Notes under the pieces: generated by a model
Database searches by the model: none
Told to the model about the DNA's origin: nothing
Seen by the model: the letters and a program-made list of their open reading frames with translations, nothing else
Made by a program: the position numbers and the translations under genes
Assembly: GCF_058153355.1 (NCBI RefSeq)
Contig: NZ_CM177019.1
Reading direction: 5' to 3' (one strand)
Length of the DNA stretch: 64,000 nt
Shown here: in pieces, positions 1 through 64,000 of the stretch
Layout of the letters: every line of letters begins with the position of its first letter
How positions within the stretch are numbered: position 1 is the stretch's first letter

Positions 1-94
1 TGCTAAAATTTCTCTATCCCGGGATGCCCCTACCAACGCAGCACTCCCGGAGATATCATTACAGCTCTGCAACTGATTTCCGCGACTGAACCGC

Positions 95-505
95 TCAGTT
101 CCTATCCTTCCAGTTGCCTTCCTGCAGCCCCCCCTCCCTGCTGTATACCCCGGTACCACAACGCGGGCAGCACTTTTCTCCTTCATAATCTTCGTCACAC
201 ATCACACAAAACCACTTTCTCACCTTCACCGTATAATCCGGAACCGTCATACCCTGCAGATGCAAACGACGGGCCTCTTTCTCTGCCGGGTCAAGCCAGG
301 TGCATCGCAGCAGGATTTTCTCAGCGACAGTCATCTGGTCATGTTCAAACCACGGTGGTTGTCCGTCATTGCCCCGCTGAAGTGTTAACGGGCATCCACA
401 GGACACACAGCACAAAACGTCCTGGCGGTTGTGCTTCGCTGCTTCTTTCGCCGTAACAAAATGGCCTTTGCTGTCATTCGCCATATAACAGTTCAGAATT
501 CGCAT
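95..505 (-). CDS. hypothetical Cys-rich (putative zinc-binding) protein, paralog A
   Basis: ORF with AGGAGG 6 nt upstream of the ATG at 505; contains CxxC pairs and a PWFEH motif shared with the adjacent ORF. Start trimmed from the track ORF to the SD-supported ATG. Confidence 0.5.
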   Translation of the reverse strand: MRILNCYMANDSKGHFVTAKEAAKHNRQDVLCCVSCGCPLTLQRGNDGQPPWFEHDQMTVAEKILLRCTWLDPAEKEARRLHLQGMTVPDYTVKVRKWFCVMCDEDYEGEKCCPRCGTGVYSREGGLQEGNWKDRN

Positions 506-900
506 ATTTCCTCCTGAGTTGTCCGGGGAATACTGAATCCTCCGGTCTGGCAGTGTGTGCAGTACCGCTCCCCATAATAATCGTGGTGACATTGTCTGCA
601 GTGCCAGCTGGCTTTACGCACCACGGGTAAGGCACCCGGTACGAATTGCTGCAGACGTTTAATCAACTGTATTTCTCTGCGCTCCGGCCTGACATAAGGG
701 CACTGTTGACCGTGCTCTGTCAGCCTGTCGTCAGTGTGTTCAAACCAGGGAAGTTCAGTGTCGTATTGCGGATGGTATCTGAGTGCACTGCCACACAAGT
801 GGCAGGTGTAGTTAGCATAAGGTGCGGCCTGTGCAGTACGGGCGCCCGTCAGACGTCCGTTGCCATCAAGAGCGATAAAGGATTTTGCGTACATAGCCAT
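493..900 (-). CDS. hypothetical Cys-rich (putative zinc-binding) protein, paralog B
   Basis: 135-aa ORF with GAGGA before the ATG; CxxC pairs and a PWFEH motif; its stop lies 8 nt before the start of paralog A. Confidence 0.5.
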   Translation of the reverse strand: MAMYAKSFIALDGNGRLTGARTAQAAPYANYTCHLCGSALRYHPQYDTELPWFEHTDDRLTEHGQQCPYVRPERREIQLIKRLQQFVPGALPVVRKASWHCRQCHHDYYGERYCTHCQTGGFSIPRTTQEEICEF

Positions 901-1153
901 ATTCCTCAGCCGCCAGACGACACGCAGGCAACAGCCGTCCCGGTACGGGCAGCGTGGTCAGGGTGTGAATGGCGGTTCAGTTAAAATCTGGACTGGAGTT
1001 TGGGTAAAGCAGGCTGGTTGCTGTTACAGCACTGTGGTTGTCACACAATGGAACACTGACGTAAAAAACAGTCAGTGGGCGAGTGGATACATCGTTGCCG
1101 CCAGACAACAACCCATACTTTTGGTTTGCCGGATATTGGCGCGCCAGTCGTGC

Positions 1154-1759
1154 TCAACTCCGGCTACAGCCAAAATTGCGCTCACCGGTGCAGTGAGCTT
1201 TGGTATGTTCCTTCGCCAGATAGTCAGCACGTTCCAGCACCTGCTGAAAGCCAGTGTCATCATCGCGTTCCAGCCACACCGCCGGCCAGGCCGGAAAATG
1301 CACCAGCGTGGCATGGCACCCGACATCCACTCCCAGGGCACTGCACCACGCCTGTTTAATCATCCCGGCCAGTGATCCCGGAGCACGGTAATCACCGGCA
1401 CGACACCAGGTATCCCGGTTAACCAGCAGCATCAGGTGATAGTGTTTTTTACCTTTGCACTCCCCAAACTCCCGGGCCCAGACGTAATGCAGGGTTGTGG
1501 GATGCACGCGTTTACCTTCCCGATGCTTACGTTTCTGGTAAGCGTCGATTCGGGCTTTCAGGGCATTGATGAAGCGGGATATCACAGCTGCGTCCGTTGC
1601 TGCCGGTACATCCGGGAAACGCAGGTCAACCCGCAATGCCGTCAGGCGGGGATGAACATTCAGTGCGTGCCGCACCGTCTCACGAATACGTTGCTGCCAG
1701 AAGGGGTTGTATTTGTAGGTCATGGTTAAATCTCCGTATGGTTCATACGGAATAGCCAC
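1154..1759 (-). CDS. inovirus Gp2-family protein (YagK/YfjJ-like)
   Basis: 201-aa ORF; N-terminal MTYKYNPFWQQRIRE and overall sequence match my recollection of the YfjJ/YagK family in CP4 elements. True start may be the internal Met at 1723. Confidence 0.6.
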   Translation of the reverse strand: MAIPYEPYGDLTMTYKYNPFWQQRIRETVRHALNVHPRLTALRVDLRFPDVPAATDAAVISRFINALKARIDAYQKRKHREGKRVHPTTLHYVWAREFGECKGKKHYHLMLLVNRDTWCRAGDYRAPGSLAGMIKQAWCSALGVDVGCHATLVHFPAWPAVWLERDDDTGFQQVLERADYLAKEHTKAHCTGERNFGCSRS

Positions 1760-1918
1760 GTCGTAAAAAATGCGCAGAGTCCCTGAAGTGACCTCCGGCA
1801 GGACACTGTCTCAGGCACTCTGTGATACCCCAACTATCGTCTCCGGACTGACGGTTGAATTTTCAGCGTTGTTTTTTTAATGTAAAAAACCGGTTACGGG
1901 TAAGGCTGTGAGGAGGGA

Positions 1919-2116
1919 GTGATGGTGATACGCAAAAAGAAGTGCAGGGACTGTGGAAACGCGATTACTCATAATACATGTTGCCCGTATTGTGGTTCTG
2001 TCGACCCCTTCGGCTATTACCGGAATACAGACCGTATCGTTACCATACTGCTGGCACTGATTATTGTGGTCCTGCTGACTACTGTCAGCGTCAGTCAGTG
2101 TGTATATACTGTGTAG
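1919..2116 (+). CDS. small zinc-ribbon membrane protein (hypothetical)
   Basis: GGAGGG SD before the ATG; CxxC...CxxC followed by a hydrophobic helix. Preferred over the overlapping minus-strand ORF 1877..2197. Confidence 0.35.
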   Translation: MMVIRKKKCRDCGNAITHNTCCPYCGSVDPFGYYRNTDRIVTILLALIIVVLLTTVSVSQCVYTV

Positions 2117-3248
2117 CTGGTGAGATAACGGTTCATGTATCCCCTGAGCTGACAGTGTACCGGGTATATTAAGCGTAACCGACAGGTTCTCCTTCATACC
2201 ATATTAAATTTTTCCAGGTATTGCCGCTGCCTTATTTCGTCCCATACAGGAAAACTCGTCTGGGTTTCTGACAAATACGCGAAACTCACAGCCCCTCAAT
2301 ATCAACCACACGCTGTAAGCCGGTAATACCTGAAAATCAGCCTATTACCGCCCGCGCCTCCGTTACCGAACGCTCAGGTGACCAGACTGAAGCCCAGCAC
2401 GCACTCGTAAAATTTGCGGTCAGTTCCGTCAGTCAGTGGGCAACCGCAGAGTTACGGGCTTCCAGGTCCACAGGAGTGAGTCTATAACGCGTGTGGGAAA
2501 TCATTTTTTCTGGCGTTGACAGAACGCCTTACGGGCTGCCACTTACCCGGTGTCCCGCAATACAGCCTTAGTGTTCCGTTATCGGGGATCAGGACGCACC
2601 GCAACAACCGGGGAAGTATTTCTGGTTAGAGCTGTGTCAAGAGGGATTTCTCAGCCCCTCACTCACCGGCTCAGTCTCAGGGCAGAAGCATTAATACGCT
2701 CAGTTCATGTCTTATACAGGAATGGGCATGGGGGGAGCTGGCGTGTCACTGCTGATTTTACGCATCAGCGTTCATGTATCTGCACTCTGATACAGAATGC
2801 TTCACAGCGCTCTGTTACCGGAGAGATTTACTCTCTTAGGTTATTCTGGCAAATCCTTTACGTTACTCTCTGATGACTTCTTATATTTATAATACCAATC
2901 AGACAACCTTATCCCATCGGTGATATCAGTCTCCTGCTCGCCAGGAACGGGCTGACTCACTGTAACCACCTCCGAAAACAACTCTGCAATTATCAGAACG
3001 CCTGCTTCTCTCCCTGTCCTCACGAAAACTATCCCCTCTTTATCGCGCGTGCGTGCGGAAGCATCTTTTCGCAACAACCCCCCCGGGATTCCGCTACGGC
3101 TCTGCCATCGCAATCCCCCCGTTTATCTCCGGACAGCCACATTCCCGATTATTTTTTACGTTTCTCCCCGGTTGTTATGCCGGTGAAGGTGGCGCGCTGT
3201 TTTCATGACCACACCGGCTGGTTTAACAACATCCGGAGGAACATTCTC

Positions 3249-3455
3249 ATGGCTACCCCAGTTTCGCTGATGGATGACCAGATGGTCGACATGGCGTTTA
3301 TCACTCAACTGACCGGCCTAACCGATAAGTGGTTTGACAAACTCATCAAAGATGGGGGCTTTCCTGCGCCCATCAAAATGGGGCGCAGCTCCCGCTGGCT
3401 GAAAAGTGAAGTGGAAGCCTGGCTGCAGGCGCGTATTGCACAGTCCCGTCCGTAA
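3249..3455 (+). CDS. alpA: AlpA-family phage transcriptional regulator (Xis-like DNA-binding)
   Basis: 68-aa product with GGAGGA SD 8 nt upstream; sequence (ITQLTGL...WFDKLIKDGGFPAPIKMGRSSRWL) matches the AlpA family. Upstream part of the track ORF rejected. Confidence 0.8.
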   Translation: MATPVSLMDDQMVDMAFITQLTGLTDKWFDKLIKDGGFPAPIKMGRSSRWLKSEVEAWLQARIAQSRP

Positions 3456-3542
3456 TTTTTAACCACTAACCCTTCGCCCACAGCAGACGCAATCTCCGGC
3501 CTGCCGGCGGCGCTCTGCTGCCTGTTATCCCCCGTGAGGAAT

Positions 3543-4151
3543 ATGAAAATGAAACAACAGTATCAGACCCGTTACGAGCTGCTCCATGAAAACTACCAGA
3601 AATGGCTGACCGGCTTCACCCGGCACGCCGTATCATGGGGCGTGTGTCATCCGAATATCTACTATTTCCATAATCTGACGCCCGGGTGGGTGTCATTCAA
3701 TGGCGAAAAACCGGAGATTGCCATCGTTCCCCAGAGTCTGCACCGGCTGATTTATGGTCCGGACAAACGGAGCTCCCCGTCCCTGGATGATGATCTGGTG
3801 GTGAATTTATGCACCAGCGAACACCTGCTGGTTCATCATCCGATGCTGGAAGGGATCCTGCTGTCTGAATGTGAGCGCCTGAAGCAACATTCTCTGGCAA
3901 ACAAACTGATCAGCCTCTTCCGTCAGTTTGGCGGCACGGAGTTACGTCTCAAACTGGTCTGGCTCTGCTGGCTTGACTTAATGACCGGAAACAGCCTTGA
4001 CGACTGGACGAAAAACCTGAAACACAAATCAGAAAAAGATCTGGAGCAATGGATCATTGCACGTCAGGGTCAGAGTGAACCACTGACAAATCTGATGGAT
4101 CAGTACGTGCTTATGGCATACCGTACATCGGTTGATGCCGCTCACAGTTGA
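3543..4151 (+). CDS. hypothetical protein (CP4-like element)
   Basis: Long ORF with GAGGAA SD and an ATG start; no recognisable motifs. Confidence 0.45.
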   Translation: MKMKQQYQTRYELLHENYQKWLTGFTRHAVSWGVCHPNIYYFHNLTPGWVSFNGEKPEIAIVPQSLHRLIYGPDKRSSPSLDDDLVVNLCTSEHLLVHHPMLEGILLSECERLKQHSLANKLISLFRQFGGTELRLKLVWLCWLDLMTGNSLDDWTKNLKHKSEKDLEQWIIARQGQSEPLTNLMDQYVLMAYRTSVDAAHS

Positions 4152-5012
4152 TGTCTGAGAACCACAGGCTGGCAGCAGAAAACCAGCCCTGTGGTAAAAT
4201 ACAGTAATAGCGGCGTACATCAGGCACGCCGCTCACTCGTCCACAGATCATATACGTCATTATACTGCGCGATAACGGAGGGCTTCAGCACCCGGTCATT
4301 TCTGAGCGGGTATGAATACCATTGATGATGCGAAGCAGCCACGGGCAGAAACGTTCTTCACAACCAGGTGCCTCCATCTTCACTGCAGTCTGAATGTGCC
4401 GGCTTGTTATCCACCAGAAATGGTATGCTCCGGTACATGCATACCCCGGAGACTATAAACGCACTGAATCATAGCCTCCCACCTCAGCAGGAGGCAGTCA
4501 GCTTTCAGGCGGAAAAACGTTGCAGTTAAAGATCGTGAGAATCGCTGTTTCGTTGCATAGCAACCCGAACAGTTGTAGTGAAACATTTTACCTGCATCAG
4601 CACATGGTCAGGCGCCGTCTGTATGGCGTGGAATACTGATGTTTCGGCTGATGGCAAGCCTCATTCTCTGTGGAAACAGGGGCGCGCATTAGCTTCTCAA
4701 CCAGAGAGTGTCACAAAGACAAATATTGCTGAAAATCGCATTCATCGTTCAGGCGTGAATGCCCGGAGACAAAAGCCGCTGTCCACACAGTCCCCCTCTG
4801 ACCTGAACAAAAAGCATACACACAACAGGCTCACCTGACCCCGAAAAACCATAACTTCAGCAATACCAGTGACACCAGCACGTTACCTCAGTGCCACATC
4901 TTCAGACCGCGATCAATCTGAAATGTGACTATCGGGGCAATATCCCTGCTTTGTGGTACACGATAACCAGAAAACATCCCCTGAACCGCCAGCCAGAAAG
5001 ACTGGCCACAAA

Positions 5013-6970
<1,958 letters not shown>

Positions 6971-8404
6971 AAGGGGTAAGCTGAAATCGTTTATGGATTA
7001 CATCGACATATGCCTGGCAGAGAATGTCCGGAATGACGAGGTTATCTTTGCGGAGATTAAGGCAATGGTATACGGGCCGACGTTCCATGCCGCGTTACTA
7101 CATTCAGCCCGGACGTAAAATGCGCCCGTCAAAAAGAACGGTTCGCTTCGAAACTCAGCCAGGATACCACCTCTCCGCCACACCCGAGAAGAAGTTGATA
7201 TGGTGGTTGCCGGACAACAGCGCTCCTGGATTGACTGCTGCATCACTCAACCACGCTGAATATCAAAGGAGAGCGTTACCGGTTAAAAGAGAAACGTAAA
7301 GCTGTGGTGATGACCCAAAACGCAACGCCTGTCAGTGAGGATGAAATGGTGAAAAGCGGACAGCATCAGTAACGGAAGTATCTTAGCGGGTACGAAAATG
7401 GCAGGATCGTGACATTGACAGAATATCTCCTGATCATCCTGAATGACTGCAGTTGCTGTAGAAAAGTAAGCTGTCTCCACCCACGGCACCACTTAACAGG
7501 CATTCCGTAACTTCCCCCAGACTTACTATGACGCATTATCGGTGCACTGAAAACGGGAGAGTGCGCTTAAAACCGCAGACCGCATGCGGGTGTTACTGCA
7601 TGACAGTCTGGCCGTATTGTGAGATGTCGGCAGGAACCGATGTCCGCGCAGGGGGGAACTTCCTGCAGTACCTGACGCTTCAAATGGTATTAACCGTAGG
7701 GTGTTGTTGGTTCCGGATCGCGGAAATGGGAGCACAGGTCTGCTACGGGGTGTACCTCTGACAGTATATCCGGCTCGCTCATCTGACAGCCTCTCTCCCG
7801 GAAAAGACCAAAAATGAGATCGTCTCCTCAACAGCAGAGAAGAGGTCTTGACAGACAGGCTACATTGCATACGATTTATGAAGAAAAAGACAGCAAATAT
7901 GGAGGTTATAGCGGAGAATACCCTACGAAATTCCTATGAAAAACGATTGAAAAAAATATCAAATTCGATTCGTTTTTATATGCTTTTTGGGAGCGTGGCG
8001 ATGACGAACTGTTGCATGTGCAGAGGAGAATGCACCCGGAAGCACCAGAATCATCCAGAAAGGCAGAACGATTACGCATCAAACCAGGAGACAGCAATAT
8101 CAAGGTAATATACTGATTTAAAATGAATTTACAGCAATACGTAAAAACATTTTTTACTTAAAGGAGACAGATGCGCTGAAGAGAGTGCAGGTATTTTTAT
8201 ATAAAAATGAGAAGTTTACGGGATGTATATCCGGCACACTATGACCGGAGAATATCAGTCAAGCTTAAAAAGACAATAAATACAGTGAGTTAAATACACA
8301 GAGAAAACGTAGTATCAGAGGGTACATCTGTAAGCGTCTTATCAGGACCGTCTGGCAAATTCCCGATGCTTTGGACAAAGTATCCACCACTAAATTAATA
8401 GTGG

Positions 8405-8833
8405 GTGATAAAAATGTCAGATATACAAAAAAATGCCTCTCCGGGAAGGCCTAAAGGGTGCCTGAATTATCCTCCTGAATTCAAACAACGACTCATAGAA
8501 GCATCATTCCAGCCAGGTGTTTCAATTTCCAGACTGGCCCTGGACAATGGTATTAATGCCAATCTGTTGTTCAAATGGCGTCAGAAATGGCGGCAGGGGA
8601 AGATAAAATTGCCATCATCAGAATCAGGCAGAGAATCTCAGTTAATTCCTGTCACTATTGATGCCCAACTCCCAACTGCTCCGGCTAATGAGCCACTGAC
8701 CGCAAGACCGTCAGTAACACCGGAAATACACAGCATCTCCTGTGAGATTACGTTCAGAAACGGCACCCTTCGGTTGAACGGGGCAGTGAATGAAAATCTG
8801 CTGTCCTTGCTTATACAGGAGCTGAGACGGTGA
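8405..8833 (+). CDS. IS66-family accessory protein TnpA (orfA)
   Basis: First ORF of the IS66 trio; start may be the ATG at 8414 rather than the GTG at 8405. Confidence 0.8.
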   Translation: MIKMSDIQKNASPGRPKGCLNYPPEFKQRLIEASFQPGVSISRLALDNGINANLLFKWRQKWRQGKIKLPSSESGRESQLIPVTIDAQLPTAPANEPLTARPSVTPEIHSISCEITFRNGTLRLNGAVNENLLSLLIQELRR

Positions 8834-9177
8834 TATCTCTCCCTGCAGGTTCGCGTATCTGGCTGGTTGCAGGTATCACCGATATGCGAAATGGCTTTAA
8901 CGGCCTGGCCTCAAAAGTTCAGAACGTCCTGAAGGATGACCCGTTCTCCGGGCATCTGTTCATCTTCCGCGGACGCCGGGGTGACCAGATAAAAGTGTTG
9001 TGGGCTGACAGTGACGGACTGTGCCTCTTCACCAGACGCCTGGAGCGGGGCCGCTTCGTCTGGCCGGTCACCCGTGACGGCAAGGTGCACCTTACTCCGG
9101 CCCAGTTATCCATGCTTCTTGAGGGCATCGACTGGAAACACCCGAAACGAACGGAACGCGCTGGCATCCGCATATAA
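8830..9177 (+). CDS. IS66-family accessory protein TnpB (orfB)
   Basis: 115-aa product; GTG start overlaps the orfA stop (GTGA). Confidence 0.85.
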   Translation: MISLPAGSRIWLVAGITDMRNGFNGLASKVQNVLKDDPFSGHLFIFRGRRGDQIKVLWADSDGLCLFTRRLERGRFVWPVTRDGKVHLTPAQLSMLLEGIDWKHPKRTERAGIRI

Positions 9178-9196
9178 CCCGTTGTAAAGTGAGGAT

Positions 9197-10768
9197 ATGG
9201 ACACCTCACTTGCTCATGAGAATGCCCGCCTGCGGGCACTGTTGCAGACGCAACAGGACACCATCCGCCAGATGGCGAAATACAACCGCCTGCTCTCACA
9301 GCGGGTGGCGGCTTATGCTTCCGAAATCAACCGGCTGAAGGCGCTGGTTGCAAAACTGCAGCGCATGCAGTTCGGTAAAAGCTCAGAAAAACTTCGTGCA
9401 AAAACCGAACGGCAGATACAGGAAGCACAGGAGCGAATCAGCGCTCTTCAGGAAGAAATGGCGGAAACGCTGGGTGAGCAATATGACCCGGTACTGCCAT
9501 CTCCCCTGCGCCAGTCTTCAGCCCGTAAACCGTTACCTGCCTCACTTCCCCGTGAAACCCGGGTCATCCGTCCGGAAGAGGAATGCTGCCCGGCCTGTGG
9601 TGGCGAACTCAGTTCTCTGGGATGTGATGTGTCAGAGCAACTGGAGCTTATCAGCAGCGCCTTTAAGGTTATCGAAACACAACGTCCGAAACTGGCCTGT
9701 TGCCGGTGCGACCATATCGTGCAGGCTCCGGTGCCTTCAAAACCCATTGCACGCAGTTATGCCGGAGCGGGGCTTCTGGCCCATGTTGTCGCTGGAAAAT
9801 ATGCAGACCATCTGCCGTTATACCGCCAGTCAGAAATATACCGTCGTCAGGGCGTGGAGCTGAGCCGTGCCACACTGGGGCGCTGGACAGGTGCTGTTGC
9901 TGAACTGCTGGAACCGCTGTATGACATCCTGCGCCAGTATGTGCTGATGCCCGGTAAAGTCCATGCCGATGATATCCCCGTTCCGGTCCAGGAGCCGGGC
10001 AGCGGTAAAACAAGGACTGCCCGGCTGTGGGTCTACGTTCGTGATGACCGTAACGCCGGTTCGGAAATGCCTCCGGCGGTCTGGTTCGCGTACAGCCCGG
10101 ACCGGAAAGGTATCCATCCACAGAATCATCTGGCCGGTTACAGCGGAGTGCTTCAGGCCGATGCTTACGGTGGTTACCGGGCGTTGTACGAATCCGGCAG
10201 AATAACGGAAGCCGCATGTATGGCTCATGCCCGGAGAAAAATCCACGATGTGCATGCAAGAGTGCCCACCGACATCACCACGGAAGCCCTGCAGCGTATC
10301 GGTGAACTGTATGCCATCGAGGCAGAGGTCCGGGGCTGTTCAGCAGAACAGCGTCTGGCGGCAAGAAAAGCCAGAGCCGCGCCACTGATGCAGTCACTGT
10401 ATGACTGGATACAGCAACAGATGAAAACACTGTCGCGTCACTCGGACACGGCAAAAGCGTTCGCATACCTGCTGAAACAGTGGGATGCACTGAACGTGTA
10501 CTGCAGTAATGGCTGGGTGGAAATCGACAACAACATCGCAGAGAACGCCTTACGGGGAGTGGCCGTAGGCCGGAAAAACTGGCTCTTCGCGGGTTCTGAC
10601 AGCGGTGGTGAACATGCTGCGGTGTTGTACTCGCTGATCGGCACATGCCGTCTGAACAATGTGGAGCCAGAAAAGTGGCTGCGTTACGTCATTGAACATA
10701 TCCAGGACTGGCCGGCAAACCGGGTACGCGATCTGTTGCCCTGGAAAGTTGATCTGAGCTCTCAGTAA
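9197..10768 (+). CDS. IS66-family transposase TnpC
   Basis: 523-aa product with N-terminal coiled coil, a CxxC zinc-finger region and a DDE core; a second copy of its 3' two-thirds recurs at 53803..54843. Confidence 0.9.
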
Positions 10769-10967
10769 ATATCAATACGGTTCTGGCGAGCCGCTTACGT
10801 ACATCTTACAACAGAGACTGAATTTCCGGTTTTTCATAACCGGCGCATTCCGGAAAGTGCAGGCGGCCCGGAGGTTTTCTGACGCCACTACCTGGTAGAT
10901 TGTTCTGTACATCATGTACGGAGGTTTTTGTTTGCTTTTTTAAAATCTGCAAATGTGAGAAAAGCAG

Positions 10968-12131
10968 GTGAGGTGTATTGTGGGAAAGGAACTGGATGAT
11001 ATCTGCACCAGCTGTCCGTATATCGATGCTGTAAAACGGCACAAACAACAGCTCGGTGCCATAGAGGAATATACACAGTGGTTAAAAAAAGAACCACGGG
11101 CATCTTATTTTTTTCTGTTCCAGCTGTATACCCGCATTCACAATACATTTTTCTCCCAAAAGCAACAACTCCCGTTCACTCCCGGTGGCACTCACTGCCC
11201 GGAACCTGATGTCACCCTTCGGGACTTAACGCTTTCCCCTGGCTACCACAGTGATTATGCCCCTCAACCCATTCCGGAGATGGACAGTTCTGCTGTTGTT
11301 CCCCCAACTAATGAAAACACCTCGCCTCCGGAAGATACTCCCGACAACACTCCGGCCGGAGGCAATACCGGACAAGCGGAAAAGACCAGAAACGCAGGAC
11401 TCACACCCATTCCTGAAAAACGTTCAGGAATGCCCCCGGAACATCTGCGGTTTGCCACGGGGTTTCCATCGCAACCGAAGATTGCCGGTCCCAGAGAAAA
11501 GCCGATGCGCACCGTGCATCCGGATAAAATCTACCGTGAAATTATATGGTTCTGCTCCAGTTACCTGCTGAAATCCGGACCAGAGGCTACGAGGACGATT
11601 ATCAACTCAGTATTCTCTGAATGGGCCAGCATAAACAATGATTACCCCTCCCCCTTTTCGTGGGTGGACAGCAGGGACAGTGAACAGTGTGACTGGTTAT
11701 GGAACGCCATGCAGGTCCGGTGTGTGGGAACCCCGCTGAATCCCCTTACCCCGGAGCAGAAATACTGGTTTGCCTGCGCCACGTTTGATAACTGGGAGGG
11801 CTGGAATGAGCAACAGGTACAGTTTTTACTGGAAAGTAATCCCAGACGGAACAGAGCGAAGTTTACGCAGGTCTCCTTCCAGGCCCCCAGGATTCAGCAT
11901 AAAGCGATTCTTCTTGATGAGCTGAAAAGTGCCCGGGAGCAACAAAAAAGGCGTGATGAACGTGCTGATGGTTCCGTCCCTCTGAAACTGTCCGGAAAAA
12001 TCCACAAACAGCTTGAAAGTATTGCCCGAAGTCGTGGTGTCCTCCCAAAAAAACTGCTGAATGAAATGATTGAGCAGGCGTACCATGATTTGGTGGCAAC
12101 CAGGCAGAACTGCCAAATCGATTCCAGATAA
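10968..12131 (+). CDS. hypothetical protein (island backbone)
   Basis: 387-aa ORF with no recognisable motif; the true start may be further downstream. Confidence 0.4.
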   Translation: MRCIVGKELDDICTSCPYIDAVKRHKQQLGAIEEYTQWLKKEPRASYFFLFQLYTRIHNTFFSQKQQLPFTPGGTHCPEPDVTLRDLTLSPGYHSDYAPQPIPEMDSSAVVPPTNENTSPPEDTPDNTPAGGNTGQAEKTRNAGLTPIPEKRSGMPPEHLRFATGFPSQPKIAGPREKPMRTVHPDKIYREIIWFCSSYLLKSGPEATRTIINSVFSEWASINNDYPSPFSWVDSRDSEQCDWLWNAMQVRCVGTPLNPLTPEQKYWFACATFDNWEGWNEQQVQFLLESNPRRNRAKFTQVSFQAPRIQHKAILLDELKSAREQQKRRDERADGSVPLKLSGKIHKQLESIARSRGVLPKKLLNEMIEQAYHDLVATRQNCQIDSR

Positions 12132-12214
12132 TTTCAGACAGATATTATTTCCGTGAATCCCCCGCCACCTTTCCGGTGCGCGGGGTTTTGTCTTTTTTCA
12201 CCGGGAATACATGT

Positions 12215-12874
12215 ATGAATCCGTCTGATGCCATTGAGGCAATTGAAAAACCGCTCTCCTCCCTGCCTTACTCACTTTCCCGTCACATCCTGGAACATCT
12301 GCGCAAACTCACCAGTCACGAACCCGTGCCTGGCATTATGGGTAAAAGCGGGGCCGGTAAATCCTCACTCTGTAATGCGCTGTTTCAGGGGGAGGTCACC
12401 CCGGTCAGTGATGTTCACGCCGGCACCCGGGAAGTGCAGCGCTTCCGTCTGAATGGCCATGGTCACAGCATGGTTATCACTGACCTGCCCGGGGTGGGCG
12501 AGAGCCGGGACAGGGATGCAGAGTATGAAGCCCTGTACCGTGACATTCTGCTCGAACTGGACCTGGTACTGTGGCTGATTAAAGCCGATGACCGTGCCCT
12601 GTCTGTGGATGAGTATTTCTGGCGACACATCCTGCACCGGGGACATCAGCGGGTACTGTTTGTGGTGATGCAGGCCGATAAAACGGAGCCCTGCCATGAA
12701 TGGGATATGGCCGGTATTCAGCCTTCTCCCGCAGAGGCACAGAACATTCGCGAAAAAACGGAGGCGGTATTCCGTCTGTTCCGGCCCGTACATCGGGTTG
12801 TTGCCGTATCGGCCCGCACCGGCTGGGAACTGAACCCGGTGGTGATGTACCAGGCTGTTGTTACAGATTTTTAA
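12215..12874 (+). CDS. yeeP: YeeP/YfjP/YkfA-family small GTPase (50S ribosome-binding GTPase-like)
   Basis: G1 motif GIMGKSGAGKSS and G3 motif DLPG; backbone gene of CP4-type elements; may be C-terminally shorter than YfjP. Confidence 0.65.
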   Translation: MNPSDAIEAIEKPLSSLPYSLSRHILEHLRKLTSHEPVPGIMGKSGAGKSSLCNALFQGEVTPVSDVHAGTREVQRFRLNGHGHSMVITDLPGVGESRDRDAEYEALYRDILLELDLVLWLIKADDRALSVDEYFWRHILHRGHQRVLFVVMQADKTEPCHEWDMAGIQPSPAEAQNIREKTEAVFRLFRPVHRVVAVSARTGWELNPVVMYQAVVTDF

Positions 12875-13050
12875 CTCCATGAAAACACTATGCAAACGCA
12901 GCCATACCCGGGTTGTCCCCTTGCGTTGTGTTTCTCAAGTTAATAGAATACATCAATCGTTACTATCATATCGATCGTTATAAACAATCGTTTGTAGTAA
13001 ATGACCTCCTCCGTGGTTGTCATGAAAATGCGTCTTAGGAAGGTTAAATA

Positions 13051-15447
13051 ATGCACGAAAAGAACATCGCCCTGCTTTGTGATGAAGCCGACCGACTTTT
13101 GCAACTGAACATTAATCTGCTCCGGCAAATGGTTGAGGAGCCAGATGTGTTATCTGACAGTAAGAACGAAAACAGACTGCTTTTTGATAAACAGAAAGCA
13201 CTGAAAAGAATTGAGGAGCTGGAGGGCGAACAAATCAAAACCGCCCGCAGGGAGATGGTGCTGGCTGTTGTCGGCACGATGAAAGCAGGCAAATCAACCA
13301 CCATCAACGCCATTGTGGGGCAGGAAATTCTGCCTAACCGTAACCGCCCCATGACCTCTGTACCGACGCTCATCCGCCACGTTCCCGGAAAAACTGAGCC
13401 GGTTCTCCATCTGGAACATATTCAGCCTGTCCGCAATTTATTAATCACACTGCAGGAAAAACTCGCCACCCCGGCAGGACAGCAGGTCGCACAGACCCTG
13501 CAGCAAACCGGGGATACCCGCGAACTGCTGGATATTCTGACGGATGATGGCTGGCTCAAAAATGAATACCACGGGGAGGAGGAAATCTTTACCGGACTGG
13601 CATCGTTAAACGATCTGGTTCGTCTTGCTGCGGCAATGGGGACTGAATTTCCTTTTGATGAATACGCAGAAGTGCAGAAACTGCCGGTGATCGACGTGGA
13701 ATTCAGCCATCTGGTGGGGATGGATGCATGCCAGGGAACACTCACACTGCTGGATACCCCCGGCCCTAATGAGGCCGGACAACCGCAGATGGAAGTGATG
13801 ATGCGGGATCAACTGCAGAAAGCCTCTGCGGTTCTGGCTGTGATGGATTACACCCAGATGAACTCAAAAGCGGATGAAGACGTCCGTAAAGAGCTTAATG
13901 CCATTGCTGACGTATCAGCCGGCCGCCTGTTTGTACTGGTCAATAAATTTGATGAGAAAGACCGCAATGGCGATGGGGCAGATGCCGTACGCCAGAAAGT
14001 TCCGGCAATGCTGAACAGCGATGTGCTGCCCGCCTCCCGCGTTTATCCCGGATCCTCACGCCAGGCATACCTGGCTAACCGTGCGCTTCATGAGTTACGG
14101 AAAAACGGAACCCTTCCTGTTGATGAAGCCTGGGTCGATGATTTTATCAGAGGTGCCTTCGGTTGCATGAAAAAAGAATACGTCTGTAAAGACAGTGAAC
14201 TGGCAACTGAAGGGGCGACAGACCTGTGGGAAGGCTCACTTATCGATCAACTGATAACGGAAGTCATACAGAGCTCACATTCCAGAGCTGCGGCACTGGC
14301 GGTTGACTCTGCCGCCGCAAAACTGATGCAGAATGCAGAAAATATCAGTGAATACCTGTTGTTACGCCATCAGGGGCTACAGCAAAGCATTCAGTCACTG
14401 CAGTCGCATATCACCAGCCTGCTTGCGGATATCCGGGAAATCGCGGACTGTCAGGAGCAGATGACCACTGATGTCAGAATGGCCATGGAGGAGATCGATA
14501 CTAAAACCCGGGAATTACTGACGGGGGTCTGCACCTCACTGGAAGAGGAGCTGAATGACTATTTCAGAAGCGGTAAACGCAAAGAACAGCAAATGCTGGA
14601 GGAAGAAGACGCAGAACAACGAAGGTCTCAGTCCGGATTATGGGGGAAAATTTCTCAATGGTCCGGTATCAACAACCAGGGCCGGGAGGATTACAGGAAA
14701 CGAGATTTTGCCCCGGACAGCCCCGAAATAAAATTCAGTGATCGCAGGGAAGCCCTTGAACTGATGACGCAAATCGAATCGACCGTGACCAGCCTGCACC
14801 GTGAGGCTGAAGCACAGTTCCGGCCTGAGCTGGAGAAAATCGTCAGCGGGATTGAAACAGGTTTTCGTGGCACGGCCCTGTACGCCACAGAAAACATTGC
14901 CGGTCGCATCAATGCCCGCCTGGAGGATGAGGGCTTTACCGTAAAAATCAGTTTTCCGGCAGTCAGCCAGTTACAGACCCGGCTCGCGGTAAAAATAAAT
15001 CTGAGTGCGCTTATGGAGGAAAGAACGGAGACCGTCACCCGTCGCCGTCGGCAGAGTGGCGTATGGGGAACCGTTTGTCGATGGTTTGGCACCAGTGACC
15101 TGGGCTGGGAAAACTATGACGAGGATGTGAGTCGCAGCGTGATCAATATCAACAAGGTCAGAGAGGAAGTTATGTCACTGACCCGGGCATATTTCGGGGA
15201 GCTGCAGGCATCCATTGAGCAGGATATTAACCAGCCCGTCCGCCAGGAAATCGATGCCTTTTTCTGCGCATTCAGGGAGAAAGTTGAACAACTGCGTAAC
15301 ACGCTGATTCAGAGCTCTGAAGATCATAAACGCGATCAGCAGGCGCAGGAACGGCTTACCGGGCGACTTCAGGCATTAAATGAAAGGGTTCCTGAGCTCA
15401 TTACTGACAGTAAGGCGCTGAGGGAAGAGCTGGAGACAATGCTGTGA
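13051..15447 (+). CDS. bacterial dynamin-like GTPase (798 aa)
   Basis: GGAAGG SD; G1 GTMKAGKST, G3 DTPG, G4 NKFD, followed by about 500 aa of helical/coiled-coil sequence. Confidence 0.8.
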   Translation: MHEKNIALLCDEADRLLQLNINLLRQMVEEPDVLSDSKNENRLLFDKQKALKRIEELEGEQIKTARREMVLAVVGTMKAGKSTTINAIVGQEILPNRNRPMTSVPTLIRHVPGKTEPVLHLEHIQPVRNLLITLQEKLATPAGQQVAQTLQQTGDTRELLDILTDDGWLKNEYHGEEEIFTGLASLNDLVRLAAAMGTEFPFDEYAEVQKLPVIDVEFSHLVGMDACQGTLTLLDTPGPNEAGQPQMEVMMRDQLQKASAVLAVMDYTQMNSKADEDVRKELNAIADVSAGRLFVLVNKFDEKDRNGDGADAVRQKVPAMLNSDVLPASRVYPGSSRQAYLANRALHELRKNGTLPVDEAWVDDFIRGAFGCMKKEYVCKDSELATEGATDLWEGSLIDQLITEVIQSSHSRAAALAVDSAAAKLMQNAENISEYLLLRHQGLQQSIQSLQSHITSLLADIREIADCQEQMTTDVRMAMEEIDTKTRELLTGVCTSLEEELNDYFRSGKRKEQQMLEEEDAEQRRSQSGLWGKISQWSGINNQGREDYRKRDFAPDSPEIKFSDRREALELMTQIESTVTSLHREAEAQFRPELEKIVSGIETGFRGTALYATENIAGRINARLEDEGFTVKISFPAVSQLQTRLAVKINLSALMEERTETVTRRRRQSGVWGTVCRWFGTSDLGWENYDEDVSRSVININKVREEVMSLTRAYFGELQASIEQDINQPVRQEIDAFFCAFREKVEQLRNTLIQSSEDHKRDQQAQERLTGRLQALNERVPELITDSKALREELETML

Positions 15448-16349
15448 CTTCACCATTTATTCAACAAATTGCTGATAACCGGGTATGTCAGGTACTCACC
15501 TGTCTTCCTGAAAAATTTGTGGTTGATTTCGCAAACGGAATCGATGTTGCACAGGAGCATATCCGCACGGCCGGAGAGAGCACGTTCTTCCGGCGTTTAA
15601 AAGAGGGGCTGACCGGCGAAGGCGCTGCACGGCAGAATGCCATCAATGCGTCGCTTGCACAGGGCGTTGAGGCGTCCCTGCGCTGGCTGACGGAGATGAC
15701 AACGTCACTTGCCACCACAAACTACGCGATTACCCGGGTAAACGACAGGGTCAGTTCACTGGTCAGTGATACAGCCAGGCTGGCGCATTATTCCGCAGAT
15801 ACGCGGGAGCAGTTACTCACCCTGGCCGATCAGGTTCACCATAAACTGAATCATCTTGAAGAAAAACTCCACCGTGTTGACCAGGTTCAGCGGGCGCAGT
15901 TACATCTTGAGCAGATATTCTCATGGTGGAGCGCCGGGCGATATGCGTCATTTTCCCCTGCCGGACGTTGTTATGTGGCACTTGAAGAGCTTCGCTGGGG
16001 CGCGTTTGGTGATGTGATACGTCAGAGCGAAACAGGCCAGGTTAACCAGCTACTGGATATTCTCAGACATAAAGCATTAACGCAGATGGCACAGGAGAGT
16101 GGCGGTAGTGCAACCGTGCGTCTGAACACTCTGGACTGGCTTGGTGGTCAGGGCCGGGAGCAGGCAGATAACGAGTGGCATGACGCGATTAACTGGCTGG
16201 GAGACTGGTGCAGTGAAGAGCAGCATCCGGTGATCTGGTCAACCACGCAGGCTGCAGAACACTTACCGGTTCGCATGCCTCGCCTCTGCTCTGCAGAACG
16301 CCTCTCTGAAAGTATGGTCGATGAAATATTTCAGAAGGGGGCTGCATGA
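15444..16349 (+). CDS. hypothetical helical protein, middle gene of the dynamin-patatin operon
   Basis: GTG start overlaps the upstream stop (GTGA) and its own stop overlaps the next ATG (ATGA); no recognisable motif. Confidence 0.55.
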   Translation: MTSPFIQQIADNRVCQVLTCLPEKFVVDFANGIDVAQEHIRTAGESTFFRRLKEGLTGEGAARQNAINASLAQGVEASLRWLTEMTTSLATTNYAITRVNDRVSSLVSDTARLAHYSADTREQLLTLADQVHHKLNHLEEKLHRVDQVQRAQLHLEQIFSWWSAGRYASFSPAGRCYVALEELRWGAFGDVIRQSETGQVNQLLDILRHKALTQMAQESGGSATVRLNTLDWLGGQGREQADNEWHDAINWLGDWCSEEQHPVIWSTTQAAEHLPVRMPRLCSAERLSESMVDEIFQKGAA

Positions 16350-17416
16350 GTACAGAAATGAAAACGGGGCTGGTGCTGTCCGGTGGCGGGGCGGTGGGCG
16401 CTTATCAGGCGGGAGTGGTTAAGGCACTGGCAGAGTGTGGTACACAGATCAGCATGGTTTCAGGGGCCAGCATTGGCGCATTCAATGGTGCCATTATCGC
16501 GGCCTCTCCCGATCTGTCAGAAGCTGCCGTACGCCTGGAGGCGCTCTGGGATCATCTGGGGAATAATCAGGTGCTGTCGGTAAACAGATTGGTTTACTTT
16601 TCATTGCTGAAAAAATTGTTCCAGGCAATGAACCTCTGCCAGATCCCCGGACGTGCAGGAGCACTGCTTACGACGCTTCTTCGCCATATATCGACAATCA
16701 ACGGGTTTGACAATCTGATGGCTCAGCCGTTGTTGTCAGATGAGCCCCTGACAGCGCTGATGGATCATTATCTTGATACTGATGCTCTGGCAGACGGGCT
16801 ACCGCTGTATGTGTCGCTGTACCCCACAGAAGGGGGCATGCAGGATATTATTGACTGCATTCGTGCTGAACTGGGTGTCGGAACCACGAAAAACGCCGTT
16901 TTTCAGCATATCCAGAGCCTGCCCCGCGGACAGCAGAAAGAGGCTCTGCTTGCGTCAGCCGCGCTGCCCCTGCTGTTCCGTCCCCGTGAGGTTCAGGGGA
17001 CAATGTTCGGTGATGGTGGTATGGGAGGATGGCGAAATATGCAGGGAAATACCCCTGTGACGCCTCTGGTCGATGCCGGATGCAATATGGTGATTGTGAC
17101 GCATCTGAGTGACGGTTCTTTATGGGATCGCCAGGCTTTTCCGGACACCACAATCCTTGAGATCCGTCCCCGGAAAAGGCTGAAATATGCAGGTGATGGT
17201 GGCAACAGCGGCGGTCTGCTCAGTTTTACATCGGCACATACCGACGCCTGGCGTCAGCAGGGCTATGAAGACACGATGCTGGCGATGGAGCATATCCGGA
17301 AACCGCTGGCAGCACGTCAGGCACTGACCCGGTCAGAGGCGGTATTGCAGAAAAGCCTGGATATAACGGAAGAGGCAGATTTGGCACTGAGAAACGCGAT
17401 GGCCCGGATTAAATAA
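16346..17416 (+). CDS. patatin-like phospholipase
   Basis: Oxyanion-hole motif SGGGAVGAYQAG, nucleophile elbow GASIG (GxSxG) and catalytic Asp in FGDGG; translationally coupled to the upstream gene. Confidence 0.8.
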   Translation: MSTEMKTGLVLSGGGAVGAYQAGVVKALAECGTQISMVSGASIGAFNGAIIAASPDLSEAAVRLEALWDHLGNNQVLSVNRLVYFSLLKKLFQAMNLCQIPGRAGALLTTLLRHISTINGFDNLMAQPLLSDEPLTALMDHYLDTDALADGLPLYVSLYPTEGGMQDIIDCIRAELGVGTTKNAVFQHIQSLPRGQQKEALLASAALPLLFRPREVQGTMFGDGGMGGWRNMQGNTPVTPLVDAGCNMVIVTHLSDGSLWDRQAFPDTTILEIRPRKRLKYAGDGGNSGGLLSFTSAHTDAWRQQGYEDTMLAMEHIRKPLAARQALTRSEAVLQKSLDITEEADLALRNAMARIK

Positions 17417-17746
17417 AGACGCCCCAAAGAAACGCCACCGCCTGTGGTGGTGTTTTTCCTGTCTGGTGTTATTGAAAATATTTTCATATATATATTACCT
17501 GAGAGAAAGTTTTACCCCTCACCTGTCAATTCACTCACTGGAAATTTAATTATGAAATTACCTGTAAAGTTATTAATGAGCCTTATATCTCTGGTCAGCG
17601 TTATTGCACGTGCCGGGGAATATAAAAATTACAGCCGGGATGAAATAAAATACTGGCGATATACATCATACAAGGGGGGGAAACTTCCGGAAGGTTTCAC
17701 TGATGAGAAATTTTCCAGCGCCATTTACAACGGAAGAATATTTACA

Positions 17747-18235
17747 ATGAAACGTTTACATACCCTTATGTTATTTCTGGCGGTTCTGTTCACGGGCTTT
17801 AACTTTAACGCAGAAGCGGCTACCGTAAAACAAGCTCTTAGTTGTAACCCGGAAGCCTGGGCTGAACAACCTGGAGCGTGTCCATCAACGTACGAGTTGT
17901 ACGAAGGTGACGCTACCTACAAAGCCGCTATCGACAAAGCATTAAAACCGGTCGGACTGAGCGGCATGTTCGGTAAAGGCGGCTATATGGATGGCCCTGG
18001 TGGAGGTATCACGCCAGTAAACATTAACGGTACAGTCTGGTTCCAGGGCGACGGTTGCAAAGCCAATACCTGCGGCTGGGACTTTATCGTAACACTCTAT
18101 AACCCAAAAACCCATGAAGTTGTTGGCTACCGTTACTTTGGTTTAGATGACCCGGCCTACCTGGTTTGGTTCGGTGAAATTGGCGTGCATGAATTCGCGT
18201 ATCTGGTGAAAAACTACGTAGCTGCGGTTAACTAA
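17747..18235 (+). CDS. secreted protein, possibly Ivy-like (inhibitor of vertebrate lysozyme family)
   Basis: Signal peptide MKRLHTLMLFLAVLFTGFNFNAEA; CKANTCG motif resembles the Ivy CKPHDCG loop; AT-rich codon usage. N-terminal extension in the track ORF rejected. Confidence 0.45.
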   Translation: MKRLHTLMLFLAVLFTGFNFNAEAATVKQALSCNPEAWAEQPGACPSTYELYEGDATYKAAIDKALKPVGLSGMFGKGGYMDGPGGGITPVNINGTVWFQGDGCKANTCGWDFIVTLYNPKTHEVVGYRYFGLDDPAYLVWFGEIGVHEFAYLVKNYVAAVN

Positions 18236-18250
18236 TTTAAGGAGTCTATC

Positions 18251-18661
18251 ATGAAAACTTTTATCAAAACTTTACTCGTTGCTGTAACTATTCTGTTCTC
18301 TGTCTTCGCTACTGCGAAACAAGTAAAACTGCCAAATAACATCAAATACGTTAATACTACAGAAGCGTTTTCCTGTACCGAAATTGACGGTATGAATTGC
18401 CAGACAAAGAATCAGTTCAACTATAAAGATAACAGCTATGTTTTCGTGCTTGAACGTGGTGGTGCCTGGTGCTACGACTACACTGTCTCGGTAGTTAACC
18501 TGAAAACCGGGAAAGCACAAATGATTGAATACGGGGACAATCAACTGTGCTCAGGTAGCAACAAACCGTTCTTCGAAATCAAAAATGGCGTACCGACGGT
18601 AGGAGTCATCGACACATCCGGAAAACCTGTCGTTGTAGCCCAGGACAAACTTAAAATCTAA
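18251..18661 (+). CDS. small secreted hypothetical protein
   Basis: Strong SD TAAGGAG; signal peptide; four Cys; AT-rich. Confidence 0.55.
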   Translation: MKTFIKTLLVAVTILFSVFATAKQVKLPNNIKYVNTTEAFSCTEIDGMNCQTKNQFNYKDNSYVFVLERGGAWCYDYTVSVVNLKTGKAQMIEYGDNQLCSGSNKPFFEIKNGVPTVGVIDTSGKPVVVAQDKLKI

Positions 18662-18881
18662 GGAGTAAACCATGCGTTTCTCTGCACATTATTAATATCA
18701 AAGGTAAATACAGCCCCAGCCATTGTTACCGGAAAGCCGCTTAATGCGTGGCTCGCCAGTGAAAGGCCTCTCAGACAATAAACCTTATTCATTTCACCCG
18801 TCAGGCCGCGTCTTCTCCGGGAGACGCGGCTTTTTTCATTTATTGCACCAGTAAATCTTAACCACCGATAAGGAGCAAAGT

Positions 18882-19703
18882 ATGCGATTAGCAAGTCGTT
18901 TTGGTTATGCTGCAAACCAGATACGCCGTGACCGTCCGCTGACACATGAAGAACTGATACGCCATGTACCCAGTATTTTTGGGGAAGACCGGCACACCTC
19001 CCGCAGTGAACGGTATGCGTACATTCCCACCATTACCGTCCTGGAAAATCTGCAGCGGGAAGGCTTTCAGCCGTTCTTCGCCTGCCAGACCCGTGTGCGC
19101 GACCCGGGCCGCCGGGGATACACAAAACACATGCTGCGTCTGCGGCGGGCCGGAGAGATAAACGGAGAACATGTCCCTGAAATTATTCTGCTCAACTCTC
19201 ATGACGGTACCTCCAGCTACCAGATGCTGCCGGGTTACTTCAGGTTCGTCTGCCAGAACGGGTGCGTCTGTGGCCAGTCTCTGGGGGAAGTGCGTGTTCC
19301 ACACCGGGGAAATGTAGTGGAGAAAGTTATCGAAGGGGCTTACGAGGTGGTGGGCGTGTTTGACCGGATAGAGGAGAAGCGTGATGCCATGCAGTCGCTG
19401 GTCCTGCCGCCACCGGCACGCCAGGCGCTGGCACAGGCGGCACTGACTTACCGTTATGGTGACGAACATCAGCCCGTCACCACCGCCGACATTCTGACGC
19501 CGCGACGCCGGGAGGATTACGGTAAGGACCTGTGGAGCGCATATCAGACCATCCAGGAGAATATGCTGAAAGGCGGGATTTCCGGTCGCAGTGCAAAAGG
19601 AAAACGTATCCATACCCGGGCCATTCACAGCATTGATACCGACATTAAGCTCAATCGCGCATTGTGGGTGATGGCAGAAACGATGCTGGAGAGCCTGCGC
19701 TGA
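18882..19703 (+). CDS. DUF932-family protein (YfjQ/YafZ-like)
   Basis: 273-aa product with AAGGAG SD; conserved backbone position after the GTPase in CP4 elements; family assigned from recall. Confidence 0.65.
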   Translation: MRLASRFGYAANQIRRDRPLTHEELIRHVPSIFGEDRHTSRSERYAYIPTITVLENLQREGFQPFFACQTRVRDPGRRGYTKHMLRLRRAGEINGEHVPEIILLNSHDGTSSYQMLPGYFRFVCQNGCVCGQSLGEVRVPHRGNVVEKVIEGAYEVVGVFDRIEEKRDAMQSLVLPPPARQALAQAALTYRYGDEHQPVTTADILTPRRREDYGKDLWSAYQTIQENMLKGGISGRSAKGKRIHTRAIHSIDTDIKLNRALWVMAETMLESLR

Positions 19704-19784
19704 TGCCGTTTCCCTGAGTGAGGGAATCATTCAGCTTTCGTTCCTGAAAAACACACATTTATTTGTTATTTAAGGAGTTATCTC

Positions 19785-20264
19785 ATGAAAACCGTTTCTC
19801 AGAATACCCCCACAATTTATTCAGCTACAACACCAGAGAATAATCCGCCTCAGTTGGTTGCCAGCCTCGTCCCTGATGAACAGCGCATCAGCTTCTGGCC
19901 GCAGCATTTTGGCCTCATTCCACAGTGGGTGACCCTGGAGCCCCGTGTCTTCGGCTGGATGGACCGTCTGTGCGAAGACTACTGCGGTGGTATCTGGAAT
20001 CTGTACACCCTGAACAACGGCGGGGCATTTATGGCACCCGAACCGGATGACGATGATGACGAAACATGGGTACTGTTCAATGCCATGAACGGTAACCGCG
20101 CAGAAATGAGCCCGGAAGCCGCCGGTATTGCCGCCTGTCTGATGACGTACAGTCATCATGCCTGTCGTACGGAGAATTATGCCATGACGGTCCATTATTA
20201 CCGGTTGCGGGATTACGCCCTGCAGCATCCGGAATGCAGCGCCATTATGCGCATCATCGACTGA
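19785..20264 (+). CDS. antirestriction protein (ArdB/KlcA family; YfjX/YafX-like)
   Basis: 159-aa acidic protein with TAAGGAG SD, in the usual backbone position before the RadC-like gene. Confidence 0.6.
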   Translation: MKTVSQNTPTIYSATTPENNPPQLVASLVPDEQRISFWPQHFGLIPQWVTLEPRVFGWMDRLCEDYCGGIWNLYTLNNGGAFMAPEPDDDDDETWVLFNAMNGNRAEMSPEAAGIAACLMTYSHHACRTENYAMTVHYYRLRDYALQHPECSAIMRIID

Positions 20265-20279
20265 ATGGAGAGAAGCACA

Positions 20280-20756
20280 ATGCAACAACTTTCCTTTCTG
20301 CCCGGAGAGATGACGCCCGGCGAGCGCAGCCTCATTCAACGGGCCCTGAAAACCCTGGACCGCCATCTTCATGAACCCGGCGTGGCCTTCACCTCCACCC
20401 GTGCAGCACGGGAATGGCTGATTCTGAACATGGCGGGACTGGAGCGTGAAGAATTCCGGGTGCTGTATCTGAACAACCAGAATCAGCTGATTGCCGGTGA
20501 AACCCTCTTCACCGGCACCATCAACCGCACGGAAGTCCATCCCCGGGAAGTGATTAAACGCGCCCTGTACCACAATGCCGCTGCCGTGGTACTGGCACAC
20601 AATCACCCGTCCGGTGAAGTCACACCCAGTAAGGCAGACCGGCTTATCACCGAACGTCTGGTACAGGCACTGGGCCTGGTGGATATCCGGGTGCCGGACC
20701 ATCTGATAGTCGGTGGCAACCAGGTTTTCTCCTTTGCCGAACATGGTCTGCTTTAA
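20280..20756 (+). CDS. yeeS: RadC-like JAB-domain protein YeeS
   Basis: JAB/MPN motif HNHPSGEVTPSKAD; start set at MQQLSF by comparison with recalled K-12 YeeS. Confidence 0.8.
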   Translation: MQQLSFLPGEMTPGERSLIQRALKTLDRHLHEPGVAFTSTRAAREWLILNMAGLEREEFRVLYLNNQNQLIAGETLFTGTINRTEVHPREVIKRALYHNAAAVVLAHNHPSGEVTPSKADRLITERLVQALGLVDIRVPDHLIVGGNQVFSFAEHGLL

Positions 20757-20818
20757 CCCTTCACAACCACATCACACCTGTTTTCACTTTTATCTTCTGT
20801 CTTCAGAGGTATCCCATT

Positions 20819-21040
20819 ATGAAAATTATCACCCGTGGTGAAGCCATGCGTATTCACCAACAACATCCGACATCCCGTCTTTTTCCGTTCTGTACCGGTA
20901 AATACCGCTGGCACGGCAGTGCTGAAGCGTATACCGGTCGTGAAGTGCAGGATATTCCCGGTGTGCTGGCCGTGTTTGCTGAACGCCGTAAGGACAGTTT
21001 TGGTCCGTATGTCCGGCTGATGAGCGTCACCCTGAACTGA
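20819..21040 (+). CDS. yeeT: DUF987 protein YeeT
   Basis: 73-aa product matching recalled YeeT/YpjJ family sequence. Confidence 0.75.
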   Translation: MKIITRGEAMRIHQQHPTSRLFPFCTGKYRWHGSAEAYTGREVQDIPGVLAVFAERRKDSFGPYVRLMSVTLN

Positions 21041-21113
21041 GTGGGAATTCTGATGAGCAGAATTATCGCCACTACCGGACCATTCTTAGCCGATTTTCTG
21101 TAAGGATTTTATC

Positions 21114-21482
21114 GTGTCAGACACACTCCCCGGGACAACACTTCCCGACGACAATCACGACCGCCCCTGGTGGGGGCTGCCCTGCACCGTGACGCCCTGT
21201 TTCGGGGCACGTCTGGTGCAGGAGGGTAACCGGTTGCATTACCTTGCCGACCGCGCCGGTATCAGAGGCCTGTTCAGCGATGCAGATGCGTACCACCTGG
21301 ACCAGGCCTTTCCGCTGCTGATGAAACAACTGGAACTCATGCTCACCAGCGGTGAACTGAATCCCCGCCATCAGCATACCGTCACGCTGTATGCAAAAGG
21401 GCTGACCTGCAAAGCCGATACCCTCAGCAGTTGTGGTTACGTTTATCTGGCTGTTTATCCGACGCCCGAAATGAAAAATTAA
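21114..21482 (+). CDS. cbeA: type IV antitoxin CbeA (YeeU)
   Basis: 122-aa product matching recalled CbeA sequence (MSDTLPGTTLPDDNHDRPWWGLPCTV...). Confidence 0.85.
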   Translation: MSDTLPGTTLPDDNHDRPWWGLPCTVTPCFGARLVQEGNRLHYLADRAGIRGLFSDADAYHLDQAFPLLMKQLELMLTSGELNPRHQHTVTLYAKGLTCKADTLSSCGYVYLAVYPTPEMKN

Positions 21483-21570
21483 CTCTCCAGAATAGCCTTC
21501 TGCTACGGCCTGGTGTTTTCACCACGCCACTTTTCCATTTTTATATCTGCATATCAGGAAAATCTTCAGT

Positions 21571-21944
21571 ATGAAAACATTACCTGTATTACCCGGGCAG
21601 GCGGCCAGTTCTCGCCCGTCTCCTGTTGAAATCTGGCAGATACTGCTGTCCCGACTGCTGGACCAGCACTATGGCCTCACACTGAATGACACACCTTTTG
21701 CCGATGAACGTGTGATTGAGCAGCATATTGAGGCAGGCATTTCACTGTGTGATGCGGTGAACTTTCTCGTGGAAAAATACGCGCTGGTGCTACCGACCAG
21801 CCGGGATTCAGCGCCTGTACCCGCTCTCAGTTAATAAACAGCATCGATATCCTCCGGGCTCGCAGGGCGACCGGCCTGATGACCCGCGACAATTACAGAA
21901 CGGTAAATAACATTACCCTGGGTAAGTATCCGGAGGCGAAATGA
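21571..21944 (+). pseudogene. cbtA: toxin CbtA (YeeV), frameshifted
   Basis: First 73 codons match CbtA; the frame then terminates at 21832..21834, while the canonical C-terminus ([41 protein letters not shown]) is encoded in another frame ending at 21944. Confidence 0.7.
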
Positions 21945-22135
21945 TGACACTGGAAGCCGACAGCGTTAACGTACAGGCGCTGGATATGGGGCACATTGTC
22001 GTTGACATTGATGGTGTTAATATCACTGAACTGATTAATAAGGCCGCTGAAAACGGTTATTCACTCCGCGTGGTGGATGACCGTGACTCTACCGAAACAC
22101 CGGCAACTTATGCCAGCCCTCACCAGTTGCTGTAA
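21941..22135 (+). CDS. yeeW: YeeW-like protein
   Basis: 64-aa ORF whose ATG overlaps the canonical cbtA stop (ATGA). Confidence 0.6.
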   Translation: MMTLEADSVNVQALDMGHIVVDIDGVNITELINKAAENGYSLRVVDDRDSTETPATYASPHQLL

Positions 22136-22289
22136 GACAATGCAGTGATGCAGGGTATAGTGCCATTAACCACAGAAACAGCACTGTTGTCCTGTATTAA
22201 GCAGGCAAGAGAAGATGTCCTTACCCTGCGCCATCTGCAGCTTCTGCACCAGAACCGGTGAATCTCACTCAACAGGCTTCATTTCCCCT

Positions 22290-22318
22290 GACGCCAGCCT
22301 GAATACAGCTGGCGTTTT
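22290..22318 (+). terminator. rho-independent terminator after yeeW
   Basis: Hairpin CGCCAGC-CTGAATACA-GCTGGCG followed by TTTT. Confidence 0.6.
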
Positions 22319-22490
22319 CATTTATAAACAGAAAGGAAAACCGATAATAATGGAATGGACGCCCCGACCATGAAGCAACGGTAGGATATTACTGATAAAC
22401 CTTCCAGTGGAGGTGCGTTATGGCCGTTTTAACGATTAGCATTGACCTGACAAAAAATGAATTCCAAATCCACGGTCTGGGTAGGAACAG

Positions 22491-22552
22491 AAAAATCTAA
22501 GCTCAGAAAACGGATTAAAGTAAAAATCTAAGCTCAGAAAACGGATTAAAGT
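22491..22552 (+). repeat. perfect 31-bp tandem duplication (2 copies) in the leader of the IS110-family transposase
   Basis: AAAAATCTAAGCTCAGAAAACGGATTAAAGT at 22491..22521 and again at 22522..22552. Confidence 0.9.
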
Positions 22553-22680
22553 AAGGCAGTATGACTTTCCGTGAGACAGATGCTGGCCAACGTGGGATAT
22601 TTAACGCGGGTTAACATCGTTGTCAGAGCCGCATGGGTGAGCTGTTGCTACACCCCGGTATTTCCACCACGGAGGCCAGC

Positions 22681-23808
22681 ATGAACAACAATAACACATT
22701 GTACGTCGGGTTAGATGTTCACAAAGAATCGATTACTGTCGCTTATGCTATCAATTCAGAACCTGTTGAACTGATGGGTAAAATTGGCACATCACCTACT
22801 GATATTCAGAATCTTTGTAAACGTCTCAGGTCAAAGTCATCGCAGGTCAGTATCGTTTATGAAGCGGGGCCCTGTGGTTATGGACTTTATCGTCGGCTGG
22901 TGAAATCCGGTTTTGACTGCATGGTCTGCGCCCCCTCACTTATCCCGAAAAAACCGGGGGAGCGGGTTAAAACCGATCGCCGTGATGCCATCAGACTTGT
23001 GCGTTCACTGCGTGCAGGAGATCTTTCTGCTGTCTACGTACCCGGCATTGAAGATGAGGCATTCCGGGATTTGGCCCGGGCATGGGCATCTGCCCGCGAT
23101 GATTTACGGCATGCAAGGCAACGTCTGAAATCGTTTCTTCTGGTTCATGGGGTCCATTATGTCGGGCGAGCAGATTGGGGCCCTGCACACCGACGCTGGC
23201 TCAGCAAATACTCATTCGAAAGTCCCTGGCGACAATTAGCTTTTGACGAACACCGTCGTACAATAGAAGACCGGCAGGCACAATGTGAACGGCTGGAATC
23301 CGCCCTGAAGGAGGCCGTTACCGAATGGAGGCTGTATCCGGTAGTAGAGGCGCTGCAAGCCATGCGAGGGATTCAGTTTATTACTGCGGTTGGATTAATT
23401 TCTGAACTGGGTGATCTGACCCGTTTTGAACATCCACGACAACTGATGTCATGGTTTGGTATCACGCCATCAGAATATTCATCGGGTGGAAGCAGACATC
23501 AGGGCAGCATTACCAAAGCCGGAAACAGCTATGCCAGAAAGCTATTGGTCGAGGCAGCGTGGAGTTACCGTCATCCGGCACGCATCAGTCCGGCAATACA
23601 AAAAAGGCAGGAAAATTTACCCCGCCCCGTCATTGACAGAGCATGGGATGCTCAACTCAGGCTTTGTAAGAGGTATCGAAAACTTCAGGCCAAAGGAAAG
23701 AATGTCAATATTACAATTGTTGCTGTTGCACGTGAGCTGGCGGGTTTTATCTGGGATATGGGCCGAATAGCAATGTCTGTCGCACAACAACCACAATGTC
23801 ACAAATAA
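22681..23808 (+). CDS. IS110-family transposase (DEDD recombinase)
   Basis: GGAGG SD; N-terminal YVGLDVHK motif typical of IS110-family RuvC-like domains; 375 aa. Element ends not determined. Confidence 0.8.
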   Translation: MNNNNTLYVGLDVHKESITVAYAINSEPVELMGKIGTSPTDIQNLCKRLRSKSSQVSIVYEAGPCGYGLYRRLVKSGFDCMVCAPSLIPKKPGERVKTDRRDAIRLVRSLRAGDLSAVYVPGIEDEAFRDLARAWASARDDLRHARQRLKSFLLVHGVHYVGRADWGPAHRRWLSKYSFESPWRQLAFDEHRRTIEDRQAQCERLESALKEAVTEWRLYPVVEALQAMRGIQFITAVGLISELGDLTRFEHPRQLMSWFGITPSEYSSGGSRHQGSITKAGNSYARKLLVEAAWSYRHPARISPAIQKRQENLPRPVIDRAWDAQLRLCKRYRKLQAKGKNVNITIVAVARELAGFIWDMGRIAMSVAQQPQCHK

Positions 23809-26012
23809 AAAATGAGAATAACCAGTTCCCTGAAGGCGACGTAGCCCGGTACAAGAGTAACCCACGTTAGCGCTTGGCGACGGCGGAACAAAGCTGATTC
23901 GCGACGTAAGAAAGTGGCAGGCTCATATGACGGACCTCTGTAATGCGGTATCCAACCCGCGAATATCAGCGTGATTCACCGTCGGATTTACTGCTACGTC
24001 GCCCTCAGGGAATTAAACCTAAAAAGAAAATCGTCAAAATTAGAGATTCCGGTTTGACACGGAAAGTCATATCAGCGTTAATGGAGAATCATATTGATGC
24101 TTATTTATTGGTGAGAACTACGTTCCATGGCAGGAGTTCATCAATACGGTTGGAAGGTTATTCCGGCAGTACGCTCAGGATATGGCGCAGATACGCTTCC
24201 GGATCAATGTCGTTCAGAAGGCAAGTGCCGATAAGCCCATACAACAGTGCACTGCGCTCGCCGCCGAAGAACATAAAGTTTTTATTTCCGAGACAGATGG
24301 CACAAAGGGCTTTTTCCGCGGCATTATGTCTGCCTCCGCCTGACCGTCAACACTGTAATAACAGAGTGCGCCCCACTGATTCAGTACACAGCTGAACCAT
24401 TCTCCCAGTCTGGATTTTTGGATAGCGTGGCATTTTTCTCCACCATGCATGCAGTGAGTCCAGTAACAGTTTGCTCTTCTTCTGCCTGACCACAAGATGT
24501 GCTGGACTGGTAAACGATGGGGATACCTGCTTACGCGAGAGCAATAAGTGGCTGGCCACAATTCTCGGTACAAAACTCTGCTGAATAGCAGCGATTTTCC
24601 CAGCGTGGTGCGTCGTTTGCATTTTACTGGTTCTAAGTTAACAATTATCTGTTCACTAATGACTACTCTAAAAACTTGTATCAGGACTATCACTTATTTA
24701 AGTGATATTGGTTGTCTGGAGATTCAGGGGGCCAGTCTATAAACTTTTTACAAAAGGATGAATGCAGAAGGTTACTCTAATGGCCAGAGTGATGACAATG
24801 ATGGTCAGACGTTGACCTGCAGAAACTGCATTTTAATTGGTCTATAAAGTCTGCAAGAGGAATCAGGGTCAGATCAGTGAGTCTTATCGCGGCCCGAAGC
24901 TATGACTGAAAGAAGGCTGGATACAGAATTGCAACAATTTGGCAATGTCAGAACACAGAAGCTTTGCAAGCAGGTGAAAGGTTATGTCTAGCAAAAGGAG
25001 TATATCAGAATACATCTACTGATGTACAAAACACAACAATAGCTTCATGATATATAAATACGTGATGACGAGTGGTACTCCGCATGGTTATTTAACTTCT
25101 CAGCACCACTAATGATCCTGAGCAACTTCGTATTTGGGCCATTGCCATGGAGTAGAAAGCTGTGTCTGAGAATGCAGAATTTGAGAAAAGAATTCGCTTT
25201 CTTGGAGAGCTTCTGAAAATGGCACGCTAACAACGTTTTGTTAAAAAATGTGAATCACTTGCCGGGGCTGCATTTTCTATTCGAGGAGAATGTTGACGTA
25301 GATATTACAGAAATCTCAGCGCATCAGGATAAACTGCTACCTTAGGTCAACCACCAAAAGAAAATACAATACGTCCAGTTTGTATGCCTTTAATAACACA
25401 TCTTTTAAATGTTGAAGAATTATCCCGCCTGCTGAAGAACGTTGCTCTGAGTGTGATAAACCTTTTTATTCTTGATGATGTCAGCGAGAAGATGGAATAT
25501 ATCCCCGACTGGGTCGTGGTTACCCGGTTAAACATCTGGTGGCGCTAATAAATCTGGCAAGTCACATTCTGTTGAATGCTGTGACAGTGCCTTACCGAGA
25601 GAGCGAAATTGTGGTGTTCTAGTGCATAGTCGCCACCATTCCGGATAATTCTATTGCGTTGTTTTACAAGTTCTTTTACAGCGCAGATCTGTCGCTGACG
25701 TTGAATCAATAGCCTGGATTTCAGAACACAATGCCCGTTTGCTGGTTGGTCCGGCAGTAGCATTAATTCATTATCTGAATGAAATGTGTCAATCCACAGA
25801 AACCGCTGTCAATGACACATTTTGTCGGACGTTAACACGAGAAAGTCTGGCTATTCCGTAATGCCATCTTATTTCGTAATGGATTGAGAATGCTGGATTT
25901 TTAATTATATTACGCGCAGTATTAATCGCGTAAATGTTTTGCGGTCAGCAACGGTGGGGGATCCATTGTTCTGTTCAATGAATACCATCATACATTTGAA
26001 TCAGGAGTCGGT

Positions 26013-26558
26013 ATGATGATTTTGGTGACGGGGGGCGCACGGAGCGGGAAGAGTCGCCACGCAGAGGCGCTTATTGGGGACTCTTCACAGGTTCTGTATA
26101 TCGCTACCTCGCAAATCCTTGATGATGAGATGGCTGCACGGATAGAACATCATCGGCAAGGCCGCCCGGCGCACTGGCGCACAGTGGAGCGCTGGCAACA
26201 TCTTGATGAATTAATTCATGCAGACATTAACCCGAATGAGGTTGTGTTGCTGGAATGCGTTACCACAATGGTGACTAATCTGTTGTTTGATTATGGCGGC
26301 GATAAAGACCCTGATGAATGGGATTATCAGGCGATGGAACAGGCGATTAATGCTGAGATTCAGTCGTTGATTGCTGCCTGCCAACGTTGCCCCGCAAAGG
26401 TTGTATTAGTGACTAACGAAGTGGGAATGGGGATTGTGCCGGAGAGTCGTCTGGCACGACATTTTCGTGATATTGCCGGGCGGGTAAATCAGCAGTTGGC
26501 CGCTGCGGCAAATGAAGTATGGCTGGTGGTTTCGGGTATTGGAGTAAAAATCAAATGA
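26013..26558 (+). CDS. cobU: adenosylcobinamide kinase / adenosylcobinamide-phosphate guanylyltransferase CobU
   Basis: 181-aa product with P-loop GGARSGKS; overlaps the cobS start by 4 bp. Confidence 0.95.
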
Positions 26559-27322
26559 GTAAATTATTTTGGGCGATGCTCTCATTTATTACGCGTCTGC
26601 CTGTACCGCGTCGCTGGTCCCAGGGACTGGATTTCGAGCATTATTCTCGCGGTATTATTACTTTTCCTTTAATTGGATTATTGCTTGGCGCGATTAGCGG
26701 GCTGGTCTTCATGGTGCTGCAGGCATGGTGTGGCGTACCACTGGCGGCACTGTTTAGCGTACTTGTGCTGGCGCTGATGACCGGGGGATTCCACCTGGAC
26801 GGCCTCGCCGATACCTGTGATGGCGTATTTTCTGCACGTAGCCGCGATCGCATGTTGGAAATCATGCGTGATAGCCGTTTAGGCACCCATGGCGGTCTGG
26901 CATTGATTTTTGTTGTACTGGCAAAGATTCTGGTATTAAGCGAGTTGGCTCTGCGTGGCGAACCGATCCTTGCATCGCTGGCGGCAGCATGTGCGGTCAG
27001 CCGCGGGACTGCCGCATTATTGATGTATCGTCATCGTTATGCGCGGGAAGAAGGGCTTGGCAATGTGTTCATTGGCAAAATTGATGGGCGACAAACCTGC
27101 GTCACACTCGGCTTAGCCGCTATTTTTGCTGCCGTATTATTGCCGGGTATGCATGGTGTGGCTGCTATGGTGGTGACGATGGTGGCGATTTTCATCCTCG
27201 GTCAGCTTCTCAAACGTACGCTGGGCGGGCAAACCGGCGATACGCTGGGAGCTGCTATAGAGCTTGGTGAACTGGTCTTCCTGCTGGCACTGCTATCTGG
27301 CACTGCTATAAAGAGACGTGAC
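26555..27322 (+). CDS. cobS: cobalamin 5'-phosphate synthase CobS; stop codon lost, frame runs on into cobT
   Basis: Matches recalled CobS to ...ELVFLLALL; a 13-bp tandem duplication at 27284..27309 shifts the frame past the expected TAA, so the ORF continues to 28402. Confidence 0.85.
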
Positions 27323-28402
27323 ATGCAAACACTTGCCGATTTACTGAATACGATCCCTGCTATCGATCCTGCCGCTATGTCGCGTGCACAACGGCATATT
27401 GACGGGTTACTCAAACCTGTTGGTAGCCTGGGAAGGCTGGAGGCGCTTGCCATACAACTGGCGGGAATGCCGGGGTTGAATGGCATACCGCATGTGGGCA
27501 AAAAAGCGGTACTGGTTATGTGTGCCGATCACGGCGTCTGGGAGGAAGGGGTCGCTATTTCCCCAAAAGAAGTGACAGCCATTCAGGCTGAAAATATGAC
27601 CCGCGGAACAACCGGCGTGTGTGTGCTGGCAGCACAAGCGGGCGCTAACGTCCACGTAGTTGATGTTGGTATTGATAGTGCTGAGCCTATCCCCGGGCTT
27701 ATCAACATGCGTGTCGCACGAGGTAGCGGCAATATTGCTTCAGCTCCGGCAATGAGTCGCCGTCAGGCTGAAAAGTTGCTTTTGGACGTCATATGTTATA
27801 CGCGGGAGCTGGCAAAAAACGGTGTCACGCTGTTTGGTGTAGGTGAACTGGGGATGGCAAACACGACACCGGCAGCGGCAATAGTCAGCACAATCACTGG
27901 CCGGGATCCTGAAGAAGTGGTTGGGATTGGCGCAAACCTGCCGACAGATAAACTGGCTAATAAAATTGATGTTGTGCGCCGGGCGATTACGTTGAATCAA
28001 CCAAATCCGCAGGATGGCGTTGATGTCCTGGCAAAAGTGGGTGGATTTGATTTGGTCGGAATGGCTGGCGTGATGTTAGGCGCTGCTTCCTGCGGTTTAC
28101 CCGTGTTGCTGGATGGATTTCTTTCTTATGCTGCCGCGCTCGCAGCCTGCCAGATGTCTCCTGCAATCAAACCGTATCTCATTCCTTCTCACCTGTCGGC
28201 AGAAAAAGGGGCGCGTATTGCGCTGTCGCATTTGGGGCTGGAGCCTTATCTCAATATGGAGATGCGTTTAGGTGAGGGGAGTGGCGCAGCTCTGGCGATG
28301 CCCATCATCGAAGCTGCCTGTGCGATATATAACAACATGGGCGAACTTGCTGCCAGTAATATTGTTCTACCGGGGAATACGACTTCTGATTTGAACAGTT
28401 AA
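27323..28402 (+). CDS. cobT: nicotinate-nucleotide--dimethylbenzimidazole phosphoribosyltransferase CobT
   Basis: 359-aa product from the ATG at 27323 ([15 protein letters not shown]...); in frame with the read-through cobS frame. Confidence 0.9.
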
Positions 28403-28466
28403 AAACGAAAAGTCTGATAAAAGCTATACTTAACGGATAGCTTTCGCGACTTAGGAAAGGGACATG

Positions 28467-29399
28467 ATGCGTCGTGTAAATATTTTTTGCTCATTTGCTC
28501 TGCTTTTTGCCAGCCAAAATAGCCTGGCGGTAACTTATCCATTACCTCCAGAGGGTAGCCGTTTAGTGGGGCAGTCGCTTACTGTAACTGTTCCTGATCA
28601 CAATACTCAGCCGCTGGAGACTTTTGCCGCACAATACGGGCAAGGGTTAAGTAATATGCTGGAAGCGAATCCGGGCGCTGATGTTTTTTTGCCGAAGCCT
28701 GGCTCACAACTCACCATTCCGCAGCAACTGATTTTGCCCGCCACTGTTCGTAAAGGGATTGTGGTTAACGTCGCTGAAATGCGTCTTTATTACTATCCGC
28801 CAGACAGTAATACAGTGGAAGTCTTTCCTATTGGTATCGGCCAGGCTGGGCGAGAAACCCCGCGTAACTGGGTGACTACCGTTGAACGTAAACAAGAAGC
28901 ACCAACCTGGACGCCAACGCCGAACACCCGGCGCGAATATGCGAAACGAGGGGAGAGTTTGCCCGCATTTGTTCCTGCGGGGCCCGATAACCCCATGGGG
29001 CTGTACGCGATTTATATTGGCAGGTTGTATGCCATCCACGGTACCAATGCCAATTTTGGTATTGGGCTCCGTGTAAGTCAGGGCTGTATTCGTCTGCGTA
29101 ATGACGATATCAAATATCTGTTTGATAATGTTCCTGTAGGCACTCGTGTACAAGTTATTGATCAGCCAGTGAAATACACAACGGAACCGGATGGTTCAAA
29201 GTGGCTGGAAGTTCATGAGCCGCTGTCGCGCAATCGTGCAGAATATGAGTCTGACCGAAAAGTGCCATTGCCGGTAACCCCATCTTTGCGGGCGTTTATC
29301 AACGGGCAAGAAGTTGATGTAAATCGCGCAAATGCTGCGTTGCAACGTCGATCGGGAATGCCTGTGCAAATTAGTTCTGGTTCAAGACAGATGTTTTAA
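28467..29399 (+). CDS. ldtA: L,D-transpeptidase LdtA (ErfK)
   Basis: Signal peptide, LysM-like N-terminus and YkuD catalytic motif HGT...SQGCIRL. Confidence 0.9.
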
Positions 29400-29420
29400 G
29401 AGCGTTGATAATTAGAAAGT

Positions 29421-29449
29421 AAAAAGCCTGCTCGAAAGCAGGCTTTTTT
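29421..29449. terminator. bidirectional rho-independent terminator between ldtA and tRNA-Asn
   Basis: Hairpin AGCCTGC-TCGAA-GCAGGCT flanked by an A-run and a T-run. Confidence 0.8.
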
Positions 29450-29454
29450 GAATT

Positions 29455-29530
29455 TGGCTCCTCTGACTGGACTCGAACCAGTGACATACGGATTAACAGT
29501 CCGCCGTTCTACCGACTGAACTACAGAGGA
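29455..29530 (-). tRNA. asnV: tRNA-Asn (GUU)
   Basis: 76-nt exact match to the E. coli tRNA-Asn sequence, with anticodon loop CUGUUAA and 3' CCA encoded. Confidence 0.97.
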
Positions 29531-29856
29531 ATCGTGTGAACGGGGCGCATATTAATGGCAGTGCATGGTGATGTCAAAGGGTGAAATGCATTTTTTTGTT
29601 TGTTTGCTGCCAATTTCAACAAAGTGGTGAGCTTTCAATCTTATTGGGTAATGAACCATCGTGGTGCATACCCTCCTTTTATAGGGCAGGTGAATGCGAC
29701 TGCAGATAAAAAGAGCCAATGACGAATCTATCATAATCTCTTATTTGACAGTTGGTTAGCTTGCGCATCAACGCCAAAATAGAACTGGCAAGCATCTTGC
29801 ATTCTGGTTGTAAGTAATGGCGGCACTTGGGCCGACTCTTAAAAACCGGAGGCAAC

Positions 29857-30774
29857 ATGAACTTCAGACGCCTGAAATACTTCGTAAAAATTGTAGATAT
29901 TGGTAGCCTGACCCAGGCTGCTGAAGTATTGCATATCGCACAACCAGCGCTCAGCCAGCAGGTTGCCACACTGGAAGGTGAGTTTAATCAACAACTTTTG
30001 ATTCGCACAAAACGGGGCGTTACGCCAACTGACGCCGGAAAAATTCTCTATACCCATGCGCGGGCCATTTTACGTCAGTGTGAGCAGGCCCAACTGGCGG
30101 TGCATAACGTTGGTCAGGCATTATCGGGGCAAGTCTCGATTGGCTTTGCGCCAGGAACCGCTGCGTCATCCATCACCATGCCCTTATTACAGGCGGTTCG
30201 CGCTGAATTCCCGGAGGTCGTTATCTATCTTCATGAAAATAGCGGTGCAGTGCTTAACGAAAAACTGATAAATCACCAACTCGATATGGCGGTGATTTAT
30301 GAGCATTCCCCTGTGGCTGGTGTATCCAGTCAGGCTTTACTGAAAGAAGATCTTTTCCTGGTAGGGACTCAAGATTGTCCGGGGCAAAGCGTTGATGTTA
30401 ATGCTATTGCGCAAATGAACCTCTTTCTTCCCAGTGATTACAGTGCTGTTAGACTTCGTGTTGATGAGGCTTTTTCCCTACGGCGACTCACGGCAAAAGT
30501 CATTGGTGAAATTGAGTCTATTGCCACGCTTACCGCAGCGATTGCCAGCGGCATGGGCGTTGCAGTATTACCCGAATCGGCCGCGCGTTCGTTATGTGGC
30601 GCAGTAAACGGGTGGATGTCACGCATTACCACACCTTCCATGAGTCTCTCTTTGTCATTAAATTTACCCGCCAGAGCGAACTTATCACCACAGGCACAGG
30701 CAGTGAAAGAGTTGTTAATGTCAGTGATGAGTTCTCCAGTGATGGAAAAAAGGCAGTGGCAATTGGTGAGCTAA
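29857..30774 (+). CDS. nac: LysR-type nitrogen assimilation regulator Nac
   Basis: 305-aa LysR-family protein with N-terminal HTH; GGAGG SD; recalled Nac sequence and K-12 synteny. Confidence 0.9.
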   Translation: MNFRRLKYFVKIVDIGSLTQAAEVLHIAQPALSQQVATLEGEFNQQLLIRTKRGVTPTDAGKILYTHARAILRQCEQAQLAVHNVGQALSGQVSIGFAPGTAASSITMPLLQAVRAEFPEVVIYLHENSGAVLNEKLINHQLDMAVIYEHSPVAGVSSQALLKEDLFLVGTQDCPGQSVDVNAIAQMNLFLPSDYSAVRLRVDEAFSLRRLTAKVIGEIESIATLTAAIASGMGVAVLPESAARSLCGAVNGWMSRITTPSMSLSLSLNLPARANLSPQAQAVKELLMSVMSSPVMEKRQWQLVS

Positions 30775-30875
30775 GCGTTATATCGGGATGGAATAAGATG
30801 CGGGTTTTTATTATTTGTTATGCCGGGCATTAGACTTTAACAATAACGGAAAATCTGAACTGCCCGGAGTTTACC

Positions 30876-31826
30876 GTGAATTTCCAACAACTAAAGATAA
30901 TCCGCGAGGCTGCACGTCAGGATTACAACCTGACAGAGGTTGCGAATATGCTTTTTACCTCACAGTCCGGCGTCAGCCGTCATATTCGGGAACTGGAGGA
31001 TGAACTTGGCATCGAAATATTTGTTCGACGAGGTAAGCGACTGCTGGGCATGACTGAACCGGGCAAAGCATTACTGGTCATTGCAGAACGTATTCTGAAT
31101 GAAGCCAGTAATGTTCGTCGGCTTGCAGACCTGTTTACCAACGATACGTCTGGCGTTCTCACTATTGCAACGACGCATACTCAGGCACGTTATAGTTTGC
31201 CAGAGGTCATTAAATCTTTTCGCGAACTTTTCCCGGAGGTTCGGCTCGAGCTAATCCAGGGGACGCCACAGGAAATTGCGACGTTGTTGCATAATGGTGA
31301 AGCTGATATTGGTATCGCCAGCGAGCGTTTGAGTAATGACCCGCAGCTCGTCGCCTTCCCGTGGTTTCGTTGGCACCATAGTTTGCTTGTTCCACTCGAT
31401 CATCCCTTGACGCAAATTACACCATTGACGCTGGAATCAATAGCGAAGTGGCCGTTAATCACTTACCGACAGGGGATTACGGGGCGCTCACGTATTGATG
31501 ACGCATTTGCCCGCAAAGGTTTGCTGGCAGATATTGTATTAAGTGCGCAGGATTCTGATGTCATTAAAACCTATGTTGCTCTTGGGCTTGGGATCGGAAT
31601 AGTTGCCGAACAATCCAGCGGTGAACAAGAGGAAAAGAATTTAATCCGCCTGGATACGCGGCATCTTTTTGATGCTAATACTGTCTGGTTGGGACTGAAG
31701 CGAGGACAACTTCAGCGTAACTATGTCTGGCGCTTTCTGGAACTTTGTAATGCAGGGCTTTCAGTTGAGGATATCAAGCGGCAGGTGATGGAAAACAGTG
31801 AAGAGGAAATTGATTATCAGATATAG
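30876..31826 (+). CDS. cbl: LysR-type regulator Cbl (CysB-like)
   Basis: 316-aa LysR-family protein; recalled Cbl sequence and synteny. Confidence 0.9.
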   Translation: MNFQQLKIIREAARQDYNLTEVANMLFTSQSGVSRHIRELEDELGIEIFVRRGKRLLGMTEPGKALLVIAERILNEASNVRRLADLFTNDTSGVLTIATTHTQARYSLPEVIKSFRELFPEVRLELIQGTPQEIATLLHNGEADIGIASERLSNDPQLVAFPWFRWHHSLLVPLDHPLTQITPLTLESIAKWPLITYRQGITGRSRIDDAFARKGLLADIVLSAQDSDVIKTYVALGLGIGIVAEQSSGEQEEKNLIRLDTRHLFDANTVWLGLKRGQLQRNYVWRFLELCNAGLSVEDIKRQVMENSEEEIDYQI

Positions 31827-31827
31827 C

Positions 31828-31856
31828 AAAAAGCCCGCTATAAAAGCGGGCTTTTC
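31828..31856. terminator. bidirectional rho-independent terminator between cbl and tRNA-Asn
   Basis: Hairpin AGCCCGC-TATAAA-GCGGGCT followed by TTTT. Confidence 0.8.
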
Positions 31857-31863
31857 AGAAATT

Positions 31864-31939
31864 TGGCTCCTCTGACTGGACTCGAACCAGTGACATACGG
31901 ATTAACAGTCCGCCGTTCTACCGACTGAACTACAGAGGA
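31864..31939 (-). tRNA. asnU: tRNA-Asn (GUU)
   Basis: 76-nt sequence identical to the other tRNA-Asn copies. Confidence 0.97.
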
Positions 31940-32099
31940 ATCGCTGTTGAGGCACATCTTAACGGCGAAAAATCTTTTGTCAAACCCGATTTTTAATTTT
32001 CCCAACTGTTTGCCGTTTCTATCAACAGTTTGTTGCATTTGCAGACAATTTGTTGGCGAAAATCTTTGCAGCTTTGCTGATTCTCCCTCATTATTTGAA

Positions 32100-33587
32100 A
32101 TGTGGTTTCACTTTCTGCAATTAAGGTCGGCTTTGAATATCTCCTCTGCTTTACGCCAGGTTGTTCACGGCACTCGCTGGCACGCTAAACGCAAGAGCTA
32201 CAAAGTGTTGTTCTGGCGCGAGATAACCCCGCTTGCTGTTCCTATCTTCATGGAGAATGCCTGTGTCCTGTTGATGGGGGTTCTGAGCACTTTTCTGGTC
32301 AGCTGGCTGGGAAAAGATGCGATGGCCGGCGTGGGATTGGCGGACAGCTTCAATATGGTCATTATGGCTTTTTTTGCTGCTATCGATCTTGGTACTACTG
32401 TCGTTGTGGCATTTAGTCTCGGTAAGCGGGATCGACGACGAGCGAGGGTGGCGACGCGGCAGTCATTGGTGATCATGACGTTGTTTGCCGTACTGTTGGC
32501 AACGCTTATTCATCATTTTGGCGAGCAAATTATTGATTTCGTCGCGGGTGATGCCACGACAGAAGTTAAAGCACTGGCGTTGACTTATCTGGAGCTGACG
32601 GTACTCAGTTATCCAGCAGCTGCCATCACTTTGATTGGTAGCGGGGCACTTCGTGGTGCAGGGAATACGAAAATACCGCTACTGATTAACGGTAGCCTGA
32701 ATATTCTTAATATTATTATTAGCGGCATATTGATTTACGGCCTTTTCTCCTGGCTGGGACTGGGATTTGTCGGGGCTGGGTTGGGGTTAACCATTTCTCG
32801 TTATATTGGCGCAGTGGCAATTTTGTGGGTGCTGGCGATTGGTTTTAATCCTGCGCTAAGGATTTCGTTAAAGAGCTATTTTAAACCGCTGAATTTTAGC
32901 ATTATCTGGGAAGTCATGGGGATTGGTATTCCCGCGAGTGTCGAATCAGTGTTATTTACCAGTGGTCGGTTATTAACCCAAATGTTCGTTGCCGGGATGG
33001 GGACCAGTGTTATTGCCGGAAATTTTATCGCGTTTTCAATTGCGGCTCTTATCAACTTACCCGGAAGTGCGCTCGGCTCTGCTTCTACGATCATTACAGG
33101 CCGAAGGTTGGGTGTAGGACAGATAGCGCAAGCAGAGATTCAGTTGCGGCATGTGTTCTGGCTTTCCACTCTTGGATTAACGGCCATCGCCTGGCTAACG
33201 GCTCCCTTTGCCGGGGTTATGGCATCGTTTTACACCCAGGATCCACAGGTTAAACATGTCGTTGTGATTCTGATTTGGCTAAATGCTTTATTTATGCCTA
33301 TTTGGTCTGCCTCATGGGTGCTACCCGCTGGATTTAAGGGTGCTCGCGATGCACGTTACGCCATGTGGGTTTCTATGTTGAGCATGTGGGGTTGCCGGGT
33401 TGTAGTCGGTTATGTGCTGGGAATCATGCTTGGCTGGGGTGTGGTTGGTGTCTGGATGGGAATGTTTGCCGACTGGGCTGTGCGGGCCGTGCTGTTTTAC
33501 TGGCGCATGGTTACTGGACGTTGGCTGTGGAAATACCCTAGACCTGAGCCGCAAAAGTGTGAAAAAAAGCCAGTTGTGTCGGAATAA
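32100..33587 (+). CDS. yeeO: MATE-family efflux transporter YeeO
   Basis: 495-aa polytopic membrane protein; start set at MWFHFLQ because the longer track ORF overlaps the tRNA gene. Confidence 0.85.
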   Translation: MWFHFLQLRSALNISSALRQVVHGTRWHAKRKSYKVLFWREITPLAVPIFMENACVLLMGVLSTFLVSWLGKDAMAGVGLADSFNMVIMAFFAAIDLGTTVVVAFSLGKRDRRRARVATRQSLVIMTLFAVLLATLIHHFGEQIIDFVAGDATTEVKALALTYLELTVLSYPAAAITLIGSGALRGAGNTKIPLLINGSLNILNIIISGILIYGLFSWLGLGFVGAGLGLTISRYIGAVAILWVLAIGFNPALRISLKSYFKPLNFSIIWEVMGIGIPASVESVLFTSGRLLTQMFVAGMGTSVIAGNFIAFSIAALINLPGSALGSASTIITGRRLGVGQIAQAEIQLRHVFWLSTLGLTAIAWLTAPFAGVMASFYTQDPQVKHVVVILIWLNALFMPIWSASWVLPAGFKGARDARYAMWVSMLSMWGCRVVVGYVLGIMLGWGVVGVWMGMFADWAVRAVLFYWRMVTGRWLWKYPRPEPQKCEKKPVVSE

Positions 33588-33687
33588 ACGACAAAGTGCA
33601 GATTATTTCAGCAAACGATTTCAAATTTAAAAAACAGGCTTTGACATTGTGGATGGGCGTCGCTAATATTCGCCTCGTTCTCACGAT

Positions 33688-33763
33688 TCCTCTGTAGTTC
33701 AGTCGGTAGAACGGCGGACTGTTAATCCGTATGTCACTGGTTCGAGTCCAGTCAGAGGAGCCA
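33688..33763 (+). tRNA. asnW: tRNA-Asn (GUU)
   Basis: 76-nt TCCTCTGTAGTTCAGTCGGTAGAACGGCGGACTGTTAATCCGTATGTCACTGGTTCGAGTCCAGTCAGAGGAGCCA. Confidence 0.97.
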
Positions 33764-34213
33764 AATTTTAGTTTTGAGACATCTCTATGAGTCTCAAGAC
33801 AGTTAAAAAATAAAAATTATTTTTACCCGGTTACCTTGTAAAAAAGTGACTGGGTTTTTTGATTTCTGTGTTTCGTGCGCTTAATCGAGTCTCACGCTTC
33901 AGTTAGCAAATTGCCCCCCAACAGACATCACGATTCGCAAGGTCAAAAAATTCGTTCCGTGAAGTACCGTACAAAGGTATAGAGAAAAATGCCTTATGCG
34001 GGATGTTGCTGTCGCGTTTTTATCGGGAAACTAAACGTAATTGCCACTTTGTCTTCTGTAATCAGAAAAAGAAAACCTGGAATTTTAATAAATATTATTT
34101 CTCTGGGGCCGGTATTTTTATAATCAATATGACGAGTTGAATATTATATTTATTATAAGAATCATATGAGATTAAAGAAATCTGCCATAAAGACAGATTT
34201 CTTTAAAATATAA

Positions 34214-34930
34214 TTAGAGATTTGCGACGTTATGATAAACTTTTTGAACATCGTCGTCATCTTCAAGGGCATCAACAAGCCCTTCAAAGATTTCTAAATC
34301 TTCTGGTGAAAGCTCAACTTCAGATTGAGCGATCATTTCTAATTCTGTTGTTGAGAACTCAGTGATTCCAGCTGCTTTTAGAGCCGCGATTCCTTTATGA
34401 AGGTCAGTTGGTTCAGTATAAATAACAATGTTACCTTCTTCTTCGGTCACATCACGAACATCAACTTCAGCTTCAAGTAAAATTTCAAAAATATGGTCAG
34501 GGTCTGTACCTTTAAATACAATCACACCCGTATTGTCAAACATATAGCTGACAGAACCTGCCGCTCCGATATTGCCGCCTTTTTTATTGAAAATTGTGCG
34601 AACGTTAGCAATCGTACGGTTAACATTTGAAGTCAAGGTTTCAGCGATAATCATTGAGCCATTAGGACCAAAGCCTTCATAACGGCCCTGCACGAACGTT
34701 TCATCTCCGCCGCCTTTGGCTTTATCAATTGCTTTATCAATAACATGCTTTGGAACTTGTGCCTGCTTTGCTCGTTCAATAACGAATTTTAAAGATGTGT
34801 TTAATTCTGGATCGGGTTCACCTTGTTTGGCAGCAGCATAGATTTCTACACCGAATTTTGCATAAATTTTAGACGTCGCACCGTCTTTAGCCGTTTTTTT
34901 AGCAACAATATTGGCCCATTTACGTCCCAC
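34214..34930 (-). CDS. yeeN: YebC/PmpR-family transcriptional regulator YeeN
   Basis: 238-aa product matching the YebC family; AT-rich gene; K-12 synteny. Confidence 0.85.
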
Positions 34931-35271
34931 TGGAATGATCTCCTCGAAAATTTATTTACATTACTGGTAAATCGTTAACATGCGTTAATTCGGCATATTA
35001 TATCATAACAGGAAAAATCTCGTCTATTAGAAATAAAAATATTCTAAATCCATAATCTTATATTTAATCTCATAAAAACTAATGTTGTTGGCGGATTTTT
35101 TTATAATTGTATTTTGAAAGCATACTTGCTTTTAATATATGGAAATCATTAAGGCTATAATAAAACTCGTATCCGCCCCAGGAAGCAAACAGCCTGCTTT
35201 ATTGCAGGCTATTTGCTGGATGACTTACTAAATCCTTCACATCTATTCCTGATAAAAAGGAACAGAACTTA

Positions 35272-36726
35272 TTACCGGAACGGCGGTTCATTAAAGGTTC
35301 GTAATTTACGTGAATGCAGTCGGTCGCCTTCTGCGCGCAGCAAATCGATCGCCCGAATGCCAATTTGCAGGTGTTCGGAAATAGCGCCTTCATAAAAACG
35401 GTTAGCCTGACCGGGAAGTTTAATCTCACCATGCAACGGTTTATCTGAAACACACAGTAGTGTCCCGTATGGCACGCGGAAACGATATCCTTGCGCGGCA
35501 ATGGTTGCACTTTCCATATCAATTGCTACGGCCCGGCTTAAGTTAAAACGAAGTGCAGAAGCTGAGTAACGTAATTCCCAGTTCCTGTCATCTGTGGTTA
35601 CCACAGTGCCAGTACGTAGCCGCTGTTTAACTTCCTCTCCGGGCCTGCCGCTGACTAACTTGGTAGCGTCATAAAGCGCACGTTGCACTTCAGCAATGCT
35701 CGGAATAGGAATATCGGGCGGCAGTACCGCATCAAGAACGTGGTCATCGCGTAAATAAGCGTGTGCAAGTACATAATCTCCAATGGCCTGGCTTTCACGT
35801 AAGCCACCACAGTGACCAATCATCAACCAGACATCCGGGCGCAGCACCGCCAGATGATCGCAGATGGTTTTAGCATTTGACGGTCCCACGCCAATATTCA
35901 CCAGAGTAATACCCTGACCATCGGCGGTAATTAAATGCCATGCTGGCATCTGGTGTTTTTTCCATGCAAGGTCGGAAATGGCTTCTTCTGGCGCTTCGGT
36001 TTCGGCGGTGATCCAGTTCCCGCCAGCACAAGAAAGGGCAATGTAGGGACTATCAGGGTCGAGGATCTGGCTGCATCCCCAACGAACGAATTCATCCACA
36101 TAACGTGTGTAGTTGGTAAACAAGACGAACGGCTGAAAATGTTCAACTGGCGTACCGGTATAATGGCGCAACCGCGCGAGGGAAAAATCGACGCGGCGCG
36201 CATCAAAATGCGATAGCGGGGAGAATTCCGTTGGATGATAAATGCCGTCTGCAGTTTCATCGCCAATTTGCGCCAGTTCTGTTGTCGGGAAGTAGCGAGT
36301 TAATCCAGCGCTCATTGAGCGATCAAGTGTCAATTCAGAGCCATCGATGACATAAGGATAAGGGATTTCATGCTGCGAGGGTTGCACCGAGATATGCGCA
36401 CCATAATCCTGATACAGCAACGTAAGTTGTTCATTCAGATACGAACGAAAGAGAGTAGGGCGAGTAATCGTGGTGGTGTAGCTGCCTGCGTGGGTAAAAC
36501 GACCAAATGCGCGCGTTTTGGGGGGATTTGTTGTGCTACCGTCCCAGGTTACGGTCAGTGATGGATAGACAAAAAGACCTTCTTTACGGGCATTTTCATC
36601 AGGTAATTCGCCACTTTTAATATAGTTGCCAATGGCATTGCGTAAAGCGACTACAGATTGCTCATACAGCGCGTCGAGTTTTTCCAGTGCCTGAGCTGGG
36701 GTCAGACCGGAGCCCTTATTATTCAT
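35272..36726 (-). CDS. amn: AMP nucleosidase
   Basis: 484 aa from the SD-supported ATG at 36726 (AGGAGA upstream); matches recalled Amn. Confidence 0.9.
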   Translation of the reverse strand: MNNKGSGLTPAQALEKLDALYEQSVVALRNAIGNYIKSGELPDENARKEGLFVYPSLTVTWDGSTTNPPKTRAFGRFTHAGSYTTTITRPTLFRSYLNEQLTLLYQDYGAHISVQPSQHEIPYPYVIDGSELTLDRSMSAGLTRYFPTTELAQIGDETADGIYHPTEFSPLSHFDARRVDFSLARLRHYTGTPVEHFQPFVLFTNYTRYVDEFVRWGCSQILDPDSPYIALSCAGGNWITAETEAPEEAISDLAWKKHQMPAWHLITADGQGITLVNIGVGPSNAKTICDHLAVLRPDVWLMIGHCGGLRESQAIGDYVLAHAYLRDDHVLDAVLPPDIPIPSIAEVQRALYDATKLVSGRPGEEVKQRLRTGTVVTTDDRNWELRYSASALRFNLSRAVAIDMESATIAAQGYRFRVPYGTLLCVSDKPLHGEIKLPGQANRFYEGAISEHLQIGIRAIDLLRAEGDRLHSRKLRTFNEPPFR

Positions 36727-36827
36727 GTGTGTCTCCTGTTCCATACAATTACCGCACTTCCGATAGTATGTCACAGGAATGTGAAACAAAAGTGTAAGGC
36801 GAAGATCGGATGATCTTCGCCAGGCTA

Positions 36828-38144
36828 TTAAGCGCGTTGATTGTCTTTCATCAACAAAGCGGTCATTGCGGAAATCAGGCATCCAGCCAGTAAATAAATG
36901 GCGACGCTATGCCAGTTCCCGGCAAAGTAAGTGATAAGTGCAGCGGCAATGAAAGGTGTAAATCCACCGCCAACCACACTGGCAACCTGATATCCGATTC
37001 CAGCACCACTGTAGCGATAACTGGCACCAAACATTTCGGTAAACATCGGTTGTTGCACGCACACCACCATGTCATGCGCAATGTTTGCCAGCATTATGGA
37101 GAAGAAAACTATCCAGAAAATGGATTGTGCTTCAAGCGCCATAAAGAAAGGAAATGCGCTCAACGTTCCGATTAACGCACCTGTGATATAAACTCTGCGG
37201 CGACCAAAACGATCGGCAAGCCAGGCAAAACAGGGAATTGTCAGACAGCTTAGTCCACCTACCAGCAAACCAATATTGAGGAAAAGTTCGCGCGGTAACC
37301 CCATATTCTGGGTTGAATAATTAAGTGCGAAGGCGGTAACGATGTACATCGTCAGCAACTCGCACAGTCGTAGCGCAATAATCTTCAGAAAAGCACCGGG
37401 ATGTCGTAACAGTGCTTCGATAACCGGGATGCGTTTTTGCGCTGCCGCTTGATTATGTTGCTGTTGTTCAAATTCCGCGGACTCCTCCATGCCATTACGC
37501 ACCCACAATGCCCCCAGTACCAGTACGATGCTAAACAGGAAAGGAATGCGCCAGCCCCAGCTTAAAAACTGTTCGTCAGTCGTCATCATACTGATCAATG
37601 AAACCAGTCCGGTCGAAAGCAGTAAACCTACTCCGTAGCCAACTTGTACACCGCTACTGTAAAAGGCTTTTTTATTTTTCGGTGCACTTTCAACGGAAAG
37701 TAACGCCGCGCCTCCCCATTCGCCGCCGACAGCAAATCCCTGAATGGCACGCAGCGTCACCAGTAAAATGGGGGCCCACCACCCAATAGTCGAGAATGAA
37801 GGAAGAATACCAATCAAGGCTGTCGCGATACCCATCATCCAGACGGTCAGCATTAACATGCGCTTACGTCCCAGTCGGTCGCCAAAGTGACCGAAAATGA
37901 CACCGCCGAGCGGACGGAACAGGAATCCGACACCAAAGGTGGCAAATGCGGCGAGCGTTCCCATAGCCGGGCTTACTTGCGGGAAAAACTCGCGATTAAA
38001 CACCAGTGCGGCGGTAATGCCATAGAGTAAAAAATCATACCAGTCGACGACGGCACCAGCGAAACTGCCTAACGCAGCTCGTCGGGCGCGACTTAACGAA
38101 AGCGTCCCTTCATCGGGACGAGTGGAGATGAGCGTGGAGTCCAT
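36828..38144 (-). CDS. shiA: shikimate transporter ShiA (MFS)
   Basis: 438-aa 12-TM MFS protein with GRLGRKR-type loop; synteny. Confidence 0.9.
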   Translation of the reverse strand: MDSTLISTRPDEGTLSLSRARRAALGSFAGAVVDWYDFLLYGITAALVFNREFFPQVSPAMGTLAAFATFGVGFLFRPLGGVIFGHFGDRLGRKRMLMLTVWMMGIATALIGILPSFSTIGWWAPILLVTLRAIQGFAVGGEWGGAALLSVESAPKNKKAFYSSGVQVGYGVGLLLSTGLVSLISMMTTDEQFLSWGWRIPFLFSIVLVLGALWVRNGMEESAEFEQQQHNQAAAQKRIPVIEALLRHPGAFLKIIALRLCELLTMYIVTAFALNYSTQNMGLPRELFLNIGLLVGGLSCLTIPCFAWLADRFGRRRVYITGALIGTLSAFPFFMALEAQSIFWIVFFSIMLANIAHDMVVCVQQPMFTEMFGASYRYSGAGIGYQVASVVGGGFTPFIAAALITYFAGNWHSVAIYLLAGCLISAMTALLMKDNQRA

Positions 38145-38449
38145 AATGATCCTGTTTGTACTGTCTTTTTATAATTAGTATGGAAAAGGTAACTCACATT
38201 GCCGTCGATCTATAAACGAACCTTATGAGACTACCGCGCCAGAGCGCTTCTGCAAATGATTTTATGGCTGATTAACGGCAACATGAAAAATTCGATGGAA
38301 GATGAAATCGCAGGAGTTGCATAAGGATTGAGCAGAGCACCTACAGTTTTGAGATATGAAACATAAAAGTCCGCATATGCACAAAATTGCACCCTGATGA
38401 TTCTGATAGACTGCATTGCATTATAACCAGTAGGGAGGCGAGGTTAGGT

Positions 38450-39520
38450 ATGTTTTTAGCATCATTGTTGAGACGTATTGCATTTAGTTACTACGATTAT
38501 AAAGCTAATAATTTCAATATTGAAAAAACAGAGTTTGTTGTCATCCATATTCCCGATCAGATTGGCGATGCTATGGCTATCTTTCCAGTGATTCGGGCGC
38601 TTGAATTGCATAAAATCAAGCATCTTTTAATAGTTACTTCGACAATTAATTTAGAAGTCTTTAATGCGCTCAAACTTGAACATACTAAATTAACATTAGT
38701 CACAATGACTATGCAGGATCACGCAACATTAAAAGAAATAAAAGATTTAGCGAAGAACATAACACAGCAATACGGTACGCCGGATCTTTGTATAGAGGCA
38801 ATGCGTAAAAAGAACCTGAAAACGATGTTATTTATCAGTCAGTTGAAAGCAAAAACAAATTTTCAGGTTGTTGGTTTAACCATGAAGTGCTACTCCCCTT
38901 TGTGTAAGAACGCCTCCCGGATGGATCAACATCTCCGGGCTCCCGTACCCATGACATGGGCGTTTATGATGCGTGAAGCGGGTTATCCGCCAGTCAGGCC
39001 AATATATGAATTACCATTAAGCGAGCAGGTAATAAATGAAGTACGTGAGGAATTGTGCACTTTAGGATCTTACATTGCGCTTAATTTAGATGGCAGCGTG
39101 CAGGAACGCACATTTTCGTTATCAGTAGCTGAGAAACTCATCGCCAAAATTCAAAGTGATAATGATATGCCAATAGTCATTGTTCATGGACCAAAAGGGG
39201 AAGATAAAGCCCGGAAATTAGCGGGTTGTTATAATAATGTCTACCGGCTATCCTTATCACCCTCGATTAAACGTTCAGCAGCAATCATAAAAGATGCTTA
39301 TATCGCAATAACCCCTGATACCTCAATATTACATATGGCAAGTGCCTATAATACCCCCGTCGTTGCAATTTATGCTGATTACAAAACGCGGTGGCCTGCG
39401 ATGGCAGATATCTCGGAGTCAGTGGTCGTTGGGCAAAAAATTGATCATATAAGTTTGGATGAATTCGGAAAGGCGCTAAAAAGTGCTTTGGAGAGAGTAT
39501 GTGTCAGTACTTACGTATAG
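38450..39520 (+). CDS. yeeL: GT9-family heptosyltransferase-like protein YeeL (intact)
   Basis: GGGAGGCGAGG SD before the ATG at 38450; AT-rich; family assigned from recall and position next to yeeJ. Confidence 0.65.
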   Translation: MFLASLLRRIAFSYYDYKANNFNIEKTEFVVIHIPDQIGDAMAIFPVIRALELHKIKHLLIVTSTINLEVFNALKLEHTKLTLVTMTMQDHATLKEIKDLAKNITQQYGTPDLCIEAMRKKNLKTMLFISQLKAKTNFQVVGLTMKCYSPLCKNASRMDQHLRAPVPMTWAFMMREAGYPPVRPIYELPLSEQVINEVREELCTLGSYIALNLDGSVQERTFSLSVAEKLIAKIQSDNDMPIVIVHGPKGEDKARKLAGCYNNVYRLSLSPSIKRSAAIIKDAYIAITPDTSILHMASAYNTPVVAIYADYKTRWPAMADISESVVVGQKIDHISLDEFGKALKSALERVCVSTYV

Positions 39521-39899
39521 AAGGTAATGCCGATCTATGCTGAACAGGGGACATTAATACCCTGAGGTTGGTCAATCACCACAAAAAAAGCCTTTGAATC
39601 AAAGCAATACTCACCGAATAATAAGGCAACCTGAACTTAAATCCCCGTTAACTGCCATACATTATTATGACTTGCACTGATGTAATTAGCTAAATATTAT
39701 CGTGATTTGACTAAATAGCAAAAATGATAGCTATCAAAAATAGCTCATATACTTTGTTTCCCGCTGCCGTAGAATAGATGGTCCTTCCATGTTTCAAGCA
39801 TTTATTCAAAAAAAAGGGGGCTCGACTGTCTTACGATAAACAGAGAGGGATTGTAAAGTCGAGTGCCCCTAATGGAGCACTCTATAAAAAAATCAACAA

Positions 39900-47888
<7,989 letters not shown>

Positions 47889-48200
47889 GCTTACCTTCCC
47901 TGAACGAGCTAACATAAATGCGCCCTTTCTAGCACAGCGAAAAAATATAAATCCTGATAGCAATATGATTGAAAATTAATAACTTTTCGTTAAGCAGTTT
48001 TGGGTGTGAGTTGCAAGAGGGGAGACTACTGAATAACTCAAGTTTTATAATCGAGGGGAAAATGGTGATGGTGTCCATAGCAAAACGCCCTCAACCATAA
48101 AGATCGAGGGCGCTTAAGATGTCAAAAACCCGCTATCCGTTAAAAAGCAATGCTCAACTAAGGTCAGTGACATTGCGCTAAAAAGCGAATTTTTAGAATT

Positions 48201-48216
48201 TGGCTCCTCTGACTGG
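48201..48216 (-). other. 16-nt remnant of the tRNA-Asn 3' end (asnT position): direct repeat marking an island junction
   Basis: TGGCTCCTCTGACTGG is identical to the 3' end of the three intact tRNA-Asn genes, then diverges; it lies 312 bp upstream of yeeJ, where asnT sits in K-12. Confidence 0.8.
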
Positions 48217-48367
48217 GATCGCCGTAGCCATTAACTGGCTGATTGGTAAGCTAAACCTAAAAGTTGGGGTTGTCAAGACCACCAGAATGACCACCTCTTT
48301 ACTTTGAAACTAACGACATATTTTACGCTCATCCCTCAGTCAATCGTAAGCTAATAAACAACACCAA

Positions 48368-50122
48368 CTACGGTGCTGGTATTATAGTCTCTGCTCCAAA
48401 CCAATTTCCAAGTGTTGTCAGTGCCGCAGGTGACAAAGCTTGGGTGAAAAGGATCGCAAGGCGCTTTTGGGGTCTGGAACAAGCGACGTAAAACAAATTT
48501 CGGTTTCGTTCAAATGAGTCTTGCTTATCGACTGGAATCGTTTGGGCTCCAGCGAATTCCAACATTTCTCCGAAGTTATACTGGTTCCACCCACGCCCAA
48601 CAACAACCAGGACATTCTCAAATTCAGCACCTTTCACACCATGTTTAGTTTCGAATGGAGAATATCCATCAAGATAACGGCGAAGTGATCTGACCTCCGA
48701 ATAGGGAATATTTTTCAGCTTTTCAAGTTCTTTTAATCTTCGGGGCATTTCAACATCAGCCGTTCTGTCAAAATGGAGTAACTCCTGCTCAAATTATTCA
48801 ACCTTATCTGGAAGTCTTGGCTTCCGTTGAGCACGGATGAACTCAATTACGTCGCCAATTGTACCAGTTTCGCGGAGAGCAAGAAGTTGCGTCATTACAT
48901 TGTGCCAACTCACCTTATCTGAATGTCTACGCAACAGTGGTGTAATACCGCCAAGCGCATTAAACATCTCTCCATACTTACGAGCGGTAAAGGCATCACA
49001 GGCGGGTTCCAGTTTGTCTACAAAAAAGGCTATATGTTCATGTTCCTTTTTCGTGAAGGATTCATTGTATTTAAACGCTGCCACTATATTTGAATAGCCC
49101 TGCTGATTGGCTAAAAGTCGATGGGTCAACATGAGAATTTTGGTGTGATTGGGAGAAAAGTCCCAACCATCCTGCTCCAACGTTGTTTTAACTCGTTCCA
49201 GAGTAGCCTGGCCTTCACATAATGGTAAATCACCACTCCAGTGCACGCCTTTTTGACGAACTCCTTGCCAATTGTTTGTATGGAAAACGCGTACTAAACC
49301 TGTAGCTTCGGGATCTTTAACACACTGCGGTAGCTCAGGTCTCATACGATTAAGGGCATCAACAATTATCTTGTCCGAACGAAAATTGGCTTCTTTACCT
49401 ATTTCAACCACGTCCTGATGTTCCAGCTTTCCACATCCACCACCATAGATTTTTTGCCAATGGTCGCCGAAAAAACCAAATAAAGGTGCTCTAGCTTGTC
49501 CAAGAAAATGCCGTTTAATTGCCTCAATCCAGTTTTTATCAGTGTCCTGGTACTCATCGACCAGAATGATTGGAAAGCGTTCTGCAATCACTCTACGGAA
49601 TTTTTCGTGCTCCATGAGTGAGACAGTTAAAGAAAGAACATCGTCATGATGAAGAGTTATACGATGGTCGCGAATAGAGCGATGTCCAAGATTATACTCA
49701 ACACTACGATTCCCAAGGCTTCCACCAACTTCTTCGAGCTTTTCTGTCCATGTTGGCATTGTCTCAATCAGTTCTCTCAACGGTTTTTGAAAGCTGCTTA
49801 TTAACGACCAACAGAACGCATGATTGGTATCACAAAAAACGATGGGGCTTCGATCTGTTCGCGCGACGATTTCATCCTTCGCCACGTTAGTAAAGGTGAT
49901 GCAGGCAATTTGCTGGCTACGTTTTTCAAATAAATCCTTATTTCGCTCAATCAAGAATCGAAGTGCCTTAATAAGGGAATACGTTTTACCCGCACCAGCG
50001 CCAGCTTCCAGCCGGAAGCTTCGTCCTTCACTGAGGCAAGCATACATAGATTCCAAAGCTCGCTGGCTAGCAGCTTCGGCGGGCGAATGGATCTCAGACA
50101 TCAGCGCTGGCTCCTTCTTCAA
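48368..50122 (-). pseudogene. UvrD/PcrA-like SF1 helicase (GajB-like), interrupted by one in-frame TAA
   Basis: Motif I AGAGAGKT and motif II ILVDEYQDTD in the 442-aa ORF; after the TAA at 48794..48796 the same frame continues into the C-terminal helicase domain (YVACSRPQKRLAIL). Confidence 0.7.
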
Positions 50123-52166
50123 TACTAGTTGTGGCTTCTACAACTTGCGCCAATACTGGATCTTGTGTCATAAGCTCATTGCTGCCAGCTAACCAGCGGA
50201 TTCCATCGACTATGTATTTGGGGGCGTTCCATTCTGTCTCTGTAATCGCGTATTTCAATGCAAATTCTGATTTTTTCCACTCAGACGCTTTATCACGGGC
50301 TTCTATTTCCAGTTCCTGAGAATTTCTCCCTACCAGCCCGAATAAAGCCGAATTTGCAAGGATAAATGCATCTTCGAATGTGCGTCCGCAGGGGCCATCT
50401 GTCACTTCTGCACATTGATAGGCAATACGATTTCCATTACGAGCTTTATCATCGTCACTCCTGGCAATCAAACCAGCTAATGTGAAAGGGGTATCTTCAG
50501 AGAACCATGCTTTCAAACAAGCATTACTGGAATATGTACCAAGATGAACAGCACATGCCTGACCTCCTGCTCTTTGGACTGCGTCCAGATCTGTTATGAT
50601 CAGACTCTGAAGCTCAAGAAACGCTAATAACTCGAAGAACAAATGAGCGTAAGCACCGCCGACTTCCATCACCGTTGCGTACTGGCTCGACAGCTTCGGT
50701 CTCTCTGGTTCGGCTGATTCTAGTTTTTTGATGATGACGGGAAGCAATAATCGCTCGCTTAACCCCTCGACGAGAATCGCTTTATCTGCGAAAAACAGAT
50801 CACAACGTGTCAACGTCATGTATTGATGAAGGAATTTTTTATCTTCAATTAGAATATGATTCAGCCCTTTACGCAGATCTTTAATTTTGGTTTTTCGGAC
50901 ACCTTCCTGAGTCCCCTGTGCTGGAGCCCCCAGAAAATAGCGAATACTCTCGAAACCAGCCGCATTGGCAATGTGAGACGAGTGTGTAGACACGACAAAT
51001 TGTACAGGCCAGGGTCTCCTGTCCTCAGTGCCATCCACCAGTTGTTGTGCAATTTTGGCAAGTTGACGAATAAAAACCTCCTGCATTTGTGGATGCAGAT
51101 GGGCTTCTGGTTCTTCAATGAATATCAGGTGTACACCCGGCTCAGTAACTTCAGCACAAAATGCTTTATAGAAACCAGCTAATTGCAAGAGAATAAATAT
51201 CAGATTACGTGTACCAAGACCGTTATATGACTCCGGTAATGCGATTCCGCTATAACCTGAATAGCGAACTTTCGTGAAGTTTGATAGCAACTTGCTAACA
51301 TCGAGCAATGTTTCAGTATGTAACTCCTGTCCTCCCAATCCTGGGTATCCAAAAGTTTCTAGAGCCGGAATCAGACTGTTGAGCTGGTTTCCGAAGTTTG
51401 TGTCAATTTGAGTCTGAATGTCCTGAACTGCACCTTTCAATGCATCAGCAATTTGTTTATCAGCAGCTCCCGCAGATGCCGAAGAGGCTGTTGCGAAAAG
51501 ATTTTCAACCGTTTTAGCCAGTACATCGGATTCTCGGGACGTCACATCATCAAGTCCTCGCTGAGCGTTGATAAAGCCCGATTTGACCAGACCGCGCAAT
51601 GCACTAGGTGGTAACTCGCGACGATTATCAGGATCGTTGGGATCTTCAGCCCATATTTTCACACAGAAATTATTAGGGATACGTTCTCGCAATATACGGA
51701 GGAAAGCGAGGCGGTCTTCTCTAGAAAGTGGCATTTCAGTCTGACTTTCGAGAAATTGTGTCAGATGGCCATCTTTCAATTCGTATCGGACTACTACCTG
51801 CGCTTCAGAACACGCGGGATCCAAATCGATAACAAAGGGACTCAATGGACCTAATTGAGGTTGTGCAGGGTCGTACTGGAATTTCAGTCGAAGTTCAATG
51901 GCGGGAATAAGTTCTCGAACGAGATGATCTTCCATGCCTTCCTTAAGTGCTTCCAGAACATCACAAAAACGGTCGTAGCAGGAACTGGAAAAGTCTTCAA
52001 GTTGGAAAGTAGCACTACCATCTGCTAAGAATCTGCGTATTATTTCTGAGAGTGATGTTTTTCCGCTGTTGTTTCGTCCAACAATGACGGTCGTCTGTTC
52101 CTCCAATACAAGCTCTGCATCAGCTAAAAGACGGAAGTTTTTAATTTCGACCTGATGAATGTGCAT
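50094..52166 (-). CDS. OLD-family ATP-dependent endonuclease (ABC-type ATPase + Toprim; GajA-like)
   Basis: Walker A GRNNSGKT, Walker B/D-loop LIFIEEPEAHLHP, Toprim motifs ILVEGLSE and ITDLD; its end overlaps the helicase start by 29 bp. Confidence 0.8.
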   Translation of the reverse strand: MHIHQVEIKNFRLLADAELVLEEQTTVIVGRNNSGKTSLSEIIRRFLADGSATFQLEDFSSSCYDRFCDVLEALKEGMEDHLVRELIPAIELRLKFQYDPAQPQLGPLSPFVIDLDPACSEAQVVVRYELKDGHLTQFLESQTEMPLSREDRLAFLRILRERIPNNFCVKIWAEDPNDPDNRRELPPSALRGLVKSGFINAQRGLDDVTSRESDVLAKTVENLFATASSASAGAADKQIADALKGAVQDIQTQIDTNFGNQLNSLIPALETFGYPGLGGQELHTETLLDVSKLLSNFTKVRYSGYSGIALPESYNGLGTRNLIFILLQLAGFYKAFCAEVTEPGVHLIFIEEPEAHLHPQMQEVFIRQLAKIAQQLVDGTEDRRPWPVQFVVSTHSSHIANAAGFESIRYFLGAPAQGTQEGVRKTKIKDLRKGLNHILIEDKKFLHQYMTLTRCDLFFADKAILVEGLSERLLLPVIIKKLESAEPERPKLSSQYATVMEVGGAYAHLFFELLAFLELQSLIITDLDAVQRAGGQACAVHLGTYSSNACLKAWFSEDTPFTLAGLIARSDDDKARNGNRIAYQCAEVTDGPCGRTFEDAFILANSALFGLVGRNSQELEIEARDKASEWKKSEFALKYAITETEWNAPKYIVDGIRWLAGSNELMTQDPVLAQVVEATTSIEEGASADV

Positions 52167-52303
52167 ATGTCCCTCATGATCTATTTATAGTCTATCGATA
52201 AATCTGATGTTATTGCTCTACCTGTAATTTTCATTCTTACGATTGTTTTGCAATGCAAAATATACCTCAGGCCATATTTATTCCTGAGGTATGTTTTGGT
52301 ATC

Positions 52304-53802
52304 TCACTCGGTCAAAGAGGCCTCACGAACATCATCCGGTTGAGGTTGGCACTCTTTCCATCGTCGAATAAGCGTTGCTACACAGGGATTACCCGCCAGT
52401 TGATTCATTCTGACCCAGTCAACATCCACTAATCCAGCCAGAAGTTCAGGATTTAGTTCCCCTTGTAATGGGTGCCACTGGCGAATACTGGGCTGGCGCT
52501 GAATTTGAGGTTGAAGGGGAGCCAAACTCCCGACGATAACGTAATTTTGTTCTGGATCATGCCAGAGTCGTGTAATGCCAGGTATGTTTTTCAACCAGTT
52601 TCGAGGATCACCTAAAGGTAAATCAAAAACACGAGAGAGTAATTTATTCCATGACGCTATTAATGACGAACTGGCTTTCTTTGCCAATTTTTTCTCACCT
52701 GCCAGGAGTGCATTTTTTCTTTCTGGCCATTTGGAAAAAATATAACTTTTTAAAATATCGTAGGTAACATTAAGTTCATTATTGTAATAATACTCACGCA
52801 AAGCACAATTCCACAACTCGCACAGCAAGTCTAGTTCACGCATGAGTGTATTTTTATTGGTATCTGATAATTCACCTTCCTCATTAAGTTGCGCTATATA
52901 AAAAGACAGTATCTTTGTATCTGGTAAGAGCCAGTGGTTTAGTGAGAACTGCTGACTTTGAGTATCAAGAACAGTCATTAATGCATCTAAATTCTCAGGG
53001 ATCATATTAGGGGTGTCGTATTTCGGATCCTGAAGAAGAATGGATATTTCTTCCATTCTATGAATAATTATTGTCAATCTCTGAGCAAATCTGGTTAATT
53101 TATCTTCACTGCTGCCAAAACCTTGCGCTATTGATTCAGGCCGATAAGTATAAGGCCATTTTTTATTTAAGAGAGTAAGAAGAGCCTCGACAGAGGTATC
53201 AAACAGTTTCAGCCTTTCATCGCAGGCTTTAACTAAATCCGGGCAAGAAGGATTAAAAGGTAAAATTACTGGGCGGTCTTGTTCAGCGGTGAATAAATAT
53301 CCTTCGGTGATAACCAATAGGTCATGAGTCAGTAAGTCTTTCTGTTCTGTCAGGCTTGTACTGATTCTTGTTTCTTTGCAAAGTAAAAGATGCTTCAACG
53401 CAAGTTCTTTGTACGCAACTTCGGTATTACGCGCCAATGCATCAAGACAGGTCTTTTTCTCAAGATCTTGAATGGCATAGTCGTAATAGCAAGAATCTAT
53501 CGCAGGGATGAGTCGGGTAGTCCCATCGGGAGTATCCTGCTCAATCAATAAATTATCAACAACAGAATCACCACTAAGATCAAACGGATTAACGTTGATA
53601 TGCTGGCACGCAATTTTAGTTCTTAGATTCTGAGTTAACGGATAGCGGTCATCAATTATACCACGGATCTGATCTAACAAAACAAGTATGCATATAGAGC
53701 TGTCTTTTTCCAATTTTTCAAATGATGAGGGTTCTGAATCCGGTAATAATTCCAGCTGTACATCAGGATACTTTTTGTTCAACACCTTTTGTATCTGCGC
53801 AC
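52304..53802 (-). pseudogene. large hypothetical protein gene, 5'-truncated at the junction with the IS66 remnant
   Basis: About 500 codons of unique sequence; the N-terminal 66 codons of the track ORF are antisense IS66 sequence, and no native start codon is retained. Confidence 0.5.
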
Positions 53803-54843
53803 TTCCCCGTGAAACCCGGGTCATCCAACCGGAAGAAGAATGCTGCCCGGCCTGTGGTGGCGGGCTCAGTCCTCTGGGATGTGATGTGTCAGAACAACTG
53901 GAGCTTATCAGCAGCGCCTTTAAGGTTATCGAAACACAACGTCCGAAACTGGCCTGTTGCCGGTGCGACCATATCGTGCAGGCTCCGGTGCCTTCAAAAC
54001 CCATTGCACGCAGTTATGCCGGAGCGGGGCTTCTGGCCCATGTTGTCGCTGGAAAATATGCAGACCATCTGCCGTTATACCGCCAGTCAGAAATATACCG
54101 TCGTCAGGGCGTGGAGCTGAGCCGTGCCACACTGGGGCGCTGGACAGGTGCTGTTGCTGAACTGCTGGAACCGCTGTATGACATCCTGCGCCAGTATGTG
54201 CTGATGCCCGGTAAAGTCCATGCCGATGATATCCCCGTTCCGGTCCAGGAGCCGGGCAGCGGTAAAACAAGGACTGCCCGGCTGTGGGTCTACGTTCGTG
54301 ATGACCGTAACGCCGGTTCGGAAATGCCTCCGGCGGTCTGGTTCGCGTACAGCCCGGACCGGAAAGGTATCCATCCACAGAATCATCTGGCCGGTTACAG
54401 CGGAGTGCTTCAGGCCGATGCTTACGGTGGTTACCGGGCGTTGTACGAATCCGGCAGAATAACGGAAGCCGCATGTATGGCTCATGCCCGGAGAAAAATC
54501 CACGATGTGCATGCAAGAGTGCCCACCGACATCACCACGGAAGCCCTGCAGCGTATCGGTGAACTGTATGCCATCGAGGCAGAGGTCCGGGGCTGTTCAG
54601 CAGAACAGCGTCTGGCGGCAAGAAAAGCCAGAGCCGCGCCACTGATGCAGTCACTGTATGACTGGATACAGCAACAGATGAAAACACTGTCGCGTCACTC
54701 GGACACGGCAAAAGCGTTCGCATACCTGCTGAAACAGTGGGATGCACTGAACGTGTACTGCAGTAATGGCTGGGTGGAAATCGACAACAACATCGCAGAG
54801 AACGCCTTACGGGGAGTGGCCGTAGGCCGGAAAAACTGGCTCT

Positions 54844-56667
54844 GTGTGTCACGAAGGAGTACTTATGGCAACAATGTGAAAATTGCAGCATAAGTTATCC
54901 ATGCTCTGAGGTGGGTGGAGGTGGGCCCTCCGGTCAGGGTTTACAGGAGCACTGACCAAACGACCCGGTGCTGCTTCATTCTAAGGAATGAGGTGGTGAG
55001 CGACTCGGGAAAAGGCAGAGATCTACTGTCACGTGGGGTTCGGGAAGCTGAACGAAAGTAAACTGTCCGATGAAGCATCGAAATCTTAGATGATGTCAAA
55101 ATGGGGCCGTACAGCCGTCCCCTGATAAGCGCAGAAGACACCTGCTTACTGACTGCGCGGCATCCGGTGTGAAGGCAGCAGGATCCCGGGCCAGACCATC
55201 TCAGGGAACGTGAGAACCTGTTTCCGGCACGTATCGGGAAACAGGGGCGGACCCATTCGTAGTAGTGATGAAAGATCTGTAATGGGTCTGGAGCGAAGGG
55301 ATGGGGATCACATTCATTGCAGAAGACACAACCCAAAAGGGGATGACGTAACTGATGCAACGAAAATCATTTGAAATACCAAAAGCACTGGTCTGGGCAT
55401 CATATCTGGATGTGCGTCGCAACAAGGGAGCCCCCGGATGCGACGGGCAGACTTTGAAAATGTTCGACCAGCAACGTGATGGCAATCTATACAAGATCTG
55501 GAACCGGCTATGTTCGGGAACATGGTTTCCGCCACCAGTGCTGGAAAAACGGATCCCGAAGTCGAATGGCAAGGAACGCATTCTGGGGATCCCAACAGTA
55601 TCCGATCGAATTGCTCAGGGAGCGATAAAACTTTTCATGGAAGAAAAGCTTGACCCGATTTTCCATGCTGATTCATATGGTTACCGACCAGGCAAATCAG
55701 CTCATGACGCTCTGAAACAATGTGCCATCCGGTGCTGGCGTTATAGCTGGATACTGGAAGTGGACATCAGTGCGTTTTTCGACCATGTGAGACATGATCT
55801 GGTGCTCAAAGCTCTGGAACACCACGGGATGCCTAAATGGGTCATCCTGTACTGTCGACGCTGGATGGAAGCGCCAATGCAGAGTTGTGAAAATGGAGAA
55901 TTAATAACCCGAACACGAGGCACTCCGCAGGGCGGGGTCATTAGTCCACTACTTGCTAACTTGTTCCTTCACTATGCATTTGATTTGTGGATGGAAAGAG
56001 AATATCGGGGGGTACCGTTTGAGAGGTACGCTGACGATATTGTAGTACATTGTTCACGAATGAGTGATGCAACAAGGCTGAAGAACAGGTTATCGGAGCG
56101 CTTCTCGGAAGTCGGGCTGGTCCTGAATGCAGGGAAAACGAATATCGCCTACATTGACACGTTTAAAAGGAGAAACGTCGCAACGAGTTTCACCTTTCTC
56201 GGATATGACTTCAAAGTGCGTACGCTGAAGAATTTCAAAGGCGAACTGTACCGAAAATGCATGCCGGGTGCGTCAAATGCAGCAATGCGCAAAATAACAG
56301 AAACAATCAAGAAGTGGCGTATACATCGCTCAACAGCTGAGAGTTTGCTGGATTTTGCGAGGCGCTACAATGCGATAGTGAGAGGCTGGATCGAGTACTA
56401 CGGAAAGTTCTGGTCCAGAAATTTCAACTATCGACTGTGGAGTGCAATGCAGTCACGTCTGCTCAAGTGGATGCAGTCTAAATACAGACTTTCGAACCGG
56501 AAGGCTCAGCGAAAGCTGACGCTGGTAAGGAAGGAGTATCCGAAGCTATTTGTTCACTGGTATTTACTACGTGCATCAAATGAGTGATCAAGAGCCGTAT
56601 GACGCGAGAGTGTCACGTACGGTTCCGTGAGCAGCCGGGGAGTGAAATTCTCTCCGGCTGACTCGAC
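54844..56667 (+). mobile_element. bacterial group II intron (1824 bp) in sense orientation within IS66 tnpC
   Basis: Starts GTGTG immediately after the exon 1 homology and ends ...AC before exon 2; domain V-like GAGCCGTATG...CACGTACGGTTC at 56592..56625; contains the RT/maturase ORF. Confidence 0.75.
55355..56587 (+). CDS. group II intron reverse transcriptase/maturase (no endonuclease domain evident)
   Basis: RT motifs including GTPQGGVISPLLANLFL and YADDIVVH, plus a maturase X domain (RGWIEYYG); 410 aa. Confidence 0.85.
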   Translation: MQRKSFEIPKALVWASYLDVRRNKGAPGCDGQTLKMFDQQRDGNLYKIWNRLCSGTWFPPPVLEKRIPKSNGKERILGIPTVSDRIAQGAIKLFMEEKLDPIFHADSYGYRPGKSAHDALKQCAIRCWRYSWILEVDISAFFDHVRHDLVLKALEHHGMPKWVILYCRRWMEAPMQSCENGELITRTRGTPQGGVISPLLANLFLHYAFDLWMEREYRGVPFERYADDIVVHCSRMSDATRLKNRLSERFSEVGLVLNAGKTNIAYIDTFKRRNVATSFTFLGYDFKVRTLKNFKGELYRKCMPGASNAAMRKITETIKKWRIHRSTAESLLDFARRYNAIVRGWIEYYGKFWSRNFNYRLWSAMQSRLLKWMQSKYRLSNRKAQRKLTLVRKEYPKLFVHWYLLRASNE

Positions 56668-56852
56668 TCGCAGGTTCCGACAGCGGTGGCGAACATGCGG
56701 CGGTGTTGTACTCGCTGATCGGCACATGCCGTCTGAACAATGTGGGGCCAGAAAAATGGCTGCGTTACGTCATTGAGCATATCCAGGACTGGCCGGCAAA
56801 CCGGGTACGCGATCTGTTGCCCTGGAAAGTTGATCTGAGCTCTCAGTAAATA

Positions 56853-58796
56853 TCAATACGGTTCTGGCGAGCCGCTTACGTTTAATCGGGAAATCTCATA
56901 TTTTCGGTTCATCATTAATGGCAGAAGGAAGCGTTGATGCTGTTGACGAGAAATTTCACCAGCACGGAGCAGTTTTTCTAGGTTGCGTAACTGGAAACCC
57001 GCATGCGCCATATCATCATTGTTCTCTGTATTGGCCTGAAAAGCGGAAAAGTAATAATGCCGTGATTCCAGCAAATATAAACAGGTCAGATCCATATTTT
57101 TGCCAGATTCAGGCAGGCTGAAATCCAGATTCACACCATTCGTCGCAGAGGCGGTCTGAGTCAGCACAATGACAATACGCCGGGAGGCAAATGCGGCCTG
57201 ATAAGCATCACTAAAGCCCTTTTTCTTCTGACATTCTGCGGTTAACAGACAAATCAGCGCAGGCTCATTATGTATGCTCACTGGGATAAACACATCAGCA
57301 AAATTTTTTAGTAGAGGATCATCAGATAAAGGTTGTTCCATTTTTAACCATGCGAGGTATTCTCTACTTTGTGTTGCTATTGTAGTGGTAAGCCATTTTC
57401 TTAAATAGGCTATGGAATTCACGAAAGCAAGATGCCCCCGGTGTTGAGGTCTTTTTCCCGCAAGATCCAATACATTAAGCAATTTTAGCAGTATATTTTT
57501 TCGATATTCTGATTCGAAATCTGATGAGGGGTCATCGCCATTCTGGAAAAAATCGGGGGCTAGCGAAGCGAGCAGATCAACACAATGCGGGTTATTCTTT
57601 ATGCTATTGAAATCTTGAATCTCAGCATTCAGTTGTGTGTTTCTGATATTTTCTTTGCTGTTATTGATCTCTTCAATAGCTAAATACTGCAACTGGAAAT
57701 CATCAGCCGTCTGGACATAAGGTATCGGTTCTTTAAACCACTCGACAGGTCGTTTTTCAAAAGTTGTTCCCAGAAAACTTTGTGTAACAGCAGGGTTGCG
57801 TGCTTCTGCAATATAACGAAGAGCTGAATTAATCCACCGGACATCGAAGTGATTACAGGCTCTTTCAATATATGACGTAGCCGACAGTGCAAAGACAAGA
57901 TTACGACTGGCGAGAGAAAGCAGCAGACCTTCTGCCGTCGTGGGCAGAAAGGCACGTTTGATCTGTATCCGTAACGGATCGATATCCGTATCTGAGACAT
58001 TCTGTTTCAGCAACCAATTGGTCAAGCCAAAAATACTGGCATGAGTATTTGGCAAAATATTACTTTTCCTTAATTCCCGTAGTTCCGGCAGGTCAGTACG
58101 CGGTAACAAAAATCGGGACATATTGGGCAGGGTTGAGCCGTAGTATGAAGGCCTGTAATCATTAACGGGGTCGAACAGAAGTCGGGTTAACTTTTTAATG
58201 TATTCATACGCTTCATCTTCACTTGCAGTCAGGTCGGTCAACATTAGGCTAAACTGTCGAATGAATTTTTCCATCAAGCGTAAAAAATCACTGATGTCGA
58301 TAGTCTGATCGCTATCCTGAAGCGGAGAGTCTGGCCTGATAATTTCGTATCCATGTTCCGCTTTCCGCATAATAAGCCGTTCACTGGTCACCAGTTGATC
58401 GGAACGGAATAAATAATGCTCACCAAAGGGTTTATTATCCAGATATTGCTGAAGAGGAATAACCAGCGATCTGGCATGTGTTAAATCAGCATGTTTTTCT
58501 GTTAATGCACTATCCAGATCATTAATAAATTTTTCTAGACGTTCACGGATCATAGGTGCAGGTTCCATTTCAACATACTGCATACGTTGTAGTAATCTGC
58601 GTCCCCCGTCGAGCAACTGACCCAGACACTCAGGTGGTTCCTGAACCCATTGCGCCTGTGCCAGATACTCTTGTAATACCTCAGACTGGTAATCAAATTC
58701 ATCGATGAAAATGATGTAATTACGCAGCTCTTTGCTGGACATTTTTACTTTGCGACGCCCATCGTAAAACGATGAAACCATCTTTTGAGTCGTCAT
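56853..58796 (-). CDS. large hypothetical protein; C-terminal 8 codons and stop supplied by the IS66 terminus
   Basis: 647-aa ORF; N-terminal IIFIDEFD resembles a Walker B / DExx motif; the last codons (SGSPEPY) are encoded within the IS66 right inverted repeat. Confidence 0.5.
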   Translation of the reverse strand: MTTQKMVSSFYDGRRKVKMSSKELRNYIIFIDEFDYQSEVLQEYLAQAQWVQEPPECLGQLLDGGRRLLQRMQYVEMEPAPMIRERLEKFINDLDSALTEKHADLTHARSLVIPLQQYLDNKPFGEHYLFRSDQLVTSERLIMRKAEHGYEIIRPDSPLQDSDQTIDISDFLRLMEKFIRQFSLMLTDLTASEDEAYEYIKKLTRLLFDPVNDYRPSYYGSTLPNMSRFLLPRTDLPELRELRKSNILPNTHASIFGLTNWLLKQNVSDTDIDPLRIQIKRAFLPTTAEGLLLSLASRNLVFALSATSYIERACNHFDVRWINSALRYIAEARNPAVTQSFLGTTFEKRPVEWFKEPIPYVQTADDFQLQYLAIEEINNSKENIRNTQLNAEIQDFNSIKNNPHCVDLLASLAPDFFQNGDDPSSDFESEYRKNILLKLLNVLDLAGKRPQHRGHLAFVNSIAYLRKWLTTTIATQSREYLAWLKMEQPLSDDPLLKNFADVFIPVSIHNEPALICLLTAECQKKKGFSDAYQAAFASRRIVIVLTQTASATNGVNLDFSLPESGKNMDLTCLYLLESRHYYFSAFQANTENNDDMAHAGFQLRNLEKLLRAGEISRQQHQRFLLPLMMNRKYEISRLNVSGSPEPY

Positions 58797-58798
58797 GA

Positions 58799-59572
58799 TC
58801 AGCAGGTGTTGCTTTTCGTCACGCCAGGCAATGGCGGGCAGAATGCGCCTGACCCAGACGTGGCGACGGAAATCTGCAACTCGTTGCCTGGCTTGGCTGC
58901 CTGCGTGAGTTCATGTTCTTCGCCATATTTTTCTTTTTGTTTCTTGGCTTCTTTTTCCAGCAATTTGATATTCTGAATCAGAGTTATCTCCACCGCTGCG
59001 CATGATTTGATTAATGACTCTTTCTCACTGGCGATGGCCGTCTGAAAACGCGTCGGATATCCTTTCAGCGATTTGTTAATATGCAGTATGTTTTTGCAAT
59101 TTCTACGCAATTTGTCGGCGATATCCTGAATGGCAAACAAATTTCTGTCTTCCAGGATATTGATGGAGTCAAATGGATCGGGAAGTGAGTCTGCGGAAAT
59201 ATTATTCTCATGAGGCAAGGGGGTGGCCTCGATGGCAGAAACGATCTGTTCATCTTGTGCATAGAGCACGCTGACGGTGAATGGTTCCCCGTTACTGTCT
59301 TTATGCGCTGCCGTTTTCTCATAAATGTCGTGCAAAATATTCCAGCGATGGGTAACCAGAATGGCTTGAGAGCCTGATTTTTTTATCGTCTCCAGCGCCG
59401 GGAGAGCGTTATCGGCATAGCCAGAGCGGTAGAGTGAGCTGGTTTTTCCGCTACCCGTAGGCCCCTGAAGCTGACAAAATCCTGCGATACGACGGGATGT
59501 TTTGGATTTTTTTGCCTGAGAAAGGGTGTATTCAATAACGGCATTGTAGGAACGTATTAAAGGGGCACTCAC
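58799..59572 (-). CDS. P-loop NTPase (helicase motif I-like GPTGSGKT)
   Basis: 257-aa ORF with Walker A GPTGSGKT; stop lies 2 nt before the ATG of the downstream 647-aa ORF. Confidence 0.5.
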   Translation of the reverse strand: MSAPLIRSYNAVIEYTLSQAKKSKTSRRIAGFCQLQGPTGSGKTSSLYRSGYADNALPALETIKKSGSQAILVTHRWNILHDIYEKTAAHKDSNGEPFTVSVLYAQDEQIVSAIEATPLPHENNISADSLPDPFDSINILEDRNLFAIQDIADKLRRNCKNILHINKSLKGYPTRFQTAIASEKESLIKSCAAVEITLIQNIKLLEKEAKKQKEKYGEEHELTQAAKPGNELQISVATSGSGAFCPPLPGVTKSNTC

Positions 59573-60075
59573 ATTTCACCTCATCCGTGTCAGGTTATCG
59601 AAGAGTAGAATTTCAGCAAATTCATGTTACACCGAACGGGTATCATTTCAATGTTTAATAATAATTTCCCCTTATAAAACAACGCTTATAATACATTCGC
59701 AGGTCAGATGATTTATCGGTGTGTTATTTGTTTGAATTTGGTGTTGTGGTTTTCTTTTTTTAACAATCTTCGATCTTCCTTCCACGACTTCCCCTTGCCG
59801 TTTTCAACCGAAAGCGGTATCTTTCACTTGCACCTGCAAAATCAGGTGCCGGGATTGGAACCCCGAAATGTAACCATACTGGCGACACGTGACGCGTCTG
59901 CGTCTTTTTTTATGTCGCGCGCTTAGCTACACCAAAATTATGGTGGGCTGGGCGGGGGCACCGTAAGGTGCGCCGGTTCCAGTATGGCCGGTAGTTCCAA
60001 CCTCGTTCAGTCCACCACCCATGAGATTGGAACCTCTGGTGGTGGTTTTCAAACCACATACTGGAGGCTGCCTTT

Positions 60076-60543
60076 ATGGCTACGATCCCCACTCAGACAC
60101 ACCCGTTACTTGCTGTTCCCTTCAATGCTGCCACAGATTTTACCGTACTGGCAGACCACTGTGAAAACTTCGCCGAAACCCTGATCGAAAGCGACGACCC
60201 GGTGCTGCGGCTGGCGCTTTGCGGGCGGCTTGCCGCCTGTCTGACTCTGCTGCAACCCACGCTGAACGAACCCATCCCGTCCCATCTGACTGACAGCCTG
60301 ACCGTTGATGCTCTACCTGCCGATATGCCCCGATTTGTCCCCGACGCTGAATTACTTTGTGACTACTCACTGACGCTGGCGCAACTTCTTATCGGGCAGG
60401 GGATGCTGCCAAAAATGGAGCAGACGATAACTGGCTTATTATGTGAACTGGTCTGGTATTTTGCCGCTGAAATGAAAGCCCCGCGTTGGCTGCGTACTGC
60501 CGGTGGCGTGAAGTTTATCGATGGTGTGGAGGCCAAAGCATGA
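60076..60543 (+). CDS. hypothetical protein (155 aa)
   Basis: GGAGG SD; stop overlaps the ATG of the Ner-like gene (ATGATG/TGA). Confidence 0.55.
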   Translation: MATIPTQTHPLLAVPFNAATDFTVLADHCENFAETLIESDDPVLRLALCGRLAACLTLLQPTLNEPIPSHLTDSLTVDALPADMPRFVPDAELLCDYSLTLAQLLIGQGMLPKMEQTITGLLCELVWYFAAEMKAPRWLRTAGGVKFIDGVEAKA

Positions 60544-60746
60544 TGCAGTCTGACTGGCATCCTGCCGACATTATCGCCGGGCTGAAAAAACGTGGCACTT
60601 CGCTGTCAGCGCTTTCGCGTCAGGCTGGGCTGGCGTCCTCCACGCTGGCTAATGCGCTTACCCGCCGCTGGCCCAAAGGTGAAAGATTGATTGCCGAAGC
60701 GTTAGATGTTGCGCCTGAGAACATCTGGCCTTCGCGCTATCGCTGA
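60540..60746 (+). CDS. Ner/Nlp-like DNA-binding regulator
   Basis: 68-aa product; WHPADIIAGL...STLANAL...WPKGE...IWPSRY matches the Ner/Nlp family from recall. Confidence 0.75.
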   Translation: MMQSDWHPADIIAGLKKRGTSLSALSRQAGLASSTLANALTRRWPKGERLIAEALDVAPENIWPSRYR

Positions 60747-61093
60747 TGTCCTTCCGGCGCAGCCACGATACGGAAGCTGCGCCGCATTTCGTTTATCTGA
60801 TTTGTCATAATCCTTTGAACCGCAAAAACAGTTTTCTATTATCGGCCTTCTTACCACGAACTAAGCTCCCGCCTGTACAAAATGCTTCATGACCTGAAAG
60901 AAGCGCCTGATGTATCAGGATGGTCGCCGTTTTACCGGCAATGCCGCCTTTGAAAACTGCCGGATCTGTCCTTCGATGGATTAAGGCTTTCTTCATACTT
61001 TATTACGCTAAGGAAATCACAATGAATCTGATGAATAATTGTGCATCGCCTGCCGTAGATGTTATATTAAAATATAATATTCGGAGGTGCTCT

Positions 61094-61351
61094 ATGTATA
61101 CAACTCGCCTGAAAAAGGTCGGCGGATCCATCATGCTGGCGGTTCCCCCCGCCGTGCTGAAAACGCTGGAGCTGTCGACGGACAGCGAAGTGGGTATGAC
61201 CATTGATAATGGCTGCCTGATTATTGAACCCCAGAAACGGCCCCGTTATTCGCTTGAGGAGCTGTTGGCGCAGTGCGATCCGCACGCAGAAATGAGCGAA
61301 GAGGATCGGGAATGGATTGATGCGCCTGCGGTGGGCAAGGAGATCCTGTAA
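61094..61351 (+). CDS. pemI: PemI-like antitoxin (AbrB/MazE fold)
   Basis: GGAGGTG SD; 85-aa product closely resembling recalled PemI (TTRLK.VGGS.ML.VPPA...SL.ELLAQCDP). Confidence 0.85.
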   Translation: MYTTRLKKVGGSIMLAVPPAVLKTLELSTDSEVGMTIDNGCLIIEPQKRPRYSLEELLAQCDPHAEMSEEDREWIDAPAVGKEIL

Positions 61352-61684
61352 ATGGACAGAGGGGAAATCTGGCTGGTTTCACTGGATCCGATTGCAGGTC
61401 ACGAGCAAAGCGGAAAACGTCCGGTGCTTATCGTATCGAAGGCATCGTTTAACAAGCTGACCCGGCTACCCGTTGTTGTTCCCGTTACCAGCGGTGGAAA
61501 CTTCGCCCGTGCAGCCGGTTTTACCGTCTCACTGGACGGTGCGGGAACAAAAACAACGGGCGTTATTCGCTGCGACCAGCCCAGAACCATTGATATGGGA
61601 GCCCGGAGCGGAAAGCGACTGGAACGTATACCCGATGCTGTCGTGAATGAAGTGCTGGCCCGACTGGAGGCCATTCTGAGCTGA
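61352..61684 (+). CDS. pemK: PemK-like mRNA interferase toxin (MazF/PemK family)
   Basis: 110-aa product starting immediately after the pemI stop; RGEIWLVSLDP...GKRPVLIVS pattern. Confidence 0.85.
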   Translation: MDRGEIWLVSLDPIAGHEQSGKRPVLIVSKASFNKLTRLPVVVPVTSGGNFARAAGFTVSLDGAGTKTTGVIRCDQPRTIDMGARSGKRLERIPDAVVNEVLARLEAILS

Positions 61685-61702
61685 TGCTTTTTATGTAAAC
61701 TG

Positions 61703-61740
61703 AATGATGGCGCTGTCATATACAGCGCCATCATTTTTTA
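61703..61740 (+). terminator. rho-independent terminator after pemK
   Basis: 14-bp stem AATGATGGCGCTGT / ACAGCGCCATCATT with 5-nt loop, followed by TTTTTTA. Confidence 0.8.
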
Positions 61741-62122
61741 TAACGACAAGTGATTAAAAAATCCTTTTGCAGGTAAAAACAGTTTTTCCTTTCTCCGCCA
61801 GCGGTACTGGCATAGTCTCCCCCTTGCCCTATGCTGTCGTTGACAGCGCCACGCTTCACAACCTGAAAGAAGCGCCTGTTATCAGGAGGTTGAGCCCTTT
61901 ACCGGTGCAGACCTTTGCAAACACCGGGTCGCAGAACATCGCGACGGAGGCCAGAGTTTTAACACGATACGTCCTTTTACTGCGCCAGCCTGCTGGTCTG
62001 AATCTGCCCCGCGCCGGAATTTTCCCGGTCAGCTTATATTTGCTGACACCCTCAGCACCTTTTACCTCACGGGCTGCGGCATGCATTTGCCGCAAGGCAT
62101 TTGCTGACGCGTGCCCGTAAAA

Positions 62123-62244
62123 CTGCACCAGACGGTAAATTTTCAGACGCTGCACCAGACCCGTGCGTCACTTTAACCGCGCAGAGCGGGAAAGTGACGC
62201 ACGCAATCCCTTTCGACCTGCACCAGAAAACTCAACTGCGCCAG
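62123..62244 (+). repeat. cluster of 4 CTGCACCAG(AC) motifs upstream of the recombinase gene
   Basis: Copies at 62123, 62150, 62218 and (CTGCGCCAG) 62236; a 12-bp-arm palindrome GTGCGTCACTTT / AAAGTGACGCAC at 62163..62202 lies between them. Confidence 0.7.
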
Positions 62245-62535
62245 CTCACGGCTGGAGTCTGACACCGCCTTTTCAGGCCATTTACCTATAAGGAGAACAT
62301 GAATCGATACCGAGGCGGATCCGGACGATCCGGGGGATAACCCGCGCAAGCGGGCGGCTGCTCAGAGAGCACAACCGAAGCCCCACCACACCTCAACGGC
62401 TGCCGCCCCGGCGCTCAGGTATCGTTCGCAGCCCCGACAAAAAAACAGGGGCTATCGGCCTGTGCGCCGGGGAAAGCTGTATCAGTGTTGGTTTTTTGGG
62501 GGATGAGTTTGCGGCAATCATGAAAAGGGGAATGT

Positions 62536-63423
62536 ATGGGGATACTGGAGCAGGAAATGACGCGACTGGCGCAGCAGGCGGGTGGCAGCTACAAAACTGT
62601 GGATGACCGCATCAGGCTGGCGCAGCGGTTTTGTGAGCGTCTGGTTCTGGCGCAGAACGTACAAATCCGCCGGGTGGAGCAGCTTAAGGCGCGGCATATT
62701 GAAGGCTATGTTCGTGAACGGCTGGCGCAGGGCATCACAAAGCGTTCCCTGCAAAATGAGATGGCGGCGGTGCGCTGCATTCTGAAACAGGCCGGGCGTG
62801 ACAGGCTGGCGCAGAGTGAGCGGCTGAATAACCGCTCGCTGGGATTGTCCGGAGCATCCCGTAACGGGACGAAGCTGGCTATTACACTGGAGCACTATCG
62901 TGATGTGCTGGAGACCGCCCGCGTAAAAGATCCGGGGCTGGCGGCAGCGCTGGAGCTCTCAAGGTTGATGGGATTACGTTCGCAGGAGGCGGTGCAGAGT
63001 GTACAGTCGCTGAAAACGTGGATACAGGCGCTGGAGCGTGGTGAGTCCCGGTTAACCGTGGTGTTCGGCACCAAAGGCGGACGGCCCCGCGAGACGATTA
63101 TTCTTGATGCTGGCGTAGTTAAAAAAGCGCTGGATAATGCGCTGGTGGTGGCTGAGGATCGTCACGGCAGGCTGATAGATAAGCCCGATCTGAGAAGCGC
63201 GATGAAATACTGGCACAGCCAGGCGTCGGGTCTTGGTTTAACTGGCGCATATTCCCCGCACTCGTTGCGCTATGCCTGGGCGCAGGATGCTATTCGTCAT
63301 TATCTGGCGCAGGGATTTTGTGAGAAGGAAGCGCTGGCGATGACGGCGATGGATTTGGGTCACGGCGACGGGCGCGGGCGGTATGTGGCGCAGGTTTACG
63401 GGCGAAAGGGGGATGCTGATTGA
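62536..63423 (+). CDS. tyrosine recombinase (phage-integrase family, 295 aa)
   Basis: Box I-like TKGGRPRETII and box II-like HSLRYAWA...LGHGDGRGRYVAQVY (catalytic Tyr); no N-terminal arm-binding domain evident. Confidence 0.75.
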   Translation: MGILEQEMTRLAQQAGGSYKTVDDRIRLAQRFCERLVLAQNVQIRRVEQLKARHIEGYVRERLAQGITKRSLQNEMAAVRCILKQAGRDRLAQSERLNNRSLGLSGASRNGTKLAITLEHYRDVLETARVKDPGLAAALELSRLMGLRSQEAVQSVQSLKTWIQALERGESRLTVVFGTKGGRPRETIILDAGVVKKALDNALVVAEDRHGRLIDKPDLRSAMKYWHSQASGLGLTGAYSPHSLRYAWAQDAIRHYLAQGFCEKEALAMTAMDLGHGDGRGRYVAQVYGRKGDAD

Positions 63424-63466
63424 TAGCTTCAGACTTGCAATATGATGTTATTCATCGTTTTCCGTA

Positions 63467-63562
63467 CAAAATTATTTGCCTCAAATAATTTTGGGTGATT
63501 TCCTATTAATCCCGGGTTATTCATCGTTATTCACCGAAAAAATTTCTACGTAGAAATTTTTT
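63467..63562. promoter_or_regulatory. two perfect palindromic operator-like sites (12-bp arms with 3-bp spacer; 13-bp arms, no spacer) with associated direct repeats
   Basis: CAAAATTATTTG-CCT-CAAATAATTTTG at 63467..63493 and AAAAAATTTCTAC/GTAGAAATTTTTT at 63537..63562; TTATTCATCGTT direct repeat at 63449 and 63518. Confidence 0.6.
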
Positions 63563-63618
63563 GTTCGATTTCCTCTCAATAAAAATGCTTCTGAACGGTA
63601 TGGCCTATTAACAGGCCT

Positions 63619-63881
63619 CTGGTGCAGTATTACGGTATTTTACTGATGATTGCGCCAGCAAAAGGAAAAGGCCAAATAATGGTAAAGGGCGACTAAGGGT
63701 AACAGCGCCAGACCGGAAAGGGCCAAAAGGCTAAAAGGCCTTAACACTGGCGCAGTTTGATGTTTATCCAATAATATCTGGCGCAGTCCTGACATAGACA
63801 GGTGACAGCGGACTGGTGCAGTAAATGGTGACATTGAACTGGTGCGGATACGATGTATTGGGAAATCAGTTTCTGGTGCAG
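63619..63881 (+). repeat. array of 6 direct CTGG(T/C)GCAG motifs downstream of the recombinase gene, inverted relative to the upstream cluster
   Basis: Copies at 63619, 63747, 63778, 63813, 63839 (CTGGTGCGG) and 63873; spacings 26-35 bp for the last five. Confidence 0.7.
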
Positions 63882-63906
63882 ATTATCTGGCAGCTATCGT
63901 CTGGAG

Positions 63907-64000
63907 ATTATTCACTGTGAATAATTTTCGTTATTTGCCTATTGATTCATAATATATTGATAGGTTTTCGTACAAAATTATTCTACGTCGAATAATTTTG
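63907..64000. promoter_or_regulatory. further palindromic sites at the window edge
   Basis: ATTATTCAC-T-GTGAATAAT at 63907..63925 and CAAAATTATTC-TACGTC-GAATAATTTTG at 63973..64000; the half-site resembles the 63467 palindrome. Confidence 0.5.

What the first reader, a model, noticed from the sequence alone, without database searches (positions are those of the whole stretch)
95..900. Tandem paralogous Cys-rich proteins with shared PWFEH motif
Two adjacent ORFs of about 135 aa each carry CxxC pairs and a PWFEH motif in equivalent positions, 8 bp apart, with the downstream SD inside the upstream gene's end. They look like a duplicated zinc-binding module of unknown function next to the Gp2-family gene.
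Basis: seen in the sequence. Interest (0 to 1): 0.3.

Follow-up and report, generated by a model that had tools for sequence, protein, structure and literature searches.

The report
Paired zinc-ribbon genes of CP4-type islands
Two overlapping neighbouring genes encode related small zinc-binding proteins of an already catalogued but uncharacterised enterobacterial family that sits behind the Gp2-like and AlpA genes of integrative genomic islands: real and conserved, but ordinary and already annotated.

Summary
On the minus strand, gene A (493..894, 133 aa; ORF to 900) and gene B (95..505, 136 aa) are paralogs (30% identity, E 4e-15). CxxC, PWFEH and the CxxC-x9-CxxC ribbon fall at the same residue numbers in both. 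The one correction is spacing: B most likely starts at ATG505, behind AGGAGG, so the genes overlap by 13 nt rather than lying 8 bp apart.

Each is a complete copy of a known architecture, Pfam DUF7828 + Zn_ribbon_11. They are not halves of a frameshifted gene. Both are exact RefSeq proteins ("putative zinc ribbon protein"), and the pair occurs in 2987 of 5426 complete E. coli genomes.

New here:
- The family is restricted to Enterobacterales.
- It always lies on the same strand behind a Gp2-like (HUH Rep-like) gene and/or AlpA, at the edge of variable cargo.
- A-before-B order and the 13-nt overlap are conserved across genera.
- dN/dS is 0.1-0.3.
- The N-terminal half is homologous to the zinc finger of the recombination nuclease CoiA, without the nuclease domain.

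Function remains inferred. The likeliest role is a non-catalytic accessory of the island's Gp2-like/AlpA module. No solved structure matches, a linked A-B model showed no confident interface, and no paper mentions the family. Low interest; already known.

The parts
493..894 (-). Gene A (A-type 'putative zinc ribbon protein', RefSeq WP_000270975.1, 133 aa). The ORF extends to ATG900 (135 aa).
   Evidence: Pfam DUF7828 106.9 bits and Zn_ribbon_11 38 bits. The N-terminus MYAKSF is conserved in A-type homologs.
95..505 (-). Gene B (B-type 'zinc-ribbon domain-containing protein', RefSeq WP_001221617.1, 136 aa).
   Evidence: Pfam DUF7828 106 bits and Zn_ribbon_11 64.7 bits. AF2 model mean pLDDT 88.9.
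493..505 (-). 13-nt overlap between the end of A and the start of B (ATGCGAATTCTGA), suggesting translational coupling.
   Evidence: The annotated coordinates give the same 13-nt overlap in the Klebsiella plasmid L014 (7001-7013), L018, L019 and L023.
509..514 (-). AGGAGG Shine-Dalgarno for B, inside the 3' end of gene A.
   Evidence: Read directly from the sequence.
637..891 (-). DUF7828 domain of A: a CoiA_N-like zinc finger with candidate ligands C33, C36, H55 and C67 (numbering from ATG900), plus a helical extension.
   Evidence: residues 4-88. Conservation. hhalign to CoiA_N.
517..615 (-). Zn_ribbon_11 domain of A (W99, C101, C104, C114, C117).
   Evidence: (residues 96-128).
239..496 (-). 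DUF7828 domain of B (C33, C36, F53, H55, C68).
   Evidence: (residues 4-89).
134..229 (-). Zn_ribbon_11 domain of B (W98, C100, C103, C113, C116).
   Evidence: (residues 93-124).
1154..1723 (-). Upstream same-strand gene: inovirus Gp2 family / YagK_YfjJ_C protein (RefSeq WP_000221530.1). It carries an HUH-like motif, HYHLMLLV. The ORF extends to 1759.
   Evidence: Pfam E 1.1e-47 plus a weak REP_ORF2-G2P hit. Annotation.
3249..3455 (+). AlpA-family helix-turn-helix regulator/excisionase gene of the same island. Here it lies on the opposite strand; in most other loci it sits directly upstream of the zinc-ribbon genes.

Best explanation
SHOWN. Window 95-900 holds two intact, separately encoded, overlapping paralogous genes of the Enterobacterales-restricted 'putative zinc ribbon protein' family (Pfam DUF7828 + Zn_ribbon_11). 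A is upstream and B downstream. Each product has two predicted metal sites. The first is an N-terminal finger (C33, C36, H55, C67/68) whose first about 50 residues are homologous to the N-terminal zinc finger of the recombination nuclease CoiA. The second is a C-terminal CxxC-x9-CxxC ribbon, joined to the first by a helix. There is no catalytic domain. The genes are under purifying selection. They are the last genes of a conserved same-strand block, Gp2-like (HUH Rep-like) then AlpA then an optional ribbon-only mini ORF then an optional A then B. This block sits at the border between the conserved core and the variable cargo/integrase side of P4-integrase-type (CP4-like) genomic islands, and occasionally on large plasmids. 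INFERRED. The proteins are non-enzymatic zinc-dependent binding modules that serve the island's own Gp2-like/AlpA machinery. The likeliest action is recognition of a DNA site or DNA structure, such as the nick site, an ssDNA/dsDNA junction or an att region, or of the Gp2-like protein itself, during excision, replication or transfer of the island. A and B probably act together or on a common partner, because their order and the 13-nt coupling overlap are conserved across genera. The identity and context part is near certain. The functional part is a guess from context and from the CoiA_N relationship.
For: Paralogy: BLASTP E 4e-15. Domain content: both Pfam models score far above their cut-offs in both proteins and in all 35 diverse members. 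Invariant residues are C33, C36, F53, H55, W98, C100, C103, C113 and C116, with C68 near-invariant. Selection: dN/dS is 0.10-0.31 for A, B and the X type, at dS 0.16-2.2. Abundance: the pair occurs in 2987 of 5426 complete E. coli genomes, with any match in 3818 and a median of 2 places per genome. Both exact proteins are seen on at least 1000 contigs. Range: there are 464 clusters at 90% identity; the named ones among the best 120 listed are Enterobacterales, apart from one near-identical copy labelled Veillonella, and all 120 carry only these two domains. There are 166 representatives at 50% identity. The family has no match in 50,697 phage records and matches in only 32 of 72,556 plasmid records. 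Synteny: Gp2-like then AlpA then the zinc-ribbon gene(s) lie on one strand in L003-L009, L011 and L012. The same holds in L014, while L020 shows AlpA followed by the pair. In the species-representative loci, all 12 with upstream DNA have a Gp2-like gene upstream of the zinc-ribbon gene(s), and 11 of them also have AlpA between; they come from 11 genera. Where visible, cargo and an integrase lie downstream. A-before-B order with overlap is seen in the window, L014, L018/19, L023, L030, L031, L033 and L034. CoiA_N homology: hhalign of the family profile against a validated CoiA N-terminus gives 93% probability, E 3e-7, over 50 columns running from the first strand through CxxC to PWFEH/PHFAH. 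That CoiA N-terminus scores 24.7 bits on DUF7828. 14 of 35 family members give sub-threshold CoiA_N hits, the best at 7e-5. A Moellerella member carries the CoiA-type HFFFAH motif together with Zn_ribbon_11. A natural fusion, P0187, has an extra DUF7828 domain on a B-type protein placed next to an A-type gene. CoiA is described as a D-loop-processing PD-(D/E)XK enzyme with a small putative N-terminal zinc finger (bioRxiv 10.1101/2024.02.06.579203).
Confidence: 0.5

Rival explanations
1. A and B are independent, partly redundant paralogs that do not form a complex. On this view the tandem arrangement is only the trace of duplication, and each copy has its own DNA or protein specificity.
For: The linked A-B AF2 model has pTM 0.35 with no confident interface. 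Single-copy islands are common. Copy number varies from 1 to at least 3 (L012). B can be replaced by a third paralog type X. Recombinant A/B and B/X chimeras exist in the databases.
Against: A-before-B order and the exact 13-nt overlap are kept across genera, although A and B are only about 30% identical to each other. Both copies are under purifying selection. A natural fusion joins two DUF7828 domains in one chain.
Confidence: 0.25
2. They are anti-defence or defence-related proteins: small zinc proteins that block or decoy a host or phage nuclease to protect island DNA, rather than parts of the island's replication or excision machinery.
For: The genes sit at the edge of the variable cargo region. 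In other loci that region holds defence-type genes: SMEK_N/CTD10/MC6/DUF2326, KwaA and HsdR. The islands also carry antirestriction, RadC and DUF932 genes. Near-neutral charge fits protein binding better than non-specific DNA binding. A CoiA_N-like domain without the nuclease could act as a competitor.
Against: PADLOC gives no match, the best being E 0.067, and PHROGs gives none. The genes belong to the conserved block, not to the variable cargo. They are absent from 50,697 phage records.
Confidence: 0.15
3. They are zinc-finger transcription activators of the P2 Ogr / P4 Delta kind that act on RNA polymerase.
For: The evidence is analogy only. The setting is a P4-integrase-type island. Ogr and Delta are small Cys4 proteins, and P4 Delta is a tandem duplicate of an Ogr-like unit (my own knowledge of that family).
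Against: hhalign of the family profile against P2 Ogr gives 1.4% probability; that Ogr sequence was validated as Ogr_Delta at E 1e-21. No Ogr_Delta hit appears for A or B at E up to 1. The Cys spacing differs: CxxC-x9-CxxC here, against CxxC-x22-CxxxxC in the Ogr sequence used. The family has no match in any phage record.
Confidence: 0.07
4. The two ORFs are the halves of one frameshifted gene, or are decaying pseudogenes.
For: The genes overlap. Fused or chimeric versions exist in the databases (P0004, P0012, P0257), and many fragments are deposited.
Against: Each ORF spans the whole family profile with both domains. The two-gene form is the annotated one in the sampled complete E. coli genomes, and the pair sequence occurs in 2987 of 5426 of them, as well as in other genera. 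dN/dS is 0.1-0.3. The chimeras join at shared motifs such as PWFEH and look like secondary recombination or deletion events.
Confidence: 0.01

Closest known systems
Pfam DUF7828 (PF25165) + Zn_ribbon_11 (PF11682, formerly DUF3279); RefSeq 'putative zinc ribbon protein' / 'zinc-ribbon domain-containing protein'
   Same: Both window proteins are full-length members, with scores 4-fold and 1.6-2.7-fold above the gathering cut-offs. They are identical to RefSeq WP_000270975.1 and WP_001221617.1.
   Different: There is no difference: this is the family. It has no assigned function and no literature.
CoiA (competence protein; D-loop-processing PD-(D/E)XK nuclease of natural transformation), N-terminal zinc-finger domain CoiA_N (PF25164)
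   Same: The first about 50 residues align, from the strand 'YxAxxxxG' through CxxC to the (P/H)-[WH]-F-x-H motif (hhalign 93%, E 3e-7). Reciprocal sub-threshold Pfam hits exist in both directions.
   Different: There is no CoiA nuclease domain; a helix plus a C4 zinc ribbon stands in its place. The first His of the HFxH motif is replaced by Trp, and a downstream Cys is conserved instead. The genomic setting also differs: genomic islands of Enterobacterales here, competence regulons of Firmicutes for CoiA.
DUF7830 (PF25169)
   Same: Sub-threshold hits in 14 of 35 family members. A Moellerella relative combines a DUF7830/CoiA_N-like N-terminus with Zn_ribbon_11.
   Different: Scores are below the cut-off, and that family is equally uncharacterised.
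P2 Ogr / P4 Delta zinc-finger late-gene activators (PF04606)
   Same: Both are small Cys-rich proteins of P4-related mobile elements, and Delta is an internal tandem duplicate.
   Different: There is no detectable sequence or profile similarity. The Cys spacing differs, and the window family has no match in any phage record.
Core gene sets of integrase/AlpA/Gp2-like genomic islands (CP4-57, CP4-6, CP4-44, SRL PAI; Pseudomonas islands transduced by jumbo phage)
   Same: The backbone is shared: a tyrosine integrase, AlpA, an inovirus Gp2-like gene, RadC, and variable cargo often holding defence genes (PNAS 2025, PMC12595487; SRL PAI table, PMC6980539).
   Different: Those descriptions do not mention the zinc-ribbon genes. 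K-12 CP4-6 lacks them.

Membership tests
DUF7828 + Zn_ribbon_11 'putative zinc ribbon protein' family | DUF7828 (PF25165) match above the gathering score (25.7 bits), covering the whole model | tested here: met
   A scores 106.9 bits (residues 4-88, model 1-86 of 87). B scores 106 bits (residues 4-89, model 2-86 of 87).
DUF7828 + Zn_ribbon_11 'putative zinc ribbon protein' family | Zn_ribbon_11 (PF11682) match above the gathering score (24 bits) at the C-terminus | tested here: met
   A scores 38.0 bits (residues 96-128). B scores 64.7 bits (residues 93-124).
DUF7828 + Zn_ribbon_11 'putative zinc ribbon protein' family | Family-invariant residues C33, C36, F53, H55, W98, C100, C103, C113, C116 (B numbering) | tested here: met
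   All are present in both A and B in the 35-sequence alignment A1.
DUF7828 + Zn_ribbon_11 'putative zinc ribbon protein' family | Position directly downstream, on the same strand, of a Gp2-like (YagK_YfjJ) and/or AlpA gene of a genomic island | tested here: met
   In the window, the Gp2-like gene at 1154-1723(-) is followed by A and then B. AlpA here is on the other strand at 3249-3455. In the other loci the order is Gp2-like, AlpA, then the zinc-ribbon gene(s).
DUF7828 + Zn_ribbon_11 'putative zinc ribbon protein' family | Actual binding of zinc at two sites | not testable with these tools
   Inferred only from ligand conservation.
CoiA (competence protein CoiA family) | CoiA_N (PF25164) N-terminal zinc finger | tested here: inconclusive
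   B scores 12.4 bits against a cut-off of 26.3. 14 of 35 members give sub-threshold hits. The profile comparison supports homology (93%, E 3e-7).
CoiA (competence protein CoiA family) | CoiA_nuc (PF06054) PD-(D/E)XK nuclease domain | tested here: not met
   No hit in A, B or any of the 35 members. The proteins end after a 30-residue zinc ribbon. They are therefore not CoiA family members.
Ogr/Delta zinc-finger activators (PF04606) | Ogr_Delta domain | tested here: not met
   No Pfam hit at E up to 1. hhalign probability is 1.4%.
Known anti-phage defence systems (PADLOC-DB 2.0) | Match to any defence-protein model | tested here: not met
   A has none; the best for B is E 0.067.
Phage protein families (PHROGs v4) / phage genomes | Match to a phage protein family, or presence in phage records | tested here: not met
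   The best PHROGs hit is E 0.039. tblastn against 50,697 phage records gives no match.

The most novel reading that the evidence does not exclude
The A/B pair, with the ribbon-only mini ORF where present, would be a dedicated recognition subunit for the Gp2-like HUH protein of CP4-type islands. On this reading a nuclease-less descendant of the CoiA targeting finger binds a specific DNA structure (nick site, ssDNA/dsDNA junction or D-loop). By doing so it would license rolling-circle replication or transfer of the excised island. That would give a first function to DUF7828/Zn_ribbon_11, and also to the widespread YagK/YfjJ proteins, in about 70% of complete E. coli genomes.
Probability: 0.15. 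Interest if true: 0.5.

Novelty: already known. Interest (0 to 1): 0.2.

Why it matters
The practical value is modest. [quoted passage not shown] It belongs to the conserved backbone of CP4-type islands, which carry virulence, toxin-antitoxin and defence cargo. Three leads from this work give experimenters something concrete to test:
- The pair is tied to the Gp2-like/AlpA block.
- It carries a CoiA-type finger without a nuclease.
- The A-before-B coupled arrangement is conserved across genera.

None of this changes a current view, and the family is already in Pfam and RefSeq.

Tried and rejected
Searches that found nothing:
- NCBIfam gave no family for A, B or the Gp2-like protein.
- PADLOC and PHROGs gave nothing useful.
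- A sequence search of the PDB gave nothing below E 0.18.
- Foldseek against the PDB gave no hit below E 0.9.
- Literature searches for DUF3279, PF11682, Zn_ribbon_11, DUF7828 and PF25165 returned 0 papers. Searches on YfjJ, YagK and Gp2 returned only island gene tables.
- Rfam on window 1-22000 found nothing.

Runs that failed or were inconclusive:
- The AlphaFold-database fold library was not installed.
It was repeated with a B-type alignment.
- A first paired A-B alignment mis-registered the A-type singletons. It was rebuilt with linker anchors.
- The resulting linked A-B model gave pTM 0.35, so it neither supports nor excludes a complex.
- The promoter/terminator scan of 1-3600 did not exceed the shuffled expectation. 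The one minus-strand promoter-like site upstream of the Gp2-like gene (1886-1859) is not evidence on its own.
- dN/dS for B within E. coli was uninformative: only 5 differences in the core, and the apparent 0.91 comes from an alternative C-terminal tail.

Hypotheses rejected: a frameshifted single gene, Ogr/Delta membership and CoiA membership.

Full report
**What is in the sequence**

The minus strand of window 95-900 carries two ORFs. A runs 493..900: 135 aa from the first ATG, and 133 aa from ATG894, the RefSeq start, with the conserved N-terminus MYAKSF. B is listed as 95..592, but its plausible start is ATG505 (MRILNCY..., 136 aa). AGGAGG lies 4 nt upstream at 514-509. RefSeq uses that start, and homologs conserve the MR[IM]LKCY N-terminus. 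A's stop codon is at 495-493, so the genes overlap by 13 nt.

BLASTP of A against B gives 30% identity over 125 residues, E 4e-15. With A numbered from ATG900 and B from ATG505, the features line up as follows:

| Feature | A | B |
|---|---|---|
| CxxC | C33, C36 | C33, C36 |
| PWFEH | 51-55 | 51-55 |
| Single Cys | 67 | 68 |
| Ribbon CxxC-x9-CxxC | C101, C104, C114, C117 | C100, C103, C113, C116 |

The PWFEH codons are also the only direct DNA repeat shared by the two genes (342-360 and 737-755).

**Identity**

Both proteins match Pfam DUF7828 (106.9 and 106 bits; cut-off 25.7) and Zn_ribbon_11 (38 and 64.7 bits; cut-off 24), each over the full model. Each ORF is therefore a complete copy of a two-domain architecture, not half of a broken gene. 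A family HMM covers positions 2-130 in A and 1-127 in B.

The window is E. coli chromosome, 100% identical to several complete genomes. It lies in a CP4-44-type island remnant next to cobUST. RefSeq names the products "putative zinc ribbon protein" (WP_000270975.1) and "zinc-ribbon domain-containing protein" (WP_001221617.1). The 806-nt pair matches 3818 of 5426 complete E. coli genomes, with at least 80% coverage in 2987 and a median of two places per genome. Both exact proteins are recorded on at least 1000 contigs.

NCBIfam, PADLOC and PHROGs have no model for them. No paper in the library mentions DUF3279, PF11682, Zn_ribbon_11 or DUF7828.

**The family**

An exhaustive HMMER scan of 1.84 billion cluster representatives found only 166 with E no higher than 1e-3. 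A profile search of the 5.8-billion-sequence set found 464 clusters. The named ones among the best 120 come from Escherichia, Salmonella, Klebsiella, Enterobacter, Citrobacter, Yersinia, Serratia, Rahnella, Edwardsiella and Lelliottia, apart from one near-identical copy labelled Veillonella. All 120 carry only these two Pfam domains. Moellerella, Hafnia, Budvicia and others were added by other searches.

There is no match in 50,697 phage records, and matches in only 32 of 72,556 plasmid records.

In a 35-sequence alignment the invariant residues are C33, C36, F53, H55, W98, C100, C103, C113 and C116, with C68, Y107, G109, K111, G119 and S122 near-invariant. This pattern implies a C2HC-type site in the N-terminal domain and a C4 ribbon at the C-terminus. 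Zinc binding itself is an inference.

Two clades are recognisable: the A type (MYAKSF...) and the B type (MR[IM]LKCY...). A third type, X, replaces B in some E. coli islands.

dN/dS is 0.10-0.31 for A, B and X across dS 0.16-2.2, so the genes are maintained by selection. The value of 0.91 for B within E. coli is an artefact of an alternative C-terminal tail and too few core differences.

**Structure and remote homology**

Sequence profiles are more informative. 14 of 35 members give sub-threshold hits to CoiA_N, the best at 7e-5, and to DUF7830. It scores 24.7 bits on DUF7828. hhalign of the family profile against it gives 93% probability, E 3e-7, over 50 columns, from the first strand through CxxC to PWFEH/PHFAH. 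A Moellerella relative has the CoiA-type HFFFAH motif joined to Zn_ribbon_11.

CoiA is described as a PD-(D/E)XK enzyme needed to process the transformation D-loop, with a small putative zinc finger at its N-terminus (bioRxiv 10.1101/2024.02.06.579203). The window proteins have the finger but no nuclease domain, so they are relatives of one CoiA domain and not CoiA family members. P2 Ogr shows no similarity (1.4%).

**Context**

This is the strongest evidence for function. In metagenomic and genomic loci holding divergent members, the zinc-ribbon gene or genes follow a YagK_YfjJ (Gp2-like) gene and an AlpA gene on the same strand (L003-L009, L011, L012). On the other side a GTPase / antirestriction / DUF932 arm is transcribed divergently. 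Downstream of the zinc-ribbon genes lies variable cargo: SMEK_N/CTD10/MC6/DUF2326, KwaA, HsdR or SrfB. In L004 and L005 a tyrosine integrase follows.

A scan of one genome per species returned 13 loci from Raoultella, Entomohabitans, Kosakonia, Cedecea, Serratia, Hafnia, Klebsiella, Superficieibacter, Yokenella, Pseudocitrobacter and Budvicia. It also returned a Collinsella MAG contig that is 98% identical to E. coli and likely a contaminant. Twelve of these loci have upstream DNA. All 12 show a Gp2-like gene upstream on the same strand, and 11 also have AlpA between it and the zinc-ribbon gene(s).

Two layouts recur:
- Gp2-like, AlpA, B alone.
- Gp2-like, AlpA, a 44-aa ribbon-only ORF, A, B, then a second Gp2-like gene.

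The second layout also occurs on a 342-kb Klebsiella IncFIB/IncHI1B plasmid, with the same 13-nt A/B overlap.

In the window AlpA is on the opposite strand (3249-3455), the order is Gp2-like, A, B, and the integrase side has been replaced by IS remnants. K-12 CP4-6 has yagK but no zinc-ribbon gene.

Published descriptions of such islands list integrase, AlpA, Gp2-like and RadC as core genes and do not mention these genes. The descriptions checked were the SRL PAI (PMC6980539) and the Pseudomonas islands moved by a jumbo phage (PMC12595487).

**Do A and B work together?**

Three things argue for it. A-before-B order and the coupling overlap are conserved across genera, even though A and B are only 30% identical to each other. 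Both copies are under purifying selection. A natural fusion protein (P0187) carries an extra DUF7828 domain next to an A-type gene.

Two things argue against or leave it open. An AF2 model of A-(GGGGS)6-B, built on 7 paired rows plus anchored singletons, has well-folded halves but pTM 0.35, meaning no confident interface. Single-copy islands are also common. The test was weak: a monomer model, an artificial linker, a shallow pairing, and no PAE returned.

**Most likely mechanism**

Shown: these are conserved, selected, non-catalytic two-zinc-site proteins encoded with the Gp2-like and AlpA genes at the border between core and cargo of CP4-type islands.

Inferred: they are binding modules that serve that block. 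The likeliest action is recognition of a DNA site or structure, or of the Gp2-like HUH-type protein, during excision, replication or transfer. The Gp2-like protein carries an HYHLMLLV motif and gives a weak REP_ORF2-G2P match.

The near-neutral charge (pI 6.2-8.7) is a point against simple DNA binding and keeps a protein-binding or anti-defence role open. I put about 0.9 on the identity and context statement and about 0.3 on the functional statement.

**Verdict**

The object is an already annotated, very common family of unknown function. What this work adds is the synteny rule, the conservation of the A/B arrangement, the link to CoiA_N, and the exclusion of the frameshift, Ogr/Delta, CoiA-membership and known-defence readings. 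Interest is low (0.2), and the novelty class is "already known".

Noticed in passing
L014 6322-6453; L019 185-316; L012 4891-5034; L003 1854-2030; L031 4318-4449; L033 4309-4440; L034 4319-4450; L035 4404-4547: A 44-52 aa ORF consists only of the Zn_ribbon_11-like ribbon (e.g. MEKRRRTQPQAIPVRWTCPRCRRQYCGARPCPVCFRPTDAPAQP). Where flanking genes are visible it lies between AlpA and the next zinc-ribbon gene, most often an A-type gene. It is usually unannotated, and the window has none.
   Followed up: partly
L024 3570-3983; L022 5025-5405: In some E. coli islands a third paralog type (MNGIKTGLGITPGEHIISADSAL...) takes the place of B downstream of A. The databases also hold A/B and B/X chimeras (P0004, P0012, P0023, P0030, P0041), some joined exactly at PWFEH. 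This indicates recombination between the paralogs.
   Followed up: partly
window 95-135: B has two alternative C-terminal tails after the ribbon: ...YSREGGLQEGNWKDRN (136 aa, this window) and ...YSRAWGRQEVPSEDARADNPLQRL (144 aa, e.g. L023). Many genomes match the query only from window position about 120 onward, so a recombination or deletion breakpoint lies inside the last codons of B.
   Followed up: partly
L014 7493-8059; L031 5405-6058; L033 5405-6058; L034 5315-6037: A second, divergent Gp2-like gene follows directly after B in the loci that have the mini-ORF/A/B layout, so the zinc-ribbon genes are bracketed by two Gp2-like genes. The window has IS remnants at that position instead.
   Followed up: partly
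window 1-94 and upstream in NZ_CP010315.1 (L001 2394-11811): The island is truncated on the B side by IS material: an ISL3 pseudogene, IS4, and IS66/IS4 fragments. No integrase is left next to cobUST. An IS100 copy (istA/istB) is also inserted inside the island at about window 5080-6880.
   Followed up: no
window 1760-3250: About 1.5 kb between the Gp2-like gene and AlpA holds only one small annotated ORF (1922-2116, Cys-rich: MMVIRKKKCRDCGNAITHNTCCPYCGSVDPFGYY...). Related islands (L023, L024, SRL PAI) have an Hha/YmoA gene in this interval; none is annotated here.
   Followed up: no
window about 9740-20500 (L001 21739-27194, L002 618-4628): The rest of the island carries a YeeP-like GTPase, a dynamin-family protein, an RdcB-family protein and a patatin-like phospholipase. 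These are followed by DUF932, an antirestriction gene, RadC, YeeT, CbeA, a frameshifted CbtA and YeeW, which is a typical CP4-44-type right arm.
   Followed up: no
L025 (Collinsella sp. MAG contig JAIJJM010000559.1); P0012 (labelled Veillonella sp. MAG); P0040 (labelled Pseudomonas aeruginosa): Near-identical E. coli copies of these genes appear in assemblies labelled as unrelated taxa. This is most likely contamination or mis-binning, not real host range.
   Followed up: no
P0269, P0290, P0340, P0353, P0354: Several UniRef names for family members read 'DNA-directed RNA polymerase, beta subunit...'. This looks like a propagated mis-annotation of a zinc ribbon and is not evidence of function.
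   Followed up: no

Follow-up and report, generated by a model that had tools for sequence, protein, structure and literature searches.

An intact, probably functional IS66-family element of chimeric make-up and its truncated, intron-split paralogue as direct repeats in Escherichia coli

Two copies of an IS66-family insertion sequence (IS) are present in the 64,000-nucleotide stretch of DNA analyzed here (the window), which raises the question of whether the complete copy can still move, where its parts come from, and what the pair means for the chromosome between the copies. We are highly confident that window positions 8330-10798 represent an intact IS66-family element, probably still functional, which is a chimera and which forms, with a dead second copy, direct repeats that would allow a large deletion.

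The complete element (copy 1) is 2,469 bp long and is bounded by imperfect inverted repeats, the left one (IRL, GTAAGCGTCTTATCAGGACCGTCTGGC) at 8330-8356 on the plus strand and the right one (IRR, reverse complement GTAAGCGGCTCGCCAGAACCGTATTGA) at 10772-10798 on the minus strand. Both begin with the same seven nucleotides, GTAAGCG, and they match at about 17 of 27 positions; imperfect terminal repeats starting with this motif are reportedly characteristic of the IS66 family. IRR is nearly identical to the right end of ISCro1-type elements, and IRL is also present in copies of the element from E. albertii and from the E. coli draft genome GCA_047897835.1. The octamer GTACATCT directly abuts the element on both sides (8322-8329 and 10799-10806), as is also evident from comparison with the empty site, and occurs nowhere else in the window; the probability that two given 8-mers match is 4^-8, or about 1.5e-5. 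A target-site duplication of 8 bp is the value reported for IS66 (PMC6778807), and duplications of this length, GAATAAGG and CACCGGAC, also surround two independent copies of the element. Ends, duplication, protein domains and empty site all agree with the preliminary description of this locus as an intact IS66-family element with an 8-bp duplication at both ends.

Three consecutive genes are located on the plus strand of the element. The first, tnpA (8414-8833), encodes an HTH accessory protein (Pfam HTH_Tnp_1, E = 6.8e-11) of 139 aa if read from the ATG at 8414, or of 142 aa from the GTG at 8405; the exact protein is found in NCBI as EON3572379.1. The second, tnpB (8830-9177, 115 aa), whose start overlaps the tnpA stop codon (GTGA), encodes the IS66 Orf2 accessory protein, which is unrelated to the RNA-guided TnpB of IS200/IS605 elements (TnpB_IS66, PF05717; E = 7.1e-40, 135 bits against a cut-off of 26.6, profile positions 2-100 of 101). 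Beginning 19 nt past the tnpB stop, tnpC (9197-10768) encodes a DDE transposase of 523 aa, the length of annotated ISCro1-family transposases, with LZ_Tnp_IS66 (PF13007), zf-IS66 (PF13005), DDE_Tnp_IS66 (PF03050; profile positions 1-283 of 284, E = 4.4e-104) and DDE_Tnp_IS66_C (PF13817) domains, all above the curated cut-offs. Thus, all three reading frames are indeed intact, as had been claimed: they are full length, match the whole profiles of the expected Pfam families, and equal their annotated homologues in length. A promoter consensus scan of positions 8200-11100 gave no candidate above the shuffled background and nothing convincing upstream of tnpA. By analogy with other members of the family, TnpC, with its leucine-zipper and zinc-finger DNA-binding regions, would act on both GTAAGCG-type repeats, assisted by TnpA and TnpB, and repair of staggered cuts made 8 bp apart at insertion would have generated the GTACATCT duplication.

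Copy 1 inserted into non-coding DNA of a CP4-44-like island adjoining cobU, with a gene of unknown function about 170 bp downstream. Many E. coli genomes contain the reconstructed empty site, which has a single GTACATCT, at 100% identity over 1,200 bp, and 962 records match it at no less than 99%. Neither the insertion nor a full-length copy of the element is present in any of 5,426 complete E. coli genomes; in the genome collections searched, both window copies are private to this genome. The insertion of copy 1 is thus recent and strain-specific, and it could be used as a lineage marker.

The element does not have a uniform relationship to other IS66-family members. Over positions 502-2469 it shares about 97% identity with copies annotated by NCBI as 'IS66-like element ISCro1 family' (ISCro1, an IS66-family member first named in Citrobacter rodentium, is common in E. 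coli), and over positions 1-501 only about 68% with the left ends found in most other IS66-family elements of E. coli. TnpA shares 38% amino-acid identity with ISCro1-type TnpA. The switch in identity is located exactly at the tnpA stop and tnpB start, and its sharpness points to a module swap. The element is thus a modular chimera, in which an ISCro1-like segment from tnpB to the right end is joined to the left repeat and tnpA of a different, rarer lineage; because of this distinct left-end/tnpA module, it cannot be regarded as simply one of the common E. coli IS66 members. The 90% identity cluster of TnpA comprises 43 members only, and the left repeat, sought as a 30-mer and then as a 20-mer, was found in none of 100,044 species-representative genomes (one per species), a result that demonstrates only the rarity of this left end.

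Given such a composition, the element might be an intact-looking but inactive fossil, whose reading frames have stayed open simply for lack of time since the insertion and whose heterologous left end and TnpA, for example, are incompatible with ISCro1-type TnpB and TnpC. The limited agreement between the terminal repeats, the origin of the left module in a different lineage and the rarity of that lineage would all fit this explanation, but the distribution of the element argues against it. The copy in GCA_047897835.1 is 2,469 bp long, has the same ends and genes, is 99.8% identical to copy 1 and is flanked by CACCGGAC; it differs at five sites, all of them in tnpB and without effect on the TnpB protein. 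The copy on the E. albertii plasmid pESA134_1 is 95.9% identical and flanked by GAATAAGG. The chimeric unit thus occupies three sites that are unrelated to each other and has a perfect 8-bp duplication of its own at each, which indicates that the chimera moved as a unit after it had formed, and this exact 2,469-bp form has transposed at least three times. We consider an inactive fossil unlikely; the element is probably still functional, for which its intact reading frames, the strain-specific insertion and the three independent sites are indirect evidence. More tentatively, it is possible that it represents a still-active natural chimera, in which a rare, short left-end/TnpA module has replaced the usual one on an ISCro1-type TnpB-TnpC-right-end unit. 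If so, TnpB and TnpC of the IS66 family would be able to work with a heterologous TnpA and left repeat.

The second copy consists of two pieces on the plus strand, 53800-54843 (element positions 1214-2257, corresponding to tnpC codons ~116-463) and 56668-56879 (positions 2258-2469), the latter including an authentic IRR that abuts LF82-type island sequence. The paralogue noted previously is thus real, although its homology to copy 1 starts at 53800 and not at 53803, and it is truncated and situated in the asnT island as stated: only element positions 1214-2469 are left, and a tRNA-Asn att remnant at 48197-48216 borders the island, with asnT itself presumably located beyond the window. On its left, copy 2 ends in a deletion junction rather than in an IS end, and comparison with E. 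coli LF82 places this junction within a 9/10 microhomology, CTGC(G/C)TCACT. At the insertion point of copy 2, LF82 reads ...TTCGCCGTTTAATCGGG... without interruption, and GTTTAATC at 56880-56887 is most readily interpreted as the surviving right-hand target-site copy of the original insertion. An ancestral full copy inserted into a gene for a 1,300-aa protein in the asnT island, a later deletion at the microhomology took its left 1,213 bp, its left-hand target-site copy and 2,179 bp of adjacent island DNA, and it was also invaded by a group II intron. For the two large genes destroyed by copy 2, Pfam and PADLOC searches identified no family, the sole signal being at the N-terminus of the 1,300-aa protein, where DEAD/AAA_11 matched below the threshold. 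Copy 2 is a dead remnant.

The intron that splits the copy 2 tnpC is 1,824 bp long (GTGTG...GAC; 54844-56667, plus strand), with both junctions read directly from the sequence, and had been missed in the preliminary description; the corresponding site of copy 1 (10586|10587) is unoccupied. It contains matches to Rfam RF01999 (D1-D4; 54917-55033, 91.9 bits) and RF00029 (domains V/VI; 56590-56667, 57.1 bits) and a plus-strand reading frame (55355-56587) for a 410-aa reverse transcriptase/maturase (Pfam RVT_1 and GIIM). These ribozyme domains and the RT/maturase, together with ends of the GUGYG (5') and AY (3') type, are the hallmarks of a bacterial group II intron. A literature search on group II introns in association with IS66 returned nothing relevant.

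How the two copies came to differ is relevant both for the history of copy 2 and for its ability to recombine with copy 1. In the pairwise alignment proposed earlier, the first piece is 99.33% and the second 96.7% identical to copy 1, with seven mismatches in each. These differences could represent ordinary mutational decay of an old pseudogene copy, and copy 2, being truncated, intron-split and non-functional, would be free to collect mutations. Yet all 14 differences fall into two short clusters, at element positions 1241-1308 and 2262-2367, around a stretch of 949 bp (positions 1309-2257) that is identical in both copies with zero mismatches, although this same stretch shows about 45 differences to the copies of E. 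coli 536 and E. albertii. In addition, in the left cluster copy 2 exactly matches the IS66 variant of strain VL40, which indicates a recombination patch and not decay by point mutation, and in the right cluster VL40 sides with copy 1, whereas the intron-bearing 536 copy agrees with copy 2 at five of the seven differing sites. Clustered differences that are shared with other variants are indicative of an exchange of patches between IS66 variants, and mutational decay is therefore quite improbable. The several mismatches noted near 53820 do exist (53827, 53828, 53837, 53863, 53864, 53871 and 53894), but they form the patch shared with VL40; the terms 'decayed' and 'diverged' are thus not appropriate for copy 2, which has rather been shaped by a microhomology deletion, splitting by an intron and a recombination patch. 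Ongoing gene conversion among E. coli IS66 copies might account for the patchy identity seen when the two copies are compared with other IS66 variants. Copy 1 is not a simple descendant of present-day copy 2, as its positions 1214-2469 equal those of the GCA_047897835.1 copy and copy 2 differs from both at 14 sites.

With 949 bp of complete identity, the two copies are sufficiently similar for homologous recombination, and the one circumstance that had been named as arguing against it, too much divergence, does not apply. The copies were correctly described as being in the same orientation about 43 kb apart: both are on the plus strand and thus direct repeats, with a distance of 44,257 bp from start to start and 43,001 bp of DNA in between. 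Of the two outcomes proposed for this pair, deletion agrees with direct repeats sharing this identity, and inversion has to be rejected because both copies lie on the same strand. At 24104-24325 there is a third relic of the IS66 family, in inverted orientation, but with an amino-acid identity of 45% its divergence is far too great for recombination and hence for an inversion. In RecA-dependent recombination between copies 1 and 2, a crossover upstream of the intron would remove 44,257 bp and one downstream of it 46,081 bp; either would leave one IS between the non-matching octamers GTACATCT and GTTTAATC, with left flank-GTACATCT-IS-GTTTAATCGGG as the predicted junction. Homologous recombination between direct IS66 copies has been reported to drive a 270-kb deletion that likewise left mismatched 8-bp flanks (PMC6778807). 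The interval of 44-46 kb, flanked by a near-identical direct repeat of 949-1,044 bp, holds part of the CP4-44-like island, cobUST, ldtA, three of the four tRNA-Asn genes, nac, cbl, yeeO, yeeN, amn, shiA, yeeJ and a Gabija locus; it may be collapsed by assemblers and deleted by cells. The predicted deletion is seen in no genome of the collections, where, with both copies private to this genome, it would not be visible. If the deletion is counter-selected, the reason could be loss of three tRNA-Asn genes or of the cbeA/cbtA toxin-antitoxin pair.

It might also be considered that copy 1, with its left end, and copy 2, with its right end, together delimit a composite transposon of 48.5 kb (8330-56879) carrying cobUST, three tRNA-Asn genes, yeeJ and Gabija. 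The repeats at 8330 and 56879 are correctly oriented for this, and copy 1 can provide all three proteins, but a unit of 48 kb would transpose very inefficiently, and a 48.5-kb segment bounded by a single 8-bp duplication is absent from every sequenced relative. The flanking octamers differ (GTACATCT and GTTTAATC), the interval is ordinary core chromosome in the usual E. coli order, and each copy has a separate insertion history, from which we conclude that the segment was not acquired as a whole; a composite transposon is extremely unlikely. Nothing in the element challenges the present understanding of such sequences: it is a routine mobile element, and the practical value of element and remnant lies in annotation and strain biology. 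They also provide a small, clean case of how IS66-family elements swap modules and recombine in patches.

Among known systems, ISCro1 has in common with the window element the lengths of tnpB (115 aa) and tnpC (523 aa), a near-identical right repeat and the 8-bp duplication. By the ISfinder convention, isoforms share about 95% or more nucleotide identity across the whole element. The window element fails as an isoform of ISCro1, since its first 501 positions yield no high-identity alignment, its TnpA is too divergent, and the ISCro1-type copy in strain A34 is 2,703 bp long, encodes a TnpA of 216 aa, and has the left repeat GTAACCGTCTCATTT... and the duplication GATTTAAG, in contrast to 2,469 bp, 139 aa and GTAAGCGTCTTATCAGG... 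in the window. A length of 2,824 bp has been reported for the ISCro1-type element of EC958 (PMC8764528). The closest counterparts are the elements of the E. albertii plasmids pESA134_1 and pESA134_2 (2,469 bp, 95.7-95.9% identity, equal ends and three genes, own 8-bp duplications) and that of GCA_047897835.1, which differ from the window element in insertion site and host; this 2,469-bp form is probably an IS isoform without a formal name. IS66 from Agrobacterium, the prototype of the family, and IS679 from the E. coli plasmid pB171, on which functional work has reportedly been carried out, have the same tnpA-tnpB-tnpC layout, GTAA-type terminal repeats and an 8-bp duplication, but are relatives at the family level only; among E. 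coli copies with an IS679-family annotation, some match a short stretch of copy 2 at about 94%. The counterpart of copy 2 is an IS66 remnant in E. coli 536 and its relatives, which carries the same group II intron at the identical position in tnpC and aligns without gaps to the 3,080-bp block of copy 2 at 97.3%. The introns themselves are 99.0% identical (19 differences in 1,824 bp), whereas the flanking IS pieces are just 94.6% and 96.2% identical, and the 536 remnant has other truncation points and neighbours and is cut by IS100.

The element at window positions 8330-10798 (copy 1; element positions 1-2469) is an ordinary insertion sequence of the IS66 family and was correctly spotted as such in the preliminary description, an identity borne out by its ends, its three genes with their Pfam domains, the flanking duplication and the empty site. 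To that description we make small additions: its chimeric make-up, a group II intron in the second copy, a putative deletion behind that remnant, and the correction that recombination between the copies is expected to yield deletion only and no inversion. GTACATCT occurs twice in the whole 64-kb window, both times at an end of the element: the left junction (8322-8330) reads ...GAGG GTACATCT / GTAAGCGTCTTATCAGG..., the right junction (10798-10806) reads ...GAGCCGCTTAC / GTACATCT TACAAC..., and between them lie 2,469 bp whose termini are imperfect inverted repeats, each starting with GTAAGCG. The interior is occupied by three open reading frames, all on the + strand: tnpA (8414-8833; 139 aa, or 142 aa with a GTG start at 8405; Pfam HTH_Tnp_1), tnpB (8830-9177; 115 aa, its start and the tnpA stop overlapping in GTGA; TnpB_IS66) and tnpC (9197-10768; 523 aa; LZ_Tnp_IS66, zf-IS66, DDE_Tnp_IS66, spanning profile positions 1-283 of 284, and DDE_Tnp_IS66_C). 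All three products score far above the curated Pfam cut-offs and have the same lengths as their annotated homologues; the earlier claim of three intact reading frames is therefore correct, as are the coordinates and the duplication. By analogy with the family, TnpC would serve as the DDE transposase that works on the terminal repeats, assisted by the accessory proteins TnpA and TnpB, and it would cut the target with an 8-bp stagger. Within the left end of the element, directly upstream of the tnpA start, lies a hairpin with a 9-bp stem (CCACCACTAAATTAATAGTGG; 8384-8404), which in the terminator scan gave solely a minus-strand terminator-like match and may act as a binding site or in translational control.

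Copy 1 is a genuine insertion and private to this genome. When the empty site was rebuilt by joining 600 bp on the left (through one GTACATCT) to 600 bp on the right, it was found at 100% identity over all 1,200 bp in many E. coli chromosomes, with matches of at least 99% in 962 records. The full element, on the other hand, is present in none of 5,426 complete E. coli genomes, where the best matches cover positions 502-2469 only, at about 97%. The insertion site is non-coding and lies in a CP4-44-like island adjoining cobU; on one side of it is a fragment of an AAA-ATPase gene, on the other an uncharacterised gene of 383 aa starting about 170 bp downstream.

The second copy, a remnant in the asnT island, was resolved, in a BLAST comparison of the element with the window, into two collinear + strand pieces, 53800-54843 (element positions 1214-2257, 99.33%) and 56668-56879 (positions 2258-2469, 96.7%). 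They are separated by a group II intron of 1,824 bp (54844-56667, + strand), which splits tnpC. Rfam recognizes its D1-D4 region and domains V/VI; it begins with GTGTG, terminates with GAC, follows ...AACTGGCTCT in tnpC and encodes a 410-aa reverse transcriptase/maturase (55355-56587). E. coli 536 carries an intron at the equal tnpC position that is 99.0% identical, whereas identity falls to 94.6-96.2% in the IS pieces on either side of it, which suggests that the intron spread among IS66 variants independently. The corresponding target in copy 1 (10586/10587) is unoccupied, though identical upstream and over 4 nt downstream.

E. coli LF82 carries a corresponding island (99.1% identical) and served as reference for the history of the remnant. 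On the right the remnant finishes in a genuine IS end, which borders on GTTTAATCGGG within a 1,300-aa gene. Its left edge is no IS end: the sequence is LF82-like to ...TATCTGCG and then continues as IS sequence (CACTTCC...), with the join inside a 9/10 microhomology, CTGC(G/C)TCACT. A full copy would thus have entered the 1,300-aa gene. A microhomology deletion would then have stripped the IS of its positions 1-1213 and taken with them the left copy of the duplication and 2,179 bp of the island, so that the 1,300-aa gene lost its 3' part and a neighbouring 818-aa gene its 5' part; the intron would have entered tnpC at some point. The junctions of this copy occur in no complete genome of the searched collection. 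The two wrecked genes (52304-53799 and 56880-59572, - strand) are large and adjacent, and lie beside a Gabija defence locus; in the 5' part that remains, a 5-bp TGGCT duplication near 58890 additionally shifts the reading frame. Their LF82 counterparts (locus L003, 13115-19477), WP_000982354.1 (818 aa) and WP_001275764.1 (1,300 aa), match no Pfam or PADLOC family; the latter shows a Walker-A motif along with a DEAD/AAA_11 signal below threshold, and the two may form an as yet uncharacterised pair of defence genes.

The remnant had been described as diverged and truncated. Truncation is upheld by the deletion junction at its left edge, while divergence through decay is not: in the pairwise alignment the copies are identical over 949 bp (positions 1309-2257), a stretch in which each of them shows about 45 differences from the copies of 536 and E. 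albertii, and they are thus not too divergent to recombine. The 14 differences between them are confined to two clusters, at positions 1241-1308 and 2262-2367 (53827-53894 and 56672-56777 in the remnant). In the left cluster the remnant exactly matches an ISCro1/IS679-like element of strain VL40; in the right cluster the VL40 element agrees with copy 1 and not with the remnant, and the remnant shares 5 of 7 differing sites with the intron-bearing 536 copy. Random decay was therefore rejected as their source, and the clustering and block sharing indicate patches exchanged between IS66 variants by patchwise gene conversion. A third, only distantly related IS66-family transposase fragment (24104-24325, - strand) lies in inverted orientation between the CP4-44-like island and cobU; it corresponds to residues 446-523 of TnpC, with 45% of amino acids identical, and is too divergent for recombination with either copy.

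The two copies are a recombination substrate, for which deletion or inversion had been proposed. Since both lie on the + strand, the predicted outcome of reciprocal homologous recombination is loss of the interval, without inversion. With the crossover in the 1,044-bp block, 44,257 bp would be lost and an intron-bearing IS would stay behind; with the crossover in the 212-bp block, the loss would be 46,081 bp and the remaining IS intact. In both cases the product would have GTACATCT on one side and GTTTAATC on the other. Mismatched flanks of just this type were what identified an IS66-mediated 270-kb deletion in Agrobacterium (PMC6778807). The interval comprises the rest of the CP4-44-like island including cbeA/cbtA, then cobU, cobS, cobT, ldtA, three tRNA-Asn genes, nac, cbl, yeeO, yeeN, amn, shiA, a glycosyltransferase gene and yeeJ, and also the asnT island's left portion, where gajA and gajB lie. 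None of the named core genes is known to be essential in E. coli K-12. The yeeJ-type frame (39900-47963, - strand; 2,687 aa) contains direct repeats at 41162-45176 with a 609-bp period (e.g. 43555-43854 and 44164-44463, 87%), presumably tandem Ig-like domains. The label asnT island is reasonable: at the border with yeeJ lie 20 bp identical to the 3' terminus of tRNA-Asn (AATTTGGCTCCTCTGACTGG; 48197-48216, - strand), the att-type remnant expected of an island integrated at asnT, and other strains have an integrase and asnT on the far side of this position. The window holds only three tRNA-Asn genes (29455, 31864, 33688), and asnT itself is not in these 64 kb. In the Gabija locus (48369-52166, - strand) gajA is full length (50094-52166, - strand; 690 aa), and gajB is cut short by an in-frame stop codon (48794-48796); measured against LF82 it keeps 442 of about 577 aa, and it is a pseudogene unless the stop is a sequencing error.

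Matches to positions 502-2469 of copy 1 are annotated as 'IS66-like element ISCro1 family'. The first 501 bp, comprising the left repeat and tnpA, are matched at 92-96% in no more than about ten plasmids and a single chromosome, with about 68% identity elsewhere; the left repeat is absent among one-genome-per-species representatives of 100,044 species. An ISCro1-type copy of strain A34 is 2,703 bp long compared with 2,469 bp, has the duplication GATTTAAG and the left repeat GTAACCGTCTCATTT..., and encodes a TnpA of 216 aa with 38% identity to that of copy 1. Identity between the two starts precisely at the tnpA stop/tnpB start; the different left part and this switch therefore mark copy 1 as a modular chimera. 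The 2,469-bp form also occurs in E. albertii plasmids (95.7-95.9% identity) and in the E. coli draft genome GCA_047897835.1 (99.8%), so the chimera is a true mobile unit and no accident of this locus. These are independent insertions: the copy on the E. albertii plasmid pESA134_1 is bordered by GAATAAGG, and that in GCA_047897835.1, with five differences, all in tnpB and leaving the protein unchanged, is bordered by CACCGGAC and adjoins a serine-protease autotransporter gene.

Follow-up and report, generated by a model that had tools for sequence, protein, structure and literature searches.

A mobile operon uniting an RdcA/RdcB-type GTPase pair with a patatin-like phospholipase, a candidate anti-phage module

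Three open reading frames on the forward strand of the window (the 64,000-nt stretch of contig NZ_CM177019.1, RefSeq assembly GCF_058153355.1, analyzed here) encode a dynamin-like GTPase, a second protein of the RdcB/YjcZ family and a patatin-like phospholipase, hereafter the trio (Table 1). Both junctions overlap by 4 nt (CTGTGA, with GTGA at 15444..15447, and GCATGA, with ATGA at 16346..16349), and a Shine-Dalgarno-like purine run lies 6–10 nt upstream of each start. Homologous loci of other genera show junctions of this kind (-1, -4, or -8 nt in nearly all of 32), so the overlaps are not a product of chance, and the three genes are translationally coupled. The first-pass annotation, which described a tightly coupled operon of three genes forming part of an island's cargo, is borne out in its coordinates and overlaps as well as in its setting, a CP4-44 site adjoining tmaR, yeeA, and sbmC. 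The operon does lie between a YeeP-like GTPase and a DUF932 gene, as first described, but two further ORFs intervene, and the YeeP-like GTPase gene is a pseudogene, broken by a frameshift and matching the intact 290-aa protein over residues 1–210 only. The associated notion that the trio simply takes the slot of flu (Ag43) does not hold, since other E. coli strains carry an Ag43-like autotransporter and the trio together in that slot.

Table 1. Features of the operon and its immediate surroundings (window positions; residues refer to the encoded protein)
Feature	Position	Strand	Remarks
Sigma-70-like promoter candidate, TTAATA-18-TATCAT	12940..12969	+	Consensus scan; AT-rich intergenic region 5' of gene 1
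Three ATCGTT copies (12956, 12974, 12987)	12956..12992	+	Possible operator, local to this island arrangement
Gene 1, 798-aa dynamin-like GTPase	13051..15447	+	RdcA/CrfC/YjdA paralogue
G1/P-loop GTMKAGKST, residues 75–83	13273..13299	+	K81 equals RdcA K82; invariant in trio and RdcA clades
Trio-specific stalk insertion, residues ~515–560	14593..14730	+	In all trio dynamins, in none of the RdcA clade
Trp-rich motif RRRRQSGVWGTVCRWFGTSDLGWENY, residues 664–688	15040..15114	+	Inside predicted beta-hairpin
Gene 2, 301-aa RdcB/YjcZ-family partner	15444..16349	+	GTG start overlaps gene 1 stop
Gene 3, 356-aa patatin-like phospholipase	16346..17416	+	Family-specific C-terminal extension, residues ~246–356
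Patatin nucleophile motif G-A-S42-I-G	16463..16477	+	G40, A41, S42, G44 >=95% conserved
Patatin catalytic Asp motif D223-G-G	17012..17020	+	>=95% conserved
Terminator-like hairpin and T-run	17433..17452	+	17 nt past patatin stop; consensus scan of the sequence
Extra ORFs	17552..18235, 18251..18661		Between patatin gene and DUF932

Upstream of gene 1 the GC content is 0.34–0.40, against 0.53 in the operon. The promoter-like site in this stretch is only a candidate, because such sites are no more common than in shuffled sequence. ATCGTT occurs 42 times in the window on both strands, so that, as a rough estimate, about 0.01 triplets within 37 bp would be expected. Conservation of the region 5' of gene 1 is limited to E. 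albertii, where the repeat is kept as CGATCG(T/C)T, and the repeats were found neither in the E. coli copy located after an Ag43-like gene nor in other genera. The AT-rich stretch with its three repeats is thus present as first noted, but its reading as a control region is weakened by this restricted sharing, and the repeats are no conserved part of the system.

The first gene encodes a soluble RdcA/CrfC-type dynamin-like GTPase. Its product matches Pfam Dynamin_N (1.6e-17) and aligns by BLASTP with K-12 RdcA from residue 57 to the C-terminus (33% identity over 744 aa, E 9e-121). The NCBIfam CrfC model NF007368 covers residues 1–797 (1.2e-166), and its score of 556 bits, below the equivalog cutoff of 1146, indicates a CrfC paralogue rather than an orthologue. 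The dynamin GTPase motifs reported earlier are intact (G1, G75-T-M-K-A-G-K81-S-T; G2, T102; D235-T-P-G; N298-K-F-D), and G1–G4 are invariant between the trio dynamins and RdcA, including the equivalents of RdcA K82 and T103. The motifs and an AF2 model (pLDDT 79) outline a dynamin-type G domain followed by helical neck and trunk hairpins, and Foldseek places BDLP, SynDLP, and IniA on top (E 7.7e-13 to 2e-10, probability 1.00), with the Campylobacter DLP pair also among the matches. The stalk insertion comprises an acidic and then a basic charged run, a short hydrophobic patch (GLWGKISQW) and a DF(D/A)PxxP motif, and is modeled as a low-confidence loop separating the two longest helices (447–527 and 565–625). 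The Trp-rich motif, within a hairpin modeled at residues 655–699, shows strong conservation across trio dynamins but is degenerate in RdcA. None of the trio proteins has a predicted transmembrane segment (maximum KD19 1.16 for the dynamin), nor has a clear amphipathic segment been demonstrated in them. Together with the soluble nature of RdcA, a signalling GTPase (PMC6510439), the absence of predicted transmembrane segments leaves the earlier label of membrane-remodelling GTPase unsupported.

By homology, gene 2 encodes the RdcB/YjcZ-type partner of this GTPase: it matches Pfam YjcZ (PF13990) at 4.4e-70 and RdcB at 30% identity over 281 aa (E 2e-37), and RefSeq names it 'diguanylate cyclase regulator RdcB family protein'. 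Gene 3 encodes a patatin phospholipase (Pfam Patatin, PF01734, 7.4e-24) whose Ser-Asp dyad is intact. The three catalytic motifs recognized in the first-pass annotation are all intact (G13-G-G-A-V-G, G40-A-S42-I-G, and D223-G-G) and invariant, at >=95% conservation, in 26 patatin orthologues (G13-G-G-A-x-G, G40-A-S42-x-G, and D223-G-G). The nearest solved patatins are VipD, ExoU, and PlpD, with similarity spanning only the first ~65 residues. Truncated variants of the trio patatin are common in E. coli.

Sequence comparison identifies RdcA/RdcB (CrfC/YjdA-YjcZ), and not Eleos, as the closest known system. In E. coli, the RdcA/RdcB GTPase pair activates the diguanylate cyclase DgcE via its MASE1 domain (PMC6510439). 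The trio shares with this pair whole-length homology of both proteins, gene order, and the 4-nt overlap, its gene 1/gene 2 junction of -4 nt matching that of 53 core RdcAB loci. It departs from the pair in always carrying the patatin as a third gene, in residing on islands and plasmids instead of a conserved core locus (yjdM-rdcAB-proP) that co-encodes no effector, in the stalk insertion of ~40–60 aa and stronger Trp-rich motif of its dynamin, and in a much wider range, extending over the Gamma- and Betaproteobacteria. Furthermore, clamp binding by CrfC relies on the N-terminal beta-clamp motif 41-QLALP, with Gln41 essential (PMC6374313), whereas the aligned residues of gene 1 are N-R-L-L-F and lack that Gln. 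RdcA and RdcB, the sole characterized homologues, are signalling and not immune proteins, an observation that counts against a defence reading of the trio.

The likeness to Eleos put forward earlier is confined to a bacterial dynamin-like GTPase core, an island location and a proposed anti-phage role. Eleos has two or three dynamins where the trio has one, and neither an RdcB-family partner nor a patatin effector. No LeoA match was obtained and LeoBC matched only residues 29–89, the P-loop (E 8.6e-5), whereas genes 1 and 2 are paralogous to RdcA and RdcB over the full length of the proteins and are not Eleos genes. The patatin CapV is the killing effector of CBASS, and gene 3 resembles it in its patatin fold, its GGGxxG, GxSxG, and DGG motifs and its presumed killing role, but differs in its family-specific C-terminal domain; hits to CapV models are weak and confined to the N-terminal ~65 residues (PADLOC, 1e-4; NCBIfam, 18 bits, far under the cutoff of 200). 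CBASS itself was rejected, the trio operon containing no CD-NTase or other nucleotide-signal generator. A conceptual precedent is offered by VipD, a patatin that becomes active only on binding a GTPase, Rab5, in a defined nucleotide state (PDB 4KYI, the Legionella VipD-Rab5 complex). VipD, however, is a secreted effector using a host small GTPase, whereas the trio co-encodes a dynamin-like one, and its sequence similarity to gene 3 is limited to ~60 N-terminal residues. Lastly, the G domain and long helical neck and trunk hairpins predicted for gene 1 recall BDLP, SynDLP, IniA, and DynA, but sequence similarity to these proteins is restricted to the P-loop, the trio differs from them in its RdcB-like and patatin partner genes, and no membrane paddle or tip of the kind seen in bacterial dynamin-like proteins has been demonstrated in gene 1.

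Gene linkage was surveyed in 79 species-level RdcB-family loci, comprising 26 of the mobile (trio) clade and 53 core RdcAB loci. In the trio clade, which spans Gamma- and Betaproteobacteria, all 26 loci show the dynamin-YjcZ-patatin order with the patatin gene immediately downstream, so that the unit seen in the window holds together in other genomes, while no patatin gene lies within 7 kb of any of the 53 core loci (all Enterobacteriaceae). Pairwise identities of the three trio proteins correlate (r = 0.84–0.87), a level reached in 0 of 2000 Mantel permutations. The trio genes hence stay together in every case and diverge in parallel. The trio is found in 2444 of 5426 complete E. coli genomes (~45%), in up to five places per genome, and on 44 plasmid records, with conjugative and mobilisable plasmids among its carriers; integrases, a relaxase, and IS elements occur near its loci. 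It is carried by islands and plasmids, not phages. Pseudomonas, Vibrio, and Betaproteobacteria, in none of which a core RdcAB pair was detected, also carry it, and its hosts include commensal E. coli, environmental Pseudomonas, Gallionella, and Allochromatium. Its carriers include pathogenicity-type islands such as PAI-CFT073-aspV, and it lies in islands rich in toxin-antitoxin (CbtA/CbeA) and anti-restriction genes.

Of 28 non-redundant loci, at least 11 have known defence genes within 7 kb of the trio, a number that rises to 17 when WYL regulators are included. In a partial neighborhood scan, covering some flank ORFs picked by size and not whole genomes, PADLOC matched 10 of 20 large flank ORFs at trio loci against 0 of 10 at core RdcAB loci. 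The neighbors include BREX components (BrxC, 1385 bits; PglZ/BrxL), a type III methyltransferase and type I M and S subunits of restriction-modification systems, JukAB (40 bp 3' of the patatin gene), a DRT-type reverse transcriptase, and mad3/mad8 of the MADS system, and WYL/BrxR-type regulators adjoin the trio in ~10 of 28 loci. In the island of this window, no known defence system adjoins the trio. PADLOC v2 holds no model for the trio, and neither there nor in the searchable literature was a named system of this architecture found, which agrees with the earlier impression of an undescribed combination; a 2026 RNA-seq paper, however, already names the trio a putative dynamin defence system (PMC12922286). 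Induction of the trio in lysogens does not track the lysis-lysogeny decision, and is partly affected by multi-mapping reads. The searchable literature yielded no phage-protection experiment on the trio, which was not found among the E. coli-derived defence systems checked, despite its frequency in complete E. coli genomes, and is not mentioned in the DefensePredictor preprint. The defence role first proposed thus gains real support from gene neighborhoods set against the core-locus control, and remains a candidate.

Because the trio often adjoins anti-phage genes in other bacteria, it is probably a phage-defence system. With about even confidence, we propose that it constitutes a mobile GTPase-gated phospholipase module, most likely acting in anti-phage abortive infection by killing infected cells. 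As its homology with RdcA/RdcB suggests (PMC6510439), the GTPase would oligomerize and bind the RdcB-like protein, and its nucleotide state would set whether it engages its target; RdcA itself is inhibited by GTP and active when free of nucleotide (PMC6510439). The target of the trio GTPase would be the co-encoded patatin instead of DgcE. [quoted passage not shown] Once freed or activated, the lipase would break down inner-membrane phospholipids, and the infected cell would die before phage release.

Dynamin-like proteins such as B. subtilis DynA and mycobacterial IniA detect or stabilize damaged membrane, and the trio could instead serve membrane stress or maintenance, its GTPase acting likewise, its patatin remodelling or removing damaged phospholipids, and any effect on phage being secondary. 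The fold predicted for gene 1, with its matches to BDLP, SynDLP, IniA, and the Campylobacter DLP pair, is in keeping with such a role, as are the basic run and hydrophobic patch inserted at the helix-hairpin loop, the Trp-rich hairpin, and the response of DynA to pore-forming agents and phage alike (as cited in PMC12922286). We nonetheless consider it unlikely, given that housekeeping repair would be expected in core genomes, whereas the trio is patchy, mobile, multi-copy, and enriched beside defence genes, that the nearest characterized relative, RdcA, is soluble and has no membrane action (PMC6510439; PMC6374313), and that no transmembrane or clear amphipathic segment has been demonstrated. 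Homology to RdcA and RdcB across both proteins, the same overlapping gene pair, and the conserved G-domain residues essential in RdcA (K82 and T103) would also suit a signalling role, in which the GTPase pair docks DgcE/MASE1 or another membrane signalling protein and tunes c-di-GMP or biofilm output, with the patatin as modulator or source of a lipid signal. This appears distinctly improbable in view of identities of only 30–33%, a CrfC score under half of the equivalog cutoff, the occurrence of the trio in taxa in which no core RdcAB pair was found, the invariable linkage of the patatin, and the island and defence context.

The tight coupling of the genes, as in toxin-antitoxin operons, the toxin-antitoxin and anti-restriction content of trio islands, and carriage by conjugative and mobilisable plasmids are features that an addiction or inter-element conflict module would share. 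In such a module, the patatin would be a toxin restrained by the GTPase pair, stabilizing the island or plasmid or excluding rival elements instead of lytic phages. The regulator, however, at 1100 aa over two proteins, is large and retains a conserved GTPase cycle, unlike simple antitoxins, and the truncated patatins common in E. coli would be poorly tolerated in an addictive module. Although its mechanism overlaps with that of defence, and sequence alone separates the two poorly, we rate this alternative as having little likelihood. It is very improbable, finally, that the trio is a virulence factor, whether through a patatin secreted or injected as a lipase, like ExoU, VipD, or PlpD, or through a dynamin driving vesicle release, as has reportedly been proposed for LeoABC in ETEC. 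These effectors are the nearest solved patatins and the operon does occur on pathogenicity-type islands, but the similarity is confined to the N-terminal portion of the patatin, the trio patatin shows neither a signal peptide nor an autotransporter domain, no secretion system is consistently linked to it, and commensal and environmental bacteria also carry the trio.

The three overlapping reading frames that the first-pass annotation took for one operon (hereafter the trio) were all recovered on the + strand at the positions it gave, joined by the two 4-nt overlaps it had claimed, and a Shine-Dalgarno-like purine run precedes each of the three start codons. Pfam assigns the products to Dynamin_N (1.6e-17), YjcZ (4.4e-70) and Patatin (7.4e-24), respectively. 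The GTPase motifs claimed for gene 1 (G1 GTMKAGKST, G3 DTPG and G4 NKFD) are present, together with a G2 threonine (T102), as are the patatin motifs of gene 3 (GGGAVG, GASIG with S42, and DGG with D223); judged by its residues, the gene 3 product is a catalytically intact patatin. No transmembrane segments are predicted in any of the three proteins, and the window holds a single copy of the trio.

Features of the trio and its surroundings in the window
Feature	Coordinates	Strand	Basis
Conserved hypothetical protein, 383 aa	10980..12128		
YeeP-like GTPase pseudogene (ORF listed 12176..12874)	12215..12844		
Candidate sigma-70-like site, TTAATA-18-TATCAT	12940..12969	+	consensus scan
ATCGTT repeats	12956, 12974, 12987		
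Gene 1, dynamin-like GTPase, 798 aa	13051..15447	+	ORF call, Pfam
Gene 1/gene 2 overlap, GTGA in CTGTGA	15444..15447	+	
Gene 2, RdcB-like, 301 aa, GTG start	15444..16349	+	ORF call, Pfam
Gene 2/gene 3 overlap, ATGA in GCATGA	16346..16349	+	
Gene 3, patatin, 356 aa	16346..17416	+	ORF call, Pfam
Terminator-like hairpin 3' of the patatin stop	17433..17452	+	consensus scan
Downstream ORF, 227 aa	17552..18235		
Downstream ORF, 136 aa	18251..18661		
Strong terminator 3' of the two downstream ORFs	18803..18832		

Eleos (LeoA/LeoBC), which the first-pass annotation had offered as the nearest comparison, gives way to E. coli K-12 RdcA (CrfC, YjdA) and RdcB (YjcZ) as the closest known relatives. Gene 1 shares 33% identity with RdcA over 744 aa (E 9e-121), from residue 57 to the C-terminus, and the NCBIfam CrfC model spans it end to end but scores 556 bits, where its equivalog cutoff is 1146; gene 2 shares 30% identity with RdcB (E 2e-37) and already carries the RefSeq name "diguanylate cyclase regulator RdcB family protein". 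The K-12 genes form a two-gene operon between yjdM and proP, with a 4-nt overlap like those of the trio. RdcA, a soluble dynamin-like GTPase, forms oligomers and is a binding partner of RdcB; when free of nucleotide it attaches to the MASE1 domain of the diguanylate cyclase DgcE and switches the cyclase on, an action that GTP inhibits, and a K82A variant is functional while T103D is dead (Pfiffer et al., PMC6510439). Both residues have conserved equivalents in gene 1 (K81 and T102). The clamp-binding motif of CrfC, 41-QLALP (PMC6374313), is in contrast not kept, the aligned residues being NRLLF, and trio dynamins differ further from the RdcA clade in carrying an insertion (residues ~515-560 of the window protein) and a sharply conserved Trp-rich motif (residues 664-688) that is degenerate in RdcA. 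In the window protein the insertion has a charged run that passes from acidic to basic, together with a short hydrophobic patch and DFAPxxP; most trio orthologues have a basic run and DFDPxxP. The most fitting description of the system is an RdcA/RdcB-type GTPase pair plus a patatin effector. The PADLOC search that the first-pass annotation had proposed, run with v2, returned nothing meaningful for the three proteins: membership of Eleos was rejected on a sole profile match to LeoBC (8.6e-5) confined to residues 29-89, in the P-loop region, and a CBASS-type effector on weak, N-terminal-only matches (PADLOC phospholipase effector, 1e-4) with no cyclase.

The AlphaFold2 model of gene 1 (38 homologues; pLDDT 79, pTM 0.64) places a G domain ahead of very long helices. 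Its Foldseek matches are full-length dynamin-like proteins of bacteria and mitofusins, BDLP (2J69, 7.7e-13) first and SynDLP, IniA and the Campylobacter DLP pair next, all with probability 1.00, which makes gene 1 a genuine member of the dynamin-like proteins. In sequence searches of solved structures BDLP alone was detectable for gene 1, over the P-loop only, and no solved relative of the RdcB family was found. The insertion is modelled as a loop of low confidence that joins the two longest helices (447-527 and 565-625), from which we infer that it may occupy the place of the membrane- or partner-binding tip of other dynamin-like proteins; the Trp-rich motif falls in a predicted beta-hairpin.

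Full-length homologues of the patatin, with 46-66% identity, occur in Pectobacterium, Yersinia, Erwinia, Plesiomonas, Providencia, Vibrio and Pseudomonas, and the trio is found among different flanking genes in P. fluorescens, V. vulnificus, Pectobacterium and Plesiomonas. The RdcB family is small, with 486 clusters (50% identity) in a set of 1.84 billion representative proteins. A survey of one genome per GTDB species by RdcB-family alignment yielded 79 loci, which were then subjected to a tblastn census. All 26 loci in the clade of the window protein have a patatin gene directly 3' of the RdcB-like gene, and a dynamin gene 5' of it wherever the contig extends that far, bearing out the co-occurrence on which the first-pass annotation had suggested the operon be judged. 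This clade includes Escherichia albertii, Pantoea, Erwinia, Budvicia, Serratia and many Pseudomonas, as well as Marinospirillum, Allochromatium, Thiodictyon and, in the Betaproteobacteria, Macromonas, Aquaspirillum, Paenacidovorax, Gallionella, Yanghanlia and a Comamonadaceae strain. The core RdcB clade comprises 53 loci, none with a patatin gene within 7 kb; the trio ranges over two proteobacterial classes, whereas the core pair is restricted to Enterobacteriaceae. Junctions at trio loci are as a rule of -1, -4 or -8 nt, and the GTPase motifs and patatin catalytic residues are invariant across orthologues. Furthermore, pairwise identity in any one of the three proteins tracks that in the others (r = 0.84-0.87, a value reached in 0 of 2000 Mantel permutations), so that the genes diverge in concert, as a single unit. 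A metagenome-assembled genome labelled Syntrophomonadaceae (Firmicutes; L024) gave the same tblastn matches as a Gammaproteobacteria one with a similar sample code (L025); it is probably mis-binned and hence not to be counted as an occurrence outside the Proteobacteria.

At least 80% of the region is present in 2444 of 5426 complete E. coli genomes (~45%), in up to five places per genome. The window copy lies on an island at the CP4-44 site, beside tmaR, yeeA and sbmC, and in the cargo slot of flu (Ag43) to which the first-pass annotation had assigned it; the trio does not replace flu there but shares the slot, because in other E. coli strains (L094 and L097, 2513..11071) a YeeP-like GTPase and a 949-aa Ag43-like autotransporter are followed by a trio, its dynamin 91% identical to that of the window, and then directly by DUF932. 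A variant with 62% identity is carried by IncF and other plasmids of Enterobacter, Klebsiella and E. coli. On the Enterobacter hormaechei plasmid pRHBSTW-00114_3 (L008, 6009..9004) an IS1 lies 66 bp 5' of the dynamin ORF, and that ORF is without ~37 N-terminal residues; plasmid copies may be 5'-truncated or IS-driven. Neither 50,697 phage records nor the IMG/VR contigs yielded an RdcB-family gene.

Outside E. coli, the flanks of the trio are rich in defence genes. BREX components adjoin it in Pantoea eucrina (BrxC, 1385 bits) and V. vulnificus (PglZ/BrxL), a type III restriction-modification methyltransferase flanks it in E. albertii (948 bits), and type I M and S subunits lie 179 bp downstream in P. 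putida. In Erwinia sp. S63 (L041, 9004..10784) a complete JukAB jumbo-phage defence system (JukA 2.4e-58, JukB 4.2e-112) starts 40 bp after the patatin stop, and JukA-like genes or fragments lie 3' of the patatin gene at three further loci (L011, L021 and L003). The flanks also contain a DRT-type reverse transcriptase and matches to mad3/mad8 (MADS), and WYL/BrxR-type regulators adjoin the trio in about 10 of 28 loci. Of the large flanking ORFs, 10 of 20 from trio loci matched PADLOC (E <= 1e-5) vs 0 of 10 from core RdcAB loci, a difference (hypergeometric p ~0.006 by our own estimate) that is indicative and not a formal defence score, since the scan was partial and its ORFs were picked by size.

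The trio is conserved, co-inherited, translationally coupled, mobile and often found beside defence genes, and it makes a strong candidate for a defence system. The first-pass annotation's observation is confirmed and its interpretation partly supported: that the trio is a GTPase-switched phospholipase module aborting phage infection we regard as an even call. By homology to RdcA and RdcB, the GTPase would oligomerise and bind the RdcB-like protein, and its nucleotide state would decide whether a target is engaged. The co-encoded patatin is the putative target; a phage-caused change, whether a fall in GTP or an envelope disturbance, might flip the switch, upon which the lipase would destroy the membrane and abort the infection. 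Precedents exist in CapV, the patatin of CBASS, and in VipD, a patatin activated by the GTPase Rab5. Among other roles for these same proteins, a membrane maintenance module appears unlikely. An RdcAB-like signalling module is quite improbable, as is an addiction or inter-element conflict module; a virulence factor is very improbable.

A broader reading, which is doubtful, is that the trio represents a new abortive-infection class, with a dynamin-like GTPase sensing GTP or the state of the membrane and unleashing a phospholipase on the infected cell, and that RdcA and RdcB are its domesticated descendants, having lost the lipase and been rewired to DgcE. RdcA nests beside the Budvicia, Serratia and Vibrio trio dynamins in a neighbour-joining tree, but the RdcB tree midpoint-roots between the trio and core groups, and the two midpoint-rooted trees disagree on direction. 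If confirmed, the defence reading would give a function to an operon that ranks among the commonest accessory ones of E. coli (~45% of complete genomes, frequently multi-copy) and provide a phage-defence system with a dynamin-like sensor whose biochemical logic is known from RdcA, which is active when free of nucleotide and inhibited by GTP; the link to RdcA/RdcB would, if confirmed, exemplify exchange between immune modules and housekeeping second-messenger signalling.

A full-text search returned a single paper on this operon type (PMC12922286, BMC Genomics 2026), which reports ~30% identity to core RdcAB, calls the operons putative dynamin phage-defence systems, describes from RNA-seq an up-regulation specific to lysogens and five genes co-induced on one island, and whose authors found no precedent connecting phospholipases with bacterial dynamins. 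A second paper does no more than list the trio genes on an O118 island, and the DefensePredictor preprint makes no mention of a GTPase, patatin or YjcZ system. The first-pass annotation, which did not recognise the combination as a described system, is borne out insofar as neither a named system nor a functional test of the trio was found in the searchable full-text literature (subscription journals lie outside it), but the combination itself had already been noted in print (PMC12922286). In a study of resistance evolution in E. coli ATCC 25922, 122 variants were reported in "crfC", 75 in "rssA" (patatin), 10 in "yeeP" and 3 in "yjcZ" (PMC7696260), a pattern suggestive of reads mapped to the wrong one of the paralogous island copies of the trio, and not of real mutations. 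The RefSeq and COG-style labels "RdcB family", "crfC" and "rssA" can mislead on such copies.

The AT-rich stretch 5' of gene 1 (GC 0.34-0.40, vs 0.53 for the operon) does contain the three ATCGTT repeats reported by the first-pass annotation, the first overlapped by the candidate sigma-70-like site; as a conserved part of the system, the suggested control region did not hold. Upstream sequence of this type is conserved in E. albertii and was not found before the E. coli trio copy that follows Ag43, where the short intergenic region has no ATCGTT repeats, nor in other genera. The repeats were accordingly rejected as a conserved operator, and are a local feature, not part of the module, because conservation extends to E. 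albertii only. The two ORFs between the patatin gene and DUF932 have lower GC (0.46 and 0.41, respectively) and signal-peptide-like N-termini, the 227-aa one with two signal-like hydrophobic segments inside. Neither has a match in Pfam, NCBIfam or PADLOC, and an Ivy-like assignment of the 227-aa product (motif CKANTC) was rejected on that ground. They are unlikely to be operon members, given the hairpin after the patatin gene, their lower GC and their absence from other trio contexts, including that in which the trio follows the Ag43-like gene, and may be among the five co-induced island genes of PMC12922286. Upstream of the operon, the YeeP-like GTPase is a frameshifted pseudogene, likewise annotated so by RefSeq in strain 55989, and covers only residues 1-210 of the 290-aa protein intact in other strains. 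The 383-aa conserved hypothetical protein preceding it has no match in PADLOC or NCBIfam, shares 99.7% identity with its counterparts in other strains and is apparently a component of the island backbone.

Follow-up and report, generated by a model that had tools for sequence, protein, structure and literature searches.

Does the gene at positions 21571–21944 of this stretch of DNA still encode a toxin? The stretch, here called the window, comprises 64,000 nucleotides of contig NZ_CM177019.1 (NCBI RefSeq assembly GCF_058153355.1), and the gene in question begins and ends as cbtA, doing so in two different reading frames. In Escherichia coli K-12, cbtA (yeeV, b2005) and cbeA (yeeU, b2004) form a type IV toxin-antitoxin pair, which is located on the cryptic prophage CP4-44. 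The window shares with K-12 CP4-44 this locus and its gene order yeeS-yeeT-cbeA-cbtA-yeeW, the synteny of the right end of the island extending over window positions 20304–22523, which are 99.82% identical to K-12 over 2,221 nt. We consider it likely (probability of about 0.8, judged from reading frames, family conservation and a predicted structure) that the window gene is a pseudogene in which full toxin function is lost.

The change that separates the two genes is small. When 21571–21944 is aligned with cbtA of K-12 MG1655 (b2005, 375 nt), 481 of 482 columns are identical and the sole difference is one absent G. Alignment with K-12 and O157:H7 places the 1-bp deletion between 21790 and 21791 on the plus strand, within codon 74 (CGT, Arg), the context being GTGC^TACC in the window versus GTGCGTACC in K-12. 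The first-pass annotation, which was made from the letters alone, had already suspected a single-base deletion near 21790, had given the K-12 sequence correctly and had proposed the alignment with K-12 yeeV/cbtA that now shows K-12 to have the G that the window is without. The start codon of cbtA and the region upstream of it are the same as in K-12. From this start, the frame at 21571–21834 (+) reads MKTLP...EKYALV, i.e., 73 CbtA residues, then 14 foreign residues encoded by out-of-frame codons, and then two stop codons in succession, TAA at 21832–21834 and TAA at 21835–21837. The remainder of the gene persists as an out-of-frame remnant at 21792–21944 (+), which encodes CbtA residues 75–124, is followed by the original TGA stop, is read in the frame starting at 21570 and terminates at 21944. 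Indeed, tblastn with K-12 CbtA as query returns residues 1–73 (21571–21789) and residues 75–124 (21792–21941) at 100% identity in two frames. Translation and tblastn bear out the earlier statement that the first 73 codons match CbtA before the frame stops at 21832–21834, and translation agrees with its further statement that the canonical C-terminus lies in a different frame and ends at 21944 with an ATGA overlap onto yeeW.

The same picture is obtained with the Pfam family PF06755 (CbtA_toxin). Both parts of the gene belong to the family, the 87-residue open reading frame scoring 128.7 bits and the remnant 50.4 bits at a cut-off of 25. Profile positions 1–73 are, however, found in one frame and 75–112 in the other, whereas K-12 CbtA covers positions 1–112 in a single frame; a complete domain in one frame (1–112, in a protein of about 124 amino acids) is not present in the window gene. 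The split homology, together with five RefSeq records in which the gene is noted as "frameshifted", is what characterizes a frameshift pseudogene of the type annotated by PGAP. Within the window no second copy of cbtA or of cbeA was found.

Both neighbors of the toxin gene are intact. The antitoxin gene cbeA (yeeU; 21114–21482, +) encodes 122 amino acids and matches PF06154 over positions 1–100/101 (E 4e-53), which agrees with the first-pass view that the antitoxin is intact; it differs from K-12 by one substitution (99.2% identity), D108 in K-12 CbeA being G108 in the window (D108G). At this codon (window 21436) Gly is the common state and the Asp of K-12 the exception among the 12 loci that were compared. 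Since cbeA ends 88 nt upstream of cbtA, the type IV CbeA/CbtA module of the window has its antitoxin in place, and its intact toxin is missing, codon 74 having lost one base and translation stopping prematurely at 21832 as a result. Across 21114–22523 the sequence of O104:H4 does not differ from the window (100% identity), and its cbeA product is WP_001285585.1; this cbeA allele also accompanies an intact toxin in FDAARGOS_943. On the other side, yeeW (21941–22135, +; DUF5983 N-terminal domain) is identical to K-12 YeeW. Its ATG at 21941 overlaps the original stop codon of cbtA (ATGA), and a GGAGG is found 4 nt upstream of this ATG. In the deletion allele, translational coupling of yeeW to cbtA would be lost, yeeW probably retaining its own ribosome-binding site. 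None of the NCBIfam models matches CbtA, CbeA, YeeT or YeeW.

A missing base in a single sequence invites the suspicion that it is an error of sequencing or assembly and that the gene itself is undamaged. No assembly error is more common than a single-base indel, and apart from this base cbtA is identical to that of K-12. The site GTGC^TACC, however, contains no homopolymer, and the deletion is far too widespread for such an explanation. A megablast search of 5,426 complete E. coli genomes with the 374-base query gave many 100% matches, among them O157:H7, O145, O104:H4 and isolates from humans, cattle, chickens and pond water. For counting, probes of 70 and 71 nt were used, with which the 99% identity band is reached by exact matches alone: these 5,426 genomes contain the exact 70-nt deletion allele in 1,496 records (approximately 28%), as against 1,785 records for the exact intact one. 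For scale, about 3,900 genomes, approximately 2.6 times as many as the 1,496 deletion records, contain a single-copy segment of the CP4-44 right end that lies immediately 3′ of yeeW; in the 1,496 records, copies of the deletion were counted wherever in the genome they lie. The exact 87-residue product is encoded in at least 1000 public contigs. That one and the same allele recurs in so many independently finished genomes, and linked to a nearby nucleotide polymorphism, rules out the sequencing error, to which we attach a negligible probability. The deletion is neither a sequencing error nor a private mutation. A scan of the GTDB species representatives with a 40-mer across the deletion gave no match.

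The allele is also already known to the databases, namely as an annotated pseudogene in RefSeq. The gene is noted as "frameshifted" in O157:H7, O104:H4, WG5, SC516 and 720632, all of which carry identical copies, and each of these deletion loci was opened: 374 of 374 bases are identical to the window, the same deletion and the same linked polymorphism are present, and cbeA and yeeW are intact in all of them. The surroundings are not the same: in the RefSeq deletion genomes the locus adjoins tmaR-yeeA-sbmC, and in the window an IS110 element and remnants of the CP4-44 left end come after it. The first-pass annotation had concluded that the toxin is likely inactivated in this strain. The inactivation, which we also infer, is supported by the split frame and by the RefSeq notes on identical sequences; the restriction to one strain has to be given up for an allele carried by roughly 28% of the complete genomes of E. 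coli. Searching the literature, we found no description of a natural frameshift allele of cbtA. In a genome-wide association study of microcin J25 resistance the strongest gene-content signal was a non-wild-type cbtA "allele" that was confined to resistant E. coli (PMC10926693). This allele could be the one with the frameshift, serving to mark a lineage; the text of the study gives no sequence for it.

Given a real deletion, full-length CbtA might still be made if the −1 frame were entered by programmed ribosomal frameshifting or by transcriptional slippage. The two frames overlap by 82 nt (21753–21834), and a −1 shift anywhere in this overlap would yield a near-native protein. A programmed frameshift or slippage site is, however, not found there: an X XXY YYZ heptamer is absent from the overlap, and the longest homopolymer within it is A5. 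Neither does it offer a usable restart codon, the longest restart product of the C-terminal frame being only 21 amino acids. Moreover, all full-length homologs examined are encoded in a single frame, and the window allele is a derived deletion in a conserved codon. With slippery site and usable restart both absent, recoding is ruled out for all practical purposes. Judged by its reading frames, the native 124-residue dual inhibitor is not made from the window allele.

Did the deletion arise once or many times? The evidence, which is that of sequence comparison, favors one mutational event and a later dispersal by recombination. Twelve loci were sampled, six with the deletion and six with an intact gene; position 22150 (+) is G in all six deletion alleles and A in all six intact ones, and genome-wide the exact 70-mer bearing this G is found in 1,562 records, which is near the 1,496 records of the deletion. 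It is this linkage that points to one origin and subsequent spread by recombination. The sampled copies of the deletion haplotype are nearly identical, with almost no internal variation; for example, four deletion loci from different lineages are 100% identical over 1,264–1,410 nt. Recurrent mutation at a hot spot has two observations in its favor, namely that a 6-bp inverted repeat (GCTGGT...ACCAGC) flanks the site, which falls in its loop, and that the island of FDAARGOS_943, which is 99.9% identical to that of the window over approximately 20 kb and carries the same IS110-family insertion, nevertheless has an intact cbtA. A four-way comparison speaks to the second point. At the upstream variable sites the window agrees with K-12 and FDAARGOS_943, and at three clustered sites, 21790, 22150 and 22286, it agrees with the deletion haplotype of O157:H7 and not with FDAARGOS_943. 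A short patch of recombination would produce three clustered differences of this kind. Because these differences lie close together and agree with the O157:H7 haplotype, and because the deletion goes together with G at 22150 in 12 of 12 loci at a site that has no slippage-favoring repeat or homopolymer, repeated origin of the deletion is disfavored and appears quite improbable. An exchange of the island, or of a segment of it, between lineages would also fit the contrast between the core genes asnV-nac-cbl-yeeO-yeeN-amn-shiA, which are at most 98.2% identical to those of any complete E. coli genome, and the right end of the island, which is 99.8% identical to K-12.

The tail of 14 foreign residues is also encountered in other protein contexts. 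In one public protein (P0226) the frameshift tail is joined to CbeA residues 1–76 by a cbeA::cbtA deletion fusion, in another (P0188) to a GTPase-like (P-loop) N-terminus, and a third (P0181) has a partial tail that diverges after 10 letters, indicating a further change downstream. These tails show secondary deletions, i.e., further decay of the deletion haplotype in some genomes.

What has been lost with the 51 residues 74–124 can be estimated from the conservation of the family. In an alignment (A2) of 28 full-length homologs from Escherichia, Klebsiella, Citrobacter, Enterobacter, Serratia and Raoultella, all of 124–126 amino acids, this part contains 19 invariant columns, among them R74-T75-D76 and S91-R98. 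R74, the residue of the deletion codon, is invariant in these 28 close homologs, and in a wider alignment that reaches down to 32% identity it is at least 90% conserved together with D76, D93, A97, A100, G102 and L103. Shorter distant members (101–116 amino acids) of the wider alignment extend to G102-L103 or end just short of it. It should be mentioned that the cluster representatives found by a search at 50% identity are chiefly fragments and frameshift products.

An AlphaFold2 model calculated from the wider alignment (pLDDT 83.8, pTM 0.72) predicts a single all-helical unit with helices at residues 18–34, 46–55, 59–70, 91–100 and 106–117, of which the last two belong to the lost part; the three helices within residues 18–70 are predicted with very high confidence (pLDDT ~95). 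A first run with a shallow alignment (at least 69% identity) had given pLDDT values below 50 for residues 75–124; this low C-terminal confidence was due to the shallow alignment, since the diverse one raised it. A sequence search found no solved structure for the CbtA family, and no fold in the PDB matched the model. With the missing part go conserved positions and two of the five predicted helices, so that the dual toxin as a whole has very probably been lost: an 87-residue product without the segment RTD...(S)IDILRAR.ATGL and without these helices would no longer be the toxin that blocks both FtsZ and MreB, a double block recognizable by lemon-shaped cells.

This does not mean that the 87-residue product must be without any activity. 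Tan, Awano and Inouye reportedly studied, in 2011 (Mol Microbiol 79:109), engineered C-terminal truncations of YeeV/CbtA that were expressed from plasmids in the laboratory, and such truncations are reported to cause cell elongation. Like the natural allele, the engineered constructs lose the C-terminus and keep the N-terminal part; unlike them, the natural allele adds 14 foreign residues. With reference to Tan et al. (2011), a review attributes the interaction with FtsZ to the N-terminus and that with MreB to the C-terminus (PMC3920263). Heller et al. found that F65S abolishes binding of FtsZ and that R15C abolishes binding of MreB (PMC5624674), and both residues lie within the 73 that are retained. 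Thus the determinant of FtsZ binding, F65, is kept, but with R15 a determinant of MreB binding also maps to the N-terminus, which contradicts a simple picture of two domains.

From these data an alternative can be constructed in which the 87-residue product is made and is partly active, inhibiting cell division via FtsZ without acting on MreB, so that the locus would be a working, if altered, toxin-antitoxin pair and cbeA would be kept for this reason. Besides the reported elongation phenotype, the assignment of FtsZ to the N-terminus and the presence of F65, the alternative can draw on the unchanged start codon and upstream region, on the three confidently predicted helices, which might fold on their own, and on cbeA, which is intact in six of six deletion loci, as it should be, too, if the fragment had remained toxic. 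Against it speak the position of the truncation within the conserved core of the family, which reaches to about residue 103 even in members of 32–49% identity, the loss of the invariant R74-T75-D76 along with two of five helices, the foreign tail, the location of R15, the further deletions that the haplotype has suffered in some genomes, including the cbeA::cbtA fusion, and the treatment of the gene as a pseudogene by NCBI. The intact cbeA fits both a dead and a partly active toxin, because CbeA also neutralizes YkfI and YpjF. On balance, a partly active fragment seems to us unlikely, though less so than the hot spot.

A bolder version would make the allele a natural separation-of-function variant: an 87-residue inhibitor of FtsZ only, held in check by cbeA, that was spread by recombination to more than one-quarter of E. 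coli genomes, O157:H7 and O104:H4 included, because it does less harm, or more good, than the dual toxin. This is more doubtful still than the partly active fragment itself. If it were true that the truncated product acts on FtsZ alone, the allele would be a ready-made natural variant with which the two activities of CbtA could be separated.

The loss of full toxin function remains the reading that we prefer, and the events can be ordered as follows. An inherited deletion of the G of codon 74 has occurred in a CP4-44-type cbtA, the deletion being derived and probably of one origin, and the allele, now common in E. coli, would travel between lineages with the right end of CP4-44-like islands. 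From the normal start the cell would make CbtA residues 1–73 plus 14 unrelated residues, a product that lacks the conserved C-terminal segment and the last two predicted helices, and cbeA would persist as an orphan antitoxin. Such an orphan could plausibly be of use. The paralogous toxins YkfI of CP4-6 and YpjF of CP4-57, with the antitoxins YafW and YfjZ, belong to the same Pfam families as CbtA and CbeA. They are encoded at separate loci and are 58–62% identical to CbtA, and toxins of the YkfI/YpjF/CbtA type are cross-neutralized by the antitoxins, CbeA being able to neutralize both YkfI and YpjF (PMC5371832). This cross-neutralization would give the orphan cbeA a plausible role. The loss of toxicity, the role of the orphan antitoxin and the uncoupling of yeeW are all to be read here as probable consequences of the deletion.

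For the comparison of literature data it follows that the K-12 "reference" cbtA, which has the G and encodes a 124-residue dual inhibitor of FtsZ and MreB, is not representative of the gene and is not its universal state; in the window the frame breaks after residue 73. Carriers of the frameshifted allele include major pathogen lineages. As the deletion allele is common, also among pathogens, inferences on stress tolerance or persistence that were drawn from K-12 CbtA should be transferred to strains of these lineages only after their cbtA allele has been checked. Beyond a correct annotation, the finding matters little.

The island around the locus has peculiarities of its own. An ISSso6-like element of the IS110 family (22524–24073, with the transposase at 22633–23808) follows approximately 390 nt downstream of yeeW, and at its left junction (22491–22554) there is a perfect 31-nt tandem duplication of 2.1 copies; in FDAARGOS_943 this element occupies the identical position next to a single copy of the 31-mer. 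Over 20304–29530 the window shows the right end yeeS...yeeW (+), the IS110 element, inverted remnants of the CP4-44 left end (24738–25777), and then cobU-cobS-cobT-ldtA-tRNA-Asn. From this order it follows that the island is inverted relative to K-12, where its orientation to the cobUST-asnV core is different. None of the 5,426 complete genomes searched covers the arrangement of the window, at most 62% of positions 10000–32000 being covered in any of them, which indicates that the lineage of the host is unrepresented among those genomes.

Further changes are found downstream. At the last codons of cobS (~27289–27314) there is a 13-bp tandem duplication, CTGGCACTGCTAT, which is absent from K-12. 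It puts the TAA of cobS out of frame, and a 9-residue linker leads in frame into the ATG of cobT, the predicted result being a CobS-CobT fusion of 627 amino acids (window 26519–28402). The core at 29450–39618, which comprises tRNA-Asn, nac, cbl, yeeO, yeeN, amn, shiA and a family 9 glycosyltransferase gene, is the region for which identity to any of the 5,426 genomes does not exceed 98.2%. Finally, on the minus strand at 39900–47963 lies an intact open reading frame of 2,687 amino acids for an inverse autotransporter (intimin/YeeJ-like), the counterpart of which in LF82 is fragmented and 77–93% identical where it can be aligned.

Follow-up and report, generated by a model that had tools for sequence, protein, structure and literature searches.

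A strain-private 13-bp tandem duplication places cobS and cobT of an Escherichia coli-type chromosome in a single reading frame

In most Escherichia coli genomes the cobalamin genes cobS and cobT are separate, but in the segment analyzed here a single open frame runs from the start of cobS to the end of cobT. The locus raises the question of whether this frame represents a bifunctional enzyme or a mutational lesion that happens to join two intact genes. Throughout, the window refers to the entire 64,000-nt stretch of DNA that was analyzed, an E. coli-type chromosome segment with several IS elements. In E. coli, the sole role of cobUST is the conversion of imported cobinamide to cobalamin.

The joined frame depends on a short repeat at the end of cobS. 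An earlier note on this DNA had described the 13-mer CTGGCACTGCTAT as occurring twice in tandem, which can be seen directly in the window sequence, with copy 1 at 27284..27296 (+) and copy 2 at 27297..27309 (+). Tandem Repeats Finder reported a period of 13, 2.0 copies, 100% matches, and no indels. Positions 27281-27328 read CTG CTG GCA CTG CTA TCT GGC ACT GCT ATA AAG AGA CGT GAC ATG CAA. The final T of copy 1 is the first base of the ancestral TAA stop codon and now begins TCT (Ser248), while copy 2 is extra relative to every other genome examined. The bases flanking the repeat do not match (G at 27283 versus T at 27296; A at 27310 versus C at 27297) and so fail to extend it, which leaves exactly two copies without microhomology at their ends. 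About 0.001 perfect 13-mer tandems would be expected in 64 kb, and none occurred in any of 100 trinucleotide-block shuffles. Chance does not explain the repeat. Slippage between flanking microhomologies was ruled out as the mechanism because the repeat boundaries have no bases in common and the internal CTGCT repeats are spaced 9 nt apart, not 13.

The effect of the duplication on the reading frame is evident from comparison with single-copy loci. It had been proposed that one copy would restore CTG CTA TAA and end CobS at 247 aa. This is how the gene ends in the K-12-derived strain HST04, in O157:H7, in Nissle 1917, and in an O121 genome annotated by PGAP (L001). In single-copy genomes cobT begins 11 nt past the cobS stop, and the offset from the start of cobS to the start of cobT is 755 nt (2 mod 3). 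Adding 13 nt brings the offset to 768 nt, so that cobS and cobT fall in frame. Both the sequence and the list of open reading frames bear out the further claim that the cobS frame passes the cobT ATG at 27323 and stops at 28402. The predicted length of the product needed revision, however. The earlier note gave 627 aa, and the underlying open frame (26519..28402) does exist, but that figure counts from an in-frame ATG inside cobU. Records of E. coli instead annotate cobS from position 26555, where its ATG shares an ATGA overlap with the stop of cobU, and this gives a product of 615 aa. For a public contig of identical sequence (SRR31441161_127; L011), a gene caller likewise found a 615-aa gene with the domains PF02654 and PF02277.

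The fused frame (26555..28402, +) consists of 615 codons plus a stop and encodes residues 1-247 of CobS, the nonapeptide SGTAIKRRD, and residues 1-359 of CobT. Its first part is the complete CobS coding sequence (codons 1-247; 26555..27295, +), unchanged relative to WP_001297350.1. The linker of nine new codons (27296..27322, +) is made up of copy 2 and the former 11-nt intergenic spacer, now read in the cobS frame. Compared with single-copy loci, the ancestral cobS stop TAA (27309..27311, +) is still there, but it lies in the +1 frame and goes unread. The motif AAGAG (27311..27315, +), which we infer to be a weak Shine-Dalgarno (SD)-like element of cobT, is unchanged and stands 7 nt before the ATG. 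Internal to the fused frame, the complete cobT gene for NaMN:DMB phosphoribosyltransferase (27323..28402, +) has 359 codons plus a stop and encodes a protein identical to WP_001193786.1. The first gene of the cobUST operon, cobU (adenosylcobinamide kinase/guanylyltransferase; 26013..26558, +), is intact, and its DNA is identical to that of the PGAP-annotated cobU of the O121 genome.

Both enzyme sequences are fully intact in the fusion. Residues 1-246 align with positions 1-241 of the 241-position NCBIfam profile for CobS (TIGR00317) at 302 bits, against a cutoff of 110. Residues 257-604 align with positions 1-347 of the 350-position CobT profile NF000996 at 468 bits (cutoff, 306), and a second CobT profile, TIGR03160, scored 393 bits (cutoff, 319). 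The CobT half also matches solved structures of Salmonella enterica CobT (1jh8 and others) with an E value of 5.7e-179. Of the CobS motifs defined in previous work (PMC8092220), both HxDxxxDxxD (in a stretch of 11 residues) and GxxGDxxG (as GGQTGDTLG) are found in the translation. What has been lost is the free C terminus that CobS has after its last helix at 247 aa, since 368 more residues now follow Leu247.

To place the allele among its relatives, we compared the window with the O121 genome over positions 25900-29500. The two sequences differ by the 13-nt insert and by one single-nucleotide polymorphism (SNP) at 29154 in ldtA. The check that the earlier note had called for, against other E. 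coli cobS-cobT junctions, found the duplication in none of 5,413 loci. Specifically, of the 5,426 complete E. coli genomes queried with a 131-nt junction sequence, 5,413 contained the locus; the top identity was 90.1%, which corresponds to a 13-nt gap, and no match reached 95%. A 1,848-nt query covering cobS-cobT gave a top identity of 99.3% (1,835/1,848), and the full-length matches listed all span 1,835 nt. The 26-mer junction had no exact matches in GTDB species representatives (one genome per species) and none in JGI metagenome contigs. Exact look-up in a collection of 15 billion proteins found neither the 615-aa nor the 627-aa product. A contig index of 153 billion gene positions contained the exact 615-aa product just once, on Logan SRR31441161_127, whose 4,770 bp match window positions 24711-29480 at 100% identity. 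A look-up by the neighboring LdtA gave the same picture, with separate 247-aa and 359-aa genes at 9 of 10 loci and the 615-aa gene at the tenth, which is again SRR31441161_127.

Close relatives carry the single-copy allele. Two of them, an 8.9-kb locus from GCA_015332025.1 (L005) and one from SRR8656992 (L012), show no mismatch to the window, so that the 13-nt gap is the sole difference. In addition, a rare 647-aa protein encoded at 56856-58796 of the window is on record from SRR8656992 alone. This uniquely shared protein implies that the single-copy allele is carried by a strain very close to that of the window. We also modeled the same duplication in the K-12, O157:H7, and Nissle alleles, and the resulting products were found on no contig, which provides no evidence for a recurrent hot spot. 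The features of a spontaneous tandem duplication were all found, namely a perfect head-to-tail copy, relatives with a single copy, and a length that shifts the frame (13 mod 3 = 1). Judged from these sequence comparisons, the duplication is a derived, strain-private, and very recent mutation and not a feature of a lineage.

To look for natural fusions of the two proteins, we searched with the window product against 1.84 billion cluster representatives, which returned 19,856 hits, and examined the best 150, down to 228 bits. Partners in the long hits were identified by local phmmer with separate CobS, CobT, and CobU parts and with NCBIfam. Among the best 150 of 19,856 hits, CobT was joined to CobU (in either order), BluB (in either order), or a CbiR-like domain, and also to a corrinoid-type ABC ATPase, an ADH-like (alcohol-dehydrogenase-like) domain, or a second CobT. 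The sole CobS/CobT fusion among these 150 was P0122, in which CobT is followed by a partial CobS. The order seen in the window, CobS then CobT, occurred in none of the best 150 of 19,856 hits, and very distant fusions below 228 bits may exist. Among clusters at 90% identity, there was no 615-aa protein, and the only hybrid of CobS and CobT was P0152, a 367-aa singleton from Shigella sonnei. A literature search for CobS-CobT fusions returned nothing relevant, as the matches concerned the cobaltochelatase CobS/CobT or other fusions.

The window fusion resembles natural multidomain CobT proteins in that CobT and another enzyme of lower-ligand or nucleotide-loop assembly are joined in one polypeptide. 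It differs from them in other respects. Except in P0122, the identified partners of CobT in natural fusions are soluble, although the N-terminal regions of some long hits fell outside this characterization. Where the natural partner is CobS, CobT is N-terminal and would lie on the cytoplasmic N-in side, whereas in the window CobT follows the periplasmic C terminus of CobS. Moreover, each natural fusion represents a protein cluster, while the window fusion is a singleton. A conserved bifunctional fusion is supported neither by occurrence in several lineages nor by the order of domains relative to topology. The S. sonnei protein is another one-off lesion that joins cobS and cobT in frame within the E. 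coli/Shigella group. Unlike the window allele, which keeps both enzymes complete, P0152 arose by an internal deletion that leaves CobS residues 1-140 and approximately the last 229 residues of CobT, so that both enzymes are destroyed. As P0152 illustrates, the cobUST operon sporadically acquires lesions in the E. coli/Shigella group.

The ordinary E. coli cobUST operon (WP_001297350.1 and WP_001193786.1) offers the most direct comparison. It has the same gene order, both of the same proteins, and the same flanking DNA, with one SNP in 3.6 kb besides the insert. By comparison, the window has 13 extra bases ending cobS, a stop that is out of frame, and a single 615-codon frame. Like other tandem-duplication mutations of bacterial genomes that, through frameshift or stop loss, give rise to pseudogenes or to gene fusions by read-through, the window allele involves a perfect short head-to-tail copy whose length is not a multiple of three and which changes the frame downstream. 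Unlike the usual lesions of this type, it costs no residue, and the product has two cleanly joined domains instead of being truncated or scrambled. It also departs from the usual tandem duplication in that its repeat boundaries lack microhomology.

Whether a fused CobT could function depends on where the C terminus of CobS resides. E. coli CobS has been assigned an Nin/Cout topology on the basis that CobS with a C-terminal BlaM conferred ampicillin resistance; a C-terminal EGFP fusion gave weak fluorescence (PMC4604451). In a model of S. enterica CobS derived from PhoA and LacZ fusions, loops 2, 4, and 6 are cytoplasmic, and loop 6 contains the GxxGDxxG motif (PMC8092220). Cytoplasmic loops 2, 4, and 6 imply seven helices, the seventh ending in the periplasm. 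In our hydropathy scan with counts of K and R, the hydrophobic segments of CobS agree with the published N-in/C-out topology, and the K/R-rich N terminus and two long loops (78-112 and 159-182) are interspersed with short turns that carry no charge. CobT, meanwhile, is a soluble cytoplasmic enzyme that uses NaMN and whose product CobS uses up on its cytoplasmic side (PMC8092220). Because the C terminus of CobS is reported to be periplasmic, an attached CobT moiety would be topologically misplaced. The CobS-BlaM and CobS-EGFP proteins (PMC4604451) resemble the window product in carrying a folded soluble domain on the C terminus of CobS and thus predict the location of CobT. They differ in being laboratory constructs with an N-terminal D94N partner, whereas the passenger in the window is a cytoplasmic dimeric enzyme preceded by a KRR linker.

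Taken together, we think that this strain-private 13-bp duplication probably causes read-through from cobS into cobT and amounts to a neutral or slightly deleterious lesion or to early gene decay. The last codons of cobS, including the first base of TAA, would have been copied in tandem by a spontaneous event, and the 13-nt insertion produces a +1 shift that by chance equals the offset between cobS and cobT. Ribosomes that initiate at cobS would then miss termination, translate the nine new codons followed by the whole of cobT, and release a 615-aa protein. The CobT moiety of this protein might cross into the periplasm, where it would be separated from NaMN and from the CobS active site on the cytoplasmic side. 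Alternatively, the linker with its KRR cluster might block insertion of the last helix and thereby damage CobS. Either way, the published topology makes the fused CobT unlikely to contribute. Useful CobT would then come only from its own start at the unchanged cobT SD and ATG, and independent initiation from the unchanged AAGAG, 7-nt spacer, and ATG does appear plausible from the sequence. Such initiation would have to proceed without termination-reinitiation coupling from the cobS stop 11 nt upstream, and read-through ribosomes would also cross the cobT start site. The most likely net effect would be that conversion of cobinamide to cobalamin is reduced or lost. Complete B12 can be imported, and the B12-independent enzyme MetE bypasses MetH. 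Given these two routes, cobinamide salvage is dispensable, and its impairment would be nearly neutral. On the best reading, the fusion does not represent an evolved bifunctional CobS-CobT enzyme.

Several observations leave room for a milder outcome. The mutation could be phenotypically silent if CobS works despite its extension and the internal SD and ATG yield enough free CobT, leaving salvage unaffected; we regard this as possible but rather unlikely. Every residue of CobS and CobT is intact, and the SD-like motif, the spacer, and the ATG of cobT are as in the wild type. With the ribosome-binding site of cobT untouched, free CobT may be made at near-normal levels and the mutation may be silent, contrary to our main explanation. 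RNA folding predicted that the duplication permits a new hairpin pairing the AAGAG of cobT with an upstream GGUCUU. However, the predicted accessibility of the cobT start differed by a small amount (0.54 for the single copy versus 0.37-0.54 for the duplicated allele) that varied with the size of the folding window. In addition, CobS bearing a C-terminal BlaM or EGFP is still produced (PMC4604451), as is CobS with a C-terminal S tag (PMC8749415). That C-terminal extensions are tolerated in production suggests that the CobS moiety may stay active, which also speaks against a damaging effect. Set against a silent mutation are the loss of termination-reinitiation coupling at the cobS stop and the possibility that read-through ribosomes occlude the internal start of cobT. 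Furthermore, the extension is 368 aa long and places a KRR cluster right after the last helix on the periplasmic side, in violation of the positive-inside rule, and elevated or perturbed CobS destabilizes the membrane (PMC8749415).

The fusion might instead be a functional and even advantageous enzyme, tethered to the membrane, in which alpha-ribazole phosphate passes from CobT to CobS. One substrate of CobS is made by CobT, a membrane-anchored multienzyme complex that includes both has been proposed (PMC8092220; PMC8749415), natural fusions of CobT to several other B12 enzymes exist, and the KRR linker could in principle hold the CobT moiety in the cytoplasm. Yet the C terminus of CobS is periplasmic, and a cytoplasmic CobT would require that the last CobS helix, which follows the GxxGDxxG loop, not span the membrane. 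The one CobS/CobT fusion in the top 150 representatives starts with CobT and ends with CobS, an arrangement that fits an N-in membrane protein, and the window allele, itself a singleton, shows no evidence of having spread or recurred. We therefore consider a functional fusion very improbable. A further proposal is that a CobS-CobT polypeptide is expressed and that either the KRR linker keeps CobT cytoplasmic or CobS tolerates a periplasmic passenger while separate CobT is made. This too seems very improbable to us; if true, however, the window would encode a de novo membrane-tethered enzyme for two steps of nucleotide-loop assembly and would provide a natural test both of the proposed CobS-anchored multienzyme complex and of a C-out protein carrying a large C-terminal addition. 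It is equally hard to credit that the duplication is a sequencing or assembly artifact, or a mutation from laboratory culture that is missing from the natural population. Only one other data set, SRR31441161, has the duplication, it may derive from the same isolate, and all other relatives lack the second copy. But a perfect 13-bp tandem copy outside a homopolymer is atypical as an error of any current platform, and the separate Logan assembly of SRR31441161 shows the identical junction, although this run may be the window genome's own read set. A mutation acquired in culture would, moreover, remain a real mutation.

Under our preferred explanation, read-through from cobS caused by the duplication, the locus is best annotated as a loss of the cobS stop with cobS-cobT read-through, arising from a 13-bp duplication; the label of bifunctional enzyme would be inappropriate. 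Conversion of cobinamide to B12 may fail in this strain, which would be relevant only to phenotypes of B12 salvage, such as those involving MetH or the use of ethanolamine when corrinoids are incomplete. The allele could also act as a clone-specific marker. On a small scale, it illustrates in nature how a single short duplication can give rise to a clean two-domain gene fusion, and its domain order, which topology disfavors, may help to explain why CobS-then-CobT was absent among the natural fusions examined. Nonetheless, the duplication is unremarkable as a spontaneous mutation, belongs to a known class, and affects a dispensable operon in a single strain; it matters little beyond annotation.

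To the left of the cobUST operon, positions 1-22523 form a CP4-44-like integrative island with IS100, ISCro1 (IS66 family), a dynamin-family protein, an RdcB-family regulator, a patatin-like phospholipase, an antirestriction protein, and a cbeA/cbtA toxin-antitoxin pair. The island is 99.4 to 99.5% identical to those of the best-matching E. coli genomes, and 80% or more of its length is present in 1,635 genomes. After the island, the order is an ISSso6-like IS110 element, cobUST, ldtA, nac, cbl, yeeO, and three tRNA-Asn genes. Besides the repeat in cobS, the window contains only one perfect tandem with a period of 10 to 60, at 22491-22552, where the 31-bp unit AAAAATCTAAGCTCAGAAAACGGATTAAAGT occurs twice. 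The ISSso6-like IS110-family element follows this repeat directly on its right; the match of that element to another locus (L002) starts at 22548. In E. coli WCHEC040047 (L013), the unit occurs at least once, at the end of the locus retrieved.

Upstream of cobU, at approximately 25521-25861 (+), the annotations of O121 and FDAARGOS_943 show a fragment of an IS4-family transposase and a fragment of a "cobalamin biosynthesis protein" gene. These fragments look like the remnant of lost upstream cob/cbi genes. Downstream of ldtA, there are three tRNA-Asn(GTT) genes within 4.3 kb (29455-29530, -; 31864-31939, -; 33688-33763, +), which have equal Rfam tRNA scores, as would be expected of identical copies. 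The cobUST-bearing short-read contigs stop at 29480, within the first of these genes.

Positions 39600-64000 are a variable region, of which complete E. coli genomes cover 62% at most; the best are LF82 and NRG 857C, at 95.4% identity. With annotated neighbors that include an ATP-dependent nuclease and a UvrD-type helicase, the region is possibly a defense island. An uninterrupted 2,687-aa open reading frame at 39900-47963 (-) has as its counterpart in FDAARGOS_943 a frameshifted pseudogene of an Ig-like-domain (YeeJ-type) adhesin. The exact 2,687-aa protein was not found in the contig index, although the start taken for this frame may differ from that chosen by a gene caller. A group II intron at 54917-56667 (+) was recognized by Rfam from domains D1-D4 (54917-55033) and the 3' catalytic domain (56590-56667), and a 410-aa open reading frame between them (55355-56587) is presumably the intron-encoded protein. 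Farther downstream, isrK and a C4 antisense RNA of the P4/satellite-prophage type adjoin at 59830-60022 (+), followed 2.3 kb later by an EFASI RNA at 62299-62428 (+).

Follow-up and report, generated by a model that had tools for sequence, protein, structure and literature searches.

Two islands of the tRNA-Asn genes of Escherichia coli, the Yersinia high-pathogenicity island (HPI) and the pks island, are bounded by 17-bp direct repeats, encode P4-type integrases and make use of several identical asn genes (PMC8209727, PMC7545054). In the E. coli HPI the distal repeat is reported to be deleted (PMC8209727). A further mobile element resides at asnV of the AIEC strains NRG857c and LF82, where it has been described together with the neighbourhood of LF82_314 (bioRxiv 10.1101/606798); it carries the toxin-antitoxin pair MazEF-1 and has been named GI-19 (PMC7232551). 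The integrase-associated defence islands that PMC10121019 describes for hotspots of the E. coli chromosome are likewise small mobile elements with a variable cargo slot; the main text of that study mentions none of asn, mtfA, yeeJ or yeeO, and our searches revealed no relevant literature on a defence hotspot named for yeeJ/asn or on Gabija in association with tRNA-Asn. Here we analysed a 64-kb stretch of chromosomal DNA, hereafter the window, in which a 16-nt remnant of a tRNA-Asn gene stands in the place of asnT. Very likely, the remnant belongs to the distal attachment-site repeat of an island of ~17.3 kb, which was integrated site-specifically at asnT by its own integrase. The island is a tRNA-gene-integrated element with a P4-family integrase and belongs to the asn-tDNA class of HPI and pks. 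Elements of this kind are already known, and the same island has been published at the neighbouring asnV gene.

The remnant, TGGCTCCTCTGACTGG, occupies positions 48201–48216 of the plus strand and is the reverse complement of the final 16 nt of tRNA-Asn(GTT), which read CCAGTCAGAGGAGCCA in the orientation of the gene. The preliminary description had placed it exactly where asnT ends in K-12, 312 bp from yeeJ, with the rest of the tRNA replaced by unrelated DNA, and had proposed a comparison with K-12. Alignment of the window to the K-12 MG1655 genome confirms this description: the two sequences are collinear from the start of yeeJ across the asnT-yeeJ spacer and through the 16-mer, after which similarity ends, and K-12 possesses an empty asnT site. 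Where the remaining 60 nt of asnT, its 5' part, would be expected, the window carries foreign DNA that displays no similarity to the tRNA gene. The native chromosomal spacer (47889–48196, minus strand) adjoins a yeeJ-type inverse autotransporter gene (39900–47888, minus strand), and the distance between the 16-mer and the yeeJ ATG at 47888 is 312 nt. The corresponding spacer of K-12 is 313 nt long when the older start of yeeJ (2044938) is taken as its end, and 303 of these 313 positions are identical in the window. More broadly, the part of the window between ~25.7 and 48.2 kb corresponds to the K-12 segment from cobU to yeeJ, in reversed orientation, at 96–97% identity.

Four exact copies of the 16-mer are present in the window, three of them within intact tRNA-Asn genes and the fourth being the stump at 48201–48216. 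When up to two mismatches were permitted, 0.05 matches per window were expected by chance, and none of 100 shuffled versions of the window contained four. ARAGORN found no tRNA between 33764 and 64000, and together with the scan for the 16-mer this agrees with the earlier statement that 48217–64000 holds no further copy of tRNA-Asn. The stump is without tRNA function, and its sole plausible role would be that of a second recombination site for excision. Base composition did not mark the boundary: the island (47.6% G+C overall) does not differ from the adjacent 22 kb (47.5%), and only the Gabija segment, described below, is low on its own (43.1%).

The intact asnT and a P4-type integrase had been predicted to lie beyond position 64000. 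In order to extend the sequence, exact-protein look-ups were performed with two proteins of the island. The 295-aa product of the gene at 62536–63423 led to contigs of two NCBI assemblies (GCA_043012465.1 and GCA_015332025.1) and of two sequencing runs, and the Gabija protein GajA to contigs of the same two assemblies and of one of those runs. Contigs L007 and L013 belong to GCA_043012465.1, L008 and L014 to GCA_015332025.1. Three contigs (L007, L008 and L010) are 100% identical to window positions 56881–64000, without a single mismatch over 7.1 kb. At the other end, L013 is 100% identical to positions 44094–53893 (9.8 kb), and L012 and L014 differ from the window by one mismatch each; in all three, yeeJ, the 16-mer and the arm of the island are present. 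The drafts are interrupted at ~53.9 kb and ~56.9 kb, at the place of an IS fragment and a group II intron in the window.

Both predicted genes were found on the right-end contigs. A gene for a P4-type integrase of 420 aa (L007 7237–8499, equivalent to window positions 64117–65379, minus strand) begins 117 nt past the end of the window, and an intact asnT, identical to that of K-12, is located ~1.54 kb past it (L007 8661–8736, equivalent to 65541–65616, minus strand). The integrase ORF is free of stop codons, lies 161 nt from asnT and encodes the domains Arm-DNA-bind_3, Phage_int_M and Phage_integrase. Since both genes lie outside the window, their place in this island is deduced from contigs that match it over a 7.1-kb overlap at the right end and a 9.8-kb overlap at the left. 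Past asnT, L007 and L008 continue with mtfA, the tRNA-Ser(CGA) gene serU and then a lambdoid prophage; mtfA and serU are also the neighbours of asnT in K-12. No excisionase gene was recognised in the island, and neither a circular form nor a polymorphism for the empty site was seen in this lineage. The last 44 nt of the window had no match in a scan of one genome per species. The prophage after serU, lambdoid or Rac-like, starts ~1 kb past the intact asnT (L007 9728–16543, L008 9722–14988) and encodes an integrase, a DUF4224 protein, a YdfE-like exonuclease, DicB and a Rha/Ash protein; strain N17 displays the same prophage arrangement after serU.

Comparison of the two ends of the island revealed a perfect direct repeat, which reads CCAGTCAGAGGAGCCAAATT in tRNA orientation. 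The preliminary description had regarded the 16-mer as the direct-repeat signature of an integrase-mediated island; the repeat is indeed perfect at both ends, but its length is 20 bp rather than 16, as the 16 tRNA-Asn bases are followed by AATT. Its distal copy, an attR-type junction at 48197–48216 (minus strand), is identical to L007 8657–8676 at the intact asnT. In tRNA orientation the integrase end reads ...GGTTCGAGT CCAGTCAGAGGAGCCAAATT TCGATTCTTACGC and the yeeJ end ...GGCTACGGCGATC CCAGTCAGAGGAGCCAAATT CTAAAAATTCGC. From 48217 to the base preceding the intact asnT the island measures ~17.3 kb. The repeat is its exact left boundary, so that the window consists of accessory DNA from 48217 onwards, and the strain keeps four tRNA-Asn genes.

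The remaining three asn genes were located with ARAGORN and named by synteny with K-12: asnV (29455–29530, minus strand), asnU (31864–31939, minus strand) and asnW (33688–33763, plus strand). All three are unoccupied and possess the same 20-bp core. The four asn genes of the strain and asnT of K-12 have the same sequence, with AATT directly after each and divergence beyond it; therefore, the 20-bp core is present four times in the chromosome. We propose that the attP of the island would have undergone site-specific recombination with the 3' end of asnT, catalysed by the P4-family tyrosine integrase of the element. The element would bring its own copy of the 16 nt at the 3' end of the tRNA together with AATT, so that a crossover within the 20 bp of identity would rebuild an intact asnT at the integrase end, beside mtfA. 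The original chromosomal 20 bp would be left at the other end, still joined to the native asnT-yeeJ spacer. The island may still be competent for excision. The distal arm of the island, putatively derived from attP (48217–48367, minus strand), is conserved in its repeat-proximal part in sister islands with other cargo. It contains two GGTGGTC repeats (48277–48284 and 48288–48295), and a third is found between asnT and the start of the integrase gene; these repeats are candidate arm-type integrase sites.

Sister islands provide further insight into the use of these sites. The integrase of an island at asnU of strain N17, the cargo of which comprises AAA-ATPase, NACHT and HEPN genes, is 98.1% identical to the present one, and that of an island at asnV of EC28 is 96.0% identical. 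Islands at asnT of E7-1N7 and AHM8C212RI encode integrases that are 86–89% identical and carry VgrG/PAAR genes and T6SS fragments. The island type known from publications on asnV of AIEC strains thus occupies asnT, asnU or asnV in different strains, and near-identical integrases are able to place sister islands at any of these genes because all four asn genes share the 20-bp core. At each occupied asn locus, the flank outside the distal repeat is the native downstream sequence of that locus. For example, the end of the LF82 island is followed by AATTCAAAAAAGCCTGC..., which is the sequence downstream of asnV in the window. Such locus-specific flanks are as expected from independent site-specific insertions into different asn genes.

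In order to assess how widely the junction is distributed, we searched 5426 complete E. coli genomes with a 181-nt query that comprised the repeat together with the asnT flank on one side and the island arm on the other. The island arm was present at the junction in 262 of the 5426 genomes, when at least 80% of the query had to be covered. Most of the other matching genomes aligned with the first 77 nt only; in these, the aligned part covers a tRNA-Asn that is annotated and intact, as at the empty site of the K-12 type. The distribution is therefore sporadic, K-12 and most of the other matching genomes carrying asnT directly followed by the yeeJ spacer. The combination of a yeeJ-Gabija junction with the island at asnT was absent from the complete RefSeq E. 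coli genomes, the best matches being confined to one side of the junction, that of yeeJ or that of the island.

Three other explanations of the remnant were considered. That the 16-mer is a fortuitous match is a negligible prospect: besides the chance expectation of 0.05 per window even at up to two mismatches, its position relative to yeeJ agrees with that of K-12 within 1 nt and the match extends to 20 bp, so that chance, which the preliminary description had named as a possible objection, is excluded. It is also conceivable that asnT was lost through an insertion or deletion mediated by an IS element without site specificity, in which case the 16-mer would be a mere truncation stump and the strain would have no fourth tRNA-Asn gene. 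The window taken alone does show only the stump, and the island does contain an IS66 fragment and a group II intron. Yet these insertions are located more than 5 kb away from the junction, the identical contigs carry an intact asnT, the integrase and a perfect 20-bp repeat at the far end, and sister islands with other cargo, as well as islands at other asn genes, share this breakpoint. We consider such a loss highly improbable.

The explanation that deserves more attention, although we regard it as unlikely, is that the island was imported already integrated, on a large chromosomal fragment, by homologous recombination in the flanking core genes, the repeat being a fossil of an event in another strain. 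PMC2606025 argues that pathogenicity islands such as HPI spread by intraspecies recombination, and this route has been proposed for HPI within E. coli. The decayed cargo suggests an old resident, and the identity of the surrounding core genes to those of the compared strains is no more than 96–98%, so that a mosaic origin is possible. On the other hand, neither the integrase nor the two repeats show any damage, and the occurrence of a near-identical element at asnV and asnU, with locus-specific flanks, points to repeated site-specific insertions. Import would furthermore bear on the route of arrival only, for the junction would still need an integrase event at asnT at some time. Whether the island arrived by integration or by recombinational import, the identity of the 16-mer is unchanged.

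Among described elements, the present island is closest to GI-19 at asnV of LF82 and NRG857c. Over 80% of window positions 48190–64000 the two are 95–99% identical and share both backbone and cargo: the identity is 99.1% over 48190–53803, 98.9% over 56879–59864 and 95.5% over 59853–63401. The order of genes is the same (gajB, gajA, two large genes, the BcmA homologue, the HTH gene, MazEF-1 and the integrase-domain gene), as are the att core and the distal arm. The two islands differ in their location, at asnV and asnT, respectively, and in their insertions. The LF82 island carries ISEc1 and IS200C, both of which are missing from the present island, whereas the latter has acquired the IS66 fragment and the group II intron. 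A nonsense codon in gajB is found in the present island, but not in LF82. The spacer beside the integrase gene is only 81–86% identical to that of LF82 and is closer (88.8%) to that of the N17 asnU island.

HPI shares with the present island the target gene asnT, an integrase adjoining the intact tRNA gene and a repeat that covers the 3' end of the tRNA. Its use of asnT in other strains, which the preliminary description had mentioned, is illustrated by strain N17, in which asnT is followed by the integrase gene and the ybt genes. The HPI integrase beside asnT of N17 is equal in length to that of the present island and 71% identical to it over 415 aligned residues. HPI is larger (30–40 kb against ~17 kb), and its distal repeat, reported as deleted in E. 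coli (PMC8209727), is kept here. The repeats of HPI and pks are reported to be 17 bp long (PMC8209727), compared with 20 bp in the present island. The cargo is not HPI-like, as had been stated, and consists of Gabija, two large genes, the IS element with the intron, and MazEF instead. No yersiniabactin genes (irp, ybt, fyuA) were found in 48217–64000, the large ORFs of which are all accounted for otherwise. The pks (colibactin) island at asnW, asnU or asnV resembles the present island, as far as its published description goes, in its P4-type integrase, short direct repeats and use of several asn sites, but differs in its cargo and size (54 kb against ~17 kb).

Satellite phage P4 encodes an Int that is 51% identical to the island integrase over 98% of its length, possesses a C4/CI-type antisense RNA and integrates at a tRNA 3' end, and in these respects it is similar to the present island. 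A P4-like phage satellite was considered as the nature of the island and rejected, since there are no primase or capsid-size genes: none of the island ORFs has the size or family expected of the P4 primase-helicase (alpha) or of the capsid-size and helper genes (sid, delta, psu). The only ORFs longer than 400 aa are gajA, gajB, the IS66 transposase, the intron reverse transcriptase and the remnants of the two large genes. With the mobile defence islands of E. coli hotspots (PMC10121019) the present island has in common the combination of a small integrase-bearing element and a variable cargo slot, which is filled by Gabija here, by NACHT, HEPN and AAA genes in N17 and by VgrG/PAAR in E7-1N7. 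The finding is of practical use for annotation and leaves the current understanding of tRNA-targeted islands unchanged; the threads with some potential for novelty are a pair of large genes without assigned families and a repeat array beside the integrase gene.

The cargo begins next to the distal arm with a pseudogene of gajB (48368–50101, minus strand), encoding the UvrD-like helicase of the Gabija system; its orthologue in LF82 matches the PADLOC profile PDLC00113 (E-value 4e-267). Relative to LF82, codon 436 (48794–48796) has changed from AAA to TAA. The split gajB is common to three independent assemblies, which excludes a sequencing error in the window. The gene is followed by an intact gajA (50094–52166, minus strand; PADLOC PDLC00063, 3.4e-290), the 690-aa product of which, an OLD-family ATPase/TOPRIM nuclease, contains the Pfam domains AAA_15, AAA_21 and OLD-like_TOPRIM. 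The two genes of the system are not both intact, gajA being whole and gajB interrupted. Gabija is present and, on account of the TAA codon in gajB, probably inactive.

Next to Gabija, the cargo slot is occupied by two large genes, both broken. A 3' remnant of ~480 codons (52304–53803, minus strand) corresponds to an 818-aa gene that is intact in LF82, and a 5' remnant (56879–59572, minus strand), with a frameshift near codon 257 and a truncated 3' end, to a 1300-aa gene. The intact genes are located at 24115–26571 and 26575–30477, respectively, of the LF82 sequence (L001), and the pair is also intact in EC28. The 818-aa protein was searched against Pfam, PADLOC, NCBIfam, PHROGs and PDB sequences and the 1300-aa protein against PADLOC, NCBIfam, PHROGs and PDB sequences; neither yielded a hit. 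In the sister islands the same slot is filled by NACHT and HEPN genes or by VgrG/PAAR; by analogy, the pair may therefore be an undescribed defence or effector pair.

Compared with LF82, parts of both large genes were removed by an insertion of 3,075 bp (53804–56878, plus strand), at the place of which the LF82 island has 2,173 bp. Its components are an IS66-family transposase fragment (ORF 53688–54893, plus strand; NF033517, 1.7e-123) and a group II intron (54917–56667, plus strand; Rfam RF01999 and RF00029), with domains D1–D4 at 54917–55033 and domain V/VI at 56590–56667. The reverse transcriptase/maturase of the intron is encoded at 55355–56587 (plus strand; TIGR04416, 6e-118). The IS66 fragment lies directly before the intron, and the drafts of identical strains break on either side of the two. 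The island is a decaying defence island, the integration module of which is still intact.

The backbone of the island, beyond the second large gene, starts with two RNAs at the head of an operon, both above the Rfam gathering score: an isrK-like RNA (59830–59910, plus strand; 71 bits) and a C4-antisense-like RNA (59936–60022, plus strand; 83 bits). Just downstream of them, on the same strand, are the genes for a 155-aa homologue of LF82_314 'BcmA' (60076–60543), for a 68-aa HTH_35/SfsB-like regulator (60540–60746), and for a MazE/MazF (PemIK/ChpB-like) toxin-antitoxin pair (61094–61684) that corresponds to MazEF-1 of NRG857c. An EFASI RNA, above the Rfam gathering threshold (62299–62428, plus strand), is situated just upstream of the gene for the 295-aa integrase-domain protein (62536–63423, plus strand), which contains the Pfam domains Phage_int_SAM_2 and Integrase_1. 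A literature search for EFASI found nothing related.

Between the integrase-domain gene and the integrase gene proper lies a non-coding spacer of ~700 nt (63424–64000, continuing to ~64116; L007 6544–7236). It contains four units of ~70 nt, each centred on a palindrome, for example CAAAATTATTTG/CAAATAATTTTG or AAAAAATTTCTAC/GTAGAAATTTTTT, and this array is 81–88% conserved in the sister islands. Its distance to the att core is too great for a set of arm sites. A more speculative reading, which we consider unlikely, is that the family might be a still-active minimal integrative element, hopping among the four identical asn attB sites and swapping defence cargo in one slot. In that case the 818-/1300-aa pair would be an undescribed anti-phage system and the array beside the integrase gene possibly a cis-acting transfer or replication site.

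Two further observations concern DNA outside the island. Positions 1 to ~25700 of the window contain a CP4-44-like element that adjoins cobU and has counterparts of 99% identity in many E. coli genomes; it includes yeeS, yeeT, cbeA/cbtA, yeeW, a GTPase/dynamin/RdcB/patatin-like module and copies of IS66 and other IS elements. In LF82 and EC28, a 9-kb sugar-PTS/hxlB cluster separates ldtA from the asnV island at the distal end of the latter (LF82: L001 10686–19953), and it may be a remnant of an older element integrated at asnV. In the window (29366–29455), ldtA directly abuts asnV.
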